NCBI GenBank assembly: GCA_003599425.1
Contig: QZKC01000094.1
Span: 1-63,245, forward strand
DNA: 63,245 nucleotides
Reading direction: 5' to 3'
DNA from: Nitrospiraceae bacterium
GTDB taxonomy: Bacteria; Nitrospirota; Thermodesulfovibrionia; UBA6902
Part shown: positions 1 to 63,245 of the stretch, piece after piece
How positions within the stretch are numbered: position 1 is the first letter of the stretch
How the letters are laid out: every line of letters starts with the position of its first letter
The notes under the pieces: model-generated
Databases searched by the model: none
Told to the model about the DNA's origin: nothing
The model's input: the letters and a program-made list of their open reading frames with translations, nothing else
Translations under genes and position numbers: made by a program

Positions 1-220
1 AATCTCACAAAGGCAAGCCTGTCTCAGGATTTCTATAATCGACAGAATTGCTTGTATTTCGTCTTATCATTTTACAGATGTAATCTTTCGATAAGATTCA
101 AAGTCTTTTTTTCAAAGGTGTCGTATAGAAATCTTCCTCAGCCTCACCTTTGTGCCTTTACTCCTTTGTCCCTATGTGCCTTCTAATTGGAACAGAGTCG
201 CTATAAATGATCTGGATAAA

Positions 221-1090
221 TTACGATATTTTGCTGTGTGTTATATACTGAATTACCTTCCTTTTATAACCCTCATGAAGCGCTTTCGTGATCTTCCCGG
301 GACTTGTGCGTACCTTCCTGTCATCAACCTCCGCCACGGGCATGACCTCAATCGTCGTATTTGAAATGAAAACCTCATGCGCCCTGCAGAGTGCTTCTTG
401 CCTGAACCGGCCTTCATGGACCTTAATCCCCAGTTCCCCTGCAGTATCAATGATTATTTTCCTTGTAATTCCATCCAAAATGCCGACGCTTATCGAGGGA
501 GTAAAGAGGATGTTGTCTTTCAGGAAAAATATATTTGTTATGGTCCCTTCTGCGAGGTACCCCTTGTAGTTCAGCATGACCGCTTCATACGCGCCTCTTT
601 TTTTAGCTTCGATCTTTGCAAGGATGTTGTTCAGGAAATTAAGAGATTTTATCTGAGGATCAAGAGCACCCCGGTAATTCCTCCTTATGCTGACCACCGC
701 GATCTTTACCCCCTTTTGATAATACAGTGAAGGATACTTTTTAAATTCAGATGACATTATCACAAGCGTCGGCTTCGGACAAAGCGCAGGATCCAGACCC
801 AGAGGCCCTTTACCCCTTGATATGCTGATACGTATTACCGCTTCTTTCTGGCTGTTTGCAGTCATTGTTTCGTAAACCGCTTTTCTGATTGCTTCAGGAG
901 TCATGGGTATTGTCAGATCGATCATTGCTGCAGAACGAAAGAGTCGCCTTATATGTTCGTCAAGCATGTAGACAACTCCCTTGTACGCCCTCAATGTTTC
1001 ATAAACCCCGTCACCATAAAGAAACCCGTGATCAAAAACAGAGATGAGCGCCTTTTTTTCTGATACAATTCTGTTATTGAGATATAGCAT
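221..1090 (-). CDS. ilvE: Aminotransferase class IV (branched-chain amino acid aminotransferase / aminodeoxychorismate lyase family)
   Basis: DHGFLYGDGVYETLR, IKSLNFLNNILAK (PLP lysine), EGTITNIF, ILDGITR motifs; a PabC role is not excluded. Confidence 0.85.
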   Translation of the reverse strand: MLYLNNRIVSEKKALISVFDHGFLYGDGVYETLRAYKGVVYMLDEHIRRLFRSAAMIDLTIPMTPEAIRKAVYETMTANSQKEAVIRISISRGKGPLGLDPALCPKPTLVIMSSEFKKYPSLYYQKGVKIAVVSIRRNYRGALDPQIKSLNFLNNILAKIEAKKRGAYEAVMLNYKGYLAEGTITNIFFLKDNILFTPSISVGILDGITRKIIIDTAGELGIKVHEGRFRQEALCRAHEVFISNTTIEVMPVAEVDDRKVRTSPGKITKALHEGYKRKVIQYITHSKIS

Positions 1091-1249
1091 GGGTTCAGTT
1101 TATCATGGCAACTATAGATTTTCCAGAGAATCGGTCCGGCATAAATTGACCCGTTGCCGCGCAATAAATACAATATCAGTGTTACACGGGACACTGCACT
1201 ACAAATAAAACAGATTTTATTTTGCCTTGCGCATTGAATTGGAAAGAGT

Positions 1250-2671
1250 ATGACAAAAAAAAGAATCGGATCACTCCTGCTGCTTCTGCTTGATATCGCA
1301 ACGATATTCATAATACTGCAGTGCGCCCTCTATATACGAAAAAATGTCCTCCCGTATTTTCACACTTTTCCGGAATTCCCTCAGATAGACTTCACCTTCT
1401 TTTGGTGGGTGTTTCCCATATGGACCTTCTTTTTCTTTTATGAAGGTCTGTATTCCAAGAGGCTTTCCTTCTGGGATGAAGTAAAAATTTTATGGAAGAC
1501 TTCCGTGCTCTCAACTCTTGGGGTATTTGCTATCCTTTACCTCGGCAAGTTCGGTGAACAGGTGTCAAGAACCGTGCTGGTAGTAATGGGGATCATATCT
1601 TTCCCGCTATTACCGCTCATCAGGATCCAGATCAAAAAGCTTCTCATGGCAGCAGGGTTGCTGTCAAGCAAGGCGCTTGTTATTGGGGCCGGCAAAACAG
1701 GAGAGATGATCTTCAATGCCCTGAGAAAAGACCCAAATCTGGGACTGAACGTTGTCGGTTTCCTTGACGATGATCCTCAGAAAATAGGGAAAAAGATTGG
1801 TGGCGTCAGAATACACGCAGGAGTTGACAAGGCCCATAAATATATCGGCAGGTGCGGTATAGGGGATGTAATTATAGCAATGCCCGGGTGCGAGAAAGGG
1901 AGGCTGTTCTCGCTCATCAACGATCTCCAGCACAGGACAAGGAATATCCTGCTCATACCTGATCTTTTTGGAATAACCGTCCTCGGCACGAACCTACAGC
2001 ATTTCTTTCAGGAACAGGCAATCGGCCTTGAAGTTAAGAATAATCTTGCCAAACCGCTCAACATCTTTGTTAAAAAAGTTTTTGATCTTACTGTCAGTTT
2101 ACTCCTGCTTATTATCCTTGCCGTACCAATGCTAATTATTTCAATCCTTATAAAAATAGGCTCAAAAGGGCCTGCGATCTTTTCACAGGAACGGATAGGC
2201 AGGAAAGACAGGCCGTTTCGATGCTATAAGTTCCGCACCATGTTCACGGATGCAGATAACCGGCTTGATATGCTCCTTAAAAACTGTTCAGAGGCGCAAA
2301 AGGAATGGAAGGATCACTGGAAGCTTAAGAACGATCCAAGGGTGACAAAGATCGGAGAGTTTTTGAGAAAAACATCCCTCGACGAGCTTCCACAGATATT
2401 TAACGTGCTTAAAGGAGACATGAGCCTCGTCGGCCCGAGGCCGGTCACACGAATGGAGATCGATGAATATTACAGGGAGCAGGCAAACCTCTGTTTCGGA
2501 GTGCCGCCCGGGATTACAGGACTGTGGCAGGTCAGCGGCAGGAGCAATACAAGTTATGATTACAGGATCGCTCTTGATGCCTGGTATGTGCGGAACTGGA
2601 ATTTATGGCTGGATATTGTTATCCTTCTTAAGACCGTCAGTGTAGTGCTGAAAAGGGAAGGAGCTGTTTAA
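1250..2671 (+). CDS. wbaP: Undecaprenyl-phosphate hexose-1-phosphate transferase, WbaP family
   Basis: N-terminal TM helices, CoA-binding-like middle domain (VGFLDDD), C-terminal Bac_transf domain (KFRTM, DPRVTKIGEFLRKTSLDELPQ, PGITGLWQVSGR). Confidence 0.9.
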   Translation: MTKKRIGSLLLLLLDIATIFIILQCALYIRKNVLPYFHTFPEFPQIDFTFFWWVFPIWTFFFFYEGLYSKRLSFWDEVKILWKTSVLSTLGVFAILYLGKFGEQVSRTVLVVMGIISFPLLPLIRIQIKKLLMAAGLLSSKALVIGAGKTGEMIFNALRKDPNLGLNVVGFLDDDPQKIGKKIGGVRIHAGVDKAHKYIGRCGIGDVIIAMPGCEKGRLFSLINDLQHRTRNILLIPDLFGITVLGTNLQHFFQEQAIGLEVKNNLAKPLNIFVKKVFDLTVSLLLLIILAVPMLIISILIKIGSKGPAIFSQERIGRKDRPFRCYKFRTMFTDADNRLDMLLKNCSEAQKEWKDHWKLKNDPRVTKIGEFLRKTSLDELPQIFNVLKGDMSLVGPRPVTRMEIDEYYREQANLCFGVPPGITGLWQVSGRSNTSYDYRIALDAWYVRNWNLWLDIVILLKTVSVVLKREGAV

Positions 2672-2712
2672 TAATTCTTGATAGTTAGTTAAAAAATAAA
2701 GGAGAGATTCAT

Positions 2713-2871
2713 ATGGAAAAATGGAAATGCAATATCTGCGGATATATCTACGATCCTGAGGCAGGGGACCCTGACGGTAACATACCCCCGGGAACCCCTT
2801 TTGAAAAGCTGCCCGACGACTGGTTATGCCCTGTCTGCGGAGCTGCAAAGGATCAGTTTGAAAAAGCCTGA
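2713..2871 (+). CDS. Rubredoxin (52 aa, absent from ORF track)
   Basis: Hand translation [52 protein letters not shown]; two CxxCG motifs; GGAG RBS upstream. Confidence 0.97.
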
Positions 2872-2883
2872 TCAGCACATGCT

Positions 2884-2903
2884 GGGCATTGCATGCAATG
2901 CCC
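2884..2903. terminator. Perfect 20-bp palindrome between convergent genes, possible bidirectional terminator
   Basis: GGGCATTGCATGCAATGCCC directly abuts the TAG at 2904; no U-tract on either side. Confidence 0.5.
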
Positions 2904-3083
2904 CTACTCTATATTGAATACAGCTACTTCCTTCATGCCTGGAATGTATTCGCCTACAGGCACCAGTTTTTTGCCCTCACTTACACAGCCGATTATTATC
3001 GTCCACAGTTGATTCAGTTCCTTTTTTTCCCTGTCATTTTCAGGGAACATCTTCAGGAGCGAGCCTTCAAGTTCAATCTTCAT
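2904..3083 (-). CDS. Small hypothetical protein (59 aa, MKIELEGSLLK...)
   Basis: GGAGG RBS before ATG 3083 (ORF-track start is 27 nt upstream); 16 nt downstream of the ferritin-like gene. Confidence 0.75.
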   Translation of the reverse strand: MKIELEGSLLKMFPENDREKKELNQLWTIIIGCVSEGKKLVPVGEYIPGMKEVAVFNIE

Positions 3084-3099
3084 AAATACCCTCCATATG

Positions 3100-3549
3100 T
3101 TATGTAACAAAAACCGTTGCCCTTTTCAAATCATTCAGTTTACTGAGCAGGTTATGATGTTTTGTCTCATCGGCAATTAGGTAAGAAAGGACATAGCGTG
3201 TTATGAACATCTCGCTGTTTCTTAAAGCTTCATCGGCAAGTTCAAGGGATTTCGCCTCGGCTGCCATATGTTTATTAAGCCCGTCTGACAGCATCGCAAG
3301 CTCTTCAGGGTTTAAATGAAATGCCTCTTTTGTGATGCTGTCAATCAGCATCTGCTGCATAGCCTTATGCTTTTGCGAGTCATTCTTGATCATTTCCATG
3401 GTCATGCGTATCAGCGGGTTTTTGGTCTTCTTCATCATGGCTGATGAGAACTCTATAGTTACGTCTTCAAGTTTCTGCCAGTCCCTGATGATCTTCAGAA
3501 ATTGCTCTGACTGCTCTACCGGTTTATTTTTGTTTGTTTTTTTCGCCAT
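3100..3549 (-). CDS. Ferritin-like superfamily protein
   Basis: Four-helix pattern: LED...DSQKH...AE...DETKHH; GGAGG RBS. Confidence 0.75.
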   Translation of the reverse strand: MAKKTNKNKPVEQSEQFLKIIRDWQKLEDVTIEFSSAMMKKTKNPLIRMTMEMIKNDSQKHKAMQQMLIDSITKEAFHLNPEELAMLSDGLNKHMAAEAKSLELADEALRNSEMFITRYVLSYLIADETKHHNLLSKLNDLKRATVFVT

Positions 3550-3651
3550 AACATACCTCCAGTTTGAGTTTTAATTATTAGTTTCCAGCTATATGGGTGT
3601 AGAAATCCCCTGAAAACAACCTCTGCGCTATCCCCGACTCCTTTTTAGTTG

Positions 3652-4089
3652 CTACGGGTTGAAGCTCTCAGGGTTGACCACGAACCAGACATTGTTAGTT
3701 TTATGCCCAGATGTATCACCAGGTTTCTTGTCCTTAACATAATAATAAAGCGGATAGCCTTTAAATATAACCTGTTCCTTTCCATCTTCCCTTGTAATCA
3801 TCCCCATGTCAGATGGGGTTATATCCGATGGGGCAATGAGCTCTTTCGCATAAAAGACCGGCCATGTCTTCAGACATTTTGCGGTACATGCGCTTTTCCC
3901 GGCAGAATCTTTCTTGAAGTAATACAGGGTCATCCCTTTTGAATCTGCAAGATATTTCCCGACCCCAGTTTTTGTTTTTACCTGCACTGAAGGCGACAGT
4001 TCATCTGCAGCCTTTACTTCTACTGACAAGAAAATGGGCGCAACCATGATGAAAAAAATAACCACTACCATTGTTTTTCTGTTAAACAT
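3652..4089 (-). CDS. Secreted protein with two Y-x-[FY]-x-x-D repeats (COG4315-like)
   Basis: GMTLYYFKKD...C...C..TWP and GYPLYYYVKD repeats; signal peptide; start likely ATG 4089 (track gives 4113). Confidence 0.8.
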   Translation of the reverse strand: MFNRKTMVVVIFFIMVAPIFLSVEVKAADELSPSVQVKTKTGVGKYLADSKGMTLYYFKKDSAGKSACTAKCLKTWPVFYAKELIAPSDITPSDMGMITREDGKEQVIFKGYPLYYYVKDKKPGDTSGHKTNNVWFVVNPESFNP

Positions 4090-4225
4090 TTTATCCCTCC
4101 TTAACTGTGTCATTCGGCATGAATGTGTTTTCGCCAGTTGTCAAGATAACTTTCATTTAATATCTCGTTATCTGGTGGTATTCAAAAGTATATCACAAAA
4201 AAACCTGATTACAAGTTCTTGTATA

Positions 4226-4254
4226 TTGTAAAATATATGCCTTTATGGTATAAA
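4226..4254 (+). promoter_or_regulatory. Putative sigma70 promoter of the PPIase gene
   Basis: TTGTAA-17 bp-TATAAA with extended -10 TGn. Confidence 0.5.
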
Positions 4255-4299
4255 AATTTGTCCCAATCTAATATATTCAAACTTAATTAGGAGATAGAA

Positions 4300-5178
4300 A
4301 TGAAGAAACTACTATTATTTTCTTTTTCACTGGCGCTGGCATTAGCCTTCGTCTCAGGGTGTGAACAGAAGGCAAAATCAAACAGCCCCATGCTTGCAAA
4401 GGTCGGCAAGACAGAGATCACCAGGGATGAGTTTTTAAAAGAAATAACCCGTATACCTGAGTGGGCCCGTGGCCAATTTTCGGGTGAAGAGGGCAAGGAA
4501 CGTTTCCTTGAGGAACTCGTCAGAAGAGAGCTTATTTACCAGGATGCGAAGAAGATGAAGCTGGACAAGGACCCTGAATATATCGAAAAAATGAAAGAGT
4601 TCGAGAGAATGACGCTTGTATCTCTTATCCTTAAAAAAGAAGTTGAAGAAAAGGCAAAAGTGGATGAGGCGGAAGTAAAAGACTTCTATGATAAGAACGC
4701 TGACAAATTCACAATCGGCACAAAGGTCCGCGCAAGCCATATACTTATCGACACCGAAGATCAGGCGAAAAAAATATCAGATCGCATCAAAAAAGGCGAA
4801 AACTTTTCCAAGCTCGCGGAATCTCTGTCAAATGATAAAGGCTCCGCCTCAAAAGGAGGAGACCTGGGGTTTTTCGGCAGAGGGCAGATGGTGCCTGAGT
4901 TTGAACAGGCAGTGCTAAGCCTGAAACCCGGTGAAGTAAGCGAGCCGGTAAAAACCCGCTTCGGCTACCACATCATAAAATTAACCGATATTCAGAAAGG
5001 CGAGGTAGCCACTTTTGAACAGTCCAGGGAAGCGATCAAACGGCAACTCCTTGCAGAAAAACAAAAGCAGCTTGTTGATTCATATATTGAAGGATTGAAT
5101 AAAAAGGCTGAGATCAACAAGAGCGAAACCGAGTTAAAATCTATTACCCTTCCTTGGGAAGCTGGAGAAGCGAAGTAG
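4300..5178 (+). CDS. PrsA/PpiC parvulin-type peptidyl-prolyl isomerase lipoprotein
   Basis: Lipobox VSGC; RASHILI, SASKGGDLGFF, MVPEFEQA, SEPVKTRFGYHIIK. Confidence 0.92.
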   Translation: MKKLLLFSFSLALALAFVSGCEQKAKSNSPMLAKVGKTEITRDEFLKEITRIPEWARGQFSGEEGKERFLEELVRRELIYQDAKKMKLDKDPEYIEKMKEFERMTLVSLILKKEVEEKAKVDEAEVKDFYDKNADKFTIGTKVRASHILIDTEDQAKKISDRIKKGENFSKLAESLSNDKGSASKGGDLGFFGRGQMVPEFEQAVLSLKPGEVSEPVKTRFGYHIIKLTDIQKGEVATFEQSREAIKRQLLAEKQKQLVDSYIEGLNKKAEINKSETELKSITLPWEAGEAK

Positions 5179-5181
5179 CGC

Positions 5182-6234
5182 CTATTCCATACCGGGATCT
5201 GGCGGGATGATCTTTTTCGTTCTGTTCAATTTAATAATGCCAAGGTTTTCTACATATATTCCCAAAAGCGCAACAAATATTCCGTATACCAGTGACATTA
5301 CCCATCCATCAAGCCTGTAGAGCGCAAAGGCAAGAATGGACATAAGGGCCGATACCACCCAGATCGTCTTCACTACGTGGTTCGGATAAATGCCCGACCT
5401 TATCATGAGATGGTGCAGGTGCGTCTTGTCTGCCTCAAAAGGATGTCTCCTGTTGAGGATTCTGATAACAAGTACCCTTAAGGTATCAAAAATCGGAAAT
5501 CCGAGAATAATGACTGGCACCATCGGCCTGATCTCTGTGCCCCTTCCCTGGGTAAGCAGGATTGCCTGGACAGCAAGGGAAAAACCAAGGAACATGCTCC
5601 CTGAATCCCCCATGAAGATCTTCGCCTTCGGATAATTGTACCTGAAAAGTCCGAGCGTTGCTCCAAGACAGGCAAGGCTGAGGTAAAAGACGTTCTCATT
5701 GCCGCTGATTGAAGCAAAGACAGCGTACGAAAGAAATGCTATTGAGGAAACACCGCACGCAAGGCCGTTCAAACCGTCTATCAGGTTGATCGCATTAATG
5801 ACGCCAAATACAGCAAAATAAGTGAAAGGAATTCCGAGGTATCCAAGCTGTATCTCGCCAAAACCGAACACATCCCCCAAGCTCCTTATCCACATCCCTG
5901 TACCGGCCATGATGATAGAAGTGGCGACAATGGAAAACAGCAGCTTTATTTTCCAGTTGGTTCCCCTGATATCATCGATTATCCCCAGCAGAAGCATCAG
6001 CGCAGATGAGGCCAGATACGATCCTACAACTTTATTCACCGGGAAAATAAGAGGGGTGACAAGCAATACACCTGCTGCGATGGCAACTCCGCCAAGTTTC
6101 GGGGTCGGGTGTGTGTGAATGTGCCTTCTGCCAGGCAAAGCTATAGCGCCGCTATTATGCGCTACGAACATTATCAGCGGCACTGTCAAGAAAGATGTGG
6201 CGAATGCTATAAAAAAAATGTAGTAAAAGTCCAT
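5182..6234 (-). CDS. WecA/MraY family (GT4 PNPT) undecaprenyl-phosphate HexNAc-1-phosphate transferase
   Basis: HTHPTPKLGG, LGIIDD, INAINLIDGLNG, KIFMGDSGSMFLG, DKTHLHH. Confidence 0.9.
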   Translation of the reverse strand: MDFYYIFFIAFATSFLTVPLIMFVAHNSGAIALPGRRHIHTHPTPKLGGVAIAAGVLLVTPLIFPVNKVVGSYLASSALMLLLGIIDDIRGTNWKIKLLFSIVATSIIMAGTGMWIRSLGDVFGFGEIQLGYLGIPFTYFAVFGVINAINLIDGLNGLACGVSSIAFLSYAVFASISGNENVFYLSLACLGATLGLFRYNYPKAKIFMGDSGSMFLGFSLAVQAILLTQGRGTEIRPMVPVIILGFPIFDTLRVLVIRILNRRHPFEADKTHLHHLMIRSGIYPNHVVKTIWVVSALMSILAFALYRLDGWVMSLVYGIFVALLGIYVENLGIIKLNRTKKIIPPDPGME

Positions 6235-6404
6235 AAAGAAACTGAGTCAAAAAATTTCAATAACAAATCCCGTTATAAATATCGGAAATGATTATAGCAT
6301 AATATCTTTACATTACAAACATTTTATTTGCTAATAAATTCATAACACAACACCTTGGTTTCAAAGCGTCACAGCTCAGAAGTTCGAAAGTGCGGAAGGC
6401 ATAA

Positions 6405-6838
6405 TTACTTCGAAGAACCTGTCAAATAATCCTCTATTGCTTTTACATAAAGAGGATACAGGCCTTGCGCCATACGAGCAAATGTAAGAACCATTTCATG
6501 TTCAAGCGAATCATATTCGTGCACAAGCCTGTTTCTGAGACCTGCTGAAGGGGCGAGTTTCTCTGCAAACTCCATTGAAATTATATTCAATCTTCCCGCA
6601 TCAATAAAACTTTCGAAATAATCATCAGGGGCCATATTGCCGGTTTGAACGATAATATGGGTGTTGATATCAATTGCGGCTTCTATTAATTCCTGCAAGA
6701 GCCTTTCAGATGCTTTTCTTTTATATATATCTTTGAGGTACTCTTCTTTTGTAAAGCAGGAATTGGTTCGAGGGCATTTAAATTTTCAATGATGATGGCA
6801 AGTTTTTTTCTGATTATATCCTTATCTAACGGACTCAC
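6405..6838 (-). pseudogene. hepT: HepT/DUF86 HEPN RNase toxin, frameshifted
   Basis: GTG 6838 gives MSPLDKDIIRKKLAIIIENLNALEPI; the protein continues in another frame (TKEEYLKDIYKRKASERLLQELIEAAID...GLRNRLVHEY). One base is missing near 6752-6762; the RxxxxH motif is intact. Confidence 0.85.
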
Positions 6839-7258
6839 GACAGCCCCCTTGCATCCAGAAAATATTTAATTGCCTTCTCCTGTGCGTCACGAAGTTTTTT
6901 AGTATCAATATACATCCTGAATGCAAGCGAAGAGAATTCACTGAATATTCCCTGTTTTTTCTCATAGATTATGATGCCGTTCTTTGCAACGGAGAACTTA
7001 ATAAGCGGACTTGCACGTTTCAGATCAATAACATCAATGTTGTCTGTATGTAAGAGACCGATAATCCTGTTTGTAATTGCCAAACATATCAATGGGGTTA
7101 TCAAAAATAAGCGCCAGGTCGATATCGCTCCGTTTATGCACTTTGCCTGATGCGGCAGAGCCGAAAAGAATAACAAGCTGTAATCCTTCCTCTTTGAAAA
7201 GAGGAGACAGTTTTTCTTTGATTTTATCGACAGATAAAGTGTTCTCGTGCCCTGACAT
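6835..7258 (-). pseudogene. mntA: MntA-type minimal nucleotidyltransferase antitoxin, frameshifted
   Basis: N-half LVILFGSAASG...SDIDLA in one frame, C-half LAITNRIIGLLHTDNIDVIDL in another; one extra base near 7082-7084; GTGA overlap with hepT. Confidence 0.85.
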
Positions 7259-7637
7259 GAATGTATTTTTGCACAACACTTGAGAAAAGGCAATAATTTT
7301 ATAAAAATCCCACACCTGCTTCTTACACTGTACAGCGCAGAAGATCCATGGCAGCAACTTAGAGACCTGTTACACTTCTGCTCTTTTGCACTTCCCCCTA
7401 TTCTTCCTTGACCTCTCTCTCTGTCAATTACTACAATAGGTAGTTCAGAATTACCATTGAAGAAAACCGTAATCTTGGAGTTATGCGATTGTCCCAAAAT
7501 GGGATTCCAAAATCTTGGATATTGATTTGTAACTTTAAACTCCTGGCTCTTTACTCATGTTGTAGCTGACAACTGACATATGTCGGCTAACTGCTTACAG
7601 CTCTTCTTGTAACTGAGGCAGCGGAGCATTGCAAAAA

Positions 7638-9464
7638 ATGTGCGGAATCGCAGGGATAATCTGCTGGGATAGACAAAAGATAGAAGAAGATGTTCTCTTG
7701 AGAATGAGAGATGTTATGACTCACAGAGGTCCTGATGATTCGGGTTTTTATATAAATGAAAGAAAGTCTGTTGCACTCGGGCACAGAAGACTTTCCATCA
7801 TTGATCTTTCTTCCCTTGGACATCAGCCTATGCTTGCTGAGGATGGCAATGTCTGCCTGGTATACAATGGAGAAATCTATAATTTCCTGGATATAAGAAA
7901 AGAATTGCGGGACAAGGGATATACCTTCAACTCCACAAGTGACACCGAGGTTATTCTGAAAGCCTATCAGGAATGGGGCGAACAGGCTTTTGAAAGATTC
8001 AATGGGATGTATGCCTTCTGCCTGCATGACAAGAAAGAAGATTTGCTCTATCTCGCAAGAGACCATGCCGGCATAAAGCCTCTCTATTATTCCTTAACAA
8101 AAGGGAACCTGATCTTCGCATCTGAGACAAAAGCATTTACCGCCTTCCATCCTCACTGGGAGAAAAACAGTGATTGGAAAATATACCTTTTAACTTTTGG
8201 GCACATGCCGGAACCTTTCACTACCCTGAATAACGTCTTTATGCTGCCCCAAGGAAGCCTTCTGCGCTTAGATATAGAAACCGGCAAACACGAAATCATG
8301 AAATTCAATCAAATTAATTTTTCCCAGAAGATAATAAATGAAAAAGATGCCCTTGAACAGGTAAGAGACACGTTCACAGAGTCTGTTAAAAGGCACCTTA
8401 TTTCAGATGCCCCGATAGGTGTATTTTTGAGCGGGGGAATAGATTCAAGCCTTATTGCGCTTGTTGCTAACACCTATCAAAAAGAAAACCTTCGAACACT
8501 GTCGATCATTTTTGATGAAAAAGAATATTCCGAGGAAACCTACCAGGATATTGTTCTGAAAAAAATGAACTCACATCATCATAAATATCTGGTTACGGAA
8601 AACGATTTTACAAACAATCTTGAAAATATATTTCAGGCAATGGACCAGCCGACAATTGACGGGGTCAACACATACTTCATAGCAAAGTGCGCCAAGGAAG
8701 ACGGGTTAAAGGCTGTTCTTTCGGGGTTGGGGGGAGATGAACTGTTTGGCGGGTATTCTTCTTTTACACGAATAGATCATTTATGGAAAGTTAAATGGTT
8801 AAGTAAAAATATCAGGAACCTTTTCAAATTAAGTGAATTTTCAGGGATTGATAAGTTTAAACGATTCTCATTTCTTTCAATGCAGGAACCCCTTTCTTTT
8901 TATCTTCTTTTGAGAGGCATATATACCCCAAAAACCGTTTCAGTGATTTTAGGATGTTCTGTTAACGATGTGCAGAAAGCAATCAAAAAACTGAATCCGG
9001 ATATCCATCAGCATCTTGGAAAACAAAACTTTGTAAGCTGTCTGGAAACAAACCTCTATATGAAAAACCAGCTTCTCAGAGATACGGATGTCATGAGCAT
9101 GAGGCATTCTGTTGAGGTGAGGGTGCCATTTCTCGACAGGAAATTAATAGAGACTGTTTTTTCCATCAGGGAAGATATTAAGTTCAGGAAAGATATCCCC
9201 AAGTTTCTGTTGGTAAAAGCATTTGAGCATATATTGCCAGAGGAGATCACAACAAGAAAAAAACAGGGCTTTACATTCCCTTTTGACGTCTGGATAAAGA
9301 AGCAGGGGAAGGGGCTTTTTGAAAACGCTGTATCAAAAGGCGGGATAAATAAAAAATATGCGGACAGAGTATGGAATGAGTTTCAGCAGGGGAATATCCA
9401 TTGGTCCAAGGTGTGGGCAATGGTTGTGGCAGCGGCCACATGTCCGTCTACAATGAATAATTAA
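7638..9464 (+). CDS. asnB: Asparagine synthase (glutamine-hydrolysing)-type amidotransferase, glycan-associated
   Basis: MCGIAG start at ATG 7638, HRGPD, LGHRRLSIIDL, VYNGEIYN, FLSGGIDSS, SGLGGDELF, EVRVPFLD. Confidence 0.93.
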   Translation: MCGIAGIICWDRQKIEEDVLLRMRDVMTHRGPDDSGFYINERKSVALGHRRLSIIDLSSLGHQPMLAEDGNVCLVYNGEIYNFLDIRKELRDKGYTFNSTSDTEVILKAYQEWGEQAFERFNGMYAFCLHDKKEDLLYLARDHAGIKPLYYSLTKGNLIFASETKAFTAFHPHWEKNSDWKIYLLTFGHMPEPFTTLNNVFMLPQGSLLRLDIETGKHEIMKFNQINFSQKIINEKDALEQVRDTFTESVKRHLISDAPIGVFLSGGIDSSLIALVANTYQKENLRTLSIIFDEKEYSEETYQDIVLKKMNSHHHKYLVTENDFTNNLENIFQAMDQPTIDGVNTYFIAKCAKEDGLKAVLSGLGGDELFGGYSSFTRIDHLWKVKWLSKNIRNLFKLSEFSGIDKFKRFSFLSMQEPLSFYLLLRGIYTPKTVSVILGCSVNDVQKAIKKLNPDIHQHLGKQNFVSCLETNLYMKNQLLRDTDVMSMRHSVEVRVPFLDRKLIETVFSIREDIKFRKDIPKFLLVKAFEHILPEEITTRKKQGFTFPFDVWIKKQGKGLFENAVSKGGINKKYADRVWNEFQQGNIHWSKVWAMVVAAATCPSTMNN

Positions 9465-9479
9465 AAAAGCGATATATAC

Positions 9480-10400
9480 ATGAAAAGAAAAGCGCTTATT
9501 GTTGGAGGGACCGGATTTGTAGGCCTTCACTTACAACATTGCTTACATGACAGATATAGTATTATGGCAACAGGCCGAAATGAAGATATCAGGGATGCTG
9601 CGATGATCAAAAACTTAGTAAGGAAAGCAACCCCTGATATTGTGATCAATTTGGCAGCGATCACCACGGTACGAGAGTCTTTTGAACGTCAATATGATAA
9701 TTATAATATTGGACTGTTCGGAACGTTAAACTTATTGCTGGCACTAAAAGATATAGCTTTTCAGGGACGAATGCTTCAGGTCGGTTCGAGTGAAGTATAC
9801 GGCTTTCCAGCTCCGGATCAGTTGCCCATCTCCGAATCAGAACCTTTGCGGCCTATGAGCCCTTATGCTGTAAATAAAGTTGCTATTGAAGCTCTTTGCT
9901 ATCAGTGGAGCCAGACAGAACAGTTTGAAATAGTAACGACAAGATCTTTCACGCATATAGGGCCGGGACAGAGCGATAGATTTGCAATATCAAATTTTGC
10001 CAGGCAGATAGCTGAAATAAAACAAATGAACATAGAGCCTGTTATTCATGTTGGCGATTTAAGCGCAACAAGAGACTTCACTGATGTCCGTGATATTGTC
10101 AGTGCATATGACCTGCTGCTTCAGAAAGGCAGGAATGGAGACATATATAATGTCTGTTCAAATCAGGAAGTATCTACACAGTGGATGCTGGAGAAACTAA
10201 TAGAACTATCAGGAGTAAAAGTAAAAATTATTCAGGACACAACGCGTTTAAGGACCTCTGAGCAGAGAAGAGTTTGTGGGAATAACAGAAAGCTGGTTAG
10301 AGATACCGGTTGGCAACAAATAATTTCACTCGAATCATCTCTTGCTGATATTCTGTCTTACTGGGAAAAGAACTTTGCTACATATAACGTGGAGTCTTAG
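9480..10400 (+). CDS. NAD-dependent epimerase/reductase, GDP-4-keto-6-deoxy-mannose reductase (Rmd)-like
   Basis: GGTGFVG, SSEVYG, PYAVNK, GDLSATRDFTDVRD. Confidence 0.8.
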   Translation: MKRKALIVGGTGFVGLHLQHCLHDRYSIMATGRNEDIRDAAMIKNLVRKATPDIVINLAAITTVRESFERQYDNYNIGLFGTLNLLLALKDIAFQGRMLQVGSSEVYGFPAPDQLPISESEPLRPMSPYAVNKVAIEALCYQWSQTEQFEIVTTRSFTHIGPGQSDRFAISNFARQIAEIKQMNIEPVIHVGDLSATRDFTDVRDIVSAYDLLLQKGRNGDIYNVCSNQEVSTQWMLEKLIELSGVKVKIIQDTTRLRTSEQRRVCGNNRKLVRDTGWQQIISLESSLADILSYWEKNFATYNVES

Positions 10401-10432
10401 AACAATTAACTACCTTCTACAGGAGACTTATT

Positions 10433-11698
10433 ATGCATTTGATTTATCGGAAAACATGCAGAATTTGCAATTCATCAGCTTTGACTAAAGTTATCGACCT
10501 TGGGGAACAGCATTTACAAGGTTCTTTTATTAAGGATGGCAAAGGAAATCCAGCTTTACGAAAAATATCCTTAGAGGTTGTCAGGTGCGACCCGACTGTT
10601 GATGAAAAGGCATGCGGCTTATTGCAGATGGCTGTATCAGTACCCCCGGTAGTATTATATTCGTCCTACTGGTATCGCTCCGGTACAAATCAGACCATGC
10701 ATGATCACTTGAAAGGAATTGCATCTGTTGCCACGGAGTTAGTCGGAAAAAAGAAATCTGCAGTTCTTGATATAGGGTGCAACGATGGCACCTTGTTGAG
10801 TTATTATCCTGAGGCATTTGTTAAGTATGGGGTAGACCCTTCAGATATTGCGCAGACCGTTTCAGGAGACATTACTGTTGTTCAGGATATTTTCCCGTCA
10901 ACAGAACTTAACAATCTTCTTGGAGAAACCCGTTTGGATATCATCACATCCATAGCAATGTTTTATGATCTTGAAGATCCGCTCTCATTTGTAAAGAACC
11001 TGAAATCAACTCTTGCTGATGACGGCATCTGGATCTTTGAGCAGTCTTATATGCCTTTAATGCTGAAAATGAATTCTTATGACACAATATGCCATGAACA
11101 TCTGGAATATTACAGTTTTGCGGTAATAGAAAATCTGCTGGCAAGAGCGGATATGAAGGTTTTCAGAGTAGAATTCAACGATATCAACGGCGGAAGCATT
11201 CGCTGCTACGCAACCCACAAGTCCAATTTTAAATTCAAGAGCCACGAAAATCAGCAGACACTGGAGCAGGTCCGGCAAGAGGAATTTGATCTTGAGCTTG
11301 ATACAGACAAACCGTACAAGAACTTTCAGGACCGCATTAATCTGCATAAAGAAAAATTGTCCTCGTTGCTGAAAGGCCTGAAACGTGAAGGGAAAAAGAT
11401 CCATGTTTATGGCGCTTCGACTAAAGGAAACACAATTCTGCAGTGGTGCGGCATTAACAATACAACCATTGATTTTGCCTCTGACCGGAATCCTGAAAAG
11501 GATGGTGCCAGAACCATCGGAACCAATATCCCGATCATAAGTGAAGAAAAATCAAGGGCCATGAACCCTGACTATTACCTTGTGCTTCCATGGCATTTTC
11601 GAGAAGAATTCCTGAAAAGAGAAAAGGCAATGATAGACAGGGGCACTGGCTTTATTTTCCCGCTCCCTGAAATTGATATAGTAAAAGTCAGAACATAG
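10433..11698 (+). CDS. NDP-hexose C-methyltransferase
   Basis: N-terminal CRIC zinc motif, LDIGCNDGTLL, DTICHEHLEYYS, YGASTKGNTILQ C-terminal domain. Confidence 0.88.
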   Translation: MHLIYRKTCRICNSSALTKVIDLGEQHLQGSFIKDGKGNPALRKISLEVVRCDPTVDEKACGLLQMAVSVPPVVLYSSYWYRSGTNQTMHDHLKGIASVATELVGKKKSAVLDIGCNDGTLLSYYPEAFVKYGVDPSDIAQTVSGDITVVQDIFPSTELNNLLGETRLDIITSIAMFYDLEDPLSFVKNLKSTLADDGIWIFEQSYMPLMLKMNSYDTICHEHLEYYSFAVIENLLARADMKVFRVEFNDINGGSIRCYATHKSNFKFKSHENQQTLEQVRQEEFDLELDTDKPYKNFQDRINLHKEKLSSLLKGLKREGKKIHVYGASTKGNTILQWCGINNTTIDFASDRNPEKDGARTIGTNIPIISEEKSRAMNPDYYLVLPWHFREEFLKREKAMIDRGTGFIFPLPEIDIVKVRT

Positions 11699-11701
11699 CC
11701 C

Positions 11702-12823
11702 ATGAAGATATTAGCACTTATCAGTGATGCATACGGAGGGCGAGGTGGTATCGCACTCTATAACAGAAATTTTCTCAGAGCCTTATGTGAGCATCCACAG
11801 GTGGTTCAGGTTATTGCAATCCCACGTGTCATAACCTATGATCCTGAGGAAGCACTGCCTTCCAAACTAAGATATTTGACAGAAGCAACGGGAAGCAAGC
11901 TGAATTATCTTGGCACCTGTCTGAAAGTGGCTGCAAGAGAAAGAAATATCGACCTGATCATCTGCGGTCATCTTCATTTGCTGCCTTTTGCTTTTCTGTT
12001 CAGATCTGTTTTAAAGGCACCAGTCCTCCCAATTGTTTATGGTGTTGAAGCTTGGAACCCTACCCAGCACCGGAGCGCCAATTTTTTATGCCGGAAACTG
12101 GACGCATTTATCTCCATTCGAACGTTTACAGCCCAGCAGTTCATTGAATGGGCGGGAATAGACCGTGCAAAGTATTATTATCTGCCGAACTGTATAGAAG
12201 AGTCCCGCTATGGTGTTGCCCCGAAGCGTTCTGATCTTCAGGAATGTTACGGTATCAAAAACAGAACTGTGATCATGACAGCAGGCCGGCTGGATACAGT
12301 TGATATGGAGAGGAACAAAGGGTTTGATGAGGTACTGGAAGTGCTGCCGGAATTGAGGGAAGAAATACCGGATATTGTATATCTGATAATGGGTGATGGC
12401 GATGACAGTGAAAGACTTGCCCATAAAGCCAGATTCCTCGGGGTTGAAGACATAGTGAGATTCACCGGATACATTCCTGAACGTGACAAAGCAGACCATT
12501 ACAGACTGGCTGATGTTTTCGCTATGCCGGGAAGCAACAGGCATTTTGACCGATATCCATTCAGGTTCGTATTTCTGGAGGCATTGGCCTGCGGGGTTCC
12601 TGTAGTAGGATGCCGACTTGAAGACAAATCCGAAGCTCATGACCCTTGTGCAAATCAACTGATAATCCAGGTTGATCCGAACAGCAAAGAGGATATCAAG
12701 AGGGGGATATTGAGCGCCCTCAAACAGCGTGCAGGCCACAGAACCGGGATCGAGAATTTCTACTACCCTGCTTTCAAGAGCAAGGTGCATGACATTATTA
12801 ACAACTACACCTTTACTGTCTAA
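11702..12823 (+). CDS. Glycosyltransferase family 4
   Basis: GT-B fold: TAGRL, KGFD, F(R)FVFLEALACGVPVV. Confidence 0.88.
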   Translation: MKILALISDAYGGRGGIALYNRNFLRALCEHPQVVQVIAIPRVITYDPEEALPSKLRYLTEATGSKLNYLGTCLKVAARERNIDLIICGHLHLLPFAFLFRSVLKAPVLPIVYGVEAWNPTQHRSANFLCRKLDAFISIRTFTAQQFIEWAGIDRAKYYYLPNCIEESRYGVAPKRSDLQECYGIKNRTVIMTAGRLDTVDMERNKGFDEVLEVLPELREEIPDIVYLIMGDGDDSERLAHKARFLGVEDIVRFTGYIPERDKADHYRLADVFAMPGSNRHFDRYPFRFVFLEALACGVPVVGCRLEDKSEAHDPCANQLIIQVDPNSKEDIKRGILSALKQRAGHRTGIENFYYPAFKSKVHDIINNYTFTV

Positions 12824-14040
12824 TGTTAGCAATACTTGCCACGCATCCGGTCCCCTATCAGGTTCCTGTCTGGAAAGCACTCGGCAGAGATGGAAGAGTC
12901 CCCTTTGAAGTATGGTATCTGACCCATCATGGAGTCAATGCAAGCTTCGATGGCGGATTTGGGAAGACCTTTGCATGGGACATTGATCTTCTTTCAGAAT
13001 ATAATTCAAGGTTGCTGTCGAACGGCCCCACTGTTCTTCCCGATGGTTTCATGGCATTGCGCCTTGATAAGTGCTTCAGGCAGATGCTCAGGGGAAAAAG
13101 AGTAAAAGCATTATGGATACAGGGCTGGCAGGTAAGGGCTTACTGGGAGGCTGTCTGGCAGGCCCGCGCGGAAGGCATACAGGTGTGGTTAAGGGGTGAA
13201 AGCAATGATCTGGCCCCTTCCTCTTTTATAAAAAAGTATCTCAAGAAAGTACTTCTGGGTCAGTTGTTCAGAAGGGTCGATAATTTTCTATATATCGGGA
13301 AAGCAAACAGAAGATTATATGAGAGCTATGATATTCTTCCAGAGAAACTCCATCCGGCCCCTTATTGTGCAGACAATCGTCGCTTTGCTCAGCAGGCAAA
13401 ACTGCTGCTGCCCAGACGTGCCCACATCCGAAAGACATGGAAAATCCCTGAAGAGGCCTTTTGCGTTCTGTTTGTCGGAAAGTTTATTCCCAAGAAACGT
13501 CCTCTGGACCTTGTCTCCGCTGCCCGCTCTACGTTAATAAAGAAAATGAAAGCGCCATTACATCTTGTCTTTACAGGGTCTGGAGAACTTGGAGACCAGC
13601 TCAGGGCAAACTGCAATGTTTTATTTGACGCCGAGAGTCCTGCGCCCGCTGAAAAAATTACGAACAGCAACGGGCTTCCCTCAGCATCATTTGTCGGTTT
13701 TCTGAACCAGACCGAAATATCAAAGGCATATGTTGCCGCCGACTGTATGGTGCTGCCAAGCGACCATGGCGAAACGTGGGGCCTTGTCGTCAACGAAGCA
13801 CTTGCAAGCGGATTACCGTGCGCGGTCAGTTCCCGTGTTGGCTGCGGAGAAGATGTTGTTGCTACAATGAACCCCCGCCTCAGGTTTGGTCTTGGGGATA
13901 TAGAGGGTCTCGCAAACGCACTGCTGGAGCTGAACAGTCAGCGGTATTCACGTGAAGACGCACAGGCTCAGGTTGAAAAATATAACACTGAAGCGACCGT
14001 AGACACTGTAGTAAAACTGTATCATCAGGGGAAAAAATGA
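12823..14040 (+). CDS. Glycosyltransferase family 4
   Basis: LFVGKFIPKK, ETWGLVVNEALASGLP. Confidence 0.88.
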   Translation: MLAILATHPVPYQVPVWKALGRDGRVPFEVWYLTHHGVNASFDGGFGKTFAWDIDLLSEYNSRLLSNGPTVLPDGFMALRLDKCFRQMLRGKRVKALWIQGWQVRAYWEAVWQARAEGIQVWLRGESNDLAPSSFIKKYLKKVLLGQLFRRVDNFLYIGKANRRLYESYDILPEKLHPAPYCADNRRFAQQAKLLLPRRAHIRKTWKIPEEAFCVLFVGKFIPKKRPLDLVSAARSTLIKKMKAPLHLVFTGSGELGDQLRANCNVLFDAESPAPAEKITNSNGLPSASFVGFLNQTEISKAYVAADCMVLPSDHGETWGLVVNEALASGLPCAVSSRVGCGEDVVATMNPRLRFGLGDIEGLANALLELNSQRYSREDAQAQVEKYNTEATVDTVVKLYHQGKK

Positions 14041-14780
14041 ATTTCTCAGGTATCTCAAACAAAAGCACACTTGGGAGAATGTTACGGTACCCCTTGCGCT
14101 ATCTTCCCCGCGAAATGGTAATACCTATTATGCAAGGCAGGCTTAGGGGCAAGAAATGGATTGTTGGGTCGGCCACCCACGGATGCTGGCTCGGGACGTT
14201 TGAGCATGAAAAGCAAGCCATATTTGCAGATGTTATAAAGGAAAGCAGTGTCGTATATGACATCGGAGCGAATGTAGGATTTTATACCCTTCTGGCATCG
14301 GAACTTGTTAAATCAAAAGGCTCTGTTATTGCGTTTGAGCCTTTACCGGATAACATTCATTATCTGAAAAAGCACATAGAAATGAATAAATGTCAGAATG
14401 TCAAAATCTTTGAAACCGGGGTTGCTGATTTTACCGGAGAATCTTTTTTTGCAACAAACTCATCAAGATGTGAAGGTTCAATAGCGGCTGCTGGCCCTCT
14501 AAGGGTTAATATCATTAAACTCGATGATCTCGTTGCAAGAGATGAAATTCCGGTCCCTGACTATATTAAAATTGATGTTGAAGGTGCAGAGTTAAAAGTC
14601 TTAAAAGGTGCAGAAAACATATTATCAAAAAGCAGTCCCGTCATATTCCTGGCAACCCATGGGCAGGAGATACACGCACAATGTTGCAGTTATCTTCGTT
14701 CGCTCGGTTATAACCTGAAGTCTTTCGATCAGCACGTCATTGATTCCACAGATGAAATCCTTGCATCAAAATCGTTTTAA
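14037..14780 (+). CDS. FkbM family methyltransferase
   Basis: YDIGANVG, AFEP, YIKIDVEGAE. Confidence 0.9.
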   Translation: MNFSGISNKSTLGRMLRYPLRYLPREMVIPIMQGRLRGKKWIVGSATHGCWLGTFEHEKQAIFADVIKESSVVYDIGANVGFYTLLASELVKSKGSVIAFEPLPDNIHYLKKHIEMNKCQNVKIFETGVADFTGESFFATNSSRCEGSIAAAGPLRVNIIKLDDLVARDEIPVPDYIKIDVEGAELKVLKGAENILSKSSPVIFLATHGQEIHAQCCSYLRSLGYNLKSFDQHVIDSTDEILASKSF

Positions 14781-14821
14781 ATTCTTTTTTATCAAACTTA
14801 CACTTACTACGGGGAAAAACA

Positions 14822-15871
14822 ATGCAAATTCTTTATGTCGGTGAACTGAACCCCTCTTCCAACAGTTTTATGATAATGCAAGCCATGCGTGACTCGGGAC
14901 ATGAGGTAACAGCGATAAGTACGGATATCAGTGATACATACGGGAATCAGGTGTTCCAAGCAGATTTAATAAGCAGAGTCCGTTGGAAAATCGGCTTTCC
15001 TTGCGATTACACCGGGGCAAATAAATCCGTTTTAGCAGCCGTCAGGCAAAAGAATTATGAACTGTTATGGGTAACAAAGTCCCTCATGCTGCGACCGGAT
15101 ACGCTGCTTCAGGCAAGACAGCTTCAACCATCTATGCGGATCGTTATGTATGTGAGCGACAATCTGACCGCCCGTCATCACCAGTCCTATTATCTGATGA
15201 AGTCAATTGACAAATATGATGTAATATTTTCAGCAAACCGCATAAACGGGTTGTCCAATAAACTACTACGTTTTGGGGCCAAACGGATTGTGACAATTGA
15301 TTTCTCTTACGACAAAAACCATCACCATCCTATAGCCATTTCTGAAGAGGAAAAAAAACGATTCGGCGCACAGGTTGGCTTCATAGGCACTTTTGAGCAG
15401 GACCGTGCCGACCACCTGCTTTACCTTGCCCAAAAAGACATCCCGATACGTGTTTGGGGCAACAGCTGGCCAGCATCATGGCGAAAGCGGCATCCAAATC
15501 TGAGAATTGAAGGATATGGATTGCCGGTACAGGACTATGTGAAGGTACTATGTTCAACCGACATTAATCTCGGATTTCTGCGCAAAGCCAATCATGACCA
15601 TCATACTTGCCGCAGTTTGGAAATCCCGGCCTGCGGGGCTTTTATGCTGGCAGAGAGAACAGACGATCATCTCCGCCTCTTTGTCGAAGGCAAGGAAGCA
15701 GAGTTTTTTGATACCCTGAATGAATTGGAGAAAAAAGTCAGATATTATCTGGCTCATGCAGATGAACGCAGGCAGATTGCCGCTGCGGGGCGAAAACGCT
15801 GTCTTGACTCAGGGTATAGCTTTCACGACAGGCTGCCATCCATACTGCATCGCGCCATGGAGGAAAAATAA
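14822..15871 (+). CDS. Glycosyltransferase (CgeB/Glyco_trans_1_2-like)
   Basis: GFIGTFEQDR, INLGFLRKAN, RSLEIPACGAFMLAERT. Confidence 0.82.
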   Translation: MQILYVGELNPSSNSFMIMQAMRDSGHEVTAISTDISDTYGNQVFQADLISRVRWKIGFPCDYTGANKSVLAAVRQKNYELLWVTKSLMLRPDTLLQARQLQPSMRIVMYVSDNLTARHHQSYYLMKSIDKYDVIFSANRINGLSNKLLRFGAKRIVTIDFSYDKNHHHPIAISEEEKKRFGAQVGFIGTFEQDRADHLLYLAQKDIPIRVWGNSWPASWRKRHPNLRIEGYGLPVQDYVKVLCSTDINLGFLRKANHDHHTCRSLEIPACGAFMLAERTDDHLRLFVEGKEAEFFDTLNELEKKVRYYLAHADERRQIAAAGRKRCLDSGYSFHDRLPSILHRAMEEK

Positions 15872-17019
15872 AAATTTCAATATCAGTAAACGGCCGCTTT
15901 CATATTTTCAACCTTGCACAGTATATGGCACGGTATGGTGTTTTGTCGCAATTCATTACCAGCTACCCCAAGTTCGCCGTTTCGAGATATGGCATACCCT
16001 CTGAAATAACTGTTAGTCTGCCGGGCAATGAATTTCTGCGTCGTGCATGGCAGCGCATACCCTCAAGCATGAAACCGGGATGGAACCCACAATTTTTCTT
16101 GACTGAGCGATTTGACCGGTTAGCTTCAGTTCGACTCCGTGCCGGGGCCAGTATATTCGTAGGGTTATCGGGGAGTTCACTTCAAACCTTGAGACGGGCT
16201 CAAACCTTTGGCATGACCGGTATCATCGAGCGCGGCAGCAGTCACATCCTTTATCAGCAGCATATATTGAATGAAGAAGATGCACGATGGGGTGTGATTA
16301 CCAACCAAACGCACCCCAAGGTCATAGAGAAAGAACTGCAGGAATACAGTGAAGCAAACTATATTTCCATTCCCAGCAATTTTGTAAAAAAAACTTTTAT
16401 TGCTCATGGTATATCTGATGATAAGCTCATCCATGTGCCATATGGCGTTGATCTTAAGGAATTTTATCCGGTACCCCGCGAAAGTAAAACATTCCGGGTT
16501 ATTCATTGCGGAGGGCTTTCCCTGCGTAAGGGGGTGCAGTATCTACTGGAGGCCTTTGCCGGCTTGAGGCTGCCAGATTCCGAACTATGGTTAATTGGAG
16601 GCATTACCGATGAGATCATCCCTTTCCTTAGGCGGTACAAAACAGCTAACATTATGGTTCATGGGCCTAAGCCACAATCTGATCTCAGAAAATATTATTG
16701 TCAAGCCGACATCTTCTGCCTCGCCTCTCTGGAAGAAGGCCTCGCTATGGTACAGGCACAGGCCATGGCATGTGGTCTGCCGGTCATCTGCACTGAAAAT
16801 ACGGGCGGCAGCGATATCATCACATCCGGACGTGAAGGGTTTATTCTCCCTATTAGAAATGTAAAAGCCATCCAGGAAAAGGTCCTCTGGGCATACGAAA
16901 ACCGGGAAGAGTGTAAAGCCATGGGAGAAGCTGCCCGGCTAAAGGTTTCCAGGGATTTTACGTGGGCAGACTATGCGAGGAAAATGCTTGAAGCTTATCA
17001 GAAAATTAATACTGCCTGA
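15868..17019 (+). CDS. Glycosyltransferase family 4, probable non-canonical ATA start
   Basis: In-frame IKISISVNGRFHIFNLAQY precedes the track start (15925) and looks like a GT4 first beta-strand; LEEGLAMVQAQAMACGLPVI. Confidence 0.85.
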   Translation: MKISISVNGRFHIFNLAQYMARYGVLSQFITSYPKFAVSRYGIPSEITVSLPGNEFLRRAWQRIPSSMKPGWNPQFFLTERFDRLASVRLRAGASIFVGLSGSSLQTLRRAQTFGMTGIIERGSSHILYQQHILNEEDARWGVITNQTHPKVIEKELQEYSEANYISIPSNFVKKTFIAHGISDDKLIHVPYGVDLKEFYPVPRESKTFRVIHCGGLSLRKGVQYLLEAFAGLRLPDSELWLIGGITDEIIPFLRRYKTANIMVHGPKPQSDLRKYYCQADIFCLASLEEGLAMVQAQAMACGLPVICTENTGGSDIITSGREGFILPIRNVKAIQEKVLWAYENREECKAMGEAARLKVSRDFTWADYARKMLEAYQKINTA

Positions 17020-17032
17020 AAAGGACTGAACG

Positions 17033-18472
17033 ATGTCATTAGCAAAAAAAGCGATTTCAGGAACGTTATGGATGTCCGGGATAAATTATATCGGCTATGC
17101 ACTTAATTTCGGGGTACAGCTCGTTCTCGTACGTCTGCTCGTTCCTGAGGATTTCGGTTTATTCGCCCTTGGCCTCTCAATTGCCGAGATACTGTTCATA
17201 TTTTTCAGTTTCAGCTTTTCCATGGCGGTTATCCAGATTCAGGAGGCAGAAGATTTATTTGATACAGCTTTTTATCTTTCTCTGATATCCGGGACCATCA
17301 TCGTGCTCATGGGTGGCATTCTCGGTTTTTTTCTCTCTTCATACTATCCACGGGAATCCATCGTTGCTTTTTTCATGCTCTGTGCTTTACAACCGGTACA
17401 GGGATGCACATTGATATACTCTGCATCAATGGAAAAGGAACTGCAGTTCAAAAAAAATGCTGTGGTAAGAGGATTGGCTACAAATCTGTCAGGTGTAGGG
17501 GCAATTATTCTGGCGTATTACGGGTTCGGGGTATGGAGTCTTGTTGGAAAGGAGATGATCGCAACTGTCCTAATGCTTGCCGGAATGAGAATGGTCACGA
17601 CATACCGCTTCCGCAGGAAATTCAACAAAAGCACAGCAAAAAAACTGATGAGTTTCGGATATAAGATACTCTTTTCAAGAGGACTGGAAGTCTGTTACTA
17701 CAGAATACCCTTCTTCTTTATTGGTACATTTGCCGGTACAAAAATACTTGGATTATTCAGCCAGACTTATTATCTTGCCAGTATTCCCAATGTCATGCTG
17801 ACGCCTGCAACATCCTACGTTGCTTACCCTATATACTCCAGGATCCAGAACAATACCGAACAGTTAAACAAGGCATTCTATATAACGAACTATTTTTTCA
17901 TCAGGTTTTCAATGCCGATTATGCTGGTTCTCTTTCTTTACCCAAAAGAAATTTTAAGCATTCTCTACGGAGACAAATGGCTGGAAGCATCTCAAATGCT
18001 GAGATATTTTGCGGCATATGCTGCTTTTTTGCCTCTATTTTCTAATGCCAAAACATTTGCTTACAGTTTAGGTAGGTTATTGGACGTAAGCAAAGTGTAC
18101 TCTATTAAGATTGCCGCGTTAGCAACAGGGCTGTTTGCAGCACTCAACACCGGCCATATATATGTAGGAGGATTATCATATTCTATAAGCCTTGTTTTAG
18201 GCATATTCGCAACATTTCATTATATCAGGAAAGAGAAAATCAACTTAAATTACAAACAGCTTTTTCTTGTCCCTCTCATGGTGTCCTGTGCAATTCTTTC
18301 GATGAGTCCGCTTATTATGAAACTCCCCCGCATTCCCTCGTTTTCCGGCAATAAATACACAATATTTTTTCTTGTAGTGATCTCGGTTATAGTCTTCACT
18401 GCGTTGATTGTTATTTTTGAGCTTAAAACAACTCTAAAAAATATCAGGTACATTACCGAGAAGCGAATATGA
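17033..18472 (+). CDS. wzx: Wzx flippase
   Basis: Multi-TM; LVRLLVPEDFGLFA; WSLV..E pattern typical of polysaccharide exporters. Confidence 0.9.
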   Translation: MSLAKKAISGTLWMSGINYIGYALNFGVQLVLVRLLVPEDFGLFALGLSIAEILFIFFSFSFSMAVIQIQEAEDLFDTAFYLSLISGTIIVLMGGILGFFLSSYYPRESIVAFFMLCALQPVQGCTLIYSASMEKELQFKKNAVVRGLATNLSGVGAIILAYYGFGVWSLVGKEMIATVLMLAGMRMVTTYRFRRKFNKSTAKKLMSFGYKILFSRGLEVCYYRIPFFFIGTFAGTKILGLFSQTYYLASIPNVMLTPATSYVAYPIYSRIQNNTEQLNKAFYITNYFFIRFSMPIMLVLFLYPKEILSILYGDKWLEASQMLRYFAAYAAFLPLFSNAKTFAYSLGRLLDVSKVYSIKIAALATGLFAALNTGHIYVGGLSYSISLVLGIFATFHYIRKEKINLNYKQLFLVPLMVSCAILSMSPLIMKLPRIPSFSGNKYTIFFLVVISVIVFTALIVIFELKTTLKNIRYITEKRI

Positions 18473-19284
18473 GAGGTGACGGTAATAGAGCCCAAAACGT
18501 AACTGAAGCATGGCAGAAGGCATTAAAAGACTCTGGATATGAACACCAAAAGTCCAGAAAAACAAAATATGCTGTTTTAAAGACCCCAAGACTCTGGAAG
18601 AAAATTTTCAAGCACATGTCTTTTGCGGAGAAAAGCAACCTGAGTGCATTTGAGGTCGGCTGTGGCGGTGGGAAGCACATAGCCTCGCTCAGCCTGAATG
18701 GCTGGAATTGTGTTGGTATTGATTGCTCAAGGGAGGTCCTTGAGCGCGCAAGACAATATATTGACCATATAGCCAGTATCATCGGGAAAGCGTTGCACGT
18801 TGACCTTCTTTATGGAGACATATCGCACTATACGGCCCCCCACAAGTTTGACCTTGTGTTTCAGGTAGGGGTTTTAGAGCATTTTTTAGAGGATGCTGAA
18901 AGGGCCAATGTACTCTTGAAAATGCTGAATCTTACTAAACCTGGTGGACACATTGTTTCTGTTGTGCCAAATGGAAAACACCCGTTCAGGAAAAAAATGA
19001 AAGAGTTGCATTTGGGTGGATATAATATCCCGGAGATAGATTATAATTCCAGGCTGATGTTTGATGAAATGCATCAGTGTGGATTCAAGGAGATTACTGT
19101 TCTTCCGCATAATCTTTTCAGTTATCTGCTTATGGAGTCGCATTCTTTGCCAAGAAAATTCTGGTATTATATGTGGCAAACAATTCCGACTTCAATTCTG
19201 CCACAGAAATTTGCATTTAGACATGCCGGGACATTAATTTGCATTGCTCAGAAACCTTCAAGTAACCGATATGCCATTAAATAA
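18469..19284 (+). CDS. Class I SAM-dependent methyltransferase
   Basis: FEVGCGGG, VGID, FDLV..GVLEH, KPGG. Confidence 0.85.
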   Translation: MRGDGNRAQNVTEAWQKALKDSGYEHQKSRKTKYAVLKTPRLWKKIFKHMSFAEKSNLSAFEVGCGGGKHIASLSLNGWNCVGIDCSREVLERARQYIDHIASIIGKALHVDLLYGDISHYTAPHKFDLVFQVGVLEHFLEDAERANVLLKMLNLTKPGGHIVSVVPNGKHPFRKKMKELHLGGYNIPEIDYNSRLMFDEMHQCGFKEITVLPHNLFSYLLMESHSLPRKFWYYMWQTIPTSILPQKFAFRHAGTLICIAQKPSSNRYAIK

Positions 19285-19305
19285 CTTAAGCCTTAAGACA
19301 GCGCT

Positions 19306-20652
19306 ATGTTAACCGTATTTTCTCTAGGAATATTGGGGTTCTTATTTGCCGCTGGAACGTATATCTTTTGTCAGCGCCGCTGGCTTAAATTATCCGCCAT
19401 AGACCTTTTTGTTCTGTCAAGCGGAATTTCGTTCGGAGCTTATAGCTTAGTGGAGGCCTTTGTTCAAAAACATTTTATCATTAATATGGAATTAGAGCCG
19501 ATAGTTATGATAATGGTACTTTTCCATGCCATGCTGTCAACAGCATTGATATGGACAGGGCTCCGAGCAATGAGCCAGGAAAACCTGCATATTCTCAACT
19601 TGCGTCACATGGTAAAACCCTGGTGGCAGGTAGGGGAAGCCCAGCAGGCCTTGCTGCTCGTTTTAAGTATCGTTCCGATAGCATATGGACTCCTTAAATT
19701 TGGAATTATTGGGTATCTTCGATTTGGACTGATCCGATATGATGAGATTGCGGTTTATGCACCATATTGGTATACCTCTATATTGCCATTTGTCCCGGTC
19801 CTTGTTTATGCGACAGCACTGAGTGCAGTTGCTAAACTGGCATACAGAAATGGCAATGCTGTAACATGGGGCATACTTATATTATCTTTTATTGTATGTA
19901 CGCTTTATGGTAGGCGTTCCATTTTTTATTTGATTCTTTTGTCCGGCATTGTCTGGTATTTCCCCCGTGGCAATTTGTTTACATTGAAGAAGGCAAAATT
20001 TTTTATATTGCTACTTTGTGTCATTGTTGTTTTTAGCAATATCTATCAAACATATCGGCAGGACATTTTATCCGCCTCTGTTAATCTTGTAAGGTCATGG
20101 GATGACGTATCATCAACCATGTTCAATTTGCAGGAAAGAATAGGTCCATGGTTCTTAAACTACCTTATTTTAGATTCTGAAACAATGCCGCTCTTCGGAA
20201 ACTTCATATTAAATGCCGTAAAGAATGCCATTCCTCGTGTATTCTGGCCCGGCAAGGTCGTCTATGATGAAGACCTCATACTCGCAGATCATTACAATCT
20301 CCCGCCTATTGATTATCCTAACAATCCTTTTTCTACTGTAATGGCAGACTTTGGAATTCTCTCTCTATGTGTTATACCTCTTTTATATTTGCTTGTTTTT
20401 GCATCTGCAGCATATTTTTTAATGAAATTCAGAAAATTCCCAACATTGTATCTTATCCTTTCAGTAATGCTCCTGCAATTCATTGTCAATATAGAGGAAT
20501 CTTTTTATGCTGCGATATTCGGACTTTACAGATATGGAACAGTTATCGTTATTTTATATTTCAGCAGTTTATTTACTCTGAAGTTTTTTAAAATGGGAGT
20601 TAAAACAGCACTTAAAAATAATAGCCTTGAGCAAAAATTGAGGAAAATCTGA
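19306..20652 (+). CDS. Putative Wzy polymerase
   Basis: About 10-12 TM segments, GRRS motif, large periplasmic loop before the C-terminal helices; position in a wzx locus. Confidence 0.6.
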   Translation: MLTVFSLGILGFLFAAGTYIFCQRRWLKLSAIDLFVLSSGISFGAYSLVEAFVQKHFIINMELEPIVMIMVLFHAMLSTALIWTGLRAMSQENLHILNLRHMVKPWWQVGEAQQALLLVLSIVPIAYGLLKFGIIGYLRFGLIRYDEIAVYAPYWYTSILPFVPVLVYATALSAVAKLAYRNGNAVTWGILILSFIVCTLYGRRSIFYLILLSGIVWYFPRGNLFTLKKAKFFILLLCVIVVFSNIYQTYRQDILSASVNLVRSWDDVSSTMFNLQERIGPWFLNYLILDSETMPLFGNFILNAVKNAIPRVFWPGKVVYDEDLILADHYNLPPIDYPNNPFSTVMADFGILSLCVIPLLYLLVFASAAYFLMKFRKFPTLYLILSVMLLQFIVNIEESFYAAIFGLYRYGTVIVILYFSSLFTLKFFKMGVKTALKNNSLEQKLRKI

Positions 20653-21849
20653 ATGAAACTCCTTTGCATAAGTCCTGGATATTGGCCCGCTTTTCAGTAT
20701 GGCGGCCCCATAGTTTCTGTGCACAATCTTAACAAGACGTTAATCAAAGCAGGGATTGACGTGACTGTTTATGCAACTAATGCAGGGCTGAATGGTACTG
20801 TTCAGGTGAATCGGGAAGTCACAGTTGATGGGCTTAAGGTGATTTACTTTGACTTCCTGAAATATTTTGAATTTGTCGGCAGTACAGGGTGGCAGCTATC
20901 TCTATCTCTGAACAATGCACTAAAAAAAAACCTTAAATCATTTGATCTGGTCCATATCCACGCAGTCTGGAACTATCCCTCAGGCGCTGCGGCACATTAC
21001 TGCCGGAAATATGATAAACCATACATGATCACTCCAAGAGGAATGTTATATCCATATACTCTCGGCAAGATGGGATGGAAAAAGCTCCCGTATTTCAAGC
21101 TGATTACAAAAAGAGATCTGCGGTCTGCCTCAGCGATACACTATACGACCGAAGACGAACTGGAGAAATGCCACTCATACCTTGGCCTGCGCAATAAAGC
21201 TGTTGTTGTTCCCAATGGAATTGATATATCTGAATTCACCAGTCTTCCTTCTCCTGACATTCTTAAGGCCCGTTACCCGGCACTGAGCAACAAGAAAGTC
21301 ATCCTCTTTCTGGGCAGGATCAGCTGGAAAAAAGGGCTGGACGTCTTAGTGAAAGCATTTGCCAGCGTTAAAAAAAGGAGAGATGATGTCCACCTGCTCA
21401 TAGCAGGCAATGACGAGGGGGGATATGTGAAAAAAGTAAGAAAATGGCTTAAAGATGAGGGCATATCAAAAGACGCGACGTTCACCGGCCTGCTTGAAGG
21501 CAGCGCAAAATTAGAAGCCTTTGCTGGCAGCGACCTGTTCGTGCTGCCATCTTATTCTGAGAACTTTGGGATGGCAGTGATTGAAGCTATGGCATGCGGG
21601 CTCCCCGTAATAATCAGCGACCAGGTGGGCATATACAGGGAGGTCATAAACGCAGAAGCAGGAGTGGTAATATCTCCTGATGCAACTGAGCTTGCCAAAG
21701 CATTAGCGAACATGCTTGATGATCCTGATAATAATATAAAATTTAAAGAAAACAGCAGGAAGCTGGTCTCAGAACGTTTCACCTGGGACAAAATTTCAGG
21801 ACAAATGATGCAGATATATGAAAGTATGATCAGGAGCAAGGCATCGTGA
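20653..21849 (+). CDS. Glycosyltransferase family 4
   Basis: LFLGRISWKKGLD, SYSENFGMAVIEAMACGLPVI. Confidence 0.92.
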   Translation: MKLLCISPGYWPAFQYGGPIVSVHNLNKTLIKAGIDVTVYATNAGLNGTVQVNREVTVDGLKVIYFDFLKYFEFVGSTGWQLSLSLNNALKKNLKSFDLVHIHAVWNYPSGAAAHYCRKYDKPYMITPRGMLYPYTLGKMGWKKLPYFKLITKRDLRSASAIHYTTEDELEKCHSYLGLRNKAVVVPNGIDISEFTSLPSPDILKARYPALSNKKVILFLGRISWKKGLDVLVKAFASVKKRRDDVHLLIAGNDEGGYVKKVRKWLKDEGISKDATFTGLLEGSAKLEAFAGSDLFVLPSYSENFGMAVIEAMACGLPVIISDQVGIYREVINAEAGVVISPDATELAKALANMLDDPDNNIKFKENSRKLVSERFTWDKISGQMMQIYESMIRSKAS

Positions 21850-22973
21850 GGCTGCTGAATAACTTAACCCGTATAAGCAATTTTTTTGTAAAGCGTCGTA
21901 ATGAACTATTTACACGGCAGTTCTGGTCGACTGTAGCAAGAGTAGCACGGGAAAGATTTGATTTCTTTAACAGGGTATCTCAGGAAGAGTTTATGAATAA
22001 CCTCAGGCAAATTGAGCGCCGCCCGTGGAATCTGCATATTGAACTTACCAATATCTGCAATGCAAAGTGTATATTTTGCGCGTATCCATTCCAGTCACGT
22101 AAAAAAATGGTGATGAACAGCAGTGTTTTTAGCAAGGCACTGGATAATTACTGTTCTATGGGAGGGGGGGAACTCATGCTTCAGTCCTGTGTTGGTGATC
22201 CCCTGCTTGTCCCTGATCTGATACAGTTCATAAAGACATCCCGGTCGCGTCCTGAAATAACTAAAATAGCTATCATCACCAACGGAATAAATATGGATAA
22301 AACAGGAATTGAAAAACTGCTCCATTCAGGCATTACCGATATCAGTATCAGTACCGGGCCATGGGATGAAGACTTATATAAATTAATTTATCAGACCAAT
22401 GAATATCAGAGGGTAGTTCAAAATGTTACGAAACTTCTGAAGATGAATTCCGAAGCTGGCAAGCCAGTCCGCATCAAGATATGTTTCAGATCAAATCTTA
22501 CCATGAAAAAGACACTAGAACTTCCTGATTACCAGAACGTCCGCGCATTTCCTCATGAAGTCGAGTTCAATGTTGATTTTGACACCTGGCTTGGTGAGAT
22601 CCGGCAGGAGAATTTAATGGACGGAATGAGCATAAGACCATTAAGCAGACTTGAAAAAGAACCCTGCTATTGGCTGTATGACGGCCCGATCGTGTTTGTC
22701 GATGGGAAGGTGGGGCTTTGCGGGTGCAGAGATTTCAATGCCCAAAGTGAACTTGTCATAGGTAATATCATCGAATCAAATCTTCTTGATCTGTGGCAAT
22801 CTGAAAAAACACGAAATTTAAGACAAAGGTTTACTGACGGTAATTTCCCCGATATCTGTAAAAAATGCACTACATATGCCAATCTTGATTTATACCGCTC
22901 AAAGCGTGGAGTATCGAGGGCAGAACTTGTAAAAGAGTGGTCTGAATCCAGAGCAAATTCGGGACAGCTATGA
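21846..22973 (+). CDS. Radical SAM protein with SPASM/twitch domain
   Basis: CNAKCIFC (CxxxCxxC); C-terminal PC...DGKVGLCGC...IGNI....L.DLW...CKKC. Confidence 0.88.
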   Translation: MRLLNNLTRISNFFVKRRNELFTRQFWSTVARVARERFDFFNRVSQEEFMNNLRQIERRPWNLHIELTNICNAKCIFCAYPFQSRKKMVMNSSVFSKALDNYCSMGGGELMLQSCVGDPLLVPDLIQFIKTSRSRPEITKIAIITNGINMDKTGIEKLLHSGITDISISTGPWDEDLYKLIYQTNEYQRVVQNVTKLLKMNSEAGKPVRIKICFRSNLTMKKTLELPDYQNVRAFPHEVEFNVDFDTWLGEIRQENLMDGMSIRPLSRLEKEPCYWLYDGPIVFVDGKVGLCGCRDFNAQSELVIGNIIESNLLDLWQSEKTRNLRQRFTDGNFPDICKKCTTYANLDLYRSKRGVSRAELVKEWSESRANSGQL

Positions 22974-23656
22974 AACCAAAAGACTTTTACGATAAATACT
23001 GGGAAGCAAAAAAAGCCGTTCCTGACGAAGACACAACCACAAGCCAGAGAAAGAGGCTTCTTGAAAAGTGTCTTAAAACAGCCATTAGTTCACTTGATCG
23101 CGAAACGCCAAAGCGAAAGGTAAAGGTCCTTGATGCCGGTTGCGGGAATGGAGAGTTCGCCGGATTCATCAGGGATATGGGATGCGAAGTTGCGGGAATG
23201 GATATTTCACGGAATGCGGTCGAGAAGGCAAAAGCCCATCATCCGGACATATTGTTTAAGACCTGTTCCGTTGAAGATAGTTTGCCGTTTAATGATGAAG
23301 AGTTTGATGTCATCTGGAGCACTGAGGTCCTTGAACATATCTTTGATGTTCATTCATGTCTCAGTGATTTTAACAGACTCCTTAAAATGGGAGGAGAACT
23401 AATTCTTACCGTCCCATATCACGGCATTATAAAAAATACCGCCATATCTCTCTTTGGGTTTGAACGCCATTTTAATCCATATATCTCTCATATACGTTTT
23501 TTCACCAAACCCTCCCTTGCCTCGTGCCTTGAAAGAGGAGGATTTAATGCAACAATGTGGGAAGGGGTTGGCAGAATGTGGCCGCTTTATAAATCAATCT
23601 TTGTGAGAGCTCAAAAAAATAAATTACCAGAGAAACAAGTCGATATAATTGGATAA
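22970..23656 (+). CDS. Class I SAM-dependent methyltransferase
   Basis: VLDAGCGNG, FDVIWSTEVLEHI. Confidence 0.88.
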   Translation: MKPKDFYDKYWEAKKAVPDEDTTTSQRKRLLEKCLKTAISSLDRETPKRKVKVLDAGCGNGEFAGFIRDMGCEVAGMDISRNAVEKAKAHHPDILFKTCSVEDSLPFNDEEFDVIWSTEVLEHIFDVHSCLSDFNRLLKMGGELILTVPYHGIIKNTAISLFGFERHFNPYISHIRFFTKPSLASCLERGGFNATMWEGVGRMWPLYKSIFVRAQKNKLPEKQVDIIG

Positions 23657-23661
23657 CTCCC

Positions 23662-25554
23662 ATGGCCGGAACTAATAGCAATCTTATTTCAGTCATCATC
23701 CTCACCTACAATGAAGAGCAGAATCTCCAGAATTGCCTTGAGAGCGTGAAAGACCTCTCTGACAGTATCTTTGTTGTTGACTCCTTCTCTACTGACAGAA
23801 CCCTGGAAATAGCAAAGCATTACACAGACAAGCTCTATCAGCACCCATTTGAGAACCAGGCGTTACAGTTCAACTGGGCCCTCGATAATCTGCCGCTGAG
23901 GACAGCCTGGATACTAAGGCTTGATGCTGATGAAAGACTGACCCCTGAACTGTCACACGAGCTCAGGGAAAAGCTTCCTGCTATTCCTGAAGACATAACC
24001 GGACTTTATGTAAAAAGAAAGGTCTATTTCATGGGGCGATGGATCAAGCATGGAGGATACTATCCGACCTGGCTCCTGAGAGTATTCAGAAACGGCTCTG
24101 CCATATGCGAGCAGAAAAATATGGACGAGCATATAGTGATACTAAAGGGGAGACCACAAAACCTCTCGCATGACATCATCGATGATAATCATAAGGGCCT
24201 CTCTTTCTGGATCGACAAGCATAATCATTTTGCTACAAGAGAGATGCAGGAAATAATCAGCTCACGCAGGGAGGTCAATAAACAGATCCTAAAACCTCAC
24301 CTGCTTGGCGACACGGTACAGAGGAAAAGATGGTTCAAAACAAATCTCTACCTGAGGCTTCCTTTGCTGATCAGAGCCTACGTCTACTTCATCTACCGCT
24401 ATTTCATTAAATTCGGTTTTCTCGATGGCAAAGAAGGACTGATTTTCCATTTCCTCCAAGGATTCTGGTACCGTTTTTTAGTGGATGCAAAGATATATGA
24501 GATGAGTAAAAGCAGAAGAAATCTGATTTTATCTTCTGAATCGCATGAAACTCCTAAAATGAAACCTGTTGTTATCCTCGAAAAATTAGAGCTGAGATCT
24601 GAGCTTATGTCAGACCAATTTGCCCGTGCTTTCAAACAAATGTCAATTATTGATGACTTCAGCAAAGCACATGCTGTCTTTATAAAACCTAATCTTGGTT
24701 ATCCTTTTTATAAGAAAGGGGTCACTACAAGAAAAGAATTCATTGAGGGACTTGTAGCTGCGTTGAGGGAAGTCAACAGTACAACAACTGTTTATATCGG
24801 TGAAGGTGAAGGAGGTTACAACAGTTTTTCAATGAATGAGGCCTTCATGAATATGGGGTTTTATGACCTTGAAAAGAAATATCCAAACGTCAAGATCATC
24901 AATATCTCTACTCTGCCGCAACATGATGTTGAGATACAAACGCCAAAGGAAACTGTAACCATAAGTCTGCCTGATATATTTTTCAAGGAAATTGATTTTG
25001 CAATCACTTGCCCTGTACCGAAGGTGCATTGCATGACAGGAGTCTCCCTTTCGTACAAAAACCAGTGGGGGTGCCTTCCTGACACTATGCGACTGAAGGA
25101 TCATTATATTCTTCAACATATCGTTTCGAAAATATCAAATCTCCTGAATTTCAAATATTCTTTTCTGGATGGCAGATACGGATTAAATAAAAATGGACCT
25201 CTGATGGGTGATGCTGTTGAGACTAACTGGTTCGCTGCTTCAAATTCTTTGGGTGCATTCGATATTGTGGTTTCAGATATGATGGGTTTTGACTGGAAGA
25301 AGATCGATCACCTGAGAATTGCAAACACCTATGGATTCATACCCGAAAAAGAAGATATATATATTAATGGAGATATTGAAAAACTAAAAAAGAAGTTTAT
25401 ACTGAAGAGAGATTTCTGGAATTATCCTGCATTAGTTGCGTTCAATTCAAAACATCTGACCAGTCTCGTCTACCTTTCAAAATGGGCAAAACCTATTCAT
25501 GATGTGATGTACATGTTCAGAAAAAAGCCTATAGAAGATTATTCTCAAAATTGA
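23662..25554 (+). CDS. Fusion of GT2 glycosyltransferase (aa 1-~290) and DUF362 domain (aa ~300-630)
   Basis: ILTYNEE, VDSFSTD, LRLDADE in the N-half; IKPNL and PVPKVH.MTGVSLSYKN in the C-half; single open frame. Confidence 0.8.
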   Translation: MAGTNSNLISVIILTYNEEQNLQNCLESVKDLSDSIFVVDSFSTDRTLEIAKHYTDKLYQHPFENQALQFNWALDNLPLRTAWILRLDADERLTPELSHELREKLPAIPEDITGLYVKRKVYFMGRWIKHGGYYPTWLLRVFRNGSAICEQKNMDEHIVILKGRPQNLSHDIIDDNHKGLSFWIDKHNHFATREMQEIISSRREVNKQILKPHLLGDTVQRKRWFKTNLYLRLPLLIRAYVYFIYRYFIKFGFLDGKEGLIFHFLQGFWYRFLVDAKIYEMSKSRRNLILSSESHETPKMKPVVILEKLELRSELMSDQFARAFKQMSIIDDFSKAHAVFIKPNLGYPFYKKGVTTRKEFIEGLVAALREVNSTTTVYIGEGEGGYNSFSMNEAFMNMGFYDLEKKYPNVKIINISTLPQHDVEIQTPKETVTISLPDIFFKEIDFAITCPVPKVHCMTGVSLSYKNQWGCLPDTMRLKDHYILQHIVSKISNLLNFKYSFLDGRYGLNKNGPLMGDAVETNWFAASNSLGAFDIVVSDMMGFDWKKIDHLRIANTYGFIPEKEDIYINGDIEKLKKKFILKRDFWNYPALVAFNSKHLTSLVYLSKWAKPIHDVMYMFRKKPIEDYSQN

Positions 25555-25566
25555 ATTATATAACTT

Positions 25567-26694
25567 ATGCGAGTAGCTATTATTAACATAACATCAGGGG
25601 GGATGAGCAATGGTTACAGAAGATTATTGCGAAATATAATCCCAGGAATTTCTCAACACTCCTCAGTATCTGAATTATTCGTTAGCATACCTGATAGTTT
25701 TGATATATCATATTTAAAACACTCGAACACAATACGATGGTCAGTATCGAAAAATGGGTTACTGTCAAGAACCCCTTCGGATCAACGTATTGAAAAATCT
25801 CTGGAATTGTTTTCCCCGGATGTGATTTTTGCTCCGAATGCAAGAATTATCAGAAATAATGGGGCACCTGTAGTGACAATGATCCAGAATATGGAACCCA
25901 TTGCATATGATGGGATAAACCCTTTTTTTGAAAAAGCTGTAAACTGGGCACGTTACAGAGAAGTCAGTAAAAGCATTCATAGATCAAAAAGGATTATCGC
26001 CATTTCAGGTTTTGTTAAAGAACACCTGATTAATGGATTCAATGTCCCCCTTGAAAAGATCGGGCTGATTTATCTTGGAACAGAATCATTGAACAGCGGA
26101 AATTATATGAAGCCCGTAACTGTATCGGACACATGGGCCGGGAAATTTCTCTTTACTGCTGGGTCAATCAGACCCGCCAGAGGACTGGAAGATTTGTTAA
26201 ATGTATTACAGCATTTGAACGCATCAGAAATTTCTGGCCTGGCCATTGCAGGCGAACCGTCTCCAAGGATGCAATCTTATTATCAAGACTTAAAATCATG
26301 GGTACAAAGACACGGACTTTCAGATAAAGTATGCTGGACGGGTCATTTGAATGACCAGGAGATGGGATGGTGCTATCAGAACTGTTATGCTTTTGTCATG
26401 ACCAGTAGGGTGGAATCTTTTGGAATGGTTGGAGTAGAGGCGCTATCTCATGGCTGCGTTTGTATTGCTGCAAATAACCCTTGCTTACCTGAAATTTTTG
26501 GTGAATCTGCATTCTATTATTCCATGAAGGATAAGGGATCTTTAATAAAAGCAATTCGCTCCGCAGCCGATCTTACTTCTGTTCAACGCATTGAAATTAG
26601 CGGACATGCAAAAAAACGGGCATTGAATTTTTCATGGGACGCGTGTGTTGAGAAGATCATAGGAGAGCTGAAGAAAGCGGTAGAGAACAAATGA
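25567..26694 (+). CDS. Glycosyltransferase family 4
   Basis: SRVESFGMVGVEALSHG, FSWD. Confidence 0.85.
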   Translation: MRVAIINITSGGMSNGYRRLLRNIIPGISQHSSVSELFVSIPDSFDISYLKHSNTIRWSVSKNGLLSRTPSDQRIEKSLELFSPDVIFAPNARIIRNNGAPVVTMIQNMEPIAYDGINPFFEKAVNWARYREVSKSIHRSKRIIAISGFVKEHLINGFNVPLEKIGLIYLGTESLNSGNYMKPVTVSDTWAGKFLFTAGSIRPARGLEDLLNVLQHLNASEISGLAIAGEPSPRMQSYYQDLKSWVQRHGLSDKVCWTGHLNDQEMGWCYQNCYAFVMTSRVESFGMVGVEALSHGCVCIAANNPCLPEIFGESAFYYSMKDKGSLIKAIRSAADLTSVQRIEISGHAKKRALNFSWDACVEKIIGELKKAVENK

Positions 26695-28478
26695 TCATTC
26701 TCGGTCTTAACGCATATCACGGTGACTCTTCTGCATGCATTGTAGTAGACGGCAAGCTGATCGCTGCAGTCGAAGAAGAGAGGTTCACAAGGATAAAGCA
26801 CTGGGCAGGATTGCCGGTGCAGGCAATAAATTATTGCCTGCAGGAAGCAGGGGTCACCTTAGGTGATGTAGACCATATAGCGATCAACCGTGACCCCAAA
26901 GCGAACTTCATGAAAAAGGCACTGTTTGCTTTCTACAAACGCCCCTCATTGAGACTCGTAACAGACCGCCTCAAAAATGCAGGGAAGGTAAAGGATATAA
27001 AAGAGGAGTTAATAGTCAGTATACAGGGGTCAAGGGTCAGGGGTCCGGAGTCAAAAGCGCAAGTACACAATGTAGAGCATCATATTGCACATCTGGCGAG
27101 TTCTTTTTTTGTGTCGCCATTTGAGGAGGCAGTGGTTGTATCTGTAGATGGTTTTGGAGATTTTGTTGGAGCGATGTGGGGTGTCGCAAAAGGGAATAAA
27201 ATAGAAGTTAAACACCGCACTTTTTTCCCGCACTCTCTGGGACTGTTTTACCTCGCATTTACGCAATACCTTGGATTCTGTAAATATGGCGATGAATATA
27301 AAGTTATGGGTCTTGCTGCCTACGGTGAGCCGGAATACATGAAGGAGATGAGGCAGATCGTTAAGATAACTGATGACAATTTTAACCTCAATCTTGACTA
27401 CTTTATCCACCACTCTGAAGGGGTTACTATGACGTGGGAGAATGGAGAGCCAAAGATGGGGCCGGTCTTTTCAAAGAAGCTTGAGGAATTTTTAGGCCCT
27501 GCAAGAAAAAATGGGAAAGAGATAGAAAAAAGACATAAGAATCTCGCTGCTTCTCTCCAGAGAAGATATGAAGAGGTTCTGTTTAATATCTTAAACCGCG
27601 TATACAAAAAAACTGATTGCCCCAACTTAGTCCTGTCCGGTGGATGCGCTATGAACAGTGTTGCGAACGGGAAGATATTTCAGAATACACCATTTCGTAA
27701 AGTATATATTCAGCCTGCTGCAGGAGATGCTGGAGGGTCAATAGGAGCGGCATATTATGTCTGGAATCAGGTATTAAATAAACCCCGGTCATTTGTTCTG
27801 GAAAAGCCGTACCTTGGATCAGATTTCAGCGATGATGAAGTCAGCAATCATCTGTCAGCTATCAACTGTCAGTTAAAAGAAAATAATTGTTCTGTTCAGC
27901 ACAGCAGAGATGTAGTAACGTTATGCAGAACAACTGCTCAACATATTGCAGAAGGCAAGGTGATTGGCTGGTTCCAGGGAAGAATGGAGTGGGGGCCGCG
28001 GGCGCTTGGGAACAGGAGCATTATAGGCGATCCTCGCAGGTCTGACATGAAAAATATACTGAACCTTAAGATCAAACGAAGGGAATCATTCCGCCCTTTT
28101 GCTCCTTCAATTCATCTTGACGCTGTAGGTGAATATTTTGAGACGAGTTATCCTGATCCCTTTATGCTCAAGGTTTACAAGATCAAACCTGAAAAGCGTG
28201 AGATCATCCCGGCTGTGACACATGTGGACGGTACAGGGAGATTGCAGACAGTCAGAAAAGAAGACAACCCTATCTACTGGCAACTTATAGAGGAGTTCAG
28301 AAAGATAACAGGGATACCTGTTTTACTGAATACATCTTTCAATGAGAATGAACCCATCGTATGTAAGCCCGAAGAGGCGCTTGATTGTTTCCTGAGGACA
28401 AAGATGGATGTGCTGGTGATGGGAAGTTATTTTGTTGAAAGGGCAGATAATAGGTTAGAAATAATTGTAAATAGGTAA
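26691..28478 (+). CDS. Carbamoyltransferase, NodU/CmcH family
   Basis: EEERFTRIKH, VEHHIAH, YKVMGLAAYG, GGCAMN, GRMEWGPRALGNRSI, LNTSFNENEPIV. Confidence 0.95.
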   Translation: MIILGLNAYHGDSSACIVVDGKLIAAVEEERFTRIKHWAGLPVQAINYCLQEAGVTLGDVDHIAINRDPKANFMKKALFAFYKRPSLRLVTDRLKNAGKVKDIKEELIVSIQGSRVRGPESKAQVHNVEHHIAHLASSFFVSPFEEAVVVSVDGFGDFVGAMWGVAKGNKIEVKHRTFFPHSLGLFYLAFTQYLGFCKYGDEYKVMGLAAYGEPEYMKEMRQIVKITDDNFNLNLDYFIHHSEGVTMTWENGEPKMGPVFSKKLEEFLGPARKNGKEIEKRHKNLAASLQRRYEEVLFNILNRVYKKTDCPNLVLSGGCAMNSVANGKIFQNTPFRKVYIQPAAGDAGGSIGAAYYVWNQVLNKPRSFVLEKPYLGSDFSDDEVSNHLSAINCQLKENNCSVQHSRDVVTLCRTTAQHIAEGKVIGWFQGRMEWGPRALGNRSIIGDPRRSDMKNILNLKIKRRESFRPFAPSIHLDAVGEYFETSYPDPFMLKVYKIKPEKREIIPAVTHVDGTGRLQTVRKEDNPIYWQLIEEFRKITGIPVLLNTSFNENEPIVCKPEEALDCFLRTKMDVLVMGSYFVERADNRLEIIVNR

Positions 28479-28525
28479 TAGGTGAAAAGCAAGTGATGTC
28501 AAGTTATATGATGCTTTATTCCTTT

Positions 28526-29865
28526 GATAGTGTAACCTCAATTGTGTGAAATTAAATATAAGGTAAAAAAGGGCGCGCCTCCTATAAAATATTTGCTACG
28601 GCAAATAACAAAAGATTAAAAGGAGGAGCACCCATGGAAATCAAAATTAGCGTACCAGAAGCAGTGGAATTAATCAAAGGATTGCAGGAGAGACCGTCAA
28701 GGATATTTGAGATGGCCACAATGAATGTACAAAAAGATGTAGGTAATTACCTGACGAACCTGATGAAGGCAGAGTTGACGCATATTTTAGGGCGTGAGGA
28801 ATATGAGCGGAGCGACGGAGAAACAAATCACCGCAACGGCAGCTATGCACGCAAGTTTTGCATCAAAGGGATAGGAGAAGTAGATACAAAAGTACCGAGG
28901 GACCGCAAGGGAGAATATCAGACACAAGTGTTGCCCCGCAGTAAACAATATGAGAACAGGATAGCGGAGGATATCTCGATGATGTATCTTGCGGGGATAA
29001 GTACACGCACACTGTCGATGTTGAGCAAACGTCTTATCGGCAGGGCTCTTTCCCATGAAGAAGTCAGTAGTGCCAACAGAGAGTTGACAGATGCGGTAGA
29101 GAAGTGGCGTAGCCGCGATTTATCCGGGGAGAAGATAAAGTACATATTTGTAGACGGGGTAATTTTCAAGATGAGGCTTGAATACAGCGTAGAGAATGTC
29201 GCAGTGCTTGTGGCGATAGGAGTAACAGAGAGTGGGGCCAAATTAGTGCTTGGACTGCAAAGCGGAGACAAGGAGTCAGCGACGAGCTGGAGGGAGTTTT
29301 TCAGGGATCTCAAAAGCAGAGGGCTTGATGGGTCATCAGTAACATTGGGAATAATGGATGGTCTTAGCGGCTTAGAGAAAGTATTTGAAGAGGAATTTCC
29401 CAACTCTAAGGTGCAGAGGTGTCAGGTGCACGTAGCTCGTAATGTATTGGCAAAAGTTCCTCATAAGATAAAAAAGGAAGTAGCAGATGATCTCAGATCC
29501 ATATTCTACGCATCCTCAAAGAAAAAGGCAGATGACTTTTACAAAACATTTAATAAGAAATGGGAGAAGGAGCTTCCCTCGGCAGTAAAATCATTACGTC
29601 AGTCAATAAATGCGTGTTTAACATTTTTCAAGTATCCTGAGGAAGAATGGATATCTTTACGGACAACAAACATAGTTGAACGACTGAACAAGGAATTCAA
29701 GCGCAGGACAAAGCCTATGGAGATAGTAGCCGGAGAGAATGCATGTTACAGACTTCTGGCATTTATATCATTAAAGATGGAGTTGAGTTGGAGAGCAAAC
29801 CCAATAGGAAAGGTGCGACCCAATTTACCGTTATATCAAATTCACACAAAATAGTTGACATTATC
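28526..29865 (+). mobile_element. IS256-family insertion sequence, 1340 bp, complete
   Basis: 28-bp imperfect terminal IRs (GATAGTGTAACCTCAATTGTGTGAAATT vs GATAATGTCAACTATTTTGTGTGAATTT, 21/28 identical); 8-bp target duplication ATTCCTTT at 28518-28525 and 29866-29873. Confidence 0.95.
28634..29854 (+). CDS. IS256 (Mutator) family transposase
   Basis: VPRDR, YIFVDG, MDGLSGL, QRCQVH..RN, RTTNIVERLNKEFKRRT. Confidence 0.96.
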   Translation: MEIKISVPEAVELIKGLQERPSRIFEMATMNVQKDVGNYLTNLMKAELTHILGREEYERSDGETNHRNGSYARKFCIKGIGEVDTKVPRDRKGEYQTQVLPRSKQYENRIAEDISMMYLAGISTRTLSMLSKRLIGRALSHEEVSSANRELTDAVEKWRSRDLSGEKIKYIFVDGVIFKMRLEYSVENVAVLVAIGVTESGAKLVLGLQSGDKESATSWREFFRDLKSRGLDGSSVTLGIMDGLSGLEKVFEEEFPNSKVQRCQVHVARNVLAKVPHKIKKEVADDLRSIFYASSKKKADDFYKTFNKKWEKELPSAVKSLRQSINACLTFFKYPEEEWISLRTTNIVERLNKEFKRRTKPMEIVAGENACYRLLAFISLKMELSWRANPIGKVRPNLPLYQIHTK

Positions 29866-30062
29866 ATTCCTTTCAACTTTTCTTAGAATAAATCATAATT
29901 TCTGATGATGATATTAATAAATACAATAAAATAGGCGCATTTTTATACTGGAATACTGGATAAGCAATTTAGTACAATGTATGCAACATTAAGGCAGCAA
30001 TTGATGTTTTTGAGGACGTCAGCAAGTCAGGATTAATATAAAATGTTTAATTTATTATTGCA

Positions 30063-30830
30063 ATGAAAGTATCAATAGTAACATCGGTATACAATGGTAA
30101 TGGGACTATCGAGGAATGTATTAGCAGCGTTCTTAATCAAAGCTATAGAAATATAGAATATATAGTGGTAGACGGGAAGTCTAATGACGGAACTACCGAT
30201 GTTATAAAAAAATATAAAAAACATATAGCCAAGATAATCAACGAGCCCGACAAAGGCCTTTATGATGCGTTAAACAAAGGCATTGAGGCAGCAACAGGAG
30301 ATGTAGTCGGCTTTCTTCATTCTGATGATTTTTATCCACACGAAAACGTTATACAAAATGTAGTTTCCCATATGAACAATTGTGATATTGACAGTTGTTA
30401 TGGAGACCTTGTTTACGTAGCAAAAAGAGATAGAACAAAGATAGTCAGATACTGGAAATCAGCCCCTTTCAATGATGGATTGTTTAAAAAGGGATGGATG
30501 CCGCCTCATCCGACTTTTTTTGTAAAAAGAGAAATATACACCAGATATGGCAGTTTCAATACTCAATTTAAGATTGCTGCTGACTATGAGTTAATGCTAA
30601 GATTTCTTGCAAAAAACAATATATCTTCCCATTATATCCCTGAGATTCTCGTAATCATGAGGACAGGCGGTAGAAGCAATAAGAGTCTGAAAAATATACT
30701 TATAACAAGTCGTGAGGATTATAACGCCTGGAAGGTAAACAATATTAAAGGTGGCTTTCATTCGATCCTGTTAAAGAAGCTTTGTAAGATACCGCAGTTT
30801 ATCAATAAATCAAATGGATTACATAAATGA
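30063..30830 (+). CDS. Glycosyltransferase family 2 (WcaE-like)
   Basis: VDGKSNDGT, EPDKGLYDALNKG, FLHSDD, MPPHP, IAADYE. Confidence 0.92.
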   Translation: MKVSIVTSVYNGNGTIEECISSVLNQSYRNIEYIVVDGKSNDGTTDVIKKYKKHIAKIINEPDKGLYDALNKGIEAATGDVVGFLHSDDFYPHENVIQNVVSHMNNCDIDSCYGDLVYVAKRDRTKIVRYWKSAPFNDGLFKKGWMPPHPTFFVKREIYTRYGSFNTQFKIAADYELMLRFLAKNNISSHYIPEILVIMRTGGRSNKSLKNILITSREDYNAWKVNNIKGGFHSILLKKLCKIPQFINKSNGLHK

Positions 30831-30865
30831 TAACGAGATTTTTACAGGTACTGGATCAACTCATT

Positions 30866-32265
30866 TCAAGTGCTCCTCTCCTTCAAATGCATTGCAGATG
30901 TTTTTACTGCCGCATGATTATTCAGGTTTCCTAAACTAATCCCTACAAAAGCACAATAAGTAAATAACACTGGGGCAATGTTTATCCCACTGCCAAGACT
31001 ATATATTAAAATACATGGAATAAAAGCACGTAATCCTGCAAATAAATTTTTTGTTTTATCATTAGCTGCACGTTTTCTTGCAATGTGAAGTACAAAGAAA
31101 AACATGACGATGAAGCTAATAAAGCATAGCGTGCCAACTATCCCAGTCTCAGCTAATATCTGAAACCAGAATTGCTCAATGCTTCTACTCTCCATCAAGT
31201 ACGGTATTAGATTAAAATTATATTTCTCATAACTAGGTGAATTATACAGAAATGAAACTTTCCCTCCAAACATCCCCGGTCCAACCCCCCATAAAAAATT
31301 ATCTTTCCAGACTTCTATTGCTTTATGCCTTGAATACTTTCTTATGTCATGCGCAATAGTGATTTCGCCGCTTTCTGGCAAATGTGATTCAAAAATAGTA
31401 GACAAGTTAAAATCATCACCTAAATTTACCCAGGCTAATGCAAATGCTATCGGAAAAAGTAAAGGCAGTAAAAGCCATTTCTTTCTTTTCATCATTTCTA
31501 TAGCTAATACAACTATCAAGCCCCCATAGGCTATTCTTGAAACACTGAAGAAGATGCCAGAAAACAGGAGAGCAACAACTGAGATTCTCACTTTTTGAGC
31601 AACATATATATAAATAGTAAGAATTAGAAGACAATATAAGCCGAGAATATATGGATGACCTGTTAAGGAAGGTGTTCTGAGAATTCCCAATCTCCAAAAG
31701 ATATTCTCAAACTCATATTGTCTAAATGAGGCTCCATTTAATAAAATATATATGCTTTTATCTGTAATATCTCTTCCTAATATATATACGGAACTCATCG
31801 CCCAAACGGATTGAATCAACGCGAATAGCCCGAGTATCAATGCTACTGATTGCAGGAAATGAAATATTTTATTGAAATCTTTGGAGTCGTTAAAAAAAAC
31901 AGCATAAATAAAAATAACAAAGAAATTCTTTACATAATCAAACGTGCCAAGAGCAGTTACAAGGACAGGATTCCCATTGATAGCCCCGGATACAAATCCA
32001 TAAATGCCAAAAACAATTAAAGGGGATAGTAAAAAAAAAATGTTTTGTCTAATATTCTTTTGTGATTATAATACTCTCTGATCGAAAGCAATAAAAAAAT
32101 AACAACGGTAAGTTCATCTAACATGTTAACGGCATTTGATAATTTACTGCTCCAAGGAATAATAAGTGAGGAAAGGGCCATTTGGAAGGGCAATAGAAAG
32201 AGAATAGCCACAAGCCAACTTCTGATAAGGCCCGTGTACACGGGATTTTCACTATTTACTCCCAT
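30866..32265 (-). pseudogene. O-antigen ligase/Wzy_C-like membrane protein split at a T10 homopolymer
   Basis: Track ORFs 32017..32265 and 30866..31840 join into one 466-aa frame if the run at 32031-32040 has 11 (or 8) bases; FFSVSRIAY, WGVGPGMFG, Q..AETGIVG motifs. Confidence 0.8.
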
Positions 32266-32300
32266 ATTATTTTTTTTTTTTGCATTAACAAAAGAATAAT

Positions 32301-33539
32301 TTACATTTTATTCTTGAAAGAAAGATACCCCTTGAGAATTTCCATTCTTTCGTTCTTACCAGTCCTTTCACGAAATTCAAGGTAAAAGGATAAAAAACAA
32401 GAAAAGAAAAAGGCAAAGATTGTAGTCGCCAAGGCTTTTTTCATACCAAACTTTCTAATAGTGCTCTTCTTCTCAGGAGGGATTGCTTTATCTATCACCT
32501 GGATTAAAATCGGATCTCTCGACTCTTCAACTTTTGCCAATTCGTATTGCTTAACCAATATTTCATAGAGAGCTTCATTAAATTTCAGTTGCCTGAATTT
32601 GCGTTTGTAATCAAGTCCCAATGAAGGTATCGTACCTGTCGGGATCAGCATATTTTTTCCATTCCTTTCGTTTGCCTCAAGCTTGGCCAGTTCATTTTTA
32701 AATGCTTTTACTGTTTCCTCGACCCGTTGTACATCAGGATTGCTGACAGTAGAGTAAGACTTCATTATCTGGAGTTCAATCTCTTTTGCGATTATTTGTG
32801 CCTGTAGATCAGCGATCTTCTTGATGACAATTTCTGTCTGAGTTTCAGCAGTCAAAAGCCCAGTACTCTGCTGAAATGTTTTCATATCATCTTCTGATTT
32901 CATGAGGGTTTCCTGTGCCTGTTTTAATTGTTCTTCGAAAAAGAGCCTTTTCTTTGACGTTTCAGAAACTGCCAGATTTTTAATGAATATTTTAAGTTCT
33001 TCCACAATTCCGTTTGCAATGTCTGCAGCTCTATTTGCATTATCGTTTACTACTTTGATTTTTATCAGTGGAGATTGCCTTCCTCTCAACAAATTAGTCC
33101 TTTTTTCTTCGGTAAGATCTGGCTCAATCGATACATCTTCAAGAAACATTTTCCGTACTTTCTCTGAATCTTTTATCCCATAATAATTTCTTAATTTAAA
33201 CCGTTCGATGATCCTGTCATTAAAGGTTCTGCTTTTTAATATTTCTACCAGCAAATCTTGTCTGGTGTAATTGGTTCCACTCACTTCGGGCAGAAAGCCT
33301 AAATCCCGCATAAACTGATTTGCCATGCCCCTGCTTTCACCCTGTGGGGGCAATATTGTAGTTTCAGCATGATAGAAAGTGTATTTAAAAAAAGTGAGAA
33401 GAAAGGTAATAAGTGCAACAGGCAGGGTAATCTTCAATATGAGTTTTTTTCTTTTCGCGAGCACGATCAGATAATCAAGAAAATGTGTATCATCCTCTTT
33501 CTGCCCATCATCTGTTTTGTTATTTATATTGGTATCCAT
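32301..33539 (-). CDS. Wzz/GumC polysaccharide co-polymerase (chain-length regulator)
   Basis: Two TM helices flanking a coiled-coil periplasmic domain; AETTILPP; IQVIDKAIPPEKK. Confidence 0.85.
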   Translation of the reverse strand: MDTNINNKTDDGQKEDDTHFLDYLIVLAKRKKLILKITLPVALITFLLTFFKYTFYHAETTILPPQGESRGMANQFMRDLGFLPEVSGTNYTRQDLLVEILKSRTFNDRIIERFKLRNYYGIKDSEKVRKMFLEDVSIEPDLTEEKRTNLLRGRQSPLIKIKVVNDNANRAADIANGIVEELKIFIKNLAVSETSKKRLFFEEQLKQAQETLMKSEDDMKTFQQSTGLLTAETQTEIVIKKIADLQAQIIAKEIELQIMKSYSTVSNPDVQRVEETVKAFKNELAKLEANERNGKNMLIPTGTIPSLGLDYKRKFRQLKFNEALYEILVKQYELAKVEESRDPILIQVIDKAIPPEKKSTIRKFGMKKALATTIFAFFFSCFLSFYLEFRERTGKNERMEILKGYLSFKNKM

Positions 33540-33554
33540 CGGAAGCGATTAAGA

Positions 33555-33630
33555 ATATTAAAAAAGATACCCTCATATTGTCAATGTACGCGCGCTTCTC
33601 TTGCCCTTTCCCCGCCCTTTAGGCTATAGT
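33555..33630. promoter_or_regulatory. Divergent sigma70-like promoters between wzz-like and surA-like genes
   Basis: Minus: TTGACA(33584-33579)-18 bp-TAATAT. Plus: TTGCCC(33601)-18 bp-TATAGT(33625-33630). Confidence 0.45.
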
Positions 33631-33636
33631 ATTTTC

Positions 33637-34308
33637 ATGCTGAAGACAATGAGTACCAACAAGCTTTTTACTCTGGTGATCCTCTCGGCGGTAACGTTCA
33701 TGATCATCATAACTTTCATCTTTTGGGGCATCGGACCCAAGGATAATCCGACATCAGCGGTTCTGGCACAGGTCGAAAAAGAAAAGATCACGGTCGAAGA
33801 ATTCTGGCGCACTTATGATAATGAATACAAGCGCCTCAGGGAGGCAGGAACCAAAGATGAAGACCTGGAAAAAATGCAAATCAAGGATAAGGTACTGAAC
33901 TTACTCGTTGACAGAGCAGTCCTGCTTGCAGCCGCCCAAAAGGCTGGGGTCTCGGTGACCGAAAAGGAAATGCAGGATTCTATCATCAATACCCAGTTTT
34001 TTCAGAGAAACGGTGTGTTCGACAGGGGAGTATATGAAAGAGCTCTGAAGCTGAACCATATGACCCCTCAGTTATACGAAGGCATGCTTAAGAAAGATCT
34101 GATCATCAGCAAGATGACAAGACTCATAGGGGAAACAACTGAGCTTTCAGCAGATGACATAAAGATCCTCGATTCGCTCAGCGGGGGAAATCAGCAGCAG
34201 CTTCTGGAAATTTTCCGCTCAAGTAAGAGCACCCTCTCAGTCAAGGCTTACATAGAAGACTTTAAGCATCAACTGGACATAAAAGTTAATAAAGATCTTA
34301 TCTCCTGA
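33637..34308 (+). CDS. SurA N-terminal domain protein (PpiD-like chaperone lacking a parvulin domain)
   Basis: TM anchor FIFWGIG, FQRNGVFDRGVYERAL; start likely ATG 33637 (track TTG 33601). Confidence 0.8.
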   Translation: MLKTMSTNKLFTLVILSAVTFMIIITFIFWGIGPKDNPTSAVLAQVEKEKITVEEFWRTYDNEYKRLREAGTKDEDLEKMQIKDKVLNLLVDRAVLLAAAQKAGVSVTEKEMQDSIINTQFFQRNGVFDRGVYERALKLNHMTPQLYEGMLKKDLIISKMTRLIGETTELSADDIKILDSLSGGNQQQLLEIFRSSKSTLSVKAYIEDFKHQLDIKVNKDLIS

Positions 34309-34460
34309 TTATCTTTCATTTTATCCTTGCCATTACAGAATTAATTTCCATATGCGTTCAGATCAGTTAACGTCTTTTACCGATTGTACGGGTTCCTGAA
34401 CCTATTATTATAAATTTGCCCTTTAAAAAGTTTAGGTACAAATGTTATATAATGTAGGAC

Positions 34461-35372
34461 ATGAAAAAGGCAGCAGTTATAACTATACTTTTCACAATGA
34501 TACCTGCTCTCTTCCTCTCTGCACAGGAAAACGGGAAAAATGGCGGGGCTGTCACTGAGAAAACAAATGTCCATTATACCGGCAAGTACTGTACCGAATG
34601 CCACGAAAAGCCCCCTATAAAGGGCGGAGATAAGCTTCTAAATTATAATGGAGATTATACTCAGCTTTGTAAATGTCACGGGTATACTCCCGGAACATAT
34701 ATACATCCCGTTGATGTTGTTCCTTCTGAAGAAAAACATGCAAAGATACCAAAAGAATTCACCCTTGTCGACGGAAAGGTTTCCTGTCCCACCTGCCATG
34801 ATATGTATCTGCAATGCCAGAGAAACGATGAGAACAAGGTTCTTAATAAGTTCTTCCTGCGAGGCGCCCCTTATGTAAGCCGTACCACGCTCTGCTTCAG
34901 ATGTCACGATGAAAAAAAATATACACGGCTCGATCCGCATAATCAGTTGACGAAGACTGGGATTATTATTGTCGAAAAGTGCCTGTACTGCCATGTTGAG
35001 AAACCTGACGAAAAAAAATCAACTTTCAAAGAGGTCAAGCTTATAGGGAACCTTGAAGCACTCTGTGGCAGATGTCATTTTAAACAGACCCAGTTCCATC
35101 CCATAAATGCAAACCATCTGCGCAAACCATCTGAAAAAATCCTGGAAACATTGAGAGAGACCGAAAAACGTCTGGGGGTAGTGCTCCCGCTAAGTCAGGA
35201 GGGAAAGATCACATGCCCAACCTGTCATAATCCTCATGAACGAGGAGTAATACCAGGAGAAAGAGATGCTGCGCAGGGAGCAGGGGAAAAGTACCGTCTT
35301 CGTCTTGGGGGGCAGCACCTGCAGATCTGTTTTGCTTGCCATAAAGAGAAATTTGATGAGTATCAAAAATGA
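34461..35372 (+). CDS. Periplasmic multiheme cytochrome c (7 CxxCH plus 1 CxCH)
   Basis: CTECH, CPTCH, CFRCH, CLYCH, CGRCH, CPTCH, CFACH plus CKCH; signal peptide. Confidence 0.9.
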   Translation: MKKAAVITILFTMIPALFLSAQENGKNGGAVTEKTNVHYTGKYCTECHEKPPIKGGDKLLNYNGDYTQLCKCHGYTPGTYIHPVDVVPSEEKHAKIPKEFTLVDGKVSCPTCHDMYLQCQRNDENKVLNKFFLRGAPYVSRTTLCFRCHDEKKYTRLDPHNQLTKTGIIIVEKCLYCHVEKPDEKKSTFKEVKLIGNLEALCGRCHFKQTQFHPINANHLRKPSEKILETLRETEKRLGVVLPLSQEGKITCPTCHNPHERGVIPGERDAAQGAGEKYRLRLGGQHLQICFACHKEKFDEYQK

Positions 35373-35387
35373 GAAAAGCAGATAATG

Positions 35388-36881
35388 TTATAATTTCCCC
35401 CGGGGATAATCTCTGAACATTTGCCTGATCGTGCTGTTGCTGCGCAACTTTTCAGTCAATTCGATTAGCCCTCCTTGATCGGCGTATTCAATAGCAGTGT
35501 AGATAGCACTTGCTGCCCTCTCATTTACTACTTCTGCGTAAGGGTTTCTTTCAAGACCGCTCACAGCAGTTTTCAGTGCCGTTTCTGCCTCCTGCTTACG
35601 CCCTGATTTAAGGTAGGTCTCAAAGATCAGGAAGTCTGTCGGGAATGAGCCGTTCAGCATTACGTCCTTCTTATAATATTCAAGCGCCTCTGCCGGCCTG
35701 CCGAGATCGCGCAGGCAATGGGCGAAGTGGTAGAGACCGTTTCTCATGTCCGGGACAGCGGAAAATCCTGCCCTGAAAAACCGTTCAGCCTCCCCGCACT
35801 GACCTTTCACAAAATAAAGCGATCCAAGGTGCGATAACCCGGTACAGTAAAGTTTATCGGCATTGCAGGCTGCCATTGCTGCATCGAATGCCTTTTCAGA
35901 TTCTCCCTTAAGCATATAAGCATACGCTTTATACAATAGAAGCGATGGTTCTTTGAATTGGGGCGTATACAGTTGAATGAGCCTCAATATTTCATCAGGA
36001 TTGACACCGCGGTATTCATTATCTATTTGTTGCAAGAGAGCAAGTACTTCAGGGGGCGGTCCTTTAAGCAAGTCCGGCTTCTCAAGGATCATTGCCGCGG
36101 TATTACCAACCCACCGGAGATGCGGCTGGAGATAATCACCATTCACGGAATAACTGATAGCGGCACCCTGAATGTGGTAATGTTTTTCTGAAAGAGCATC
36201 AAACATCTCCTTCAATGCGGTAAGGTAGATGGCACGATGTTCATCAGAATACACAGGGAAAAAGTCAGCGTCAATGCTTAACAACACAGGGCTATTAATA
36301 TCGGGAAGCGACTCCAGTCCACAGACAGTAAATGGGATTCCATTCACCGAGCCATGAAACCGGTTATTCTCAAACAAAAAAGTCTGGATATCTTTATCAC
36401 TGAACATGACGGATCGTAAAAACCGTCGCAACTGTTCCTCAGTATCCCTTTGAGAAAAGAAATTATTAGGAATGACCCAATACACTTCCTTGAACATACT
36501 CAATCGCGCACCAGCGTAAATCCAGTTCCCTATATGGTACAGTCCATCGTCAGCGACCGAATCAGCATCAGCAAAACCTTTCCAGTCTCTTCGTCTGTAT
36601 AGATCTTCAAGCAAGGCCAGCTTTTCTTCTGGAATGCTACGGATATCATCGTGCGTATCAATATTGATAAGGACTGCATTATGTATCCCCTGTTCAGCCC
36701 ACTGAGCAAAGGCCTGACTATGATCTTCAACAACCAATGTATTCCTGACAGGTTCCCTGCCAAGAACAGGCGGTGGCTTTTCTTTCTCGCAACTGAAGAG
36801 ACCGAGCAGGATAAAAAAAAGAAAGGACAATTTGAGTCTCCAGAAAAATCCAAACACATTTAGATAAATTAGTTTGTTCAT
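35388..36881 (-). CDS. Putative lipoprotein: UPF0489-like (arginase/deacetylase-like) domain plus TPR repeats
   Basis: Lipobox LFSC; INIDTHDD, IGNWI...YWVIP, LLSIDADFF; C-terminal TPR-like helices. Confidence 0.6.
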   Translation of the reverse strand: MNKLIYLNVFGFFWRLKLSFLFFILLGLFSCEKEKPPPVLGREPVRNTLVVEDHSQAFAQWAEQGIHNAVLINIDTHDDIRSIPEEKLALLEDLYRRRDWKGFADADSVADDGLYHIGNWIYAGARLSMFKEVYWVIPNNFFSQRDTEEQLRRFLRSVMFSDKDIQTFLFENNRFHGSVNGIPFTVCGLESLPDINSPVLLSIDADFFPVYSDEHRAIYLTALKEMFDALSEKHYHIQGAAISYSVNGDYLQPHLRWVGNTAAMILEKPDLLKGPPPEVLALLQQIDNEYRGVNPDEILRLIQLYTPQFKEPSLLLYKAYAYMLKGESEKAFDAAMAACNADKLYCTGLSHLGSLYFVKGQCGEAERFFRAGFSAVPDMRNGLYHFAHCLRDLGRPAEALEYYKKDVMLNGSFPTDFLIFETYLKSGRKQEAETALKTAVSGLERNPYAEVVNERAASAIYTAIEYADQGGLIELTEKLRSNSTIRQMFRDYPRGKL

Positions 36882-36993
36882 ATGCGATATACCTATATTA
36901 TACGTGCTGATTCAGTTCAATGCTCAATGGTATATATCGCTTTCACTGCTTAGGAACAATTAATATCCTATCACTCAGTAACGGTAAAACAGT

Positions 36994-37025
36994 AAAAAAA
37001 AAAGGGCGACCCATTGGGCCGCCTC
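36994..37025 (-). terminator. Rho-independent terminator after the 20-aa peptide gene
   Basis: Minus strand AGGCGGCCC-AAT-GGGTCGCCC followed by T10. Confidence 0.88.
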
Positions 37026-37048
37026 TGGAAATTTAATGTGCTTCTGCA

Positions 37049-37111
37049 TCAGCAGGGATGCACGTTTGCAGTACCCACTACCTTCGGTTTTACATAGGTT
37101 AACTTTTTCAT
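37049..37111 (-). CDS. 20-aa peptide MKKLTYVKPKVVGTANVHPC (absent from ORF track)
   Basis: AAAGGAGGT Shine-Dalgarno 6 nt before ATG; TGA stop; terminator about 24 nt downstream. Confidence 0.8.
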   Translation of the reverse strand: MKKLTYVKPKVVGTANVHPC

Positions 37112-37159
37112 TTCTGTACCTCCTTTCGGTTCTGTAGACTTTTTTAGTATGTCAACAAA

Positions 37160-37921
37160 TTATTGCTGTTTTTTATCTTCCTTCGTCCTGTCCCACCGGG
37201 AGCTGGGGTTCTCCTTGACGCGGATATCAATCCCCCGGGTAACCTCCCCCATTTGAACTGTGGCTTTTTCAACAGGTTTACTCGCGCCCACAGCTCTTAC
37301 GTAATATTCGCCATCCTCATCAACACGTACGATATATTTGCCGTCAAAGCCTGTTCTCCTGTCAGATATGTAGACAAGATTCTGTATCTGCGGATCGGTG
37401 GATGCATAGACAAGCACCCCTTCAGCAGGCGTCCCGTCCTTAAGGAGCACCTTGCCTTCAATAGCAGTTTTACCGGCAGGAAGCCATTCCTCTTTAAATG
37501 GCACTGCCCCTGAGATTACGCCAATATTTGTTGCTCCCTCTGATGTAACCATATAGGTCTTTATCTCGCGGCTGTCCCACGCAGGCCAGGTCGGGTCTCC
37601 CGCGTCGATAGGAGGTCCGGGGTTCTCACCTGAAAGCTTCTTTGTCGCCAGCATATAGTACTCCCCTGCCGGGATGATTTCGCTGAAGCTTCCGTCCGCC
37701 CCAGTGCGGCTAAAGAAATCGCACATCCTCCAGTACTCACGCCTGAAAGGCGAGCCCGATTCAACCCTGTAAAGGCAGACCTGTGCCTCGGATAATGCAT
37801 CACCGTTAATAGTCAGGATCGTCCCCTTTATCATGCCAAATTCTGTTACCTGAGCAAAGGCAGGGTTCAGCGCCAAAATCAGGCAAAGTCCAGAGAACAG
37901 TGTGATAATCAGTTTTCTCAT
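37160..37921 (-). CDS. Secreted protein with two carboxypeptidase-regulatory-like beta-sandwich domains
   Basis: Signal peptide (AFA-Q); repeated I.G...G.P..G..V...T..DG.[FY]......G.YY pattern. Confidence 0.7.
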   Translation of the reverse strand: MRKLIITLFSGLCLILALNPAFAQVTEFGMIKGTILTINGDALSEAQVCLYRVESGSPFRREYWRMCDFFSRTGADGSFSEIIPAGEYYMLATKKLSGENPGPPIDAGDPTWPAWDSREIKTYMVTSEGATNIGVISGAVPFKEEWLPAGKTAIEGKVLLKDGTPAEGVLVYASTDPQIQNLVYISDRRTGFDGKYIVRVDEDGEYYVRAVGASKPVEKATVQMGEVTRGIDIRVKENPSSRWDRTKEDKKQQ

Positions 37922-38007
37922 ATTAAATTACAGGTGCCCGAACAGTATCTCTGCGAAGGGTCGCTGCGACATGGACCGCCCCTGTACGCATTATCATTAT
38001 ATCATCC

Positions 38008-41000
38008 CTACCACTGCGTTACGTTGTTCCACTTCTGTTCTGTCCAACTGTTCCCGGGCTGACTATCATGGCATGTGCGGTACGCAGGCGGAGTCGATTT
38101 GCTTGTCCCGACATTGCCGAAGAAGTAAGCGCCTCCCGTATTTTGATTCCACACAAACGATTCATCCTTCTCGGTAAACCCGCCACCACCGGCAGGAAAA
38201 CGGCCAGCACCTGCGCCTTTGTCAGCTACTCTTGAGTATTGCGTTCCGTTTCCTCCTGAAGCAACGCGCCCCCTGTGGTTGTCGTTCAGGCAGTTAGTCA
38301 CCATCATCCTCGGCAAGGCGGAATTATGGGGCGAATGGCACTTTGAACATGTAAACGCATGCCGTGTATTATTTGCATTTCCGCCAGTGCTCTGTGCCCA
38401 ACCCTTGACCGTGTCATGGATCCTGTCATAGGTCTTCCAGGTGTTGTTACTGTCAGGATCTATCTGCGACTTTGGATGGCAGTTGAGGCAGAGGCCCGCA
38501 AAATCATTGATGGTCTCAGTGATCTTCGCAGCGGCATTGTAATCCCATTTCACAATATCATTGTATTTGCCGTTCATCGTATCAGCAGTAAAGGTGTTCT
38601 GGTCTATGTTGTATCCCGGACGGCTGCCGATGTACTGGCGGGCTGCCCTTCTGCCGCCGCCCCGGCTGTCATTTGTGGTTGAGGGCGCAGCGTCTTCTCT
38701 GTAGGGAGAGGTCATCCAGGTGCCCTTGAGCATGGGCACAGCATAATCCTGATTTAGTGTGGGACTTACCCCATGCGGGTCATGGCAGGGTGTACAGAGA
38801 CCATTAATGGTTTTGCTGGGGGTTGTGTTCAAAGCTGATGAAGCAGAGAGATGACCGCCCTTATTTGTTCCTGCTCCTGCTTTATAGGTATATCTCTGCT
38901 GAGGACCCGGTGTCCCCAGCCCAAAATACGGGGTGTCGAGATATCCCCGTATCGGCTGTGAAGCCCCATATGTCCCCTGATATCCCCAAGGAGTTGTACC
39001 TGCCTCTACTGTCTCATGGCAGTCAAAGCAGAGAGCTGCCCCTGCATTGTATTGGTTCTTGTTACCGGTAGACCCACCAGCCGCAGGCTTGTAGGTCATT
39101 GCATAACCGCCTTTACCTGCTATCGTGCTCTTCAGGTTACCTCCCTTAGTTGCATCACTTGTATAACTTGTTGTCGTGCCTTCTACATCCGAACCATGTG
39201 AGTTGTGGCAATCAAAACAGGCAACGTTGGTATTCCCGCTCGTATCAGGCCATGTGTCATTCAGATCATAGCCCTGTTGATTTATATACGCAACTCCATG
39301 GGAAGAGTGTGCCTTTGTCATGGCAGCTTTTCCATTCGTATTTGCACCGCTGTACTTGCCCCACTGAGTTGAGGTCTCAGGGGTGTAACGCGCATTGATG
39401 CTCGTTCCCTTGGTCCAGGTGCCCCCATTCGCGAGGCAATCCTCTCTTTTCTTATCATAGGTCGGATTGCTGCAGGTCCCATCCCATGCGTATTCATTGG
39501 GCGTATTGCCATCTCCAAATGGCTGTGTGCTGTTGTTCTCATTATTGTGGCAACTGATACAGTGCTGGTTCATCTCAAGGATCTGTGTCCTCGATCCATC
39601 AGTAGTATATCTGACGGCTGTTACCCCAACGCTATAGCTCGCAGGCCTTGTCCCGAACCCGTAGATAACCAGGTCGACCGCTGAACCGGGACTGAGCGAT
39701 CCTCCATGATATGTGGTATTCACACTACCATCAGCATTTGCTTCCCAGTGGCACTGATAGCAGTGCGTCTCATTCACTGCAACCCCCTGCACATGATGTG
39801 AGGACGAGTTGAACTGTCCCATCACAGCAACCCTGTCTCCCATGGCAATTGCATGGCAGATCGTGCATGCCCCATCAGGCCTGAACCCAACTTCATGTGG
39901 ATGGCAGAGCGTGCAGTCATACATGGCAGGTTCAGACTCATGTAGCCGTGCCGTGGGTGAGTTAAACCGGTGATACAACGTTTTGGTGTGGCAGACCTCG
40001 CATATTTTCTGTGATGTTGTATGCACGATAGTATCATCACCGAATCCTCCAGCCCCTGTTTGACTAAATACAACTTCTGCTCCCGGGAAACCTCCTGCAG
40101 GAGCTGTGACAGATTCTTTTATCCTCTTTATATTACTTGTGTTGATCGCGTGGCACGTGGCACAGGTGAAGCCGCCATACTCTCCCGATGGGGTCCCCCA
40201 CGTCCCGCCCCAGTATTTATTGCCGGGAAACCTCAGGCCATTATGCAACATCGAATCATCGCTCCAGACAGCCGGGACCACATGATGAATTTCCTGGACG
40301 TTACTATTGCTGCCTGTATAACCGTCACTGTCCTGATAGGTGACCCGCACATGATATGCTTTCCCATTCGTCAATCCCGTGATCTGATACATGAAAGGAC
40401 TCATGCTATGCGTGACTACTGCTGAACCGAGACTGAAATCAACCTGGTCATAGCCCCACTCAATCAGAAGGGTATTGTCCTTGTCTGAATCTTCAGTATA
40501 CCGGGCAGTAACGTAAATGGACTGGTCTGCCGGGCTTGCAGCAGCAATTCCTGGAGCTGTGCGGGGTTCATAAACCGGTGTGTGAATATTGAGCTGGTTT
40601 GAATCTGCGCTCTCACACGGTTCATTGGTGCTGTAACCCCGGACAGTATAGGTGTAGTCCGTGTCCGGAGAAACGGTCGTGTCCGTATAGGTCCCTCTGC
40701 ATGGTATTACGTCTGCAAGGAATGAACCATTCCGGTAAATCTTATAGTATTCATTGTTCGTGCATTCAAAAGACCACATGAGAGTAACTTCATAGGACTC
40801 AAGGAATGAATACGAGAGGTCATCCGTTGTATTGGCGTAACAGGCCCTCCAGGTAAAGTCTCTTGCTGTTGTTGTTATGATGTTGCCGCAGTCAGGGTCT
40901 GTCCCACGGACATCAAGCGTATATGTAACGCCATCTGTATAGTTGCCACATTTTGAGCCACCGTTAATTGATGCAGGAATAGTACTGTTTGATGTCCAGT

Positions 41001-42819
41001 CAATACAGACATCTGAACCGCCGACGTGATATTCAATATACGCAGAATACCAGTAATTGCTGAAAGAACCGCTGTCTGCCGGCCATGTTGCAGGATATGC
41101 CACTGTATCATCTGTGGACACACTTACTGAATTCCAGCGGCCTCTTCCTGTCTGGAAGTCACTGCCTGAGGCGCTGCTGCTATAACGAACGTCAAAGCCT
41201 GTCCCACCGCCGTTGCTCTTATAGGCAATCCATACCGGCTGGCCTGAAGGTATAGTGATATCAGGTCCTGTATAGGTAATGGTCAGCCACTGGTTTGTAG
41301 CGCTTCCGCTTGTTGTCCCAAAGTCATAGAGAAGTGTGGCTCCCGACGGCCCCGCTGTCAGGCTTCCTCCAGTGTATACGGCAAGCCTGACCTGATCTCC
41401 ATGATTAGCACCCACATAAATTGATACAGATTTTAAATGCATGTTCGAAGATGAGGGTGCGTTGCCGCTCATTACTCTCGCAAAGTTCGCTTTTGTCGAA
41501 GATACCCCCACATTGGTCTTACCCCAGTTATAAGTCGTTGCTGTACCGGGAGTAGATATCATATACTCAATCGATTCTACGTCGCCTGTTTTGCTGAACA
41601 TGGTGCTTGCATTATAAGGATCCCCTTTTGCTATCTGGCCTGCAGGGATCGTTATTGTGGAAGGGTCAGGGTCAGTACAGGTCGCACCTGTTTCATATGT
41701 CAGATAATACGAATACCAGTAATTGCTAAAGGTACCGCTATCTGAAGGCCACGTAGCGGGGAATGCAACAGACTCATCTGTTGATACCTGCCCGCCGGAC
41801 TGAAACCGGCCGTTTGCTGTCTGAAAATCGCCGGCATTTGCACTGCTGGAAGAATACTGGACAGCAAAACCTGAATCATTCCCTTTGACCGCTACCCAGA
41901 GAGGAGCGTTCTTTAAAATGAGCGGACCTGCAGGGCAGGTGAGCGTAAGGAACTGGTTGGTCCCGCTGCCGCTTGTAGCGCCAGCATCACAGAGAAGCGT
42001 TGCCCCGTCAGGCCCGGATGACAGGTCACCACCCTGATATACAGCAACCCTGACCTGGCTTGAGTGACTGTTCCCTACATATACGGAGACGCTCTTGAGC
42101 TTCATCCCGTCAACATTTGGAGACGTGCCTCCCATGACCCGCACAAAATTCACATTTGTGTTCGTGCCGTTTGCCGCAGTGCGTCCCCAGTTGGTCTGTA
42201 CAGGAGGAGTATAGTCAACCTCAGCATAAAGCTGGGTAGCACGCATAGCAGTGGAATTTGTGTGGTCGATGATAGCCACCAGGCTGTCAATCTCTGACCA
42301 TGTCCATGCAGCGCCTGTCTGGGGGTTGGTATTATATGTGCTTCCTGTAAAAAGGGCATATGTTGACGATGACGAAGTCTGACCACTGCTAAAGTAGCTG
42401 GACCCGTTGGTCTTTACCCCTATAGTAAATGTTGAACTCCCGCTTGCAGCGTCTCTTCTTGCGCGGGTCTTGATCGTAACAGAGTTGATGGCTCCCGTCT
42501 CTGTAGTATGGTTATCAAGCTCAAGATAATAATAATTAGCAGTTCCTGAGGAACTTCCATAGGAAGTATCGCTGTCGTTCGAATCAAGGGCAGTGGCAGC
42601 CGTTCCGCCTGAGTATGTAACATTATCACCAGTGGAAGAACCGGACGGATAGAGTGTCAGGATGGTTGCCCAGGACCCCAATGCATTCAATAACAGAAGC
42701 GCCACCGTGAGGGCAAATGACAAGAATATATTATTCATGAGTAATCCTCGTATAAAGGTGCCAAACTCGTTCTTACTATCGGCAGTTGTCTTAATATTCT
42801 TTATCTCTCTCTTCATCAT
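38008..42819 (-). CDS. Large extracellular multiheme cytochrome c (11 CxxCH) with N-terminal beta-rich repeats and FN3-like domains
   Basis: CATCH, CEVCH, CTLCH, CTICH, CYQCH, CISCH, CFDCH x2, CTPCH, CLNCH, CSKCH, all in the C-terminal half; alternative start ATG 42738 with GAGGA RBS. Confidence 0.88.
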   Translation of the reverse strand: MMKREIKNIKTTADSKNEFGTFIRGLLMNNIFLSFALTVALLLLNALGSWATILTLYPSGSSTGDNVTYSGGTAATALDSNDSDTSYGSSSGTANYYYLELDNHTTETGAINSVTIKTRARRDAASGSSTFTIGVKTNGSSYFSSGQTSSSSTYALFTGSTYNTNPQTGAAWTWSEIDSLVAIIDHTNSTAMRATQLYAEVDYTPPVQTNWGRTAANGTNTNVNFVRVMGGTSPNVDGMKLKSVSVYVGNSHSSQVRVAVYQGGDLSSGPDGATLLCDAGATSGSGTNQFLTLTCPAGPLILKNAPLWVAVKGNDSGFAVQYSSSSANAGDFQTANGRFQSGGQVSTDESVAFPATWPSDSGTFSNYWYSYYLTYETGATCTDPDPSTITIPAGQIAKGDPYNASTMFSKTGDVESIEYMISTPGTATTYNWGKTNVGVSSTKANFARVMSGNAPSSSNMHLKSVSIYVGANHGDQVRLAVYTGGSLTAGPSGATLLYDFGTTSGSATNQWLTITYTGPDITIPSGQPVWIAYKSNGGGTGFDVRYSSSASGSDFQTGRGRWNSVSVSTDDTVAYPATWPADSGSFSNYWYSAYIEYHVGGSDVCIDWTSNSTIPASINGGSKCGNYTDGVTYTLDVRGTDPDCGNIITTTARDFTWRACYANTTDDLSYSFLESYEVTLMWSFECTNNEYYKIYRNGSFLADVIPCRGTYTDTTVSPDTDYTYTVRGYSTNEPCESADSNQLNIHTPVYEPRTAPGIAAASPADQSIYVTARYTEDSDKDNTLLIEWGYDQVDFSLGSAVVTHSMSPFMYQITGLTNGKAYHVRVTYQDSDGYTGSNSNVQEIHHVVPAVWSDDSMLHNGLRFPGNKYWGGTWGTPSGEYGGFTCATCHAINTSNIKRIKESVTAPAGGFPGAEVVFSQTGAGGFGDDTIVHTTSQKICEVCHTKTLYHRFNSPTARLHESEPAMYDCTLCHPHEVGFRPDGACTICHAIAMGDRVAVMGQFNSSSHHVQGVAVNETHCYQCHWEANADGSVNTTYHGGSLSPGSAVDLVIYGFGTRPASYSVGVTAVRYTTDGSRTQILEMNQHCISCHNNENNSTQPFGDGNTPNEYAWDGTCSNPTYDKKREDCLANGGTWTKGTSINARYTPETSTQWGKYSGANTNGKAAMTKAHSSHGVAYINQQGYDLNDTWPDTSGNTNVACFDCHNSHGSDVEGTTTSYTSDATKGGNLKSTIAGKGGYAMTYKPAAGGSTGNKNQYNAGAALCFDCHETVEAGTTPWGYQGTYGASQPIRGYLDTPYFGLGTPGPQQRYTYKAGAGTNKGGHLSASSALNTTPSKTINGLCTPCHDPHGVSPTLNQDYAVPMLKGTWMTSPYREDAAPSTTNDSRGGGRRAARQYIGSRPGYNIDQNTFTADTMNGKYNDIVKWDYNAAAKITETINDFAGLCLNCHPKSQIDPDSNNTWKTYDRIHDTVKGWAQSTGGNANNTRHAFTCSKCHSPHNSALPRMMVTNCLNDNHRGRVASGGNGTQYSRVADKGAGAGRFPAGGGGFTEKDESFVWNQNTGGAYFFGNVGTSKSTPPAYRTCHDSQPGNSWTEQKWNNVTQW

Positions 42820-42829
42820 TCAATTTACC

Positions 42830-45800
42830 TCATTCATCTGTCCGTGGCACATCTTGATGGCAAGCTGCGCATGTAGAGATATTCGTATTCCAGGTAATAT
42901 CAAACCCGTTATGGCAAGATACGTTTGAACAGGTGCCGTTACTGTAGGTTGCCTGACTGGCCAGTGTAGCCTTGGAGCTGTCATATGAAGATGCGCCCTG
43001 CTTGTAGCCGTTGTTCCTCTGCCAATAGGTGTTCAGCTCAGTCACGGTCGTTATGTCGTCCCTGATCTGCGCTTTTGACCTGATGATAACATTGGCAAAA
43101 TTGATATCAGCAGTACCGGTCACATGACTCGTCGCAGACGGATCAATGACCATTGTACCTACAGGAGTAGCTGCATGACATACGGCACAGACCGTGTTCT
43201 TGTCATTTGCAGCCATCTTCACTACATTGTTATGACAGAGATTACAGTTGATCGTTGTCGATGTGTTAGGATCGCCATGTCCTCCGCCTGAGGCTGCGCC
43301 GGCGGGCAGCAGACCATTCGTACCGTTATATATGGTGTCATAATGAATAGCGATCCTGCCATGTGTCATATGTGAGCTTGTATCTGGCATGTTGCCGTGG
43401 CAGTCATCGCACTTATCGCCTACAAAGGTCCCACCATACCAGTTGGGTGATGACTTGTACTGATAGGTAGATCCGTCAAAGTAGCCGCTGCTGTGACAGT
43501 ATACGCTTGAGCAGGTAACGCTGACACGCTGTGTCTGGGTATAGCTCTGAACAGTATTATTCTTTCCCTTCATGGTGCCTGCCGCTCCCGTGTCATTGGG
43601 GTCAAGGTTCAGGTTGATCACGCCATTCATGTGTGTTGCTGAAGACTGCGGATGGCAGTAGCCACATCCCTTGTTCGGCACGCCGCCAAGATTGCTGTAT
43701 GAGTACCAGTTCGGCAGCTTTCCATAATCACTTGTTGAAACCTTTCCAACATACGGGGTCTGTACATGTCTGGCATGAGGTGTGTCAGCGATATTTCCCG
43801 GTGCCGGGCCGCCTTTGGATGAATGACAGTCGTTGCAGTTGTCTGAAATATTGACCGTTCCATTTATATGAGAGCTTGGATCAGTAAAACCTGTACCGGA
43901 AGCATTTACTCCGGCATTATGACAAATAATACAGTCAGTAGCCCCTTTGCCAGAATGTACTGCCAGTGATGATGGAGGATAACCATGACACCGCGAGCAG
44001 TCATTGGCTGCATTACCCGTAAGATAGTTTGTATTATTCCAGATCGGAGTCCTGTCTGCCCCGTTTGTAGTGCCCTTTGGCATCGCTCCGCCATGACAGT
44101 AAACATTTGAACACTGACCGCCTGAATAACTGGGAGTTGCACTGTTGCTTGAAGCCAGCGCGCCAAAGATGAGCTCTGCTGTTCCTGGAGTGGCATCATT
44201 TATATGCCCCGCAGCAGATACAATGGCAGGAACGATATGGCACTCGCTACATGCCACATTGCTGGATATTGTACTCTGCAGGTGTGCCCTATGCGCCCCG
44301 ACCTGTGCGTCAGTTGCCGCTGAATCTCCCGCAGTATCTGTAGGAGGCGCCTGGGTATAGGCAGGGGCCGGAGACGCGGTTGGAGTGCCATGGCACTTTG
44401 TGCACCCATCTATCCCGGTAAAATCCGTTCCCCACGTCGGGGAGGAATTGCCGTGACATGCTGCCGCAGAACATGTTCCATAACCATTTCCGGGCGTTCC
44501 GCCTTTTGTATATGAATTTGCTACGTCTATCGATTTATTTACATGATTTGAGTAGTTATACGATGATGCATCATTTGCTGCTCCTGTATGGCAATCACTG
44601 CAGCCATTGACCCCGGTTGTACCAAGGTGCGCAGCATGACTGCCACTCGTTAATCCTGATGCCTCTGTAACCTTATGACAGGTTCCACATGCTGCGCTTG
44701 CTGAATTTCCCCATGTAGGAATTGCATAGGCCGGAGTTGCTGAGTTTCCGTCCGTTGTTGACTGTCCTGTACTGTGGCAATATGCGGTTGTGCAGGTCGT
44801 ATATGCACTCGCCTTTGTCTTGTTTGACGGATATCCAAGGTCGCCTGCCGTTACGTCATATACATCGATATTACTATCAAGATGCTGTTCAGGTGGAGTA
44901 GTACCACGAACGGCACTGTCATGGCAATCTCCACACACCGCTGTGCTGTACAACGTTGTCGTCACATGCTTTGTATGGCTTCCGGTACCGGGAACATCCG
45001 CGTGGCATTCTGAACATCCGCCTCCGGGAGTGCCCCATGTAGGAGTTGTTTTCAGATTCCCTGTTGCGTCATCATGACATGATGCAGTTGAGCAGGTTCC
45101 ATAGCCGTTTCCGGGTGTGCCACCTGCTGTATAAGAGTTTGCTACATCTATTAATGCATTAATATGGTTTGCTGAATTATATGAAGAGGCATTATTTGCC
45201 GCTCCAGTATGACAGTCCCCACATCCGTTTACTCCGGTCGTTCCAAGATGTGCTGCATGGCTGCCACTGGTCAAGCCTGTAACATTATGACATGTCCCGC
45301 AGACGCCGCTTGCAGGGGTATCCCATAACGGTGACGCATAAGTCGGAGTAGATGAACTCCCGCTTGAAGTAGACTGTCCTGTGCTGTGGCAATAAATATT
45401 AGAACACGTTTTGTTATTATTGTTCGAGACAAATGTCACAGGAGCAGTTGTCGTAGCGTTATACGTTACCCCAGACTGACCATTATATGTCCCTCCTTGA
45501 TATGACCCGTTGAATAAATAGAATCCTAAGGTAACAGAAAGGCCATTATTATGGGTTGAACCTGTGCCAACACTGTTATAATGACAGGTTGCACAATCGT
45601 ACCCCTTTGTGTTGACATGTACATTGTGGGCACCGGCAGTTGAAGAACCTGTTACTCCGGGATTATTCACCAAACCATTTGGTCCCCCGGTAGCAGTATT
45701 GACTGTGGGGGGATATCCATGGCAGATATCGCAGGCAATCTTGAAGCCCTTCGTATGTTTATGACAATATGTGCAGTCCGTACCTGCATTATGGGCATGG

Positions 45801-46543
45801 TTCCCTGTAACATCATTCTTGTGATACGTGGACTGGGTATGACATACCTCGCAGACCCCATCATATGTTGCATCGCCGTCCGCAAATGAGTTTGTACCCG
45901 TTGAATTGAAAAAACGAACTGTTTTAATTCCACTGTTAGGCGTGGTGATTTTTTCTCTAATGAGACTCCCATAAACAATGATGAACGTATTCCCCGGGCT
46001 GACCTTTGTCAGATTGATAGTTCCCTCAACCGTGAGCGTGTCGATGTTATTTCCGGTAATTTTATAATTGTAGGAGTTTTGTGCAATGTTGGGAACAAGG
46101 ATCAAGCCCTGATACTGGTTATCTGTCCATCCAGCCCCTGTCTTTGTCAGTGACGTTGCATTCACTGAAGATACTACCCCCTGATAGATGTAACTGGCGC
46201 TTCCATAGGTCCTGAACTGCTTGTGTCCGTGCGGGTTATGGCAAACACGGCACTCAACCGTCCAGTCTCCGTAACTATTATCCGTCTGATAACTGGAATG
46301 GGTATTTACCCCCATCGCCCCCCAATGACAACTCCAGCACAGTTGGTTGTATTCAGTATCATCTATTCCATTCTGACCGTACGTCAGTCCCTCTATCATA
46401 AGCGAAGGTTGTGAACCCCACACATAATGGCAACTCTCACAATTGATCCCTTCTGTGCCGTTATGGGGAAAATCAAGCGCATACCCATGAGCTGAAAAAA
46501 AGCAAAGCGCCATAACTAATAGTATTCTGATAATTGTATTCAT
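42830..46543 (-). CDS. CxxxxCH/CxxCH-domain multiheme cytochrome c (23 CxxCH plus 7 CX4CH)
   Basis: Counted by hand; the repeating C-x4-CH...W...CxxCH unit is the Geobacter-type TIGR01904-like pattern; signal peptide. Confidence 0.92.
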   Translation of the reverse strand: MNTIIRILLVMALCFFSAHGYALDFPHNGTEGINCESCHYVWGSQPSLMIEGLTYGQNGIDDTEYNQLCWSCHWGAMGVNTHSSYQTDNSYGDWTVECRVCHNPHGHKQFRTYGSASYIYQGVVSSVNATSLTKTGAGWTDNQYQGLILVPNIAQNSYNYKITGNNIDTLTVEGTINLTKVSPGNTFIIVYGSLIREKITTPNSGIKTVRFFNSTGTNSFADGDATYDGVCEVCHTQSTYHKNDVTGNHAHNAGTDCTYCHKHTKGFKIACDICHGYPPTVNTATGGPNGLVNNPGVTGSSTAGAHNVHVNTKGYDCATCHYNSVGTGSTHNNGLSVTLGFYLFNGSYQGGTYNGQSGVTYNATTTAPVTFVSNNNNKTCSNIYCHSTGQSTSSGSSSTPTYASPLWDTPASGVCGTCHNVTGLTSGSHAAHLGTTGVNGCGDCHTGAANNASSYNSANHINALIDVANSYTAGGTPGNGYGTCSTASCHDDATGNLKTTPTWGTPGGGCSECHADVPGTGSHTKHVTTTLYSTAVCGDCHDSAVRGTTPPEQHLDSNIDVYDVTAGDLGYPSNKTKASAYTTCTTAYCHSTGQSTTDGNSATPAYAIPTWGNSASAACGTCHKVTEASGLTSGSHAAHLGTTGVNGCSDCHTGAANDASSYNYSNHVNKSIDVANSYTKGGTPGNGYGTCSAAACHGNSSPTWGTDFTGIDGCTKCHGTPTASPAPAYTQAPPTDTAGDSAATDAQVGAHRAHLQSTISSNVACSECHIVPAIVSAAGHINDATPGTAELIFGALASSNSATPSYSGGQCSNVYCHGGAMPKGTTNGADRTPIWNNTNYLTGNAANDCSRCHGYPPSSLAVHSGKGATDCIICHNAGVNASGTGFTDPSSHINGTVNISDNCNDCHSSKGGPAPGNIADTPHARHVQTPYVGKVSTSDYGKLPNWYSYSNLGGVPNKGCGYCHPQSSATHMNGVINLNLDPNDTGAAGTMKGKNNTVQSYTQTQRVSVTCSSVYCHSSGYFDGSTYQYKSSPNWYGGTFVGDKCDDCHGNMPDTSSHMTHGRIAIHYDTIYNGTNGLLPAGAASGGGHGDPNTSTTINCNLCHNNVVKMAANDKNTVCAVCHAATPVGTMVIDPSATSHVTGTADINFANVIIRSKAQIRDDITTVTELNTYWQRNNGYKQGASSYDSSKATLASQATYSNGTCSNVSCHNGFDITWNTNISTCAACHQDVPRTDE

Positions 46544-49323
46544 TCCCCTATCCCAGGATTTCCAACCGCAACATTTACTCCATATTTTGAATTGAAAACC
46601 GTGAAGCTGCTTTTCTGTATTCCATAGGCATCGAATATTTTCACGACTGCCTCATTATTCATACCTGAACCCATGCCTGCGATTATCTCTGCTACTCCAT
46701 CTCCGTCCAGATCTCCGCTTGCCAGGTTAGCGCCATAATTTCCAGCTACCCCGGCATTGAATATGGATATAGTTTCAGCATCACCGTTTACAACCTGTAT
46801 ATCGAAACTCTTTTTATAACGGGGGCCGGTTCCGATGATGATCTCATCAAAATAATCTCCATTTATATCTGCGCTTGCCAGGCTGTTACTATTTACATAT
46901 CGTGATTCAACAGGAAATTCCTTAACAAGTGAAACACTCCACTGACCAACGCCCTTTTCCGTATTTACTTTCCATATCCGGATCCAGCCTTTAATACTTT
47001 TATTACCTTTTCCGGTTCCTGACATTGTGACCAGTTCACTCATTTCATCACAATCAATATCTGTGGTAGCAACACGAACTCCGTTATTCGTTTCAAAAGC
47101 AAGCAGGCTGATCCCACTGTCTACAAGTTTGTCCTGGGCAGTGTCATATGCAAATATTTTCACCTCAGCAGGATTATTGACCCCAGATCCCACTACTACC
47201 TCTGAGTGTCCGTCTCTGTCAAAATCACAACTGGTGACATTGGCTCCATATTTATAATCAAACGCTGTTGTTTTCAGTTGGCTCAGTTCATGACCTTTTC
47301 GATCGAAGATTCTTATTTCCGCAGGATTTGAAGGACCAGGTCCAGGAGCAGTGATGATCTCATCGTAGCCGTCACAGTTAACATCACCGGTTGCGACATT
47401 GACTCCATAGGGATACTGATGGGCAATGAATTCTACTCCGGTGGATGTTCCATTTGGGTTGTATCCCTTCACAAGTCCGTTATCTTCAAGTCCGGGGCCT
47501 TTGCCTACAATTATCTGCTTGAAATATCCACTCTGATTATTTGACGCTTCCTTTATGTATTCGCCGGTAAAACTGATGCTACTGTCTTTTTCCAGTGTCA
47601 GGCCCTGAGAAACCGGCTGCTCATATCCGGCAACATCTCCGAAAACTACGACGTATGTGCCGGCAGGTGCATCATTGACCTGCCAGTTCTTGCCGCTTCC
47701 AGAATATGAAGCAGTACCGTTGATGATGAATGTGGCCGCTTTTATATTTGTTAAGACATTGATCGCTCCCTTTGCCTCTGTGACACTCAGACTCACTGAT
47801 ACAGCCCTTGTATCTGACGTTGTGCCTTGTCCTTCTATTGTTATAGTTCCGGTATATGTTCCCTGCGTCATGCTTGTTATATCAGCACTCACTGAAATAC
47901 TATCCTGTGCTGTTCCAGCATATTTGTTTAAAGTAATCCACGCTCTGTCTGAAGAAGCTGTCCAGTTGAGTATGCCATCACCTGCATTGATTACAGAGAT
48001 ACTCTGTGATGACGGCTGAGCACCATTCAATGAAGTAAACTCCAAAGATACCGGCGTTACAGAAAGTACAGGTGTCGGTGGACGAACTACATTTAAAGTG
48101 ATATCAATTATTTCTGTGCCTCCTGATTCTGCGTTTATCACAACAGTCCCCTCGTATATTCCTTCTGACAATCCTTCAAGATTCACCCCAACCTGCATGG
48201 CATGGCTTTCTGACTGTGCAATGGAGCCAGCACTTTCGGAGAGAGTTATCCAACTGTCCTGAGCAGATGCTGACCAGCTCAGAACGCTGTTCCCTGTGTT
48301 TTTTATTTCCACGACCTTTGAATCAGGATTATTACCATTCGTAAATCCATCAAATGAAAGGACTGAAGGTGTCACTTCCATTTGTGTATATGCATCCAGT
48401 CCATACACTTCCACGCTTTTGGTATTTAGTGACGCTATAAACAGCCTGTTGCTTTTACCCCTAACCAGTCCCAAAGGGGTCCTTAGAGGATTTTCTGTTC
48501 CATAGATCGAACCGATATACAGGCCGTTTTCATCAAAGACACGAACTACCTGCTGATATGCATCGCTGACATATATTCTTCCAACTTCATCCTTGATAAC
48601 ACCGACCGGACGGCTTAGTTTCCCTGCTCCAATTCCATACTCTCCAAAACTCCTTTTGTAGATGCCGTTCAGATCAAACACCTGTACTCTTGCACCATGG
48701 CTCATTTCCGTTCCTGATTGCCTTAACTGACGGTCGACAACAATGATCTCTCCTGAGGTTTCATGGATTGATATTGAGGTGGGAAAAGTAAATTGGCCAT
48801 TGCTACTTCCACTCCCTCCAAAAGAATATTTGAAAGAGCCATCAGAATTAAATACCTTTATCAGATCCTGGTCGCTGTCCACCACATAAATTTCGCCTGC
48901 TTTACTTGTCGCTATCGCTATCGGTTGTTTGAATTCCCCATCTCCTGATCCAAGTTTGAATAACTTATGCAAATTGCTGTCATAAGCTTCTACGTTCCCA
49001 TTTCCTTGATTACCCACAAAAATTCTCCCGCTTTCGTCAACCGCAACGCCAAGTGGTACATTCAGTCCATAAAGCAACTTCAACAGGTGGCCGCTCTGGC
49101 TGTAAATGAGCAATCTGTTCTCTATTGATTCAGTTACATAGAGGTTTTCATATATATCGAGTGCTGCAGCAGTGGGGGCCGTGAGATTTTCCGTAACCGG
49201 CTGAAGTCTTGAATAGTCAGGCATAACAGCAGCCTGTAATGACACTGTCCATAAGAACATAAAACAAAGAAAAAAATACAGCGAGATAAAATCACATCCT
49301 ATATTCGCTCTACTCTTTTTCAT
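46540..49323 (-). CDS. NHL beta-propeller plus two BACON/Ig-like domains, PEGA-like domain and FG-GAP repeats
   Basis: GSGDGEFKQPIAIA and GQFTFPTSI repeats; VTPSVLSF...N.G...LSWSAS..WITL twice; VATGDVNCDGYDEII repeats; GGAG RBS before ATG 49323 (track start 49362). Confidence 0.85.
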   Translation of the reverse strand: MKKSRANIGCDFISLYFFLCFMFLWTVSLQAAVMPDYSRLQPVTENLTAPTAAALDIYENLYVTESIENRLLIYSQSGHLLKLLYGLNVPLGVAVDESGRIFVGNQGNGNVEAYDSNLHKLFKLGSGDGEFKQPIAIATSKAGEIYVVDSDQDLIKVFNSDGSFKYSFGGSGSSNGQFTFPTSISIHETSGEIIVVDRQLRQSGTEMSHGARVQVFDLNGIYKRSFGEYGIGAGKLSRPVGVIKDEVGRIYVSDAYQQVVRVFDENGLYIGSIYGTENPLRTPLGLVRGKSNRLFIASLNTKSVEVYGLDAYTQMEVTPSVLSFDGFTNGNNPDSKVVEIKNTGNSVLSWSASAQDSWITLSESAGSIAQSESHAMQVGVNLEGLSEGIYEGTVVINAESGGTEIIDITLNVVRPPTPVLSVTPVSLEFTSLNGAQPSSQSISVINAGDGILNWTASSDRAWITLNKYAGTAQDSISVSADITSMTQGTYTGTITIEGQGTTSDTRAVSVSLSVTEAKGAINVLTNIKAATFIINGTASYSGSGKNWQVNDAPAGTYVVVFGDVAGYEQPVSQGLTLEKDSSISFTGEYIKEASNNQSGYFKQIIVGKGPGLEDNGLVKGYNPNGTSTGVEFIAHQYPYGVNVATGDVNCDGYDEIITAPGPGPSNPAEIRIFDRKGHELSQLKTTAFDYKYGANVTSCDFDRDGHSEVVVGSGVNNPAEVKIFAYDTAQDKLVDSGISLLAFETNNGVRVATTDIDCDEMSELVTMSGTGKGNKSIKGWIRIWKVNTEKGVGQWSVSLVKEFPVESRYVNSNSLASADINGDYFDEIIIGTGPRYKKSFDIQVVNGDAETISIFNAGVAGNYGANLASGDLDGDGVAEIIAGMGSGMNNEAVVKIFDAYGIQKSSFTVFNSKYGVNVAVGNPGIGE

Positions 49324-49380
49324 CTTTATCTCCATATATATGTTCAGTAATTTATCGCTCATTGTCCTATTTTTTTACAA

Positions 49381-49397
49381 TGCAACTACCGTACCTG
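49381..49397 (-). promoter_or_regulatory. Putative sigma54 (-24/-12) promoter
   Basis: Minus strand CAGGTACGGTAGTTGCA vs consensus YTGGCACGRNNNTTGCW (2 mismatches; GG-N10-GC spacing exact), in a 200-bp intergenic gap. Confidence 0.6.
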
Positions 49398-49562
49398 TTC
49401 GCATATAAATCAAAAAACTCCAACTTATTGAATAATAGGTAAAGTTATATATCGCTTCTCTTAAAGAAAATGACAAAAAATTGACGTTTGAGGAATTTAA
49501 CGCACAGGCTGTGTTAAATATATTGAAAATACCAACTCCTGTAATTATGAAGAAAACTCTTT

Positions 49563-50240
49563 TCATCTTTGATTCTCTTTCATTTCAGTAAGTATTGATT
49601 TTGCTTTCTTCCCAACATTCAATTGGGGGAAAAGTTGAGAAACGATCTCATACCCTCTTTCAGCTTCGATATAATTGCTTAAGTTGTAATTTGCTTCAGC
49701 ATACATGAATAAAAGAGATGCCCTTGAACTTGTTCCTTTTTCAAGATATTCCTTGTATGCAGGGGCTGATAATTTAATCAAGCTTTGCCAATCATCATGT
49801 GCAGCATAGGCATTGGCAAGCACATTCTCAACTTTGTTCTGCAACACAGAAGCAGGATATTTTTCCAGAAAATCCCGGTATAAAGTTTCCGCCTTTGAAA
49901 AATCCGGCGGAGAGTATTCATCAACATAGATCGTTATAAGTCTTAAGTAGCTTTCCTGTGCAAGCGGGGTTTCCGGATATTCTCTTATGATCTTCTTGTA
50001 AAGCTCTTCAATTTGGGGCAGAACAGATCGCCTGTTGTCTGTTGATTCCACTATATCGAGAATTTCAGAAAATATCTCAAGGGACTTTACTTCCTGTTGG
50101 GTTCTCATAGCGGGTTCCACCTTCATTTTTGATGGTTGTACATGGGAATTAGTATCCTGTACAGTTTGTATTACACAAGAAGACAGAATACTGACAAGCA
50201 GTAAGTTTATAATAATCCTGAACATACAAGAATTCCTCAC
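49563..50240 (-). CDS. TPR/BamD-like helical lipoprotein
   Basis: Lipobox LSSC; repeated Y..II..YP..P.A / Y..FL.KYP / Y..V...FP motifs. Confidence 0.7.
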   Translation of the reverse strand: MRNSCMFRIIINLLLVSILSSCVIQTVQDTNSHVQPSKMKVEPAMRTQQEVKSLEIFSEILDIVESTDNRRSVLPQIEELYKKIIREYPETPLAQESYLRLITIYVDEYSPPDFSKAETLYRDFLEKYPASVLQNKVENVLANAYAAHDDWQSLIKLSAPAYKEYLEKGTSSRASLLFMYAEANYNLSNYIEAERGYEIVSQLFPQLNVGKKAKSILTEMKENQR

Positions 50241-50355
50241 ATATTTATCGTCAAAAAGAGGCTGTTACTTTAGTAGTATCTGTCTATAGACTGTACAGGG
50301 GGGGTATGCTAACTATCTGGAGCTTAAAAGAGAAACGGGTGGGATTGAAAAAACA

Positions 50356-50625
50356 CTATTTGGGTTGATTCTTTTTGTAACGTGTCGTTTCCTTAAATAT
50401 ATCGGCGTGGCAACTTAAGCAATCGATGATGTTACCGCCGGCGGCCTGAACCATGGCCTCATATTTTTTGGGGTTTTTCTGTTTTACTTTTTCGATATGC
50501 TTTTTGATCAGCTCTTCAGTCTTTGAGTCTGCAAATGCCACTGTTCCTGAAACTGACAACAGTGATAAACATGCAAACAATATCGCTATTGGTCCTAATC
50601 TTCTCATAATAACACCTCGCCTCAT
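50356..50625 (-). CDS. Small exported monoheme cytochrome c
   Basis: Signal peptide (AFA-D); single CLSCH; start may be ATG 50604. Confidence 0.65.
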   Translation of the reverse strand: MRRGVIMRRLGPIAILFACLSLLSVSGTVAFADSKTEELIKKHIEKVKQKNPKKYEAMVQAAGGNIIDCLSCHADIFKETTRYKKNQPK

Positions 50626-50628
50626 GTT

Positions 50629-51942
50629 TTAAAACAAATAATCGCCATATGCCACTGCATCAATCAGATTATTTCCGTGTTTGTGACATTCAGTACACAG
50701 GCGATATTCATCACCTATGGGTCCATGACAGGTTGTCGACGAACACCCTGCATCTCCTCCAGGTACCGTTGCCGGATGGTCATGCCTTGCATCACTTATA
50801 GCAATATCATGGCACTTGTTGCACAAATTTATCCATTCAGTATTTGGATCTCCTGAGGGGCCAGATCCTGTCCCTGAATCGACAGTAACTGTACTGCCTG
50901 TGCTGCCATTAACTTCCCGTCTTATGAGAAAGAGATTGGGGGAGCTGTGAGGCTCATGACAATCAGTACATGCAAGGACATATGTACCACATGTTGCTGA
51001 TTGATAAGGCGCAAAGATATTTGAACACGTATCAGGTTCCCCAACAGGAGTATTGTTGTCGGCGGTTCCGCTACCGTGTTTTTCGTTACTCCAACTGAAC
51101 GTATTCAGGTTCCTCGCAAGAGGCGTGCTGCTAATCGTATTTGTGTTATTGTGGCAATCTGTGCAATAGGTAACATAATCAGTCAGGTTCGTTCCATTCT
51201 GAGTTGTTGAACCATCCGGCTCATATGTTACAACAGAATTGAACCTGTACGGAGCCTGATATCCTGATGTATAATCACTCATCTTCTCACCTGCACTGTC
51301 TCCCCATAGTCCCCAGGAATTATTGTCATTGCTTGAATGCAGACTGGGGCGGGAAACGGGATACCCACGCGAACCTGAAGTTTTTGCACTGCCCGGTGCA
51401 TTCGCAGGGTCTCCCTGGGCAGCATGCGGATTATGGCATGCATTACATGGGTTAGAGTCTGCTGTATAATTCCATCTCCCTGTGATGAATGTTCTTATGT
51501 CATCAAGATAATGCGACGTGTCCGGTGAAGTAAATGAAAAAGATTCGAGGGTGTCATTTACTGTATCAGCATTCCAGCCGCCTGCGCGGTAACTGTAACT
51601 CCTGTTAATAATGCTCCCTCCCGATTGATAAGCCCCTGCATCCTTATGGCACTGAAAACAGAAATTATCGGTCTGGCTCACATGGTTACTGTAAAATAGC
51701 GTGAATGAGGATGGCCCGCCTGATGATGGCAGCGGTTCTGATCCGTCTATGCTGGCATGCATTTCATGACAGTGAGCACACAGGCCTTTTGTGTAATCAG
51801 GGAATCCTGATGCAGTCCGCTTAACGCCATAAGTGGAATTCCCATGAGCTGAGCTGAGATATGTACCGGCATCCGCGAACTTGCCGCAAATAAGCAAGAT
51901 TGAAATCAGCACTGTTCCAGTGATAAAAACGCTTTTTTTCAT
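50629..51942 (-). CDS. Extracellular-type multiheme cytochrome c (7 CxxCH plus 1 CX4CH)
   Basis: CAHCH, CFQCH, CNACH, CTDCH x2, CNKCH, CTECH, CSSTTCH; signal peptide; Ser/Thr/Gly-rich. Confidence 0.9.
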   Translation of the reverse strand: MKKSVFITGTVLISILLICGKFADAGTYLSSAHGNSTYGVKRTASGFPDYTKGLCAHCHEMHASIDGSEPLPSSGGPSSFTLFYSNHVSQTDNFCFQCHKDAGAYQSGGSIINRSYSYRAGGWNADTVNDTLESFSFTSPDTSHYLDDIRTFITGRWNYTADSNPCNACHNPHAAQGDPANAPGSAKTSGSRGYPVSRPSLHSSNDNNSWGLWGDSAGEKMSDYTSGYQAPYRFNSVVTYEPDGSTTQNGTNLTDYVTYCTDCHNNTNTISSTPLARNLNTFSWSNEKHGSGTADNNTPVGEPDTCSNIFAPYQSATCGTYVLACTDCHEPHSSPNLFLIRREVNGSTGSTVTVDSGTGSGPSGDPNTEWINLCNKCHDIAISDARHDHPATVPGGDAGCSSTTCHGPIGDEYRLCTECHKHGNNLIDAVAYGDYLF

Positions 51943-51964
51943 TTTGCCTTTTTCTTATAAAACA

Positions 51965-53110
51965 TCAGTTTCTTGATGTATGACATACGTTGCATCCTGA
52001 TATGGCGGCTGAAAGAGTTGAACTCCTGTAATTCCATCTCATCATATCATCATTATCAGTTGCATGTGCGGCATGGCAGGACAAGCACATGACCGCAGTT
52101 CCAGAACCCGGGGTTACTGTGCTGCTCATTGAGCTGGGAACTGTCGTTCTTGCAACAGGTATGGTTATATTGTACGCTGTATAGCTTGCATATTCACCGC
52201 TATTAGGCAATATCACATCTGTGGGGTGCCGAAGGAAGGGTGAAGTAGTATCATCCCCTATACCCTGTGAATTATCCAGTTGATTAATAACATGGAATGC
52301 CCGGTGACATGTCCCGCAAAAACCGCTCATAGTATTGTTGGAGACCTTTATCCCGCCCGAACCTATTGGAGCAACATGACAAAGACCCGTACAGTCTCCG
52401 TTGTAAACAACCGGAGCAGTCGCTCCAAAGTATTCATTGTGGTTCGATGCATCAAAGTTCTGCCACTTCGTAGATGCACTGACCTGACCGTCGTTTTCGT
52501 ATCCCATGACTGAATACAAAAATCTGTAGCTATTGTACGTCTGGTCCGCAACATCGATCTTTCCGCTTGTGTTTTTGTGGTGAGCGCCTTTCACCCCGCC
52601 AGAGCTTGAACGGATACCATGACATCCTCTCGCACCGGCGCAGTTGAGTGTCGACCCGAAATTACTCACCGGCGCATGATAACCCGGAGGCCCGGCCAGC
52701 GCCCCTGTTAATGTATTATCAAGATTGCCAAGGTCTATAACATTATGACCTTTGTTGTCTGAGGCTCCGCTGCCTTTGGTCCCGAGCACATAGGCAAAAT
52801 TACCTCCAGCAAGATCAGCAGACGCACTGCTGTGATATACCTGCGGCGCTCCGGTGACAGGGTCAATATTGCTTGCGGCACCTGAGCCATGACAGCCCAA
52901 ACACCCGCCCAATGTCAGTGCGTCGTACGGCCCGGTACCTTTCCATGGCTGACCTGAAGCACCATATGTAGCCACTGCCGAACCACCCTGGCTGTTATGC
53001 ATTGTATGACATGTGCTGCACGCACCCGATATGGCTGTATTTCCATAATCAGCGGGGGTGCAGATAACGGCCAGCAAGATGACGATATATTTTAAAGTTT
53101 TCATTGACAT
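51965..53110 (-). CDS. OmcS-like multiheme cytochrome (5 CxxCH plus CX5CH plus CX3CH)
   Basis: Motif order matches OmcS as recalled: CxxCHTMHNS.GG, CL.CH, GG.F..V, KGHN, L.C..CH, MS.[FW]C..CH..[FI]H, LRHP, V.CLSCH.AHA...M.R.N, terminal C..CH. Confidence 0.75.
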
Positions 53111-53181
53111 ATATTATGCAATAATTGTTCTGTATATTTTAAGAACCTCTATATTAAGCAAGCCCACAATAAGAAAACATG

Positions 53182-54468
53182 CTACATTCTGTGACATTGT
53201 ATGCAAAGCGCCCTGTTCCGGTCAGCAGTAAGCATAAAATCAGCTCTCGCTGCATGCATACTATGGCATGAATTACAGGTGACAGGCCCTCCGCTTCTTG
53301 GATCCACTATATTTGGCCCAACCGGATGCGTAACTTTATGTTGCGATTCATGGCATCGCACACACATAGCAATCTCATCATCCCTGTAATTGAGCGGCCG
53401 GTCTGAATGCATCGGGATGTGGCACTCAAAACATTTCCTGTTTTTTACAGGAGCACACCCTACTGATTTCAGGGCCTTCTCCATTGCAGCAGTGTTTCTC
53501 TCGGTCTTCTCATGGCATCCCGAGCAAATCTTTGTTTCGCTTGCGGTAAAACTCTTCTTCCCGGATGCGTGGGAGTCATGACAAACAACACATGAATTCT
53601 TTGCATCTTTCACATGGATATCGCTGCTGACATATTTCAATTGTGAGTCATCCTTTTTATGACAATCGAGGCATACTCCCTCGCCTTCTTTTTTAGTCGT
53701 TATCCTGCTTCCCGGAGTAATAGGATTGTGGCACTGGCTGCATTCCTTGTCCAGAAAGGCCTTATGTCCATAAGGGCCAAGCGCTCCTTTTATCTGTGAT
53801 CCGTGACCTGAGTGGCATGATGTGCAATCTGATACAGCTACTTCAGAGACAATGGACACTTCACCTGCCCTGCATCTGGGTGCATGACACTCGCGGCAAA
53901 GCTTATTCGGAGCAGAAATCAGCAAAAACTCCTCCGAAGACCCGTGCGAATTATGACAGGATGAACATTGGCCTTTCTTGAAAGGCGAGCATCCATATGG
54001 CTTATCCATCTGTGCTTCTATGTTTTCATGACAACCAATACAAAGGTCTTTCTCAGCATTTACAAGAAGGTTCGTATAATTGCCGCTATGTGGGTAATGG
54101 CATTTTGTGCAGAGATCGTCCCTGAGCGGACTATGGACGCTTTGGCTTTTCAGAAGATTACGGATCTTTTCATGACAGCCGATACAGACAGAATTAACAT
54201 CATCCATCAAACCCTTGACATTCCCGGCATGGGAATTATGGCAGGTTAAGCACTTGCCCTCTCTGAAAAGAAAGTGAACAGCAGGGGATGAAAGTTTTTC
54301 TTTCAGTTCCCTGTGACATTCATAGCAGAGGCCGGGGACAGATGATTTCAGCTTGACCTCAGCAGGAGCAGGAGAATACCCAAGAGGCATAAGAAAATAA
54401 ATTATTATGAAGAGGACAATCTTGATTTTGAGGTTTTCAGTGGCACGCATCGCAGTCTCCTTCCGCAA
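53182..54468 (-). CDS. 16-heme periplasmic cytochrome c (doubled-CXXCH/cytochrome c3-like repeats)
   Basis: 16 CxxCH counted by hand, with CxxCHxxH repeats; start may be ATG 54447. Confidence 0.92.
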   Translation of the reverse strand: MRKETAMRATENLKIKIVLFIIIYFLMPLGYSPAPAEVKLKSSVPGLCYECHRELKEKLSSPAVHFLFREGKCLTCHNSHAGNVKGLMDDVNSVCIGCHEKIRNLLKSQSVHSPLRDDLCTKCHYPHSGNYTNLLVNAEKDLCIGCHENIEAQMDKPYGCSPFKKGQCSSCHNSHGSSEEFLLISAPNKLCRECHAPRCRAGEVSIVSEVAVSDCTSCHSGHGSQIKGALGPYGHKAFLDKECSQCHNPITPGSRITTKKEGEGVCLDCHKKDDSQLKYVSSDIHVKDAKNSCVVCHDSHASGKKSFTASETKICSGCHEKTERNTAAMEKALKSVGCAPVKNRKCFECHIPMHSDRPLNYRDDEIAMCVRCHESQHKVTHPVGPNIVDPRSGGPVTCNSCHSMHAARADFMLTADRNRALCIQCHRM

Positions 54469-56410
54469 CCGGCTTGTGAAGAATATTTTTCAGCAGTCCT
54501 GGTTTTTCCGTCACATGCGGGACATGACAGGTCAAGCAATGGCCGATCTTCGCTATCGGCTGAGTATGTGCTTTAAGAAGATTCCCGGTATCCTCTGAAT
54601 GGCATTGCACGCATAAAGCAGGATCCTTGGCACTCAGCAAATATTTTGAATCAGAATAGTGGGGGAAATGGCAGCTCAGGCAACTCCCCTCCTCCAACTG
54701 AAGGTGCCCTTTCCTCGTTTTTGCAGTTATGATCCTCTCATGACATGAGAGACAAAGCTCATTTGGCTTGTTCAAAAGCTGATATTTGAGCTTGGTACCA
54801 TGAGGACTGTGACAGGACGTACAGTTGCCGTTTTCTACAGGCAGATGTTTGTTGCTGCTCTTATACGTTTCGGTCTCCATTTTCTTATGGCATGTATAAC
54901 AAAGCTCCTTCACCGGCCTGGTGATGACCCCGGTGAAATCACTCGCATGGGGATCATGACATTCATTACATTTTTTATCCCTGAACAGGGGATGCCCGCC
55001 GCTTTTATCAACTCTCAGGAACATGCTCTCATGGCATTTGATGCAAACCTGCTCCGGCGGCCTGCTCAATAATTTTTCAAATGAAGACGCATGTGATCTG
55101 TGGCAGGAACCGCACGCTCTCTTTGCTACCGGGGTGTGGACATATATTTTGAAAAAATTTTTCTCTTCTTTCTGGTGACAGGTATAACACAGATCAACAG
55201 GGGAAACCTTCATCATATATGGATATCCAGTTCCGTGTGAATCATGGCATTTTGTGCATTCAAGACTGGAGAAAGGTTCATGGGAGAAGGCCATTTTCAA
55301 TTCATCACGCACTCCCTGATGACAGGTAAAACACAACTGCTTCTGTGAAGCTTTAAGGTAATACGGATTTTCAGATGCATGAGGATCGTGGCAGGCTGTA
55401 CAGCCCTGCTTTTTGATCGGGTCATGCACATGTGACACGTTTATCTTAGGTTTTTCAGCGTGGCACTTCATGCACAGAGCATTTTTATCCTCTCTGGTGA
55501 TCTTTGGATAATCAGAGGCATGAGGGCTGTGACACGTGATGCACTCTCCTTTTTCTGTAACCGGATGCCTGTATGCTGTCCGGTATGAACGCTCTTCTTT
55601 TTTATGACAGGAATAACAAAGTGAGCTGCCTGAAGCTGTCAGACCGAACGGCTCCGGATCAGTCGCTGGCCTGTGGCAGGAACTGCATTGAGCGAGTCTT
55701 AACGGTTCATGAACAGATTCTCTAAGCAATTTATCATTGGAGGAACTGTGAGGAGCGTGGCAGTCTGAACAGTGTGATCGCTCAACCGGATAATTCTTGT
55801 GGGCATTATTAAAAACAGAAGACTTGTAATCATGGCAGGAGCTGCATAACTCCCTCTCTTCCTTAATGAGGTTGCTCTTGAACTGAGACCCATGGGCTGC
55901 ATGACAGGCGAGACAGCCATCCTCAAGCGCTTTATGCTGTCTGGGCCGGGCAAAAGAAGTTTTATCATGACAGACAAAACATTGCCCGCTTCCTGTATTT
56001 TTTTGCAAAGACTTATTGTCTGAAGCATGCGGATCATGGCACGGAAGACATACTCCGTTTTTCAGGGCAGTATGGACACTGGACATTTTCTGGACATCTG
56101 AAGCCATCTGTGAATGGCACGTGTAACAGAGTTTCCTCTCTTCTTTTTCCCTGAATGATTTGACTGCAAGCTTTCCATGCCTGAGGTGGCAGGACTCACA
56201 GTCCTGTTTACTCATCGGATCATGGACATACTTCATCTTAAAAGCATCCTGCTTTTCCTTATGGCAGTCCATACAGGGCTTTGGCGCAAATTTCTTCCTC
56301 ACCTGCGGTTCAGGGGCACAGGAAACGAAAATAGCTGTTATCAGAACTGTCAGAATTAATTTAAAAATGTTATGAGGATTAATTCTTTCCACCTTTGAAC
56401 CCTTTTTCAA
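54437..56410 (-). CDS. 26-heme cytochrome c lipoprotein
   Basis: 26 CxxCH counted by hand; lipobox FVSC. Confidence 0.92.
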   Translation of the reverse strand: MKKGSKVERINPHNIFKLILTVLITAIFVSCAPEPQVRKKFAPKPCMDCHKEKQDAFKMKYVHDPMSKQDCESCHLRHGKLAVKSFREKEERKLCYTCHSQMASDVQKMSSVHTALKNGVCLPCHDPHASDNKSLQKNTGSGQCFVCHDKTSFARPRQHKALEDGCLACHAAHGSQFKSNLIKEERELCSSCHDYKSSVFNNAHKNYPVERSHCSDCHAPHSSSNDKLLRESVHEPLRLAQCSSCHRPATDPEPFGLTASGSSLCYSCHKKEERSYRTAYRHPVTEKGECITCHSPHASDYPKITREDKNALCMKCHAEKPKINVSHVHDPIKKQGCTACHDPHASENPYYLKASQKQLCFTCHQGVRDELKMAFSHEPFSSLECTKCHDSHGTGYPYMMKVSPVDLCYTCHQKEEKNFFKIYVHTPVAKRACGSCHRSHASSFEKLLSRPPEQVCIKCHESMFLRVDKSGGHPLFRDKKCNECHDPHASDFTGVITRPVKELCYTCHKKMETETYKSSNKHLPVENGNCTSCHSPHGTKLKYQLLNKPNELCLSCHERIITAKTRKGHLQLEEGSCLSCHFPHYSDSKYLLSAKDPALCVQCHSEDTGNLLKAHTQPIAKIGHCLTCHVPHVTEKPGLLKNILHKPVAEGDCDACH

Positions 56411-58118
56411 ATGAATCCAGGTTTTCAGGATACATTATTATTTCAGCATCCTGTCTCAGTTTGTCCGTATAGCCGCTGAGGAGCTCATTGAACTTCTTCC
56501 GGAACAGTATCGCCTGGATTGAAGATTTTACTTTACTGAAATCCTCAGGCTCTCTCCTGCTCTTTTCCTGAAGCATGATGATCTTGTAAAACTCAGCGTC
56601 TTCAATTATGGAGCTTATATCGCCGGGATTCATTGAGTCAATAATTTCCTGTAACGGCCTCGGAAGACCCGATTTCATTGACCATCCAGCATCCCCTCCC
56701 TGCAGGGCATAAGAATCAGCAGATCTTGTTTTTGCAAGCCATGAGAAACTCGCGCCGCCCTTCAGGCTGCTCTCAATATCTTGGGCTTCCTCCCTTGTCT
56801 TTAAGGTGATCTGCTGGATTTTATACGTATAAGGCTTTAAGAACTCATCCTGATGATCTGTATAATACGTATTTAAATCTTCATCAGATATTATTATCTT
56901 CGGGACGAGTACAGTAGTAAAGAATGTATTTTTAAGGATCTGCTCCTTATATCGCCTCGCCATATCTTTCAGATCAGATGTTGCGGTATATTGGCGCCTC
57001 AGAGCTTCAATATCAACCAGCTTTTTATCAAGCCAATGGTTCAAAACCGCTTCTTTATTGCGGCTTGTACCGGAAAGCATGGCAGTAAAAGCACCTGCGG
57101 TGAGAACCGTATCTTCAACCTCTACCAATGGCCTCTCATCCTTTAGCCATGTTTCCCTTGCTTCATTCTTTCCGTCAAATACAATAGCAGACAAGATATC
57201 ATCATGTACCATTGGTTTGATCGATCCACGGAGAGACCTGAGATATTCAGCACTACGCTCTTTTATCATCTGCTGTTTGGCCTCATGCGTGATCTTTTCC
57301 CTGATCTTTTCCAGGTCCTCAACGGGGGCCTCCTGCCGGCTGATCAATTTCAGGATGTAATATTTATTGCCGTTTTCGATAACACCGCTGAACTCTCCTT
57401 CTTTGAGAGAGGCAACAGACTCATCAAATTTTGTTCCGAGGGAGTTCCTTGTCATGACAATTTCAGTTTGATCTTTCAGGACATGAGGGGTATGTCCCTT
57501 TGCCATGTCGCTGAAATTGCTCCCGCTTCGCAGTTGTTCAAGGATCTTTTCTGCTTCCTCGCTGGTATTTGCCTCGATAACGGAAAGAGTAAGCCGCTCA
57601 TAGTTCTTCCTGTAATATCCTCTGATATCTTCTTCATCTACAGATACTTTATGCAGGATCTCCTCATCGTAGAGCCTTGTTACCGACTCCCTGAGAATAT
57701 ACGCCTCTGTTTTCTGCCTCACTTCTGGAAATTCTTCCATATTCATGTGCTTCGCTTCCTGCACGATCAGTTTGTCGTCTATGAGTTTTTGCAGATAGTC
57801 ATGTAAGTTAAGAGACTGGGCGGATGACATGTCCTCCCTCCTGTGCGATATCTCAAGTGAATACACGTAGTCTCCTGTCGTGACAGGTTCACCATCAACA
57901 AGCACGAGAATATCGCTTTTGTGAGGCAATGACGCGCATCCAAATAAAAACAAAACAAAAAGCAGGGGATACAGGAGAAAAAAAAGAGGATTTACGGAGT
58001 TATAAAGCAGTCGCGACATGGCGATTACACTGTTTTGTATCTTCGCCGACAGCAGCTTGACTGCCTTTATGTTGAACACTCTGAATGCTAAATTTATTGT
58101 TTGCTCGGTCATTCTCAC
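56379..58118 (-). CDS. SurA/PpiC-type peptidyl-prolyl isomerase lipoprotein with two parvulin-like domains
   Basis: Lipobox LFGC; GSNFSDMAK and GASFSWLAKTRSADSYALQGGDAGW; true start possibly ATG 58019. Confidence 0.85.
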   Translation of the reverse strand: MRMTEQTINLAFRVFNIKAVKLLSAKIQNSVIAMSRLLYNSVNPLFFLLYPLLFVLFLFGCASLPHKSDILVLVDGEPVTTGDYVYSLEISHRREDMSSAQSLNLHDYLQKLIDDKLIVQEAKHMNMEEFPEVRQKTEAYILRESVTRLYDEEILHKVSVDEEDIRGYYRKNYERLTLSVIEANTSEEAEKILEQLRSGSNFSDMAKGHTPHVLKDQTEIVMTRNSLGTKFDESVASLKEGEFSGVIENGNKYYILKLISRQEAPVEDLEKIREKITHEAKQQMIKERSAEYLRSLRGSIKPMVHDDILSAIVFDGKNEARETWLKDERPLVEVEDTVLTAGAFTAMLSGTSRNKEAVLNHWLDKKLVDIEALRRQYTATSDLKDMARRYKEQILKNTFFTTVLVPKIIISDEDLNTYYTDHQDEFLKPYTYKIQQITLKTREEAQDIESSLKGGASFSWLAKTRSADSYALQGGDAGWSMKSGLPRPLQEIIDSMNPGDISSIIEDAEFYKIIMLQEKSRREPEDFSKVKSSIQAILFRKKFNELLSGYTDKLRQDAEIIMYPENLDSFEKGFKGGKN

Positions 58119-58178
58119 TGCTCATGTGTATCGTGAAAAGAGCCTCTCTGCGGTGATCAGACGAGTTTTTCTGCCCCG

Positions 58179-59252
58179 TTATTGTGACAGTGCTTTCTTC
58201 ATCTGTTTCACCATTGATGAGACGACGTTATAGGCAACCCTGTCAGCTGGCTCTTTCTCTCCCCATTCAAAGGCAATGACATTCTTTTCGCTGTTTAATC
58301 GAGACGTATTATACCACAGTATTTTGTTATTACGGGCATCCAGCAGCCTTGCAGTCATTGATATTACCGATGCAGTTGAGGTATCGGATCCTGAGGGATA
58401 GCTCTCTACAGTGCCGAGGAGTACCGTGTCCGCGTCCAGTTCTTTTGATAACTCCTCCATCCTTTTGTAATCAAGTTCCCCGTTGCTCCTCACTTGCAGT
58501 TCAACTAGCATTTTTCTGACATCCCCGAATTCGATAGGCTCAAAAGGGGCCTGTTTCAGAAGTTCTACCAGGAACATATACATCGCAACCATGCCGGCCC
58601 CGTCAAATCTGCTTTTGTTCTGAAAAGGGATAACGGCCACTCGATATGTTGTCTCCTTTTCCCTCTTCGCAGGTGAAACGTGAAAAGACTCCAGAAGCCT
58701 ATCAAGCGCTCCTGGAACAAGTTTCTCCACTTCCCTGGTCCTGCCCAATCCCAGGATTGAGGTAACATCTGCACCGCTGACAAAGGCATAATCCGCCCAG
58801 ACAATAAGGCCGGTAGTTGTGTCAATAAGCCGTGCTACGAGGCCTACATGCGGGTCATCTCCTGAAAAAAATGAAATTATCGAACCTGTAAGAATGCTCT
58901 GCACCTGAAATTCCTCATACAGTTTACGGGCCGTTTCTCCCGATACATACCCTGCAAGCCTCGACCTCTCCTTGCAAAGGAACTCACTGACTGCATCCTC
59001 ATCCATTACCTCAAACCCTCTTGTCTGCAGTTCTGCCTTTAACGCGGGAATAAGCTTTTCCCCGGCTCTCTTGTCAACGCTGAAGTTATCGAAAACAAGG
59101 ATAGCAATCTTTCCGCCTGTGCTTTGGAGCGGGCTCTCAACGAGGGGGGTATCTGTTTCCGCTGCTGTGACAAAAGGAAACCCTGTAAGCAGCAAAGCAG
59201 TTGATGCAATAAGGATTATAATTATCGTACAGTTCTTAGCAAACATTTTCAT
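58179..59252 (-). CDS. Protein with two tandem CsgG/LpoB-like domains
   Basis: KIAILVFDNFS...GSI...ARLIDTTTG.IVW and RVAVIPFQNKS...LGTV...ARLLDARNNKILW. Confidence 0.7.
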   Translation of the reverse strand: MKMFAKNCTIIIILIASTALLLTGFPFVTAAETDTPLVESPLQSTGGKIAILVFDNFSVDKRAGEKLIPALKAELQTRGFEVMDEDAVSEFLCKERSRLAGYVSGETARKLYEEFQVQSILTGSIISFFSGDDPHVGLVARLIDTTTGLIVWADYAFVSGADVTSILGLGRTREVEKLVPGALDRLLESFHVSPAKREKETTYRVAVIPFQNKSRFDGAGMVAMYMFLVELLKQAPFEPIEFGDVRKMLVELQVRSNGELDYKRMEELSKELDADTVLLGTVESYPSGSDTSTASVISMTARLLDARNNKILWYNTSRLNSEKNVIAFEWGEKEPADRVAYNVVSSMVKQMKKALSQ

Positions 59253-59290
59253 ACTGTTACTCCCGGCGCCCGTACAAATTTTCCAGATTT

Positions 59291-59872
59291 TTACTGTCTT
59301 TTGAGCGTCTGTACCATTCCCCGTATCAAAACCATAACCGTCTCGCTCATGGTTTCCGATTTTGCGCCAAAATGTCGAGCCATAAAGTCAGCACCTCCGC
59401 GCGTTCCGGTCATGGACCAGACAATATTGCCTGACCCCGTGTCCGCCATCATCAAGGTAATGGTCGCCTCAGGAGCAGAGACATTCCCTATACGGGTCTC
59501 CCCGTACTTTTCGACAGCCCCAATAATAAGCCCCTCAACCTGTAGCGACTTGCCGATGGCCTGTATCTGCTTTTCATTTAAAGATGAAATGTTCTTTATA
59601 TCAAGGTCATTCAGCGCCGTCATAACCTCCCCGGGGACAATAACATCAACCAGCCCTGAAGCAAGCAATTCACTGGTGACTATCTGCCTAACGATGTCTG
59701 CCGCCGCCCTTTCAGGGGTCAGATTGTCTAAAGGCATAACCGCAACCTTTTTGAAATAACTGAAATCAATGTCTTCACGTATATGGTAAACAGGGGCGCT
59801 GCTGCGACAGCCCGAAACAATCACTACAACGAACAACATAAGGGTCAATATACATTTCTTCATCATATTCAT
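59291..59872 (-). CDS. CsgG/HfaB/GNA1162-like lipoprotein
   Basis: Lipobox VSGC; KVAVMPLDNL, VEGLIIGAV, DTGSGNIVWS. Confidence 0.7.
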   Translation of the reverse strand: MNMMKKCILTLMLFVVVIVSGCRSSAPVYHIREDIDFSYFKKVAVMPLDNLTPERAAADIVRQIVTSELLASGLVDVIVPGEVMTALNDLDIKNISSLNEKQIQAIGKSLQVEGLIIGAVEKYGETRIGNVSAPEATITLMMADTGSGNIVWSMTGTRGGADFMARHFGAKSETMSETVMVLIRGMVQTLKRQ

Positions 59873-59883
59873 AACGCTTCTCC

Positions 59884-60504
59884 TTAAAATAAATTATCGA
59901 ATGCCTCTTTTATGACATTCCTGGAAACTTCGCCCAGCGTAGCAATTTCTGCCCCGAAATGTCTTGTCCAGAATCCCGGACCTCCGCTCGTATGCCATGT
60001 TGACCAGAGTACCTTGCCAGTTGCCGATTCATACAGCGTGAGATAAACCGACACCTCGGGATAGGAAACCGATATCCCCCTGCTTATTTGATATACACTA
60101 ACTGAGCCGCCCATAATCCCATCTACCTTCAAGGCTTCACCTATCTCCTGAATGTCCGATGGCGTCAATGCTTTCAGGGAACTGACCCTCATCTCCTGCA
60201 GCACCCTCCCGACCTCTCCAGGTTCTGTAACATCTATCCCACGTGACAGGAGTTCGATGCCTGTAATGCTGCCTATCTTTTCATCAGCATATCCATCGGT
60301 AGTGTAGTTTTCAAAGGGAAGAACTGCAATACTCTTAATGTGTTTTACATCAGTGTGGGGACGGCTATAGTGTTTTACTCCGCCGCTGCATCCACAGATA
60401 AAAACCAGACATACATAAAAGAGCAGTTTTCTTTTATCCCTCAGCATCATTTTTAGTTCTAATCTCCCGAAACTGTTCTGAAAATCCCGTTTATTATAAG
60501 GCAC
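59884..60504 (-). CDS. CsgG/HfaB/GNA1162-like lipoprotein
   Basis: Lipobox-like ICGC; SIAVLPFENY, VDGIMGGSV, ESATGKVLWS; paralog of the neighbouring gene. Confidence 0.7.
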   Translation of the reverse strand: MPYNKRDFQNSFGRLELKMMLRDKRKLLFYVCLVFICGCSGGVKHYSRPHTDVKHIKSIAVLPFENYTTDGYADEKIGSITGIELLSRGIDVTEPGEVGRVLQEMRVSSLKALTPSDIQEIGEALKVDGIMGGSVSVYQISRGISVSYPEVSVYLTLYESATGKVLWSTWHTSGGPGFWTRHFGAEIATLGEVSRNVIKEAFDNLF

Positions 60505-60508
60505 CTCA

Positions 60509-62773
60509 TCAGAATCTGCAATTTATATTTGCGGTTACGTTATAGCTTTCGGTTTTATTTTCTTCGCTTGTAACTGTATATCCTGAGGAGAGCCTTAGAT
60601 CGGCAAACTTTGTTATATACCAGATCCCGAAACCATTGATCGTGTCTGTTGTTGTCGGCACCGGGTCAGCTTTGCTGTGCTGGTATCCAAGGTTCAGCCT
60701 TATGGCCGGCAACGGAAGCCAGTCTGCTGTTATTCCTTCGGAAATGGTACTGTCGCCGTCTGCGTCAGTAAAATTAAAGTTGCCCGACAGATTGATAAAC
60801 TGTCCCGGCTGATAGTTGACGATCAGAAGTACATTCTTTGAATCAATAGAATCCTCTTCCGATAATGTATTGGTTATGCCGTAATTCAGATTCCCCGTAA
60901 TGGTGCGGGTGATCCGGGCATTGACCGTCCCGTTTATGAAACTGGTTTTTGATGATGACGTGTTAGATAAAAAGGATTCCGTTTCGGTATATCCGATATC
61001 ATTGATCATGTTGATATACCGGTACAGTTGCGCTCCGATGCTTAACAGATATGAATTACTGACAGAGTCTTTTTCATTAAAATTATATCGTTCGCTCCTG
61101 ATGAGCGAAAGGTTTGTATCAAGCGTCGAAAGGGGGTTAGAATGAAAAGACAGGGAATAAGTATCCAAATACGTATCTATATCATTCTGATTGTCAAAGT
61201 TCTCATTTTTCTGAAACCGTGCCGTTGTGGTAAGCAGCCTGTGCGTCTGCCATATGGCTCCTATGCCAACGTCCCTTGTAATGTTGCTCCTGAAACCAGA
61301 CCCGCCATCCTCTATGGCCTTATCAAAGATGTTTGTAAGTAAACCGCTGAGGGAGCTGAGATAGGACTCCTGGTTCTGATCCCTCCTTTCCACAGAATAA
61401 TCCAGCGTCAGGGTAAGTTTCTCATGAGGATTGGCACCGGCATTGAAGTTCAGCCTCTGGTTGAAGGACCTGAATACATCACTATCCTCACTGTCCGTTA
61501 TGTTGTCCGTGCCGTATGCCTCAATTTCCGTAACAAAAACGTTGGGATTGAGAATGCCGGAAGTCACGAGATTAACCGCCTTAAAGAATGAAGCATTATG
61601 GGGAGAGGAGAACTCTATTTCGAAACGGTATATATTGTTCAGTGCGTCAAATACGATAACCTTAACATCACTGATCGCTATTTGTGTCCAGGTGCCGCCC
61701 TGATTGAAGTCGCTTTTGTAAATATTCCATTGTGCGGGGTTATCAAGTATGTCGTTGAATACATTCGTGGTACTGCTAACATAAATGAACAGCCTGTCCA
61801 CAGGTCTTTGTGAGGATACTGATACCCCAATGTTATGGAGTTTATTGTTCGGATTTGAACTGCCGAGATCGATACCTGTGCTCACATCGAAAATTTCGTT
61901 TGTTAAAACCCCATTGGAAGTTAAAATACCAATATCGGTCGTTACCCCATCGTGCGCATATAGTCCGGTCGCGGACCTCTTAAGGATTACCGTACCTGTC
62001 TGAGATGCAAATTGCCGCGTTTTCCCCCGTGAAAAATTACCCTGATAACCCACAAAATAACGGGATCTCATGAAGCGGAATGAATCTGAATAACCGACAT
62101 TGTACGTACCTGAAAAATTCTCGCTGATCGTCTTTTCAATAGCTGTAAGCGGGGTCCTGTCAGTTGCATGAGTATAGTTCAAGTGAAATCTGAGATCCAC
62201 AGCCTGTGAAGGCATCACATAGGTTGAGCTGACGGTATAGGTATCATTTGTATGGTCAATGTCATCGACTGAATCATGGTCGTAATCCTTTTGTTTGTCA
62301 TAATAAACTGAAAGAGACGGCAAGGAAACCGGATTCAGGTTAAAGCGTGAAAAGTAAAATTCTGATGTTTCTCTGCCTTCATCAGACAGGCGTGCTGTTG
62401 TCCAATCCTCTTCTCTCCTGTATCCAACGTTGAAGTCGTAGATAGAGTTGCGAAGAAAGAATGTAATGCCCGGCTCCAGGAGCCTCCGATTTGATTCTGT
62501 TGTAACGCTGGATTGACCGCTTGAACTGGAATCTATAAGATTTGCCCTCAAGTTAAACTGATATGACAGAAGCGGCGTAAGGTATTGCTCCATGTTCAGA
62601 TAATAATTCTGGTTGAGGGTGTCGCTGGATGATATCTTTTCTCCGTCCTGAACTACCCATGAATTATTATTGGATATATTTATCAGCCCGTTAATACCTT
62701 CAGAACAGGCAAGAGAGCGGCTTAGAATAAGCGCTATAGACATAACTGCAATTTTCCATGCCTTATGCCTCAT
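60509..62773 (-). CDS. Outer-membrane beta-barrel protein with an inserted globular domain
   Basis: Signal peptide, many amphipathic beta-strands, C-terminal YNVTANINCRF ending in Phe. Confidence 0.75.
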   Translation of the reverse strand: MRHKAWKIAVMSIALILSRSLACSEGINGLINISNNNSWVVQDGEKISSSDTLNQNYYLNMEQYLTPLLSYQFNLRANLIDSSSSGQSSVTTESNRRLLEPGITFFLRNSIYDFNVGYRREEDWTTARLSDEGRETSEFYFSRFNLNPVSLPSLSVYYDKQKDYDHDSVDDIDHTNDTYTVSSTYVMPSQAVDLRFHLNYTHATDRTPLTAIEKTISENFSGTYNVGYSDSFRFMRSRYFVGYQGNFSRGKTRQFASQTGTVILKRSATGLYAHDGVTTDIGILTSNGVLTNEIFDVSTGIDLGSSNPNNKLHNIGVSVSSQRPVDRLFIYVSSTTNVFNDILDNPAQWNIYKSDFNQGGTWTQIAISDVKVIVFDALNNIYRFEIEFSSPHNASFFKAVNLVTSGILNPNVFVTEIEAYGTDNITDSEDSDVFRSFNQRLNFNAGANPHEKLTLTLDYSVERRDQNQESYLSSLSGLLTNIFDKAIEDGGSGFRSNITRDVGIGAIWQTHRLLTTTARFQKNENFDNQNDIDTYLDTYSLSFHSNPLSTLDTNLSLIRSERYNFNEKDSVSNSYLLSIGAQLYRYINMINDIGYTETESFLSNTSSSKTSFINGTVNARITRTITGNLNYGITNTLSEEDSIDSKNVLLIVNYQPGQFINLSGNFNFTDADGDSTISEGITADWLPLPAIRLNLGYQHSKADPVPTTTDTINGFGIWYITKFADLRLSSGYTVTSEENKTESYNVTANINCRF

Positions 62774-62879
62774 GTATCCTCAAACGTTCCGTGTCCATGC
62801 TTGCCTGAAATTCTCATTTCTATGTTTCAGCCAGTACCTTAATGAAGAAAACACCGTTGTCGCGTCTGTTTAAGTAACG

Positions 62880-63245
62880 TTATTTCGGGAATACCGCGAT
62901 CCCGTAGGGTCTGTTGCCTACCGGTATAACCATTTCTTCTTTCCTTGCGGTCTTATCAACTACAGAAACACTGTTTGACCCCCTGTTGACCACATAAAGC
63001 TTTATTTCCTCAGGGTCAAGAATAAAAGAACGGGGAGCATCTCCTACCGCAACCACCCCCATGACCGGCGGAGTTACCGTTTTCAAAGCAGCGGAACCTT
63101 CTGTAAACGGCCGTACGATCATGATCTCACCTGGTCTTTCTTTTAAAAGGTAAAGCCTGTCAAACACAGGATCAGAAATGACACCTGTTATGGAGGTCCC
63201 GACATTGTTGATAGCGCTAACCGCATTCTCATCCTCTCCTTTTAT
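62880..63245 (-). CDS. YVTN/YncE-type beta-propeller protein, C-terminal part (runs off the window)
   Basis: Frame open to the window edge; VAVGDAP..., LYVVNRGSNSVSVVD, IPVGNRPYGIA. Confidence 0.85.
   Translation of the reverse strand: MKGEDENAVSAINNVGTSITGVISDPVFDRLYLLKERPGEIMIVRPFTEGSAALKTVTPPVMGVVAVGDAPRSFILDPEEIKLYVVNRGSNSVSVVDKTARKEEMVIPVGNRPYGIAVFPK

Follow-up and report, generated by a model that had tools for sequence, protein, structure and literature searches.

The 63,245-nt contig QZKC01000094.1 of a Nitrospiraceae bacterium, analysed as a whole and called the window here, contains a 20-codon open reading frame at the end of a long array of multihaem cytochrome genes. The question raised by this locus is whether so short a frame is a gene at all and, if so, what its product does. 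The source genome, labelled G000 among its relatives, comprises 2.9 Mb in 106 contigs and is 89.6% complete.

The peptide gene in the window

The peptide frame is the last in an array of co-directional minus-strand genes that extends over 25.7 kb (62773 to 37049) and includes at least five multihaem cytochrome genes as well as genes for a PPIase, a CsgG-like lipoprotein and a 940-aa beta-propeller protein (Table 1). It is separated by 48 nt from the upstream 253-aa gene, and 25 nt lie between its stop codon and the terminator hairpin. The hairpin (GGCGGCCCAATGGGTCGCC, 37023-37005) has 8 pairs, 7 of which are G-C, is followed by T10 at 37003-36994, and is present in both the MFE and the centroid folds. 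The distal part of the array, consisting of the genes for the propeller protein, two multihaem cytochromes, a protein of the 265-aa family (253 aa in the window) and the peptide, recurs as a sub-operon at loci L035, L046 and L053. A sigma-54 promoter considered at 49381-49397 (AGGTAC-N5-TTGCA) is unconvincing, having two consensus mismatches and lying only ~20 nt from the ATG.

The peptide consists of a basic N-terminus, the segment Y6-x-x-P9-x-V11-V12-G13, a variable spacer of residues 14-16, and V17-H18-P19-C20 at the free C-terminus. By inference, residues 1-13 are a putative leader and the C-terminal VHPC is a putative core; neither binding of the first nor modification of the second has been proven. 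The YxxPxL motif is conserved in lasso peptide leaders, where it is recognised by PqqD-like B1 proteins (PMC10368454), and Y6-V-K-P9-K-V11 of the window peptide fits a motif of this type, with the Tyr and the Pro invariant in the 80 members of the peptide family described below.

A preliminary description, made from the sequence alone, had claimed a Shine-Dalgarno sequence with a 6-nt spacer, a strong terminator and a position as the last gene of a cytochrome unit of ~26 kb, all of which held. Its claim that YVKPKV fits a leader motif bound by PqqD/RRE domains held as a motif, and its statement that the window contains no RRE or maturase gene was also confirmed.

Table 1. Positions of the peptide gene, its signals and neighbours in the window, and of the GeoRSP genes and further peptide copies on contig C27 of the same genome
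Feature	Position	Strand	Remarks
20-codon peptide gene	37049..37111	(-)	ATG + 19 codons + TGA; encodes MKKLTYVKPKVVGTANVHPC
Shine-Dalgarno sequence AAAGGAGGT	37118..37126	(-)	6 nt ahead of the peptide ATG (37111); spacer ACAGAA
Intrinsic terminator	36994..37023	(-)	8-bp stem, 3-nt loop, then C + T10
253-aa secreted protein	37160..37921	(-)	two beta-sandwich domains (CarboxypepD_reg, PF13620); member of the ~265-aa family
1603-aa multihaem cytochrome	38008..42819	(-)	11 CXXCH; upstream of the peptide, same operon
1237-aa multihaem cytochrome	42830..46543	(-)	23 CXXCH; same array
940-aa NHL/FG-GAP/BACON beta-propeller protein	46540..49362	(-)	first gene of the conserved sub-operon
TIGR04304 SPASM-only protein	C27:5439-6341	(-)	~309.3 bits, cut-off 300
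TIGR04303 rSAM/SPASM protein	C27:6338-7339	(-)	~536 bits, cut-off 400; profile match 6347-7315 (535.6 bits)
TIGR04302 PqqD-family peptide chaperone	C27:7329-7637	(-)	135.7 bits, cut-off 100
Peptide gene, copy 2	C27:23692-23751	(-)	encodes the same peptide as the window copy
Peptide gene, further copy	C27:31482-31541	(-)	encodes MKKFTYVKPKLVGTANVHPC

Copies, family and selection

The genome carries three copies of the peptide gene, one in the window and two on contig C27. Between the window copy and copy 2 there are 8 nucleotide differences, every one of them synonymous (0 amino-acid changes), and their flanks cannot be aligned except for the GGAGG box. Homologues are present in 22 of 101 Nitrospirota relatives and in 49 of 151 sampled Geobacterales, so that the check on conservation in relatives proposed in the preliminary description was passed. 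The match in a 23rd relative (E = 0.97) was judged to lie outside the family. A scan of one genome per species (185,579 species) gave 40 peptide loci, with cultured carriers including Geobacter hydrogenophilus, Pelotalea chapellei, Geobacter sp. AOG1 and Geomobilimonas luticola.

The family comprises 80 distinct peptides of 17-23 aa (mostly 19-20) from two phyla, represented by Nitrospirota and Geobacterales. Numbered back from the C-terminus, all 80 share Tyr(-15), Pro(-12), Gly(-8), His(-3), Pro(-2) and Cys(-1) without exception; positions -14, -10, -9 and -4 are occupied by V/I and position -11 by K/R. The N-terminus is short, basic and variable in length, and in every member the stop codon follows the Cys directly. 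Start codons are ATG (104), GTG (27) and TTG (4), and stop codons TGA (85), TAA (44) and TAG (6). Nearly all of the 39 listed copies have a GGAGG-type Shine-Dalgarno sequence at equal spacing, the starts of the assigned copies being those preceded by it, and most copies of the family have a hairpin with a T-run downstream.

Among 71 distinct coding sequences, the mean pS is 0.775 and the mean pN 0.194 (pN/pS 0.25), with synonymous sites near saturation, and the entropy is 1.48 bits at codon position 3 versus 0.51 bits at positions 1 and 2. Because there are two further copies in the genome and a family spanning two phyla, with pN far below pS and variability concentrated at third positions, the frame is a real gene under strong selection on its protein sequence.

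The peptide has no match at E <= 10 in Pfam or among the 18,950 models of NCBIfam, and an Rfam search returned two weak matches (E 0.11 and 0.31), neither reaching the gathering score. An exact-match look-up of ten family sequences in a collection of 15 billion proteins found two, both listed as 'hypothetical protein'; the window peptide itself is absent from that collection by exact match. The two catalogued members are GSU2897, which also occurs in G. metallireducens, and GSU3618/KN400_3512 of G. sulfurreducens. In the genome examined for these two genes (G137), GSU2897 lies directly 3' of a 2803-aa frame with 27 CXXCH motifs, and GSU3618 lies 3' of a 1046-aa frame with 23 CXXCH motifs and 5' of a NosD-like gene. 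Locus tags identify these two neighbouring cytochromes as omcN (GSU2898) and omcO (GSU2912) (PMC13194489). No paper on GSU2897 or GSU3618 was found in the open-access literature searched. The peptide genes fall under the size limits of gene callers, and the family illustrates how a widespread gene can stay invisible.

Co-inheritance of the peptide with the GeoRSP cassette

The preliminary description had pointed to a Geobacter cassette, GeoRSP, that combines a PqqD protein with radical SAM/SPASM proteins. The cassette is indeed named in NCBIfam, and a search of this genome with TIGR04302-04304 found the full trio on contig C27. The complete trio (C27:5439-7637) shares its strand and gene array with both C27 peptide copies, which lie 16-24 kb upstream, and is adjoined in this genome by genes for a YedE-family transporter and a small cupin. 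The window contains no RRE or maturase gene, the window peptide copy and GeoRSP being on different contigs. The GeoRSP radical SAM protein has C21-x3-C25-x2-C28 and eight C-terminal Cys residues, and its SPASM-only paralogue lacks the CX3CX2C motif. By HMM score the best characterised relatives of the radical SAM protein are AhbD/NirJ2 (~185 bits), MftC (153 bits) and PqqE (135 bits), and the PqqD protein gives sub-threshold scores with the PqqD model (40.8 bits) and the lasso PqqD model (43 bits). Outside the cassette, the genome has three PqqD-domain genes, on contigs C8, C64 and C51.

With GeoRSP presence defined by TIGR04303 at >= 400 bits, 19 of the 101 Nitrospirota relatives qualify, and G042 adds two contig-end fragments. 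Nineteen relatives have both peptide and GeoRSP, three have the peptide only (G022, G028, G048), one has GeoRSP only (G055) and 78 have neither (Fisher p = 1.8e-16). The Geobacterales sample of 151 genomes gives a similar division, with both in 47, the peptide only in 2, GeoRSP only in 4 and neither in 98 (Fisher p = 8e-32). These p-values overstate independence, since the genomes are related. The distribution is patchy within genera, as in genus g1, where four genomes have both and seven have neither, and this pattern repeats in two phyla. A further 24 peptide-bearing genomes came from the species scan, of which 21 have a GeoRSP radical SAM protein above the cut-off and one has a score of 397.6 bits. 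In the four GeoRSP-only Geobacterales, the contig carrying the cassette is only 6.9-11.8 kb long and stops short of the site where the peptide would be expected; in one of them, G171, it starts exactly with the gene that ordinarily comes after the upstream peptide.

The nearest peptide gene is usually on the same contig as the radical SAM gene, 6-18 kb away. The closest arrangement is the compact cassette of G064, in which the PqqD gene (8552-8854) and the radical SAM gene (8863-9849) are followed after 92 nt by a peptide gene (9942-10004) and then by unrelated housekeeping genes. In one groundwater MAG (L070), three tandem peptide genes directly precede another rSAM/SPASM gene, which scores just 98 bits on the GeoRSP model; the same genome has a GeoRSP-like radical SAM protein of 397.6 bits. 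In layout, the G064 cassette and this tandem arrangement both resemble classical RiPP clusters. No peptide was found inside the GeoRSP cassettes when the rSAM-to-SPASM gaps of G055, G061, G037 and G036 and the surroundings of the G055 cassette were examined, and the cassette gaps and surroundings that were examined held no other candidate GeoRSP substrate. Each genome has one GeoRSP cassette versus 1-8 peptide genes. The peptide family and the single GeoRSP cassette are thus inherited together, in most cases as parts of one gene array.

A conserved module and its beta-sandwich partner

Comparison of the gene maps of about 50 loci, together with domain scans, reveals one module in both phyla. 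First in order comes a giant multihaem cytochrome or a giant non-haem protein of 2400-3000 aa, followed by a peptide gene. There follow a ~680-aa protein with CarboxypepD_reg and NosD-like beta-helix domains, a ~265-aa CarboxypepD_reg protein, a second peptide gene and a ~850-aa NosD-like beta-helix protein. The module continues with a ~240-aa CarboxypepD_reg protein, a ~195-aa protein, a ~305-aa ResB-like protein and a ~300-aa PhnD-like binding protein, and the last in order are a TPR protein, a ~368-aa protein, an ArsP/SO_0444-like permease and the PqqD, rSAM/SPASM and SPASM-only proteins of GeoRSP. Whole arrays (for example L065, L079 and L081) are co-directional, running from the peptide, NosD-like and 265-aa genes to those for the ArsP-like permease, PqqD, rSAM and SPASM proteins. 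In some Nitrospirota, this genome included, NikR-CbiMNQO is inserted in the module.

The peptide gene is nearly always directly behind that of a giant protein or of a ~265-aa protein. The ~265-aa family is its most frequent immediate neighbour, with 67 members in 35 loci. A profile of this family (E <= 1e-20) finds exactly the 22 peptide-positive Nitrospirota genomes and no others, G055 being without it. Among Geobacterales the family is present in 51 genomes, 47 of which have the peptide, the 265-aa protein and GeoRSP together. The peptide is also co-inherited with secreted NosD-like beta-helix proteins. Peptide, ~265-aa protein and GeoRSP therefore belong to a single module that is inherited together. 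As the ~265-aa protein tracks the peptide as well as GeoRSP does or better, co-occurrence alone cannot separate a GeoRSP substrate from a passenger of the island.

The AF2 model of the 253-aa neighbour in the window (mean pLDDT 85.5) shows two beta-sandwich domains preceded by a signal-type helix at the N-terminus. Comparison of this model with the PDB gave generic pilin- or CnaB-like matches (Gram-positive pilins and the TIE protein, TM about 0.25) and no enzyme-like fold. Since these matches are only generic, no function for the protein follows from them.

Proposed function of the peptide

It seems likely that the peptide is the precursor, and hence the substrate, of the GeoRSP radical SAM system, even though this has no support from biochemistry, mass spectrometry or expression data. 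To our knowledge, no substrate has been assigned to GeoRSP, an uncharacterised peptide-modifying system that occurs in metal-respiring bacteria. In the proposed mechanism, the basic N-terminal half, KK-x-x-Y-V-x-P-K/R-V/I-V/I-G, would act as the leader, which the PqqD/RRE protein of GeoRSP would bind in the form of a beta-strand, and the radical SAM/SPASM enzyme would then modify the C-terminal V-H-P-C. The chemistry may affect the carboxylate or the thiol of the C-terminal Cys, by decarboxylation, a cross-link or both. Such chemistry is plausible, since the Cys is always the last residue and, among characterised enzymes, AhbD/NirJ and MftC are nearest by HMM score, but it is unproven. AhbD and MftC are known to perform oxidative decarboxylations, MftC on the C-terminal residue of a peptide. 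The additional peptide copies, including that in the window, would be highly expressed last cistrons behind giant cytochrome or 265-aa genes; those scattered behind cytochrome genes each have a consensus Shine-Dalgarno sequence and a terminator of their own. The precursor would in this way be made in step with these envelope proteins, and its product may serve them as a small cofactor, metal ligand or partner. Candidate roles include that of a ligand for Cu, Ni or Se and that of a partner to the NosD-like and beta-sandwich proteins.

Several observations stand against the GeoRSP reading. GeoRSP is missing from genomes G022, G028 and G048, in which both the peptide and the 265-aa protein are present, and G055 has GeoRSP with neither of these two. 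No leader peptidase has been identified, and the putative core has only 4-7 residues. The genome has its three further PqqD-domain genes, and the window copy has no adjoining maturase gene.

With respect to function, the preliminary description had asked for co-occurrence with PqqD and rSAM/SPASM genes, which held almost one-to-one in two phyla, with direct adjacency in one genome. Its inference that the peptide is a substrate is supported at the level of likelihood given above, and neither binding or modification of the peptide nor the suggested redox or metal-binding product has been shown. What it overlooked is that the secreted ~265-aa beta-sandwich protein encoded next to the peptide is just as tight a partner.

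Comparison with known systems

GeoRSP (TIGR04302/04303/04304) is catalogued as three enzyme genes only, and no NCBIfam model matches the peptide. In this genome all three models score above their cut-offs, and the phyletic pattern of the cassette is nearly equal to that of the peptide.

The closest parallels are the systems for PQQ and mycofactocin. The PQQ system (PqqA/PqqD/PqqE) has a similar precursor of ~20 residues, often in multiple copies, a separate PqqD-type chaperone, an rSAM/SPASM enzyme and an aromatic-x-x-Pro leader. However, the GeoRSP proteins score below the cut-offs of the PqqD and PqqE models, and the peptide matches no PqqA model. The window peptide contains no Glu and so has no Glu-x-x-x-Tyr pair; its conserved residues are instead at the extreme C-terminus (V-H-P-C). 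In the mycofactocin system (MftA ending in GVY, MftB, MftC), the last residues of a short peptide are modified and have to be C-terminal, as is proposed for the peptide here, by means of a PqqD-like chaperone and an rSAM/SPASM enzyme. The differences are that the radical SAM protein scores well under the MftC cut-off of 265 bits, that the peptide ends in VHPC rather than GVY, that no homologues of MftD, MftE or MftF were noted in the array, and that the setting is one of secreted cytochrome and beta-helix proteins rather than dehydrogenases. Because model scores are below the cut-offs and the motifs differ, the peptide and GeoRSP are not members of the PQQ or mycofactocin systems.

The N-terminus MKK-x-x-Y-x-x-P-x-[VIL] is essentially the leader motif of lasso precursors (PMC10368454). 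The peptide differs from these precursors in lacking Thr(-2) and an acidic acceptor, and its core is far too short for a macrolactam ring, with 7 residues after G13 in the window peptide, none of them acidic. No lasso cyclase or B2 protease is encoded in the array.

The peptide also resembles the leader of the methanobactin precursor MbnA (...VIGRAAA). A methanobactin-type precursor was rejected, there being no match to PF05114 (MNIO/DUF692, MbnB) in this 89.6%-complete genome.

Alternative explanations

The most serious alternative is that the peptide functions without modification, as a small protein that works with the ~265-aa, NosD-like or cytochrome proteins and acts, for example, as a chaperone, as an assembly factor or as a His/Cys peptide that binds metal, and that GeoRSP shares the island and acts on something else. 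In its favour, the distribution of the peptide equals that of the 265-aa family (22 of 22 genomes), their genes are direct neighbours at 35 loci, three genomes have both without GeoRSP, and the copy number tracks the giant-protein operons rather than the single GeoRSP cassette. However, the peptide has no signal sequence while the neighbours are exported, no other substrate candidate was seen near the cassettes examined, and the PqqD-rSAM-peptide cassette of G064 has no envelope genes beside the peptide. The leader-like YxxP together with a strictly C-terminal VHPC is, moreover, typical of rSAM substrates. This explanation is considered unlikely.

There is much less support for a cis-acting regulatory leader or arrest peptide, in which, for example, a translational stall at Pro-Cys-stop or PP would adjust the terminator and with it the read-through into downstream genes. 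Nearly every copy does have a hairpin terminator within about 15-30 nt, followed by co-directional genes, and Pro-Pro occurs in many members. Against this, the fold shows the terminator only, without antiterminator pairing (z = -1.42), no Rfam family reaches threshold, and Pro-Pro is missing from the subfamily of the window peptide. The protein is conserved over its full length in two phyla while downstream genes and terminator sequences differ, and the tight co-occurrence with a maturase cassette would be left unexplained. We regard a regulatory role as very improbable.

It is equally improbable that the peptide is a RiPP precursor acted upon by a maturase other than GeoRSP, namely another PqqD-containing or rSAM/SPASM system in the genome. 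The genome does have three more PqqD-domain genes and about a dozen other rSAM/SPASM-like genes, and the three L070 peptide copies precede the 98-bit rSAM/SPASM gene. However, every one of the 101 relatives has sub-threshold rSAM/SPASM matches, including a recurring ~800-aa frame, and most of these relatives are free of the peptide; no peptide copy is near the PqqD genes of C8, C64 and C51; the genome lacks an MNIO/DUF692 enzyme; and L070 also has its GeoRSP-like radical SAM protein at 397.6 bits.

A chance open reading frame is excluded by the copies, family and substitution pattern described above.

Implications

The new elements here are a candidate substrate for GeoRSP and a much larger conserved module around it, with NosD-like, 265-aa, ResB-like, PhnD-like and ArsP-like proteins, of which no published description was found in the open-access literature searched. 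Searches of that literature for GeoRSP, and for Geobacter with SPASM and PqqD, likewise gave nothing relevant. A candidate substrate of 17-23 residues makes GeoRSP testable at once, and the model organism G. sulfurreducens carries both GSU2897 and GSU3618.

The links of the family with giant multihaem cytochromes, with NosD-like proteins and with transporters for metals or selenium suggest an unknown small-molecule part in extracellular electron transfer or in metal handling at the envelope. A bolder reading goes beyond the substrate assignment. GeoRSP would turn peptides ending in VHPC into a new small peptide-derived product, either a cofactor or a metal/chalcogen ligand, and so form a third system of this kind alongside PQQ and mycofactocin. 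The product would be exported through the adjacent permease and used by the secreted NosD-like and beta-sandwich proteins and by giant extracellular multihaem cytochromes of the OmcN and OmcO type. This reading is tentative, and the balance at present is against it. If it is true, extracellular electron transfer in Geobacter and in subsurface Nitrospirota would depend on a ribosomal natural product that has so far gone unseen.

Neighborhood of the Peptide Genes

Beyond the terminator of the window's peptide gene lie a cytochrome gene and a TPR protein gene (Table). In another genome, G046, the peptide copy (locus L055) is adjoined by the same cytochrome family (c32) and the 235-aa SurA-like family (c31), while the TPR family (c33) is missing there. 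The presence of c32 and c31 without c33 beside that copy suggests that the window flank may be part of the same island.

Table. Coordinates of features in and around the peptide loci (L-numbers, peptide loci or regions compared; G000, the window's genome; C-numbers, its other contigs).
Feature	Location	Strand	Remark
303-aa cytochrome (7 CXXCH); 497-aa TPR protein	window 34461-36881	plus; minus	just past peptide terminator
Cupin-like, permease and YedE-family genes	G000 C27:8000-11335 (L105)	minus	directly upstream of GeoRSP PqqD gene
NikR repressor; CbiM/N/Q/O-type Ni/Co uptake system	G000 C27:18000-21800 (L004:6007-9745)		mid-module insertion
2438-aa protein	G000 C27:23850-31166 (= L004:11851-19167)	minus	38 CXXCH; six MopE-type repeats
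Three further PqqD-domain genes	G000 C8:56327-56527; C64:8407-8604; C51:3519-3689		
Three tandem peptide genes; rSAM/SPASM gene	L070:812-3985		Deltaproteobacteria groundwater MAG
Third peptide-like ORF, degenerate	L110:5355-5468, chromosome about 2,359,358		G137, G. sulfurreducens-type

The nucleotides GCATCCCTGCTGATGC span the stop codon in several Nitrospirota copies (window 37049-37060; L002, L003, L005-L007, L027 and L030) and could form a 5-bp hairpin, GCATC...GATGC. Because the nucleotides at this site differ in other family members, the sharing may reflect only recent common ancestry. A sigma-54 promoter considered for the propeller-MHC-MHC-253aa-peptide sub-operon (window 49381-49397, minus strand; AGGTAC-N5-TTGCA) is not convincing; it retains the GG and GC, with the ATG about 20 nt away, and has two mismatches, and a consensus scan allowing at most one mismatch did not recover it.

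Transporters and Other PqqD Domains

The PqqD gene of GeoRSP, the proposed peptide maturase cassette, has three genes immediately upstream. One encodes a cupin-like protein of 112 aa, another a 623-aa permease resembling ArsP/SO_0444 (a Cu/Zn efflux family), and the third a putative selenium transporter of the YedE family, whose score of 387.6 bits exceeds its cut-off. This trio hints at product export or at a connection with chalcogens or metals. Within the conserved module, the NikR-CbiM/N/Q/O insertion has the 265-aa genes on one side and the NosD-like gene on the other, and an insertion of identical type occurs at L034, L047 and L068. The additional PqqD-domain genes of G000, one of which sits within an 819-aa open frame, raise the possibility of further RRE-dependent systems.

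Atypical and Decayed Copies

The tandem peptides of L070 comprise an intact 20-mer, a 19-mer with a GTG start and an apparently degenerate third. The rSAM/SPASM gene directly after them scores just 98 bits on the GeoRSP model, and a GeoRSP-like rSAM is found elsewhere in that genome (397.6 bits). In G137, the third peptide-like ORF ends in ...APKVVGSAAVHPC, lacks the Tyr-x-x-Pro part and is likely a decayed copy.

Giant Proteins

Peptide copies lie on either side of the 2438-aa protein, whose 'putative metal-binding' repeats match PF11617 (163.9 bits). A fusion of copper-motif and multihaem features is unusual at this size. In one peptide subfamily from relatives, MKKIKYVPPRIVG... (L037-L042, L044 and L045), the giant upstream proteins (2300-3046 aa) wholly lack CXXCH. 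The peptide's tie is therefore to giant secreted proteins generally, and not to cytochromes alone.

Follow-up and report, generated by a model that had tools for sequence, protein, structure and literature searches.

The gene at positions 38008-42819 (minus strand) of contig QZKC01000094.1 (63,245 nt, referred to here as the window) encodes a c-type cytochrome whose first half carries no haem, which raises two questions: to what family such a protein belongs, and what the haem-free half is for. A preliminary description had taken the protein for an adhesin-cytochrome chimera and had suggested a terminal reductase that binds mineral, glycan or partner cells. The fusion is real, and it is not singular: a haem-free N-terminus followed by an 11-haem module is the usual architecture of the widespread OmcN family, whose hundreds of members include proteins from cultured Geobacter species. 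The source is an uncultured deep-subsurface Nitrospirota bacterium, and the target is an OmcN-family cytochrome, predicted to be secreted, with a haem-free front half.

The gene product and its 11-haem module

The target ORF is open throughout and encodes 1603 aa. An assembly chimera or a pseudogene was ruled out by the intact frame and by the occurrence of the same architecture in independent MAGs (67-88% identity); the closest MAGs were sampled in the deep subsurface, SURF and DeMMO being among the sites. GAGG-type ribosome-binding sites precede the ATG at 42819 and also an internal ATG at 42738. The translation shows an N-terminal signal region at 42670..42819 (-) (aa 1-50), with a long n-region containing an ..IRGLLM.. 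motif and then a hydrophobic core (IFLSFALTVALLLL); the IRG[ML] motif and the h-region are common to the target and Geobacter homologues. Signal cleavage is likely after GSWA, a site read from the translation and not from a prediction tool. A lipobox Cys was not found in the signal region, and the protein has no anchor motif in the form of either a lipobox or a sorting domain, which weakens the case for a surface location.

The OmcN-type 11-haem module occupies 38011..40203 (-) (aa 873-1603) and was assigned from haem motifs, Pfam and homologues; it is defined here by homology, and neither Pfam nor NCBIfam has a model for it. Exactly 11 CxxCH sites are present, at aa 886, 940, 969, 985, 1020, 1087, 1201, 1264, 1342, 1444, and 1491. 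No CxxCH occurs in aa 1-885, and a motif search of the whole protein found no CX3-4CH and no CxxCK. The protein is a genuine fusion, in which an 11-haem unit follows ∼870 aa of extracytoplasmic beta-domains that are rich in Ser/Thr/Gly/Tyr and carry no haem. The haem-free region is poor in K and E and contains 10 Cys, an even number; both features are taken here to favour an extracellular location.

Its two parts are a c7-like trihaem head (aa ∼931-990, nt 39850-40029) and a strongly conserved tail that is sparse in haem and ends in WNNVTQW; the module as a whole has about one haem per 66 aa. The head matches Pfam Cytochrome_C7 (E 2e-8), and GSU1996/c7-type trihaem domains (PDB 3OV0, 1RWJ; PF14522, TIGR04257) match haems 2-4 of the target; this likeness spans only ∼60 of the 731 module residues, and the seven-haem tail has no solved relative. 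When the PDB was searched with the module-family profile, the GSU1996 c7 domains (E 5e-7) were the only matches for the module, and the whole target protein had no PDB sequence match apart from c7 trihaem domains at the head. Titin and ephrin FN3 matches also appeared in the PDB profile search and were traced to domains of other family members. An outer-surface cytochrome of the MtrC/OmcA/UndA type was rejected, as PF22113 (MtrC/MtrF domain II/IV) is not among the matches of the target and no such PDB match was obtained. AlphaFold2 prediction of aa 776-1603 from a 43-sequence alignment reached a pLDDT of 42.8, and the model is unusable for haem geometry.

At least 548 homologues of the C-terminal module were found. 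Among 43 full-coverage homologues, haem sites 2-11 are kept in all (43/43) and site 1 in 38/43; many of them carry a C-terminal WNxxTPW. An N-terminal stretch of 289-1351 aa without CxxCH is present in 29 of the 43, and it is longer than 500 aa in 27 of these. The C-x11-C-x3-GGTW insert that had been noticed in the haem region lies between haems 6 and 7 (39415..39474 (-), aa 1116-1135), within a lineage-specific 24-residue insertion that is present in the target (P0001), P0002, P0004, and P0007 and absent from P0003, P0005, P0006, and Geobacter OmcN. The insert probably forms a disulfide-stapled hairpin.

Relation to OmcN and pairing with a giant cytochrome

The target was compared with OmcN (GSU2898) of G. 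sulfurreducens (AAR36290.1 / WP_010943528.1; 2803 aa, annotated "lipoprotein cytochrome c"), AAR36290.1 being equated with OmcN/GSU2898 by haem count, gene order and literature, not by locus-tag look-up. The OmcN C-terminus matches target aa 985-1603 at 47% identity (E 9e-168), and a second match covers FN3b and the c7-like head from aa 820 on (28% identity, E 9e-20). OmcN likewise has a long haem-free N-terminal half (1136 residues, first haem at aa 1137) and a Trp-terminated end (..LWNTKSPW in OmcN vs ..KWNNVTQW in the target), and its gene likewise lies directly after that of a GSu_C4xC cytochrome. Unlike the target, OmcN carries ∼940 aa of CxxxxCH/CxxCH repeats in the same polypeptide, between head and tail, giving 32-34 haems vs 11, and it has a lipobox-like Cys at the N-terminus. 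Its haem-free half contains neither the tandem repeat nor the N-domain described below (no significant match), and no G. sulfurreducens protein was named among the repeat matches.

The architecture of the target is found in three further proteins: Geobacter hydrogenophilus WP_214186308.1 (1875 aa), Geomobilimonas luticola WP_214174243.1 (1784 aa), and an IPT/TIG protein of Geobacter sp. AOG1 (1560 aa). Each has a haem-free N-terminus of 790-1150 aa followed by exactly 11 CxxCH, with 44-47% identity to the target across the whole module. Their haem-free parts are unlike that of the target, consisting of Gly_rich_2, FN3, filamin, IPT/TIG, and PF09099 domains and lacking the repeat family. GeoRSP radical-SAM/SPASM/PqqD genes adjoin the Geobacter homologues, and the G. 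hydrogenophilus gene, next to such GeoRSP genes, is at the omcN position. As judged by sequence comparison, the OmcN family combines a constant 11-haem module with a freely exchangeable beta-sandwich front end.

The gene immediately upstream of the target (42830..46543 (-)) encodes a 1237-aa cytochrome with 23 CxxCH and 7 CX4CH sites and TIGR01904 repeats (E 2e-46). It ends 10 nt before the target ATG, and its product bears the same c7-like head. A giant CxxxxCH/CxxCH (GSu_C4xC) cytochrome is encoded directly upstream in 5/5 loci examined from Nitrospirota and Geobacter (the window, L001, L002, L008, and L009).

This pairing bears on whether the C-terminal module might be an enzyme and not a wire end, with a catalytic site for a polymeric or particulate substrate recruited by the N-terminal modules. 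The module is conserved at 47% identity over 620 aa between Nitrospirota and Geobacter, with many invariant non-haem residues (SHHVQG, PFGDGxTP, GLCTPCHDPHGV, KGTW, IDQNTF); Cys1510 and the pair Cys1583-His1584, none of them part of a CxxCH motif, are invariant as well, and the module is haem-sparse, all of which would suit a catalytic function. However, the PDB sequence and profile searches matched only c7 domains and no known multihaem enzyme, conserved distal His are sufficient for bis-His ligation of all 11 haems, and the constant association of the module with a giant wire-like cytochrome speaks for a docking interface instead. We regard an enzymatic role as very unlikely.

Modules of the haem-free half

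The variable front of the protein, ∼820 aa, may be divided into an N-domain, repeat copy R1, a linker, repeat copy R2, a Cys-rich segment, and two FN3-like domains. The N-domain (42202..42669 (-), aa 51-206) corresponds to the domain that the preliminary description called jelly-roll-like and is an unannotated beta-rich module (LTLxPSG...NPQxGxAWTWSEID...) with no match in Pfam, NCBIfam, PHROG or PDB at permissive thresholds. BLAST of the domains and alignment identified it as a genuine recurrent domain: it occurs twice in the haem-free protein P0008, and relatives with 31-39% identity are present in 8 IMG/VR contigs. A comparison with the repeat by hhalign (probability 0.4%) led us to reject the idea that the N-domain is a third, diverged repeat copy.

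R1 (41668..42201 (-), aa 207-384) and R2 (41002..41535 (-), aa 429-606) form a genuine tandem repeat (aa 210-383 vs aa 431-607, 55% identity, E 5e-61), and both copies are closed by ..TWP[SA]DSG[TS]FSNYWYS.Y..Y. The two ∼170-aa tandem repeats of the preliminary description are thus present where it had put them, the profile search locating them at 41674-42198 and 41005-41535. R1 belongs to a Cys-pair subtype (C277, C295), and R2 is the constant copy, found in all close orthologues. A short, conserved linker (41536..41667 (-), aa 385-428, CTDPDPSTITIPAGQ...) is always directly N-terminal to R2, both in orthologues and in P0009, and a Cys-rich segment (40750..41001 (-), aa 607-690) follows R2; linker, R2, and Cys-rich segment are conserved together as one unit. 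Two FN3/Ig-like beta-sandwich domains (40204..40749 (-)) lead to the haem module, FN3a at aa 691-775 and FN3b at aa 776-872. The initial assignment of FN3-like domains is supported in part: FN3a matches the FN3 array of P0013 (40% identity, E 7e-9) and phrog_1696 (E 4e-8) and has no Pfam match, and FN3b reached Pfam fn3 (PF00041) only at E 0.029 (15 bits, cut-off 25) and Big_3_5 at E 0.013.

The repeat family had not been recognised at first sight, and it has no match in Pfam (even at E up to 10), NCBIfam, PHROG or PDB sequences. The AlphaFold2 model of the repeat is all-beta (pLDDT 88.7, pTM 0.87), and the repeat is confidently predicted to fold as a jelly roll, of a new family. In Foldseek searches with the isolated repeat, the nearest structures were phage tail-fibre/tail-tip and lectin-like domains, and no well-known passive spacer. 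The best PDB matches were a capsid protein of cyanophage A4, the tail tip of mycobacteriophage Bxb1 (9D93), and the lectin-like domain of C. difficile Cwp84 (4CI7); the best BFVD matches (TM 0.55-0.63) were phage minor tail proteins and collagen-repeat proteins of uncultured phages, the latter probably tail fibres. The phage tail-fibre/tail-tip and Cwp84 domains share the jelly-roll class with the repeat (Foldseek probability ∼1.0, E 3e-6 to 1e-3, TM 0.46-0.63) at 13-18% identity, with moderate TM and no sequence-level relationship, and the likeness to phage receptor-binding domains is at fold level only. CBM6 and CBM35 structures gave a TM of only 0.29-0.36, and the repeat lies outside the known carbohydrate-binding/lectin families (LamG_3, CBM6/35, galactose-binding-like), with no profile or close structural match to them. 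The jelly-roll fold is put to many uses, the decoration of capsids and mere scaffolding among them.

With 382 clusters out of 1.84 billion representatives, the repeat family is rare; it is found mostly in haem-free surface proteins, cytochromes accounting for only 4 of the best 150 of the 382 clusters. Co-occurring domains include LamG_3, beta-helix, PKD, DUF11, and invasin. Seven contigs from IMG/VR, a collection whose contigs may include misclassified cellular DNA, carry the repeat, among other settings as the C-terminal tip of a >1165-aa protein and as stand-alone ORFs of ∼200 aa. A tblastn search with R1 against GenBank phages gave no match, and L010, a phage-like metagenomic contig with a repeat family member, gave one PHROG match only, of unknown function; because these two sources yielded no more, the link to phages is drawn from the IMG/VR contigs and the fold similarity only.

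Close orthologues swap, duplicate or drop the N-domain and R modules. BLAST of the domains detected module swapping among orthologues that are 62-84% identical: the N-domain is duplicated in P0003 and P0005 and missing from P0002 and P0004, and the front ends vary mainly in module number (N only, N-N, R1 only or N-R1). Identity between the target and P0002 is 89% for R1, 84% for R2, 92% for FN3a, and 81% for the cytochrome module. As to whether R1 is a recent in-situ duplicate of R2, the R1/R2 tree leaves most branches unresolved. It does group the R1 copies from three orthologues in one clade (94/95), so that the event must be older than the divergence of these orthologues.

These comparisons could be read as those of a passive stalk or scaffold without a ligand, either a rigid beta-sandwich rod that spaces the haem module from the cell or a support along which the 30-haem partner is laid, in which module gain and loss simply tune length. 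Such a scaffold would be consistent with orthologues that differ mainly in module number and with the FN3/Ig-like domains, which are classic spacers; the long haem-free N-termini of the OmcN family are also very different in composition, which means that no single ligand specificity is needed for family function. On the other hand, ∼30 positions of the repeat are invariant across unrelated architectures, and many of them are Trp, Tyr, Arg, Gln or Lys. The repeat also occurs in viral contigs as a stand-alone protein and as a C-terminal tip, positions typical of binding domains, and the haem-free domains match the haem module in their degree of conservation, which disfavours a neutral spacer. 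A purely passive front half seems to us possible, if on the unlikely side.

Possible functions of the haem-free half

The reading that we prefer, with a probability of about 0.5, is that the swappable lectin-like modules of a secreted OmcN-family cytochrome hold the haem module, together with the 30-haem partner, at a surface that bears glycans. The target is a predicted Sec-exported multidomain c-type cytochrome that would be released to the cell surface or matrix, probably by type II secretion; the genome encodes two secretins of the GspD type that score above the family cut-off. Its constant C-terminal 11-haem module would act together with the giant 30-haem cytochrome encoded immediately upstream. 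The N-domain and R modules are putative lectin-like binding domains, the FN3 domains would form a stalk, and the glycan-bearing surface may be that of a partner cell or the exopolysaccharide/LPS matrix that the cell itself makes; an EPS/O-antigen gene cluster is present in the same window. The anatomy of the protein, its family, the fold class of the repeat, the swapping of modules, and the pairing of the genes follow directly from the results above; that the protein is extracellular and binds a ligand, what this ligand is, and which way electrons flow are inferred.

The nature of the ligand bears on the alternative of a direct mineral-contact reductase, in which the jelly rolls bind Fe(III)/Mn(IV) oxide and the 11-haem module is the terminal reductase there. 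The target gene does lie inside a large EET locus that also encodes OmcS-like, 16-haem, and 26-haem cytochromes, the closest MAGs are of deep-subsurface origin, and OmcN was up 18-fold in G. soli on ferrihydrite (PMC6013743). However, the N-domain and R families are otherwise met with in surface proteins that lack haem and on contigs classed as viral. Relatives of the repeat are encoded on phage contigs or share surface proteins with LamG, beta-helix or PKD domains, a context that speaks for organic (glycan/protein) ligands and not minerals, and no known metal-oxide-binding motif was noticed in the protein. Furthermore, G. sulfurreducens OmcN is the only family member with genetics, and according to the citing literature its deletion caused no defect with soluble or insoluble acceptors, Fe(III) oxide included (Aklujkar et al., 2013, cited in bioRxiv 10.1101/2022.05.22.492868, PMC6013743); this result counts against the preferred reading as well. 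Direct reduction of a bound mineral is therefore, in our estimate, improbable. Giant extracellular cytochromes like OmcN are common in metal-respiring and syntrophic bacteria, and their role is not known (bioRxiv 10.1101/2022.05.22.492868).

A bolder extension of tethering, which we consider speculative and doubtful, is that the N-domain and R families serve in receptor binding and have been exchanged between phages and the surface proteins of bacteria, and that the Thermodesulfovibrionia lineage captured them as an "electrical adhesin" for direct interspecies electron transfer. The cytochrome would then recognise a specific glycan, either on the cell surface of a syntrophic partner or in its own matrix, the OmcN-type module and the 30-haem partner would be wired to the recognised cell, and module swapping would reprogram partner specificity.

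The long haem-free halves of OmcN-type cytochromes have so far been given little attention, and the front end of the target is built from two unannotated domain families shared with phage contigs. Binding of glycans or cells by the modules, if it takes place, would account for the placing of cytochromes within a matrix or on a partner. The ∼175-aa repeat by itself is small, looks soluble, and has a confident fold in the model, and is thus directly testable; both the N-domain and the repeat families are candidates for new Pfam entries. As a minor observation on the locus, the gene downstream of the target (37160..37921 (-)) encodes a 253-aa protein with a CarboxypepD_reg-like domain and is kept downstream of the orthologues.

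Modular haem-free half

The ORF at 38008-42819 (minus strand) is open over 1603 aa upon translation. As the preliminary description stated, its haems are confined to the C-terminal part, with exactly 11 CxxCH motifs, all at aa 886-1491; a motif scan detected no variant haem motifs in the 1603 aa. The tandem repeat described there is real: aa 210-383 and aa 431-607 are 55% identical (E 5e-61), a profile placed the copies at 41674-42198 (R1) and 41005-41535 (R2), and the signature ..WP.DSG.FSNYWYS.Y..Y closes both. The FN3-like domains are tentative, aa 691-775 (FN3a) by its BLAST similarity to an FN3 array (E 7e-9) and aa 776-872 (FN3b) by Pfam fn3 (E 0.029).

The repeat family, unrecognised in the preliminary description, gave zero sequence matches in Pfam, NCBIfam, PHROG and PDB. 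AlphaFold2 confidently predicted an all-beta jelly roll (pLDDT 88.7, pTM 0.87), and an alignment of 14 instances has ∼30 invariant positions, of which many carry an aromatic residue or Arg, Gln or Lys. Structural matches in PDB (TM 0.4-0.59) were a cyanophage A4 capsid protein, the mycobacteriophage Bxb1 tail tip, the Cwp84 lectin-like domain, PHR domains and the Pgp3 C-terminal domain; those in BFVD (TM 0.55-0.63) were phage proteins, namely collagen-repeat proteins from uncultured phages (probable tail fibres), minor tail proteins and small uncharacterised ones. An exhaustive profile search of 1.84 billion representatives recovered 382 clusters of the family, with only four cytochromes among the best 150. 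In a sample of 50 clusters the repeat was accompanied by LamG_3, beta-helix, DUF2341, PKD, RCC1, DUF11 and invasin domains, and a haem motif was found in none of the 50. GenBank phage records did not contain the repeat. In seven IMG/VR contigs it occurs in stand-alone ORFs of ∼200 aa, with RCC1 repeats, or at the C-terminal end of a >1165-aa protein; the stand-alone ORFs of contigs L014, L016 and L017 span ∼200-226 aa, L016 and L017 being near-identical copies from two different metagenomes. A profile search of the source genome found it in this gene only.

The N-domain (aa 51-206) is a second unannotated domain, unrelated to the repeat; its relatives in eight IMG/VR contigs share 31-39% identity with it. 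The haem-free half is modular and includes two new domain families that are also present in viral contigs. Close orthologues (62-84% identity) retain the order linker-R2-Cys-rich segment-FN3-FN3-module and vary at the N-terminal end, which is N-R1 in the protein studied here, R1 in P0002 and P0004, N-N in P0003 and P0005, and N in P0006. A rival explanation takes the haem-free half for a passive stalk or scaffold; its domains match the haem module in conservation (89% for R1, 84% for R2, 92% for FN3a and 81% for the module, compared to P0002). The S/T/G/Y-rich composition and ten cysteines of this region fit an extracytoplasmic protein.

OmcN-type 11-haem module

The protein belongs to the OmcN family of cytochromes. 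Its module (aa 873-1603) has at least 548 homologues, including proteins of G. hydrogenophilus, Geomobilimonas luticola and Geobacter sp. AOG1, and conservation was assessed in the 43 that span it from end to end. Of the haem sites, numbers 2-11 are kept in 43/43 and number 1 in 38/43, and many of these proteins end with WNxxTPW. An N-terminal stretch of 289-1351 aa lacking CxxCH is present in 29 of the 43 (>500 aa in 27 of those 29); a few carry extra domains C-terminally instead. The C-x11-C-x3-GGTW element reported earlier was located at aa 1116-1135, inside a 24-residue insertion present in some orthologues only. Solved relatives cover the trihaem head (aa ∼931-990) only, namely the c7 domains of GSU1996 (3OV0), and AlphaFold2 gave no usable model of the module (pLDDT 43). 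Outside the CxxCH motifs, Cys1510 (38290-38292) and Cys1583-His1584 (38068-38073; ..RTCHD..) are invariant in the 43 homologues and could pair in a disulfide or bind a twelfth haem at a non-canonical site whose cysteines lie far apart. The source genome encodes a second protein with this module (G000:C27:23853-31205; locus L018 6854-14206, minus); its open frame runs to 2451 aa, has 38 CxxCH and lacks a long haem-free region.

G. sulfurreducens AAR36290.1 (2803 aa) is 47% identical to aa 985-1603 (E 9e-168) and separately matches aa 820-990 (FN3b and head); ∼940 aa of CxxxxCH/CxxCH repeats lie between the two matching regions, and its haems begin at aa 1137. We identified it as OmcN/GSU2898 from the haem count (32 canonical plus CX4CH sites vs. 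the published '34'), the gene order beside a 979-aa cytochrome, and the literature. A catalytic role of the strongly conserved module is a rival explanation, and the preliminary description proposed a terminal reductase. This proposal is unsupported: for OmcN, the sole characterised relative, the passages citing Aklujkar et al. (2013) in bioRxiv 10.1101/2022.05.22.492868 and PMC6013743 state that omcN deletion left reduction of soluble and insoluble acceptors unaffected. A lipobox-like Cys is present in OmcN but absent from the protein studied here. The signal region (aa 1-50; 42670-42819) has a long n-region and an IRG[LM] motif just ahead of the hydrophobic core; the motif is common to Geobacter family members (..KKIRGMNLWVKVGLV..; compare P0203, P0223, P0190 and P0271), pointing to an export or sorting signal specific to the family.

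Pairing with a giant cytochrome

The gene forms a pair with that of a giant wire-type cytochrome of 1237 aa (42830-46543, minus; 23 CxxCH and 7 CX4CH; TIGR01904, E 2e-46), starting 10 nt past the stop of this preceding gene. In each of the five loci that we examined, namely those of the window, GCA_003358065.1, a DeMMO metagenome contig, G. sulfurreducens and G. hydrogenophilus, the gene immediately upstream of the family member encodes a TIGR01904-type giant cytochrome. The upstream protein (aa ∼195-270) has the same c7-like head as its neighbour and OmcN (..VCEVCH..YH..DC.YCH.H..GFK..CD.CHG.PP), and OmcN combines repeats and module in one chain; the two genes therefore look like halves of an OmcN-like design. 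From this and the conserved pairing, it is likely that the two proteins are partners both physically and in function. In both Geobacter loci, PqqD, radical-SAM/SPASM and SPASM genes (GeoRSP system) immediately precede the pair, 1.7-4 kb into the locus.

Fusions of cytochromes with FN3 or adhesin-like domains are already on record, and in Geoalkalibacter a 38-haem cytochrome gene is followed downstream by one for a 24-haem protein that has two FN3 domains (PMC12016550). New here are the identity of the modules, which belong to two putative beta-sandwich families lacking annotation and shared with phages, one of them present in tandem, the explicit delimitation of a constant 11-haem OmcN-type module, and its pairing with TIGR01904 cytochromes, conserved across phyla.

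Proposed surface tethering and gene neighbourhood

The gene is part of a minus-strand extracellular-electron-transfer block with lipoproteins, a PPIase, 26- and 16-haem cytochromes, two OmcS-like cytochromes, a TPR protein and a 940-aa NHL/BACON/FG-GAP protein, followed after the gene by a CarboxypepD_reg-like and a TPR protein. An EPS/O-antigen cluster makes up the other half of the window. The organism is a diderm with type II secretion, as shown by SurA and two GspD-type secretins. The most likely reading, to which we give roughly even odds, is that the distal modules are putative lectin-like binders that would anchor the haem module, along with its partner, on a surface bearing glycans; direct mineral binding is a rival explanation. 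Rollefson and colleagues are said to have found in 2011 that an exopolysaccharide network anchors cytochromes in G. sulfurreducens. Given the adjacent EPS cluster, anchoring in the cell's own matrix is at least as plausible as binding to partner cells.

The source genome is 2.9 Mb and ∼90% complete. The closest relatives of the gene are in Nitrospiraceae/Thermodesulfovibrionia MAGs labelled SURF_66 and DeMMO3_26, labels that we take to denote deep-subsurface sites. The operon ends with the 497-aa TPR protein (35388-36881), which shows weak N-terminal matches to UPF0489 and to the FlmR/OhkR family peptide arginase (NCBIfam E 9.5e-8, far under the cut-off). A Mutator-family transposase (28634-29854; Pfam E 4e-93) lies inside the EPS/O-antigen cluster.

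Follow-up and report, generated by a model that had tools for sequence, protein, structure and literature searches.

Does the run of multihaem cytochrome genes at the end of this Nitrospirota contig encode an OmcS-type nanowire with its own assembly and export machinery, and how does it relate to the omcS locus of Geobacter? The window (the whole stretch of DNA analysed, 63,245 nt) is an entire contig and the cluster is truncated by the contig end at position 63245. An exact 99-nt end overlap, unique within the assembly, links this contig (C4) to contig C26. The reading frame of a β-propeller protein stays open through the junction, giving a merged protein of 539 aa. C26 supplies the remainder of this propeller, an NHL propeller, a second OmcS-like cytochrome (c418), a sensor kinase and a sigma-54 regulator; the companion module, which an earlier note on this DNA had described as complete, thus runs on beyond the window. 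The ten genes listed there as a packed, co-directional run are all present on the minus strand at their coordinates; an 89-aa monohaem gene was missing from that list. Packing is tight, with intergenic gaps of -32 to 106 nt, and a scan for intrinsic terminators between the cluster genes found none. Downstream, the same-strand run extends to about 35.4 kb. In order, the cluster comprises a sensor kinase, a sigma-54 response regulator, the hexahaem OmcS-like c418, an NHL propeller and a DUF4382/YVTN propeller; then a ~750-aa outer-membrane protein, two small lipoproteins, an OscG-like protein and a double-parvulin PPIase; and finally a 26-haem lipoprotein, a 16-haem cytochrome, heptahaem c381, octahaem c437 and monohaem s89. 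Gene content, gene order and the homology of every component to osc loci are observed directly. We consider it likely that 50356–63245 together with C26:1–6995 is one roughly 20-kb minus-strand unit, encoding a second, deeply diverged (‘type B’) osc/oet outer-membrane cytochrome machine in a dsrA-bearing Nitrospirota MAG.

The GyrB and AtpD proteins of the host cluster at 90% identity with Nitrospirota MAG proteins, and a Geobacteraceae host was rejected on this grouping. The locus is indeed outside Geobacter, as had been supposed from the sequence; the novelty attached to that placement has gone, osc clusters outside Geobacter being published and abundant. The host genome also carries dsrA, a sulfite-reductase gene.

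The OscD-like β-propeller has its C-terminal 121 aa, with YVTN repeats, in the window (62880–63245; TIGR02276, E 7e-13) and the rest at C26:1–1353. An N-terminal DUF4382 and a YNCE domain are located on the C26 part, and BLAST against the gene in the same position in 60+ osc loci gave E values down to 1e-38. As in osc loci, the propeller gene sits directly upstream of that for a large outer-membrane protein. This OscE/OetI-like protein (60509–62773, 754 aa) is a putative β-barrel with a discoidin-like insert near its middle. A signal peptide is present, and the sequence, in which S, T and N abound, terminates in NCRF with a C-terminal Phe. The protein itself has no match in Pfam; members of its family give weak F5/8 type C matches and, in one member only, a match to OMP_b-brl. 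The barrel-family profile found nothing significant in the PDB (top match a CBM32 domain, E 0.059). Identity is 53% to the gene in the same position of another locus, L081, and 22–28% to the ~750-aa genes in that position in osc loci (E down to 3e-25).

Three lipoprotein-type genes follow. Two encode OscF-like small lipoproteins, copy 1 (59884–60504, 206 aa, lipobox ICGC) and copy 2 (59291–59872, 193 aa, lipobox VSGC), which are paralogs at 34% identity and both match a ~195-aa osc gene with E values down to 5e-35. Copy 1 has a sub-threshold GNA1162-like Pfam match and shares 61% identity with the first gene of a 192-aa pair in L081. Copy 2 is LpoB-like at 21.1 bits, below the Pfam cut-off, and is 26–37% identical (E 1e-20 to 5e-35) to the ~195-aa lipoprotein that occupies the same position in nearly all osc loci. 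The third, an OscG-like protein (58179–59252, 357 aa), has a signal peptide and no lipobox, and is homologous to the ~380-aa osc gene in this position (E down to 6e-29). It is the sole one of the three above the Pfam cut-offs, for GNA1162-like, FlgO, CsgG and LpoB alike; the earlier label of three CsgG-like proteins was right about the three genes and loose about the family.

The OscH-like periplasmic chaperone/PPIase (56379–58118, 579 aa, lipobox LFGC) contains two parvulin domains (Rotamase_2, E 7e-32; Rotamase, E 7e-20) and is 19–26% identical over ~530 aa to the osc PPIases in the same position. The OscI/OetB-like lipoprotein (54437–56410, 657 aa, lipobox FVSC) has exactly 26 CXXCH motifs, a number also present in 20 of its 22 full-length osc-locus homologs, to which it is 36–42% identical (E down to 1e-157). 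GSU2495, the oscI product, is ~70 kDa and has 26 haems (bioRxiv 2025.11.06.686851; PMC13194489). The OscJ/OetA-like cytochrome (53182–54468, 428 aa) has 16 CXXCH motifs and is 32% identical to a 16-haem paralog on contig C57 of the same genome and 55% to a copy in CP070788. Both haem counts, 26 and 16, are conserved across osc loci.

The OmcS-like cytochrome c381 (51965–53110, 381 aa) proved to be a distant relative. Single-sequence phmmer of c381 against PDB sequences gave no OmcS match at E<1. A profile of the c381/c418 family, built without OmcS rows, matched 6EF8/6NEF at E 3.6e-16 over 329 of 371 positions. By this full-length profile comparison c381 and c418 are true, distant homologs of OmcS, at 25–27% identity. 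An AF2 model of c381 has a pLDDT of 64.3 and a sole PDB fold match, 6ef8_A (E 1.5e-3, TM 0.37 over 406 columns); because this model is weak, the OmcS fold of c381 is supported mainly by sequence. Across the c381 family and OmcS homologs, C31, C34, H35 and H38 do not vary, nor do the motifs of haems 2, 4, 5 and 6; the type-B proteins keep haem motifs 1, 2, 4, 5 and 6. Several distal histidines are also kept, for example H122 (KGHN motif) and H295 (RHP motif). H38 is the histidine of the CHTMH motif, equivalent to His16 of OmcS (numbering checked against the 6EF8 alignment), and is invariant in 58 of 58 aligned sequences. Wang and colleagues reportedly found in 2019 that His16, three residues past the proximal His of haem 1, is donated to haem 5 of the next subunit. 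OmcS polymerises via an inter-protomer His ligand (PMC11936953).

The type-B proteins depart from OmcS at site 3, where CXXCH is replaced by CX5CH, a putative haem site. c418 combines five CXXCH motifs with the CX5CH, and c381 has these and an extra CX3CH; neither shows the six-CXXCH pattern of OmcS. None of the 122 canonical OmcS-like ORFs carries CX5CH. The seventh motif (CX2-4CH) belongs to the c381 subclade, and CHTMH, CX5CH and the extra motif are conserved among c381 relatives. c381 is also about 25–50 residues shorter than OmcS. It has >2400 homologs, and the named ones come from Nitrospirota.

The following gene encodes an octahaem-family cytochrome, c437 (50629–51942, 437 aa), whose seven CXXCH motifs and CX4CH are conserved across 50 homologs. 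The family is uncharacterised and has >1100 homologs, mostly Nitrospirota; c437-type genes adjoin c381-type genes in other MAGs. Against the PDB, phmmer with c437 gave no OmcS match at E<1, and the family profile gave generic haem-motif matches only, with no solved relative. The AF2 model is poor (pLDDT 47.5). We rejected c437 as a third member of the OmcS family: only a 49-column doubled-CXXCH module is common to it and the c381 family, and it has no match in any of 78 canonical loci. The cargo set differs from that of Geobacter, as had been suggested, in the CX5CH at site 3, the seventh motif of c381 and this octahaem protein. Starting 3 nt past the stop codon of c437 is s89 (50356–50625, 89 aa, minus strand like all the genes above), a small monohaem c-type cytochrome with one CXXCH, a signal peptide and no Pfam match. 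Judged only by its position, s89 would belong to the system.

In local BLAST against 78 named loci, gene order and pairwise homology agree with the osc (omcS-companion)/oet cassette known from publications. The assignment to an osc-type cluster therefore stands: omcS loci of Geobacteraceae and of many other taxa hold homologs of all its components, arranged alike. The order common to these loci is (HK-RR)-NHL-OmcS-propeller-barrel-lipoprotein-lipoprotein-PPIase-26 haem-16 haem, and it is seen in Geomonas, Citrifermentans bremense, Anaeromyxobacter, Nitrospirota, Rokubacteria and others. Of the 392 OmcS relatives that we found, many come from named genomes of Nitrospirota, Myxococcota, Rokubacteria and Bacteroidota. 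The loci recovered with the OmcS query, at up to 65% identity, did not include G. sulfurreducens PCA, so Citrifermentans and Geomonas were used to represent the Geobacteraceae. The orthology expected by the earlier note is where the comparison diverges: order is shared with Citrifermentans bremense, but there is no reciprocal best match, as every protein of the C. bremense locus has its best match on contig C57 (30–52% identity) and finds the window cluster second (22–40%). On these identities, the ortholog of the Geobacter cluster is C57, and the window cluster is a deep-branching paralog, type B, at 20–40% identity. In a tree of OscG, the 357-aa protein and the CP070788 copy form a 100/100 clade on a long branch, outside 37 canonical sequences that include the copy from C57. 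The type-B order recurs in GCA_016214845.1 (50–67% identity), and CP070788 carries its downstream half (42–55%). Closed or long-contig Nitrospirota genomes also carry type-B clusters.

The C57 cluster (locus L002) has the same component set as type B. It differs in being split into two divergent operons, in having a single small lipoprotein and in lacking a c437-type gene. Its OmcS has six CXXCH and no CX5CH, and is 51% identical to G. sulfurreducens OmcS, in a reference sequence that agrees with the 6EF8 alignment. The G. sulfurreducens osc cluster itself (GSU2504–GSU2493) shares the kinds and order of its genes with the window cluster: an OmcS-family cytochrome, OscD, OscEFG, OscH, OscI, OscJ and an NHL protein; in many osc loci a two-component regulator pair also lies upstream. 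In contrast to that cluster, type B has a duplicated small lipoprotein, its NHL gene lies upstream and not at the end, OmcS-like genes stand on both sides of the machine, and octahaem and monohaem genes are added. The same cassette has been named OetABI (Murali et al. 2023; PMC10553843). In the syntrophic sulfate reducers that partner ANME it likewise combines a barrel with a periplasmic cytochrome and a cytochrome lipoprotein outside the cell, and adjoins OmcS-like putative filament genes. Those hosts and ours have dissimilatory sulfite reductase in common, although ours is of a different phylum. Shen et al. 2025 (Cell Chem Biol 32:239) describe the osc machinery as widespread and ancient. 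Assembly of osc type outside Geobacter is thus already published, and what the window adds is a variant: a deeply diverged second cluster with cytochromes of its own, differently built.

Function may be approached by analogy with Geobacter, for which roles of the OscD propeller, OscEFG, OscH, OscI and OscJ are given in PMC13194489 and bioRxiv 2025.11.06.686851. As cited in PMC13194489, the genetics of Shen et al. 2025 tie secretion of OmcS to OscEFG and its folding to OscH; from these, secretion and assembly would be the function of the present cluster. Following Shen et al. 2025, the type-B cytochromes would leave the cytoplasm through Sec and acquire haem in the periplasm, where the OscH-like PPIase may chaperone them. 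At the outer membrane, the barrel and lipoproteins would let them through or hold them in place, the propellers may shape the product, and the 26- and 16-haem proteins would connect it electrically to the periplasm. Either c381 or c418, or both, could then polymerise head to tail in the fashion of OmcS, with His38 of the CHTMH motif of c381 acting as a haem ligand in the next subunit. As a canonical OmcS and osc set is retained on C57 in this genome, each of the two machines probably serves its own cargo. In its fullest form, the proposal is of a second nanowire system orthogonal to the first: its osc machine, a paralog that split off before the canonical lineage spread across phyla, would build a new OmcS-superfamily polymer of heptahaem c381, in which site 3 carries a CX5CH-bound haem; c418 might seed or cap this polymer, and c437 might decorate or extend it. 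The cell could then make two chemically distinct wires, each with its own machine–cargo specificity. We put this forward tentatively, as a picture that is rather unlikely to be right.

Much the same genes can be read, in line with the published OetABI view of Murali et al. 2023, as a porin–cytochrome conduit across the outer membrane, in which an OetI barrel sheathes the cytochromes instead of exporting them, the outward-facing 26-haem OetB and the periplasmic 16-haem OetA carry the electrons, and the OmcS-like partners surface by another route. The lipobox of the 26-haem protein, the lack of one in the 16-haem protein and the constancy of both haem counts across loci all fit such an arrangement. 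So does dsrA, and in a host with this gene electrons could flow inward (DIET or electron uptake from minerals) as well as outward. A conduit leaves the conserved PPIase, the two propellers and the OscF/G lipoproteins unexplained, however, and the ties of OscEFG to secretion and of OscH to folding, as PMC13194489 reports them, speak against it. We regard it as a realistic possibility that falls short of probable; conduit and export are in any case not mutually exclusive.

Whether the type-B cytochromes form wires is a separate matter. They could instead be terminal oxidoreductases, acting as monomers or oligomers, or else shuttles in the periplasm (c418, c381 and c437 alike), served by a general system for maturing and anchoring surface multihaem cytochromes. 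OmcS is the only one among its paralogs known to polymerise, OmcT, OmcJ and OscC not being known to, and sequence cannot separate the wire-formers (bioRxiv 2025.11.06.686851); OscC is predicted to be periplasmic (PMC13194489). At their low identity to OmcS, c381 and c418 may behave otherwise, and contacts between subunits could be affected by the changed haem-3 motif and the additional haem. The invariance of the CHTMH histidine argues in the other direction, as does retention of a dedicated paralogous machine with propellers beside the canonical one, and we think non-polymerising cytochromes unlikely. It is more doubtful still, indeed quite improbable, that the window and C57 clusters come from two organisms through an assembly or binning artefact, so that two machines in one genome would be false. 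The host is a MAG of 106 contigs (89.6% complete, 1.5% contamination), and the C4–C26 join relies on the 99-nt overlap; yet the estimated contamination is low, another Nitrospirota genome (G157) carries several c381-family genes, and type-B clusters occur in the closed or long-contig genomes mentioned above. The identity of the window cluster does not in any case depend on binning.

Returning to the type-B cluster as a second osc/oet machine, a single genome with a canonical OmcS/osc set and a deep-branching paralogous set is a natural experiment. In the second set, the cytochrome cargo retains the histidine of polymerisation, but its attachment motif for haem 3 is altered and c381 has one haem more. 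Should the type-B proteins polymerise, they would offer cryo-EM a new filament architecture with seven haems per subunit, and the machine–cargo specificity of osc systems would become testable. CX5CH at site 3 would then mark the class in metagenomes, where a plain OmcS HMM or BLAST search lumps or misses it. The locus bears on how Nitrospirota that carry sulfite reductase exchange electrons with minerals or partner cells.

All sizeable ORFs between window positions 50356 and 63245 lie on the minus strand, with intergenic gaps of −32 to 106 nt; the window (contig C4) is one entire contig of a 2.9-Mb genome in 106 contigs. A YVTN propeller fragment (TIGR02276, E 7e-13), truncated at the contig end, is followed in transcription order by a 754-aa protein without a Pfam match, three lipoprotein-type proteins (206, 193 and 357 aa), a 579-aa PPIase with two parvulin domains, a 657-aa lipoprotein with 26 CXXCH motifs and a lipobox, a 428-aa protein with 16 CXXCH, the cytochromes c381 (five CXXCH, CX5CH and CX3CH) and c437 (seven CXXCH and CX4CH), both named by length in residues, and an 89-aa monohaem protein. 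ORF, Pfam and haem-motif scans agree with the gene inventory of the earlier note, although its label of three CsgG-like proteins is loose: the 357-aa protein is above the Pfam cut-offs for GNA1162-like, FlgO, CsgG and LpoB, whereas the 206- and 193-aa proteins, paralogs of each other and both with lipoboxes, fall below them. In the OscE/OetI-like family, two barrel-like halves enclose a discoidin / F5-8 type C (CBM32-like) domain, for which 7 of the 20 members aligned (alignment A4) give weak hits; in the 754-aa protein this central insert (around residues 315–405, window 61560–61830, minus strand) could be a carbohydrate- or matrix-binding module.

The cluster extends beyond the window, onto contig C26 of the same genome. 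The end of C4 and the start of C26 are identical over 99 nt, the C4 tail is unique in the assembly, and the propeller frame stays open across the junction to give a 539-aa DUF4382/YVTN protein. Successively further upstream on C26 lie a 327-aa NHL propeller, a second OmcS-like cytochrome, c418 (five CXXCH and CX5CH), a sigma-54-dependent response regulator and a HAMP histidine kinase (locus L001, 5457–6995, minus strand). The periplasmic sensor region of the kinase contains one CXXCH (PVCHKCHG) and has a sub-threshold match to the Geobacter class-40H MCP sensor domain; the kinase may sense redox state through haem c and regulate the cluster via the adjoining sigma-54 activator. A sigma-54-type −24/−12 element, TGGCATATGAATTGCT, is located within the 256 nt separating the regulator gene from c418 (L001 3845–3860, minus strand), a single match that alone is not significant; its position would place the true c418 start at one of the downstream ATGs. 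Divergent from the cluster, L001 7283–20235 (plus strand) holds further multihaem cytochrome genes (366, 751 and 841 aa), which makes the whole C4–C26 region a large electron-transfer island.

The same-strand run also continues downstream of 50356. It includes a TPR lipoprotein and, at window 38008–49362 (minus strand), an NHL/BACON/FG-GAP protein of 940 aa and two cytochromes, one of 1237 aa (23 CXXCH plus Geobacter-type CX4CH...CXXCH motifs) and one of 1603 aa (11 CXXCH), these three flanked by TPR and CarboxypepD_reg proteins. In GCA_016214845.1 such genes do not adjoin the related (type-B) cluster. Elsewhere, a one-strand run of about 20 genes (window 7600–31000, plus strand) resembles, by N-terminal sequences, a set of genes for polysaccharide or glycosyltransferase biosynthesis.

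According to PMC13194489 and bioRxiv 2025.11.06.686851, the omcS-companion (osc) cluster of Geobacter sulfurreducens includes oscC (GSU2501, OmcS-like hexahaem), oscI (GSU2495, 26 haems) and oscJ (GSU2494). Shen et al. 2025, as cited in both, tie the eight genes GSU2500–2493 to OmcS maturation and secretion; they associate OscD with morphology, OscE/F/G with secretion and OscH with folding. One genome per species was scanned with an OmcS sequence that agrees with the 6EF8 alignment; an OmcS relative is encoded in 392 matched stretches, and 78 loci were retained (Geomonas, Citrifermentans bremense, Anaeromyxobacter, many Nitrospirota, Rokubacteria, Bacteroidota and others). Their near-universal order is [kinase-regulator]–NHL–OmcS homolog(s)–propeller–~750-aa protein–~195-aa lipoprotein–~380-aa protein–PPIase–26 haem–16 haem, and the count of 26 CXXCH is shared by 20 of 22 full-length relatives of the 26-haem lipoprotein. 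This shared order, together with the matches of the window proteins in a local BLAST against all ORFs of the 78 loci, including those of Geomonas and C. bremense, establishes homology and synteny to the omcS region, a resemblance to which the earlier note had pointed.

Orthology is another matter. The same genome carries a canonical OmcS/osc set on contig C57 (locus L002, 2515–17992), with NHL, OmcS homolog, propeller, a 734-aa outer-membrane protein and two lipoproteins on one strand and PPIase, 26-haem, 16-haem and NHL on the opposite one. Its OmcS homolog (416 aa) is 51% identical to G. sulfurreducens OmcS over the full length. For all C. bremense locus proteins the best match is on C57 (30–52% identity, E 1e-70 to 1e-137), with the window/C26 cluster in second place (22–40%). 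A maximum-likelihood tree of the OscG-like family groups the window protein with its homolog in the closed Nitrospirota genome CP070788 (support 100/100). This clade has a long branch and falls outside all 37 of the canonical sequences, which come from Geobacteraceae, Myxococcota, Nitrospirota, Rokubacteria, Bdellovibrionota and Desulfobulbaceae and include the C57 copy. On best matches and tree topology, the window cluster (type B) is a paralog, not an ortholog, of the Geobacteraceae osc cluster. The type-B order recurs in GCA_016214845.1 (50–67% identity), including the duplicated small lipoprotein and the terminal c381-type and c437-type pair, and its downstream half recurs in CP070788 (42–55%). 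There, the pair is immediately followed by a short ORF for ResB (cytochrome c biogenesis; locus L083, 12961–13494), which could be relevant to haem attachment at the non-canonical CX5CH. A c381-family gene (E<=1e-30) occurs in 4 of 201 genomes evenly sampling the phylum, this genome included; a metagenome protein collection holds more than 2400 c381 relatives.

With the c381 sequence alone, phmmer did not find OmcS among PDB sequences. A profile of 52 c381/c418-family sequences, built without OmcS rows, matched OmcS (6EF8/6NEF) with E 3.6e-16 over 329 of 371 positions, and the modest AF2 model of c381 (pLDDT 64.3) has 6ef8_A as its sole PDB fold match (E 1.5e-3, TM 0.37). The joint alignment with OmcS homologs shows no variation in the motifs of haems 1, 2, 4, 5 and 6, in several distal histidines or in H38, the second His of CHTMH, which corresponds to OmcS His16 in 6EF8 numbering. 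Wang et al. in 2019 reportedly saw this residue ligate haem 5 of the adjacent subunit. Haem site 3 differs: throughout the type-B family, C[AS]GxxGCH (CX5CH) replaces the CXXCH of OmcS homologs. None of the 122 OmcS-like ORFs of the 78 canonical loci contains CX5CH, and 112 have exactly six CXXCH; our literature search found no published link between CX5CH and OmcS. The c381 subclade has one additional motif (CXXCH, CX3CH or CX4CH) before haem 4, which the c418 subclade lacks. The similarity of the c437 family (more than 1100 proteins, eight conserved motifs) to the c381 family is confined to a doubled-CXXCH module of 49 columns, and a profile search of the PDB found no solved relative; c437-type genes adjoin c381-type genes in other MAGs.

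Placement of the host in Geobacteraceae is refuted. GyrB and AtpD, encoded on other contigs, cluster at 90% identity with proteins labelled Nitrospirae, Nitrospirota or Nitrospiraceae bacterium, and named homologs of c381 and c437 are mostly from Nitrospirota. The genome also has dsrA, above the curated cut-off. Occurrence outside Geobacter, which the earlier note had offered as the novelty, is already published, as is the kind of system (Shen et al. 2025; Murali et al. 2023; PMC8478452); OmcS genes are known in Thermodesulfovibrionia (PMC8478452). In the literature examined we did not find described the deep-branching type-B lineage, with its CX5CH and heptahaem OmcS relatives and conserved octahaem partner, nor type-B and canonical sets within one genome.

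Murali et al. 2023 (PMC10553843), who name this kind of cassette OetABI, interpret it as a porin-cytochrome conduit. The lipobox of the 26-haem protein and the dsrA-bearing host both fit such a conduit, which is compatible with an assembly machine, and the two may be complementary. It is also possible that type-B cytochromes do not polymerise, as is so far the case for OmcT, OmcJ and OscC (bioRxiv 2025.11.06.686851); OmcS polymerisation itself uses an inter-protomer His (PMC11936953).

The evidence best supports an osc-type machine that would mature and display OmcS-superfamily cytochromes, with type B as a dedicated paralogous machine for distinct cargo. Following the Geobacter genetics as cited (Shen et al. 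2025), the cytochromes would be exported by Sec, with haem attached in the periplasm and the PPIase aiding folding; the large outer-membrane protein and lipoproteins would pass or anchor them at the outer membrane, the propellers would shape the product, the 26- and 16-haem proteins would supply electrons, and head-to-tail polymerisation would proceed via His38.

Follow-up and report, generated by a model that had tools for sequence, protein, structure and literature searches.

The window analysed here, a stretch of 63,245 nucleotides from a Nitrospiraceae bacterium (contig QZKC01000094.1), carried on its minus strand a gene for a 381-aa cytochrome of the OmcS family, set among genes for further multiheme cytochromes, lipoproteins, a prolyl isomerase and propeller proteins (Table 1). 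The ORF translation of the 381-aa protein contained five CXXCH motifs, one CX5CH motif and one CX3CH motif, and the positions of the motifs were checked by codon arithmetic against the strand. An earlier reading of the bare sequence (the sequence-only reading) had placed the CX5CH motif, CAGARGCH, at the position of OmcS heme 3 and the CX3CH motif, CTGLCH, between the equivalents of hemes 3 and 4, where OmcS was stated to have no heme. The coordinates of both motifs were found to be exact, hhalign placed the first one on OmcS C140SSCH144, and OmcS itself contained only six CXXCH motifs with none at the place aligned with the second.

Table 1. Genes, candidate heme sites and conserved histidines on the minus strand of the window. 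Fractions are counts among 244 full-length family members.
Feature	Coordinates	Strand	Basis or conservation
Beta-propeller gene, OscD-like, cut by the window end	62880..63245	-	phmmer E 5.9e-18 to Geobacter 492-aa propeller
754-aa protein, OscE position	60509..62773	-	blastp 3.9e-13 over ~700 aa, Geobacter 718-aa protein
Two LpoB/GNA1162-like proteins, 206 and 193 aa, OscF position	59291..60504	-	Pfam LpoB
357-aa CsgG/GNA1162-like lipoprotein, OscG position	58179..59252	-	phmmer 3.2e-23, Geobacter 392-aa protein; Pfam
579-aa PPIC-type prolyl isomerase (OscH)	56379..58118	-	Pfam Rotamase_2 7e-32
Cytochromes with 26 CXXCH (657 aa) and 16 CXXCH (428 aa)	53182..56410	-	Geobacter 660-aa and 426-aa cytochromes
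OmcS-family cytochrome gene, 381 aa, seven candidate heme c sites	51965..53110	-	ORF
Predicted Sec signal peptide, residues 1-27	53030..53110	-	Read from sequence
Candidate heme site 1, C31STCH35, then TMH38	52997..53020	-	Aligned with OmcS C9..H13 and H16; C31/C34/H35 241/244, H38 240/244
Candidate heme site 2, C70LGCH74	52889..52903	-	Aligned with OmcS CLNCH; 242-243/244
His93 (PQVYH)	52832..52834	-	Aligned with conserved OmcS His63 (SYH63)
His122 (KGHNV), candidate distal ligand	52745..52747	-	OmcS His110 (KGHNI); 242/244
His145 (PPG-Y-H), best candidate distal ligand for the seventh heme	52676..52678	-	Co-occurrence
Candidate heme site 3, C157AGARGCH164 (CX5CH)	52619..52642	-	Aligned with OmcS C140SSCH144
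His177-His178 (GAHHKN)	52577..52582	-	No OmcS counterpart; 244/244
His224 (NHNEYFG), candidate ligand	52439..52441	-	238/244
Extra (seventh) candidate heme site, C240TGLCH245 (CX3CH)	52376..52393	-	Clade-specific loop
Candidate heme site at OmcS heme 4, C265GTCH269 and His273	52292..52318	-	244/244; H273 238/244
His295 (LRHPTD)	52226..52228	-	OmcS His257 (LRHPAG); 244/244; OmcS-family conservation 1.0
Candidate heme site at OmcS heme 5, C342LSCH346 and His349	52064..52087	-	His349 = OmcS His335; 244/244
Candidate heme site at OmcS heme 6, C373NVCH377	51980..51994	-	OmcS CNKCH; 242-243/244
437-aa cytochrome, 7 CXXCH and 1 CX4CH	50629..51942	-	Very remote OmcS-superfamily member
940-aa NHL/FG-GAP/BACON propeller protein	46540..49362	-	Pfam

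The predicted signal peptide would be cleaved about three to four residues ahead of Cys31. The consensus of the homologues at the end of the signal (...A / xITGxC, from a profile of 45 homologues) resembled the layout of the OmcS precursor, AFA/FHSGGVAEC. The possibility that the protein is a lipoprotein was rejected, as the A-V-I ahead of Cys17 is a poor match to a lipobox and Cys17 itself lacks conservation.

The OmcS-like character claimed from the bare sequence was borne out by alignment with OmcS and OmcT. The identity to OmcS, OmcT and OscC was 26-27% over ~390 aa (blastp, E 2e-8 to 4e-11), and the profile-profile comparison by hhalign of 244 family members with 118 OmcS-family members matched end to end over 321 columns, with Prob 100% and E 2.9e-49. 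The search of the PDB by phmmer with the single sequence gave no match to OmcS, while the profile of 45 homologues gave OmcS (6EF8/6NEF) as the sole match in hmmsearch, with an E value of 1.5e-13 and OmcS residues 8-359 covered. Pfam and NCBIfam returned generic Paired_CXXCH and MtrC-domain matches only, and no OmcS-specific family was among the NCBIfam matches to the 381-aa protein. In the hhalign alignment, all six OmcS motifs as well as His16, His63, His110, His257 and His335 were aligned, so that the six heme positions of OmcS were all occupied in OmcS order, with CX5CH at site 3 and the seventh site added. The C265GTCH269 region was aligned with OmcS MSEWCANCHTDIH by hhalign, and the C342LSCH346 region with OmcS VNCLSCHRAHAS by both the PDB profile search and hhalign.

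Structure prediction gave a concordant picture of the fold. The AlphaFold2 model of the 381-aa protein, calculated with 149 diverse sequences including six-heme relatives and true OmcS sequences, had a pLDDT of 89.3 and a pTM of 0.89; it replaced a model from a shallower input of 45 close relatives, which had a pLDDT of 51.8 and no Foldseek match. The only Foldseek match of the predicted structure in the PDB was 6ef8_A (E 4.1e-7, prob 1.00), and the TM-score of 0.44-0.49 stayed below 0.5. The region of the seventh site was the lowest-confidence internal part of the model, with a block pLDDT of 72. The 381-aa protein is a real but distant homologue of OmcS with a diverged OmcS-type fold.

The comparison with OmcS (GSU2504; PDB 6EF8/6NEF), the hexaheme, filament-forming cytochrome of Geobacter sulfurreducens, covered the whole length of the protein. 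The two proteins had the blocks CHTMHNS (at site 1), GGNF/GGDF, KGHN, YR(F/I)L, LRHP and CLSCH-AHA in common, and OmcS is likewise exported by Sec and encoded in an osc-type cluster, although its host is Geobacter and the host of the 381-aa protein is Nitrospirota-like. Among the differences, heme 3 of OmcS is bound by CXXCH while the 381-aa protein has CX5CH at this position, and OmcS lacks the further C..CH site and the His that goes with it. His2 and His147 of OmcS had no aligned His in the 381-aa protein, whereas the pair His177-His178 and His224 were new. About 40 residues of OmcS between hemes 5 and 6 were missing, and therefore the mature protein has 354 aa compared with 407 aa in OmcS.

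The genes around the cytochrome gene corresponded to the omcS-companion (osc) cluster of Geobacter, which was reportedly described by Shen et al. in 2025 (Cell Chem Biol 32:239). In the Geobacter locus compared here (L083), the genes for OmcS, OmcT, a 1017-aa protein, OscC, a 492-aa propeller and a 718-aa protein are followed by those for a 199-aa LpoB-like protein, a 392-aa protein, a 571-aa rotamase, cytochromes of 660 and 426 aa and an NHL protein. Read along the minus strand from position 63245, the window contained the propeller, the 754-aa protein, the two LpoB-like proteins, the CsgG/GNA1162-like lipoprotein, the rotamase, the 26-heme and 16-heme cytochromes, the OmcS-like gene, the 437-aa cytochrome and, further on, the NHL/FG-GAP propeller. 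The gene order was collinear with that of the osc cluster of Geobacter, in which significant counterparts were found for eight of the flanking genes; the counterparts of OscH, OscE/F/G and OscD were all significant and stood in the same order. The Osc letter names were assigned from gene order and from statements in citing papers, which attribute folding to OscH, secretion to OscE/F/G and morphology to OscD (PMC13194489, PMC13712944).

In addition to the matches in Table 1, both LpoB-like proteins matched the 199-aa protein of Geobacter (phmmer 3.3e-26 and 7.6e-26), and the 579-aa isomerase matched the 571-aa rotamase (phmmer 7.3e-24). The two large cytochromes had heme-motif counts identical to those of the Geobacter pair, 26 and 16, at identities of 38% (E 5.6e-149) and 33% (E 7e-57), respectively. 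The NHL part of the 940-aa protein resembled the NHL proteins flanking the Geobacter osc genes (phmmer 3.5e-10 to a 301-aa and 9.7e-10 to a 327-aa protein). No Pfam family matched the 754-aa protein. The likeness to the osc cluster thus comprised the propeller, the ~720-750-aa protein, the LpoB-like and CsgG/GNA1162-like proteins, the PPIase, the 26-heme and 16-heme cytochromes and the NHL protein, in equal order. The differences were that the export genes are upstream of the OmcS-like gene in the window but downstream of it in Geobacter, that the OscF-like gene was duplicated, and that, unlike in Geobacter, two giant cytochromes of 1237 and 1603 aa were appended. The 1017-aa spermine-synthase-like protein of Geobacter had no counterpart within the window.

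The same gene order recurred in many loci of Nitrospirota and Thermodesulfobacteriota, and related loci likewise had, downstream of the OmcS-like gene, the gene for the 437-aa cytochrome, which matched the OmcS family at OmcS residues 31-372 (hhalign Prob 97.5, E 6e-12). Other loci, including that of Hydrosulfovibrio ferrireducens CB1MN, were arranged as in Geobacter, with tandem OmcS-like genes first. According to the title of Shen et al. 2025 as cited in PMC13712944, the osc cluster is widespread.

The 381-aa protein belonged to a large family, with 2417 homologues among the scored candidates of a clustered database, 1393 representatives at 50% identity (E <= 1e-3) and at least 494 loci in species-representative genomes. 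These loci were found mostly in Nitrospirota/Thermodesulfovibrionia, and also in Desulfobulbia, Desulfurivibrio, Desulfuromonadaceae and some MAGs labelled as Pseudomonadota. Conservation was counted in 244 full-length members. At site 3, the residues C157, C163 and H164 were each kept in 242-244 of them, and the spacing was CX5CH in 232. The consensus of this site was L-T-C-[AS]-G-x-x-G-C-H-G, with G159 in 231/244 and G162 in 235/244. All of the OmcS outgroup sequences had CX2CH at heme 3, and the CX5CH motif corresponded to the CXXCH of OmcS heme 3 with an insertion of three residues, seen in hhalign as a three-residue gap.

The seventh site was found in 154 of the 244 relatives, and each of C240, C244 and H245 was present in 98-99% of these carriers. 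The spacing between its two cysteines varied (CX2 in 99, CX3 in 22, CX4 in 22, CX5 in 5, CX6 in 4 and CX7 in a few), and the His followed the second Cys directly at every spacing. The loop between H224 and C265 had a median length of 37 residues in the carriers versus 24 in the other members, i.e., it was about 13 residues longer. In a tree rooted with OmcS, the seventh site was absent at the root and concentrated in one derived clade of 160 leaves, 95% of which were positive (support 0.80, five parsimony changes), and it appears to have been gained once, in this clade. Of the 80 best genome loci at species level, 77 had seven motifs, among them those of the cultured H. ferrireducens CB1MN and Desulfurivibrio sp. 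D14AmB. Neither of the two odd motifs is private to the gene in the window; they are traits of a large clade. Most carriers have a canonical CXXCH at the seventh site, and only a minority have CX3CH as in the window; the feature that is both odd and constant is CX5CH. Given their conservation across the 244 relatives, both motifs are far beyond chance.

In OmcS, all twelve axial ligands are histidines, one of which, on heme 5, comes from the neighboring subunit (PMC6584659). The non-motif histidines conserved in the OmcS family are H2, H16, H63, H110, H147, H257 and H335, and the 381-aa protein contained ten conserved non-motif histidines alongside its seven candidate heme sites. Among them, H38, H122, H295 and H349 were aligned with OmcS H16, H110, H257 and H335 and were essentially invariant. 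His177 and His178 are candidate distal ligands that may take the place of OmcS His147 and His2.

For the seventh heme, His145 is the likely distal ligand, judging from its distribution among the relatives. A His at positions 143-148 was present in 143 of the 154 carriers of the seventh site (93%) and in 2 of the 90 non-carriers (2%). The Fisher test of this association gave p 4e-51, a value that overstates the independence of the cases since most of them go back to one ancestral event. His145 was gone in six of the eight clade members that lacked the seventh site, and both the site and His145 were present in one outlier outside the clade. His93, which occurred in 89% of the carriers and 17% of the non-carriers, was considered as a ligand of the seventh heme as well but is less favored: it aligns with OmcS His63, and clade members without the site still have it. 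His145 was preferred over His93 because it tracks the loss and gain of the site.

The long-spacing motifs of MccA (CX15CH) and SirA require dedicated lyases. A dedicated heme lyase was rejected for this genome, in which the two PF01578 matches were one ResB-CcsA pair (contig C37) and one CcsA-like gene beside hemA, the latter being in the usual HemX-type arrangement. One ResB/CcsA system was found in the genome, which is 89.6% complete, and the N-terminal hydrophobic export signal of the 381-aa protein occurs together with it. Ordinary System II machinery would presumably handle all of the Cys spacings. The non-canonical heme c motifs listed in a 2024 survey are CX3CH, CX4CH, CX11CH, CX15CH and CX17CH, and CX5CH is not among them (PMC11492766). 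The site 3 motif resembles these non-canonical motifs in having two Cys with more than two residues between them and the His directly after the second, but differs in that a spacing of five is not included. In a literature search for CX5CH and CXXXXXCH, neither term occurred in the top-ranked papers, and CX5CH appears to be undescribed as a heme c motif.

Taken together, these results suggest, with a probability of roughly 0.7, that the gene encodes a secreted, probably filament-forming, seven-heme cytochrome of the OmcS type, with heme 7 more likely a side heme near hemes 3 and 4. The 'OmcS-like' and 'possibly seven hemes' of the sequence-only reading are supported by the homology, the predicted fold, the synteny, the motif conservation and the co-occurring His. 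According to this proposal, an OmcS-family c-type cytochrome exported by Sec would be made beside a complete osc-type folding and export module, which consists of the propeller, the large outer-membrane protein, the LpoB/CsgG-like lipoproteins, the prolyl isomerase and the 26-heme and 16-heme cytochromes. OmcS hemes 1-6 would each be matched by one heme site of this cytochrome. Heme 3 would be held by thioether Cys five residues apart, instead of two, in the Gly-rich loop C-A-G-x-x-G-C-H. The seventh heme would be attached to C240 and C244 on the ~13-residue-longer loop between the equivalents of OmcS hemes 3 and 4, with His245 as the proximal and His145 as the distal ligand. His38 would serve as an axial ligand of heme 5 in the adjacent subunit, and the resulting head-to-tail polymer would form an extracellular heme wire. 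The heme loading of sites 3 and 7, the polymerisation, the ligands and the side position of heme 7 are inferred, as is the effect on conductivity that the sequence-only reading had proposed for a branch heme.

The histidine donated between OmcS subunits, reportedly His16 (Wang et al. 2019), aligns with His38, which was kept in 240 of the 244 relatives, and the heme-5 block was kept in all 244. The conservation of His38 and the presence of the genes for OmcS biogenesis make it most likely that the protein polymerises. The CHTMH block, however, is also carried by the Geobacter paralogues OmcT and OscC, neither of which is, to our knowledge, known as a filament former, and the block alone is therefore no proof of polymerisation. 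The position of the seventh heme as a side heme is favored because the six-heme relatives hold the complete OmcS set and the site is a short loop graft. A more far-reaching view, held tentatively and at slightly less than even odds, is that the family includes a large, unrecognised clade of seven-heme OmcS-type nanowires, in which His245 and His145 would support a solvent-facing side branch. This clade would comprise at least the 77 loci with seven motifs, from Nitrospirota/Thermodesulfovibrionia, Desulfobulbia, Desulfuromonadaceae and other groups, and CX5CH would be a regular heme c motif throughout the wider family, handled by a normal System II lyase.

The side position was weighed against a seventh heme placed in line between hemes 3 and 4, which would lengthen both the conductive chain and the subunit repeat. 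The order of the hemes along the OmcS fibre follows the order of the motifs in the sequence (PMC6584659), in which the new motif comes after motif 3 and before motif 4 of the 381-aa protein; in addition, the TM-score of the predicted model to OmcS, only 0.44-0.49, may reflect a rearranged core. The in-line arrangement is possible but rather doubtful, as the six-heme relatives keep the other blocks and differ mainly by the ~13-residue-shorter loop, the separation of hemes 3 and 4 would need a larger rebuild, and the mature protein is shorter than OmcS.

The protein might also stay monomeric in the periplasm or at the cell surface, acting as an electron shuttle or terminal reductase, while the osc-like genes serve another cytochrome, e.g., the 437-aa neighbor or a six-heme paralogue on another contig. 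The cluster and the genome contained further OmcS-superfamily proteins, and the osc cluster of Geobacter itself contains OmcS paralogues. This alternative is nevertheless unlikely, given that His38 and the heme-5 block were kept in 240-244 of the 244 relatives, that the gene lies directly inside the osc-like operon and at the same place in many genomes, and that the predicted fold, heme-rich and almost without secondary structure, resembles OmcS. It is quite improbable that only five or six hemes are attached and that the CX5CH or the seventh site escapes the lyase and serves as a disulfide, metal site or axial ligand: CX5CH lies outside the published motif lists (PMC11492766), spacings of 2 to 7 at the seventh site would be unusual in a lyase substrate, and a single CcsBA-type system was found in the 89.6%-complete genome, but the His after the second Cys, which a disulfide or metal site does not need, was kept in 99% of the site carriers, the CX5CH with its conserved C/C/H (242-244/244) falls exactly at OmcS heme 3, where the loss of the heme would break an OmcS-type chain, CX3CH and CX4CH count as heme sites in other proteins (PMC11492766), and His145 co-occurs with the seventh site.

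A filament with a side heme would resemble, by analogy only, OmcZ of Geobacter, an octaheme filament with one branched, solvent-exposed heme (PMC13712944), in that electrons could enter or leave a linear chain through a lateral heme. No relation of sequence or fold to OmcZ was detected by PDB phmmer, the family profile or Foldseek.

OmcS homologues in Thermodesulfovibrionia have already been reported from HMM screens (PMC8478452), and the 2024 survey mentions 'pentaheme' OmcS homologues (PMC11492766). A literature search for 'OmcS-like' together with 'heptaheme' found no seven-heme relatives of OmcS. The family of the 381-aa protein is a large undescribed branch of the OmcS family, characterized by a putative CX5CH heme site and a candidate seventh site that is absent from OmcS. 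Counting CXXCH only gives values that are too low, namely five in the six-heme members and five or six in the seven-heme members, and is the likely source of the 'pentaheme OmcS homologues' in surveys. If CX5CH does bind heme, cytochrome c maturation would accept a wider range of substrates than is known so far. The two cultured carriers make these predictions testable.

OmcS is the reference model of a protein nanowire, and all theory of its conductivity is built on a single insulated chain with six hemes in each repeat. A widespread natural variant with an altered attachment loop at heme 3 and a seventh heme, if true, would be a ready-made experiment on the influence of heme number, heme geometry and side exits on conduction and on the hand-off of electrons to minerals or partner cells, and a side branch, if true, would let electrons enter or leave the otherwise insulated OmcS wire laterally, as in OmcZ. 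The finding would also place OmcS-type wiring in Nitrospirota that resemble sulfate reducers and live in groundwater and in the deep subsurface.

A second OmcS-like paralogue of 418 aa was found in the same genome, which retained the CX5CH motif of heme site 3 and lacked site 4, the extra heme site of the seven-heme protein; six-heme and seven-heme forms are therefore present in one genome. Its neighbours on either side encode a sigma-54 response regulator and an NHL protein of 327 aa, a setting shared with the omcS locus of Geobacter. In three related genomes, the export genes were preceded by diverged OmcS-like genes (27-55% identity to the seven-heme query) arranged in tandem, with two to four genes per array, much like OmcS/OmcT in Geobacter.

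Cytochrome genes and neighbouring features (window coordinates unless a contig or locus is named)
Feature	Location	Strand	Remark
437-aa cytochrome, 7 CXXCH and 1 CX4CH	50629-51942	-	immediately downstream of OmcS-like gene
89-aa ORF, single CXXCH	50356-50625	-	between 437-aa cytochrome and TPR protein
Two giant cytochromes, 1237 aa and 1603 aa	38008-46543	-	downstream of NHL propeller
Surface-glycan gene cluster	1250-33539		other half of window
Mutator-family transposase	28634-29854		splits surface-glycan cluster
Second OmcS-like paralogue, 418 aa	C26:1498-2754 (L085)	-	own genome; six-heme type
Tandem OmcS-like genes	L005 7634-11017		related genome
Tandem OmcS-like genes	L022 5811-11203		related genome
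Tandem OmcS-like genes	L069 8653-11050		related genome

The 437-aa cytochrome, which adjoins the OmcS-like gene in related loci too, aligned with hemes 1-5 of the OmcS family in hhalign (Prob 97.5, E 6e-12) and, compared with OmcS, bears additional hemes at its C-terminus. By this profile match it is a very remote member of the OmcS superfamily, and it may serve as a second filament subunit, or as a cap or anchor. The 89-aa ORF was conserved in five related loci. The two giant cytochromes have no counterpart in the osc biogenesis/export cluster of Geobacter; the 1237-aa protein (23 CXXCH and 7 CX4CH) was retained in at least one related locus (L046), and the 11 CXXCH motifs of the 1603-aa protein all lie within its C-terminal part.

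One ResB-CcsA pair and one CcsA-like gene adjoining hemA were found on contigs C37 (L089) and C51 (L088), and no extra heme lyase beyond these was evident in the genome, which is 89.6% complete. The single pair contrasts with the CX3CH, CX4CH, and CX5CH sites in the cytochrome cluster of the same genome.

The surface-glycan cluster contained genes for a sugar transferase, asparagine synthase, glycosyltransferases, and a carbamoyltransferase, as well as Wzy-like and Wzz-like genes; omcE clusters of Geobacter are likewise accompanied by glycosylation genes (PMC13712944).

'Pentaheme' OmcS homologues have been reported in a survey of Desulfuromonadia (PMC11492766). These are probably six-heme proteins in which the CX5CH site was left uncounted.
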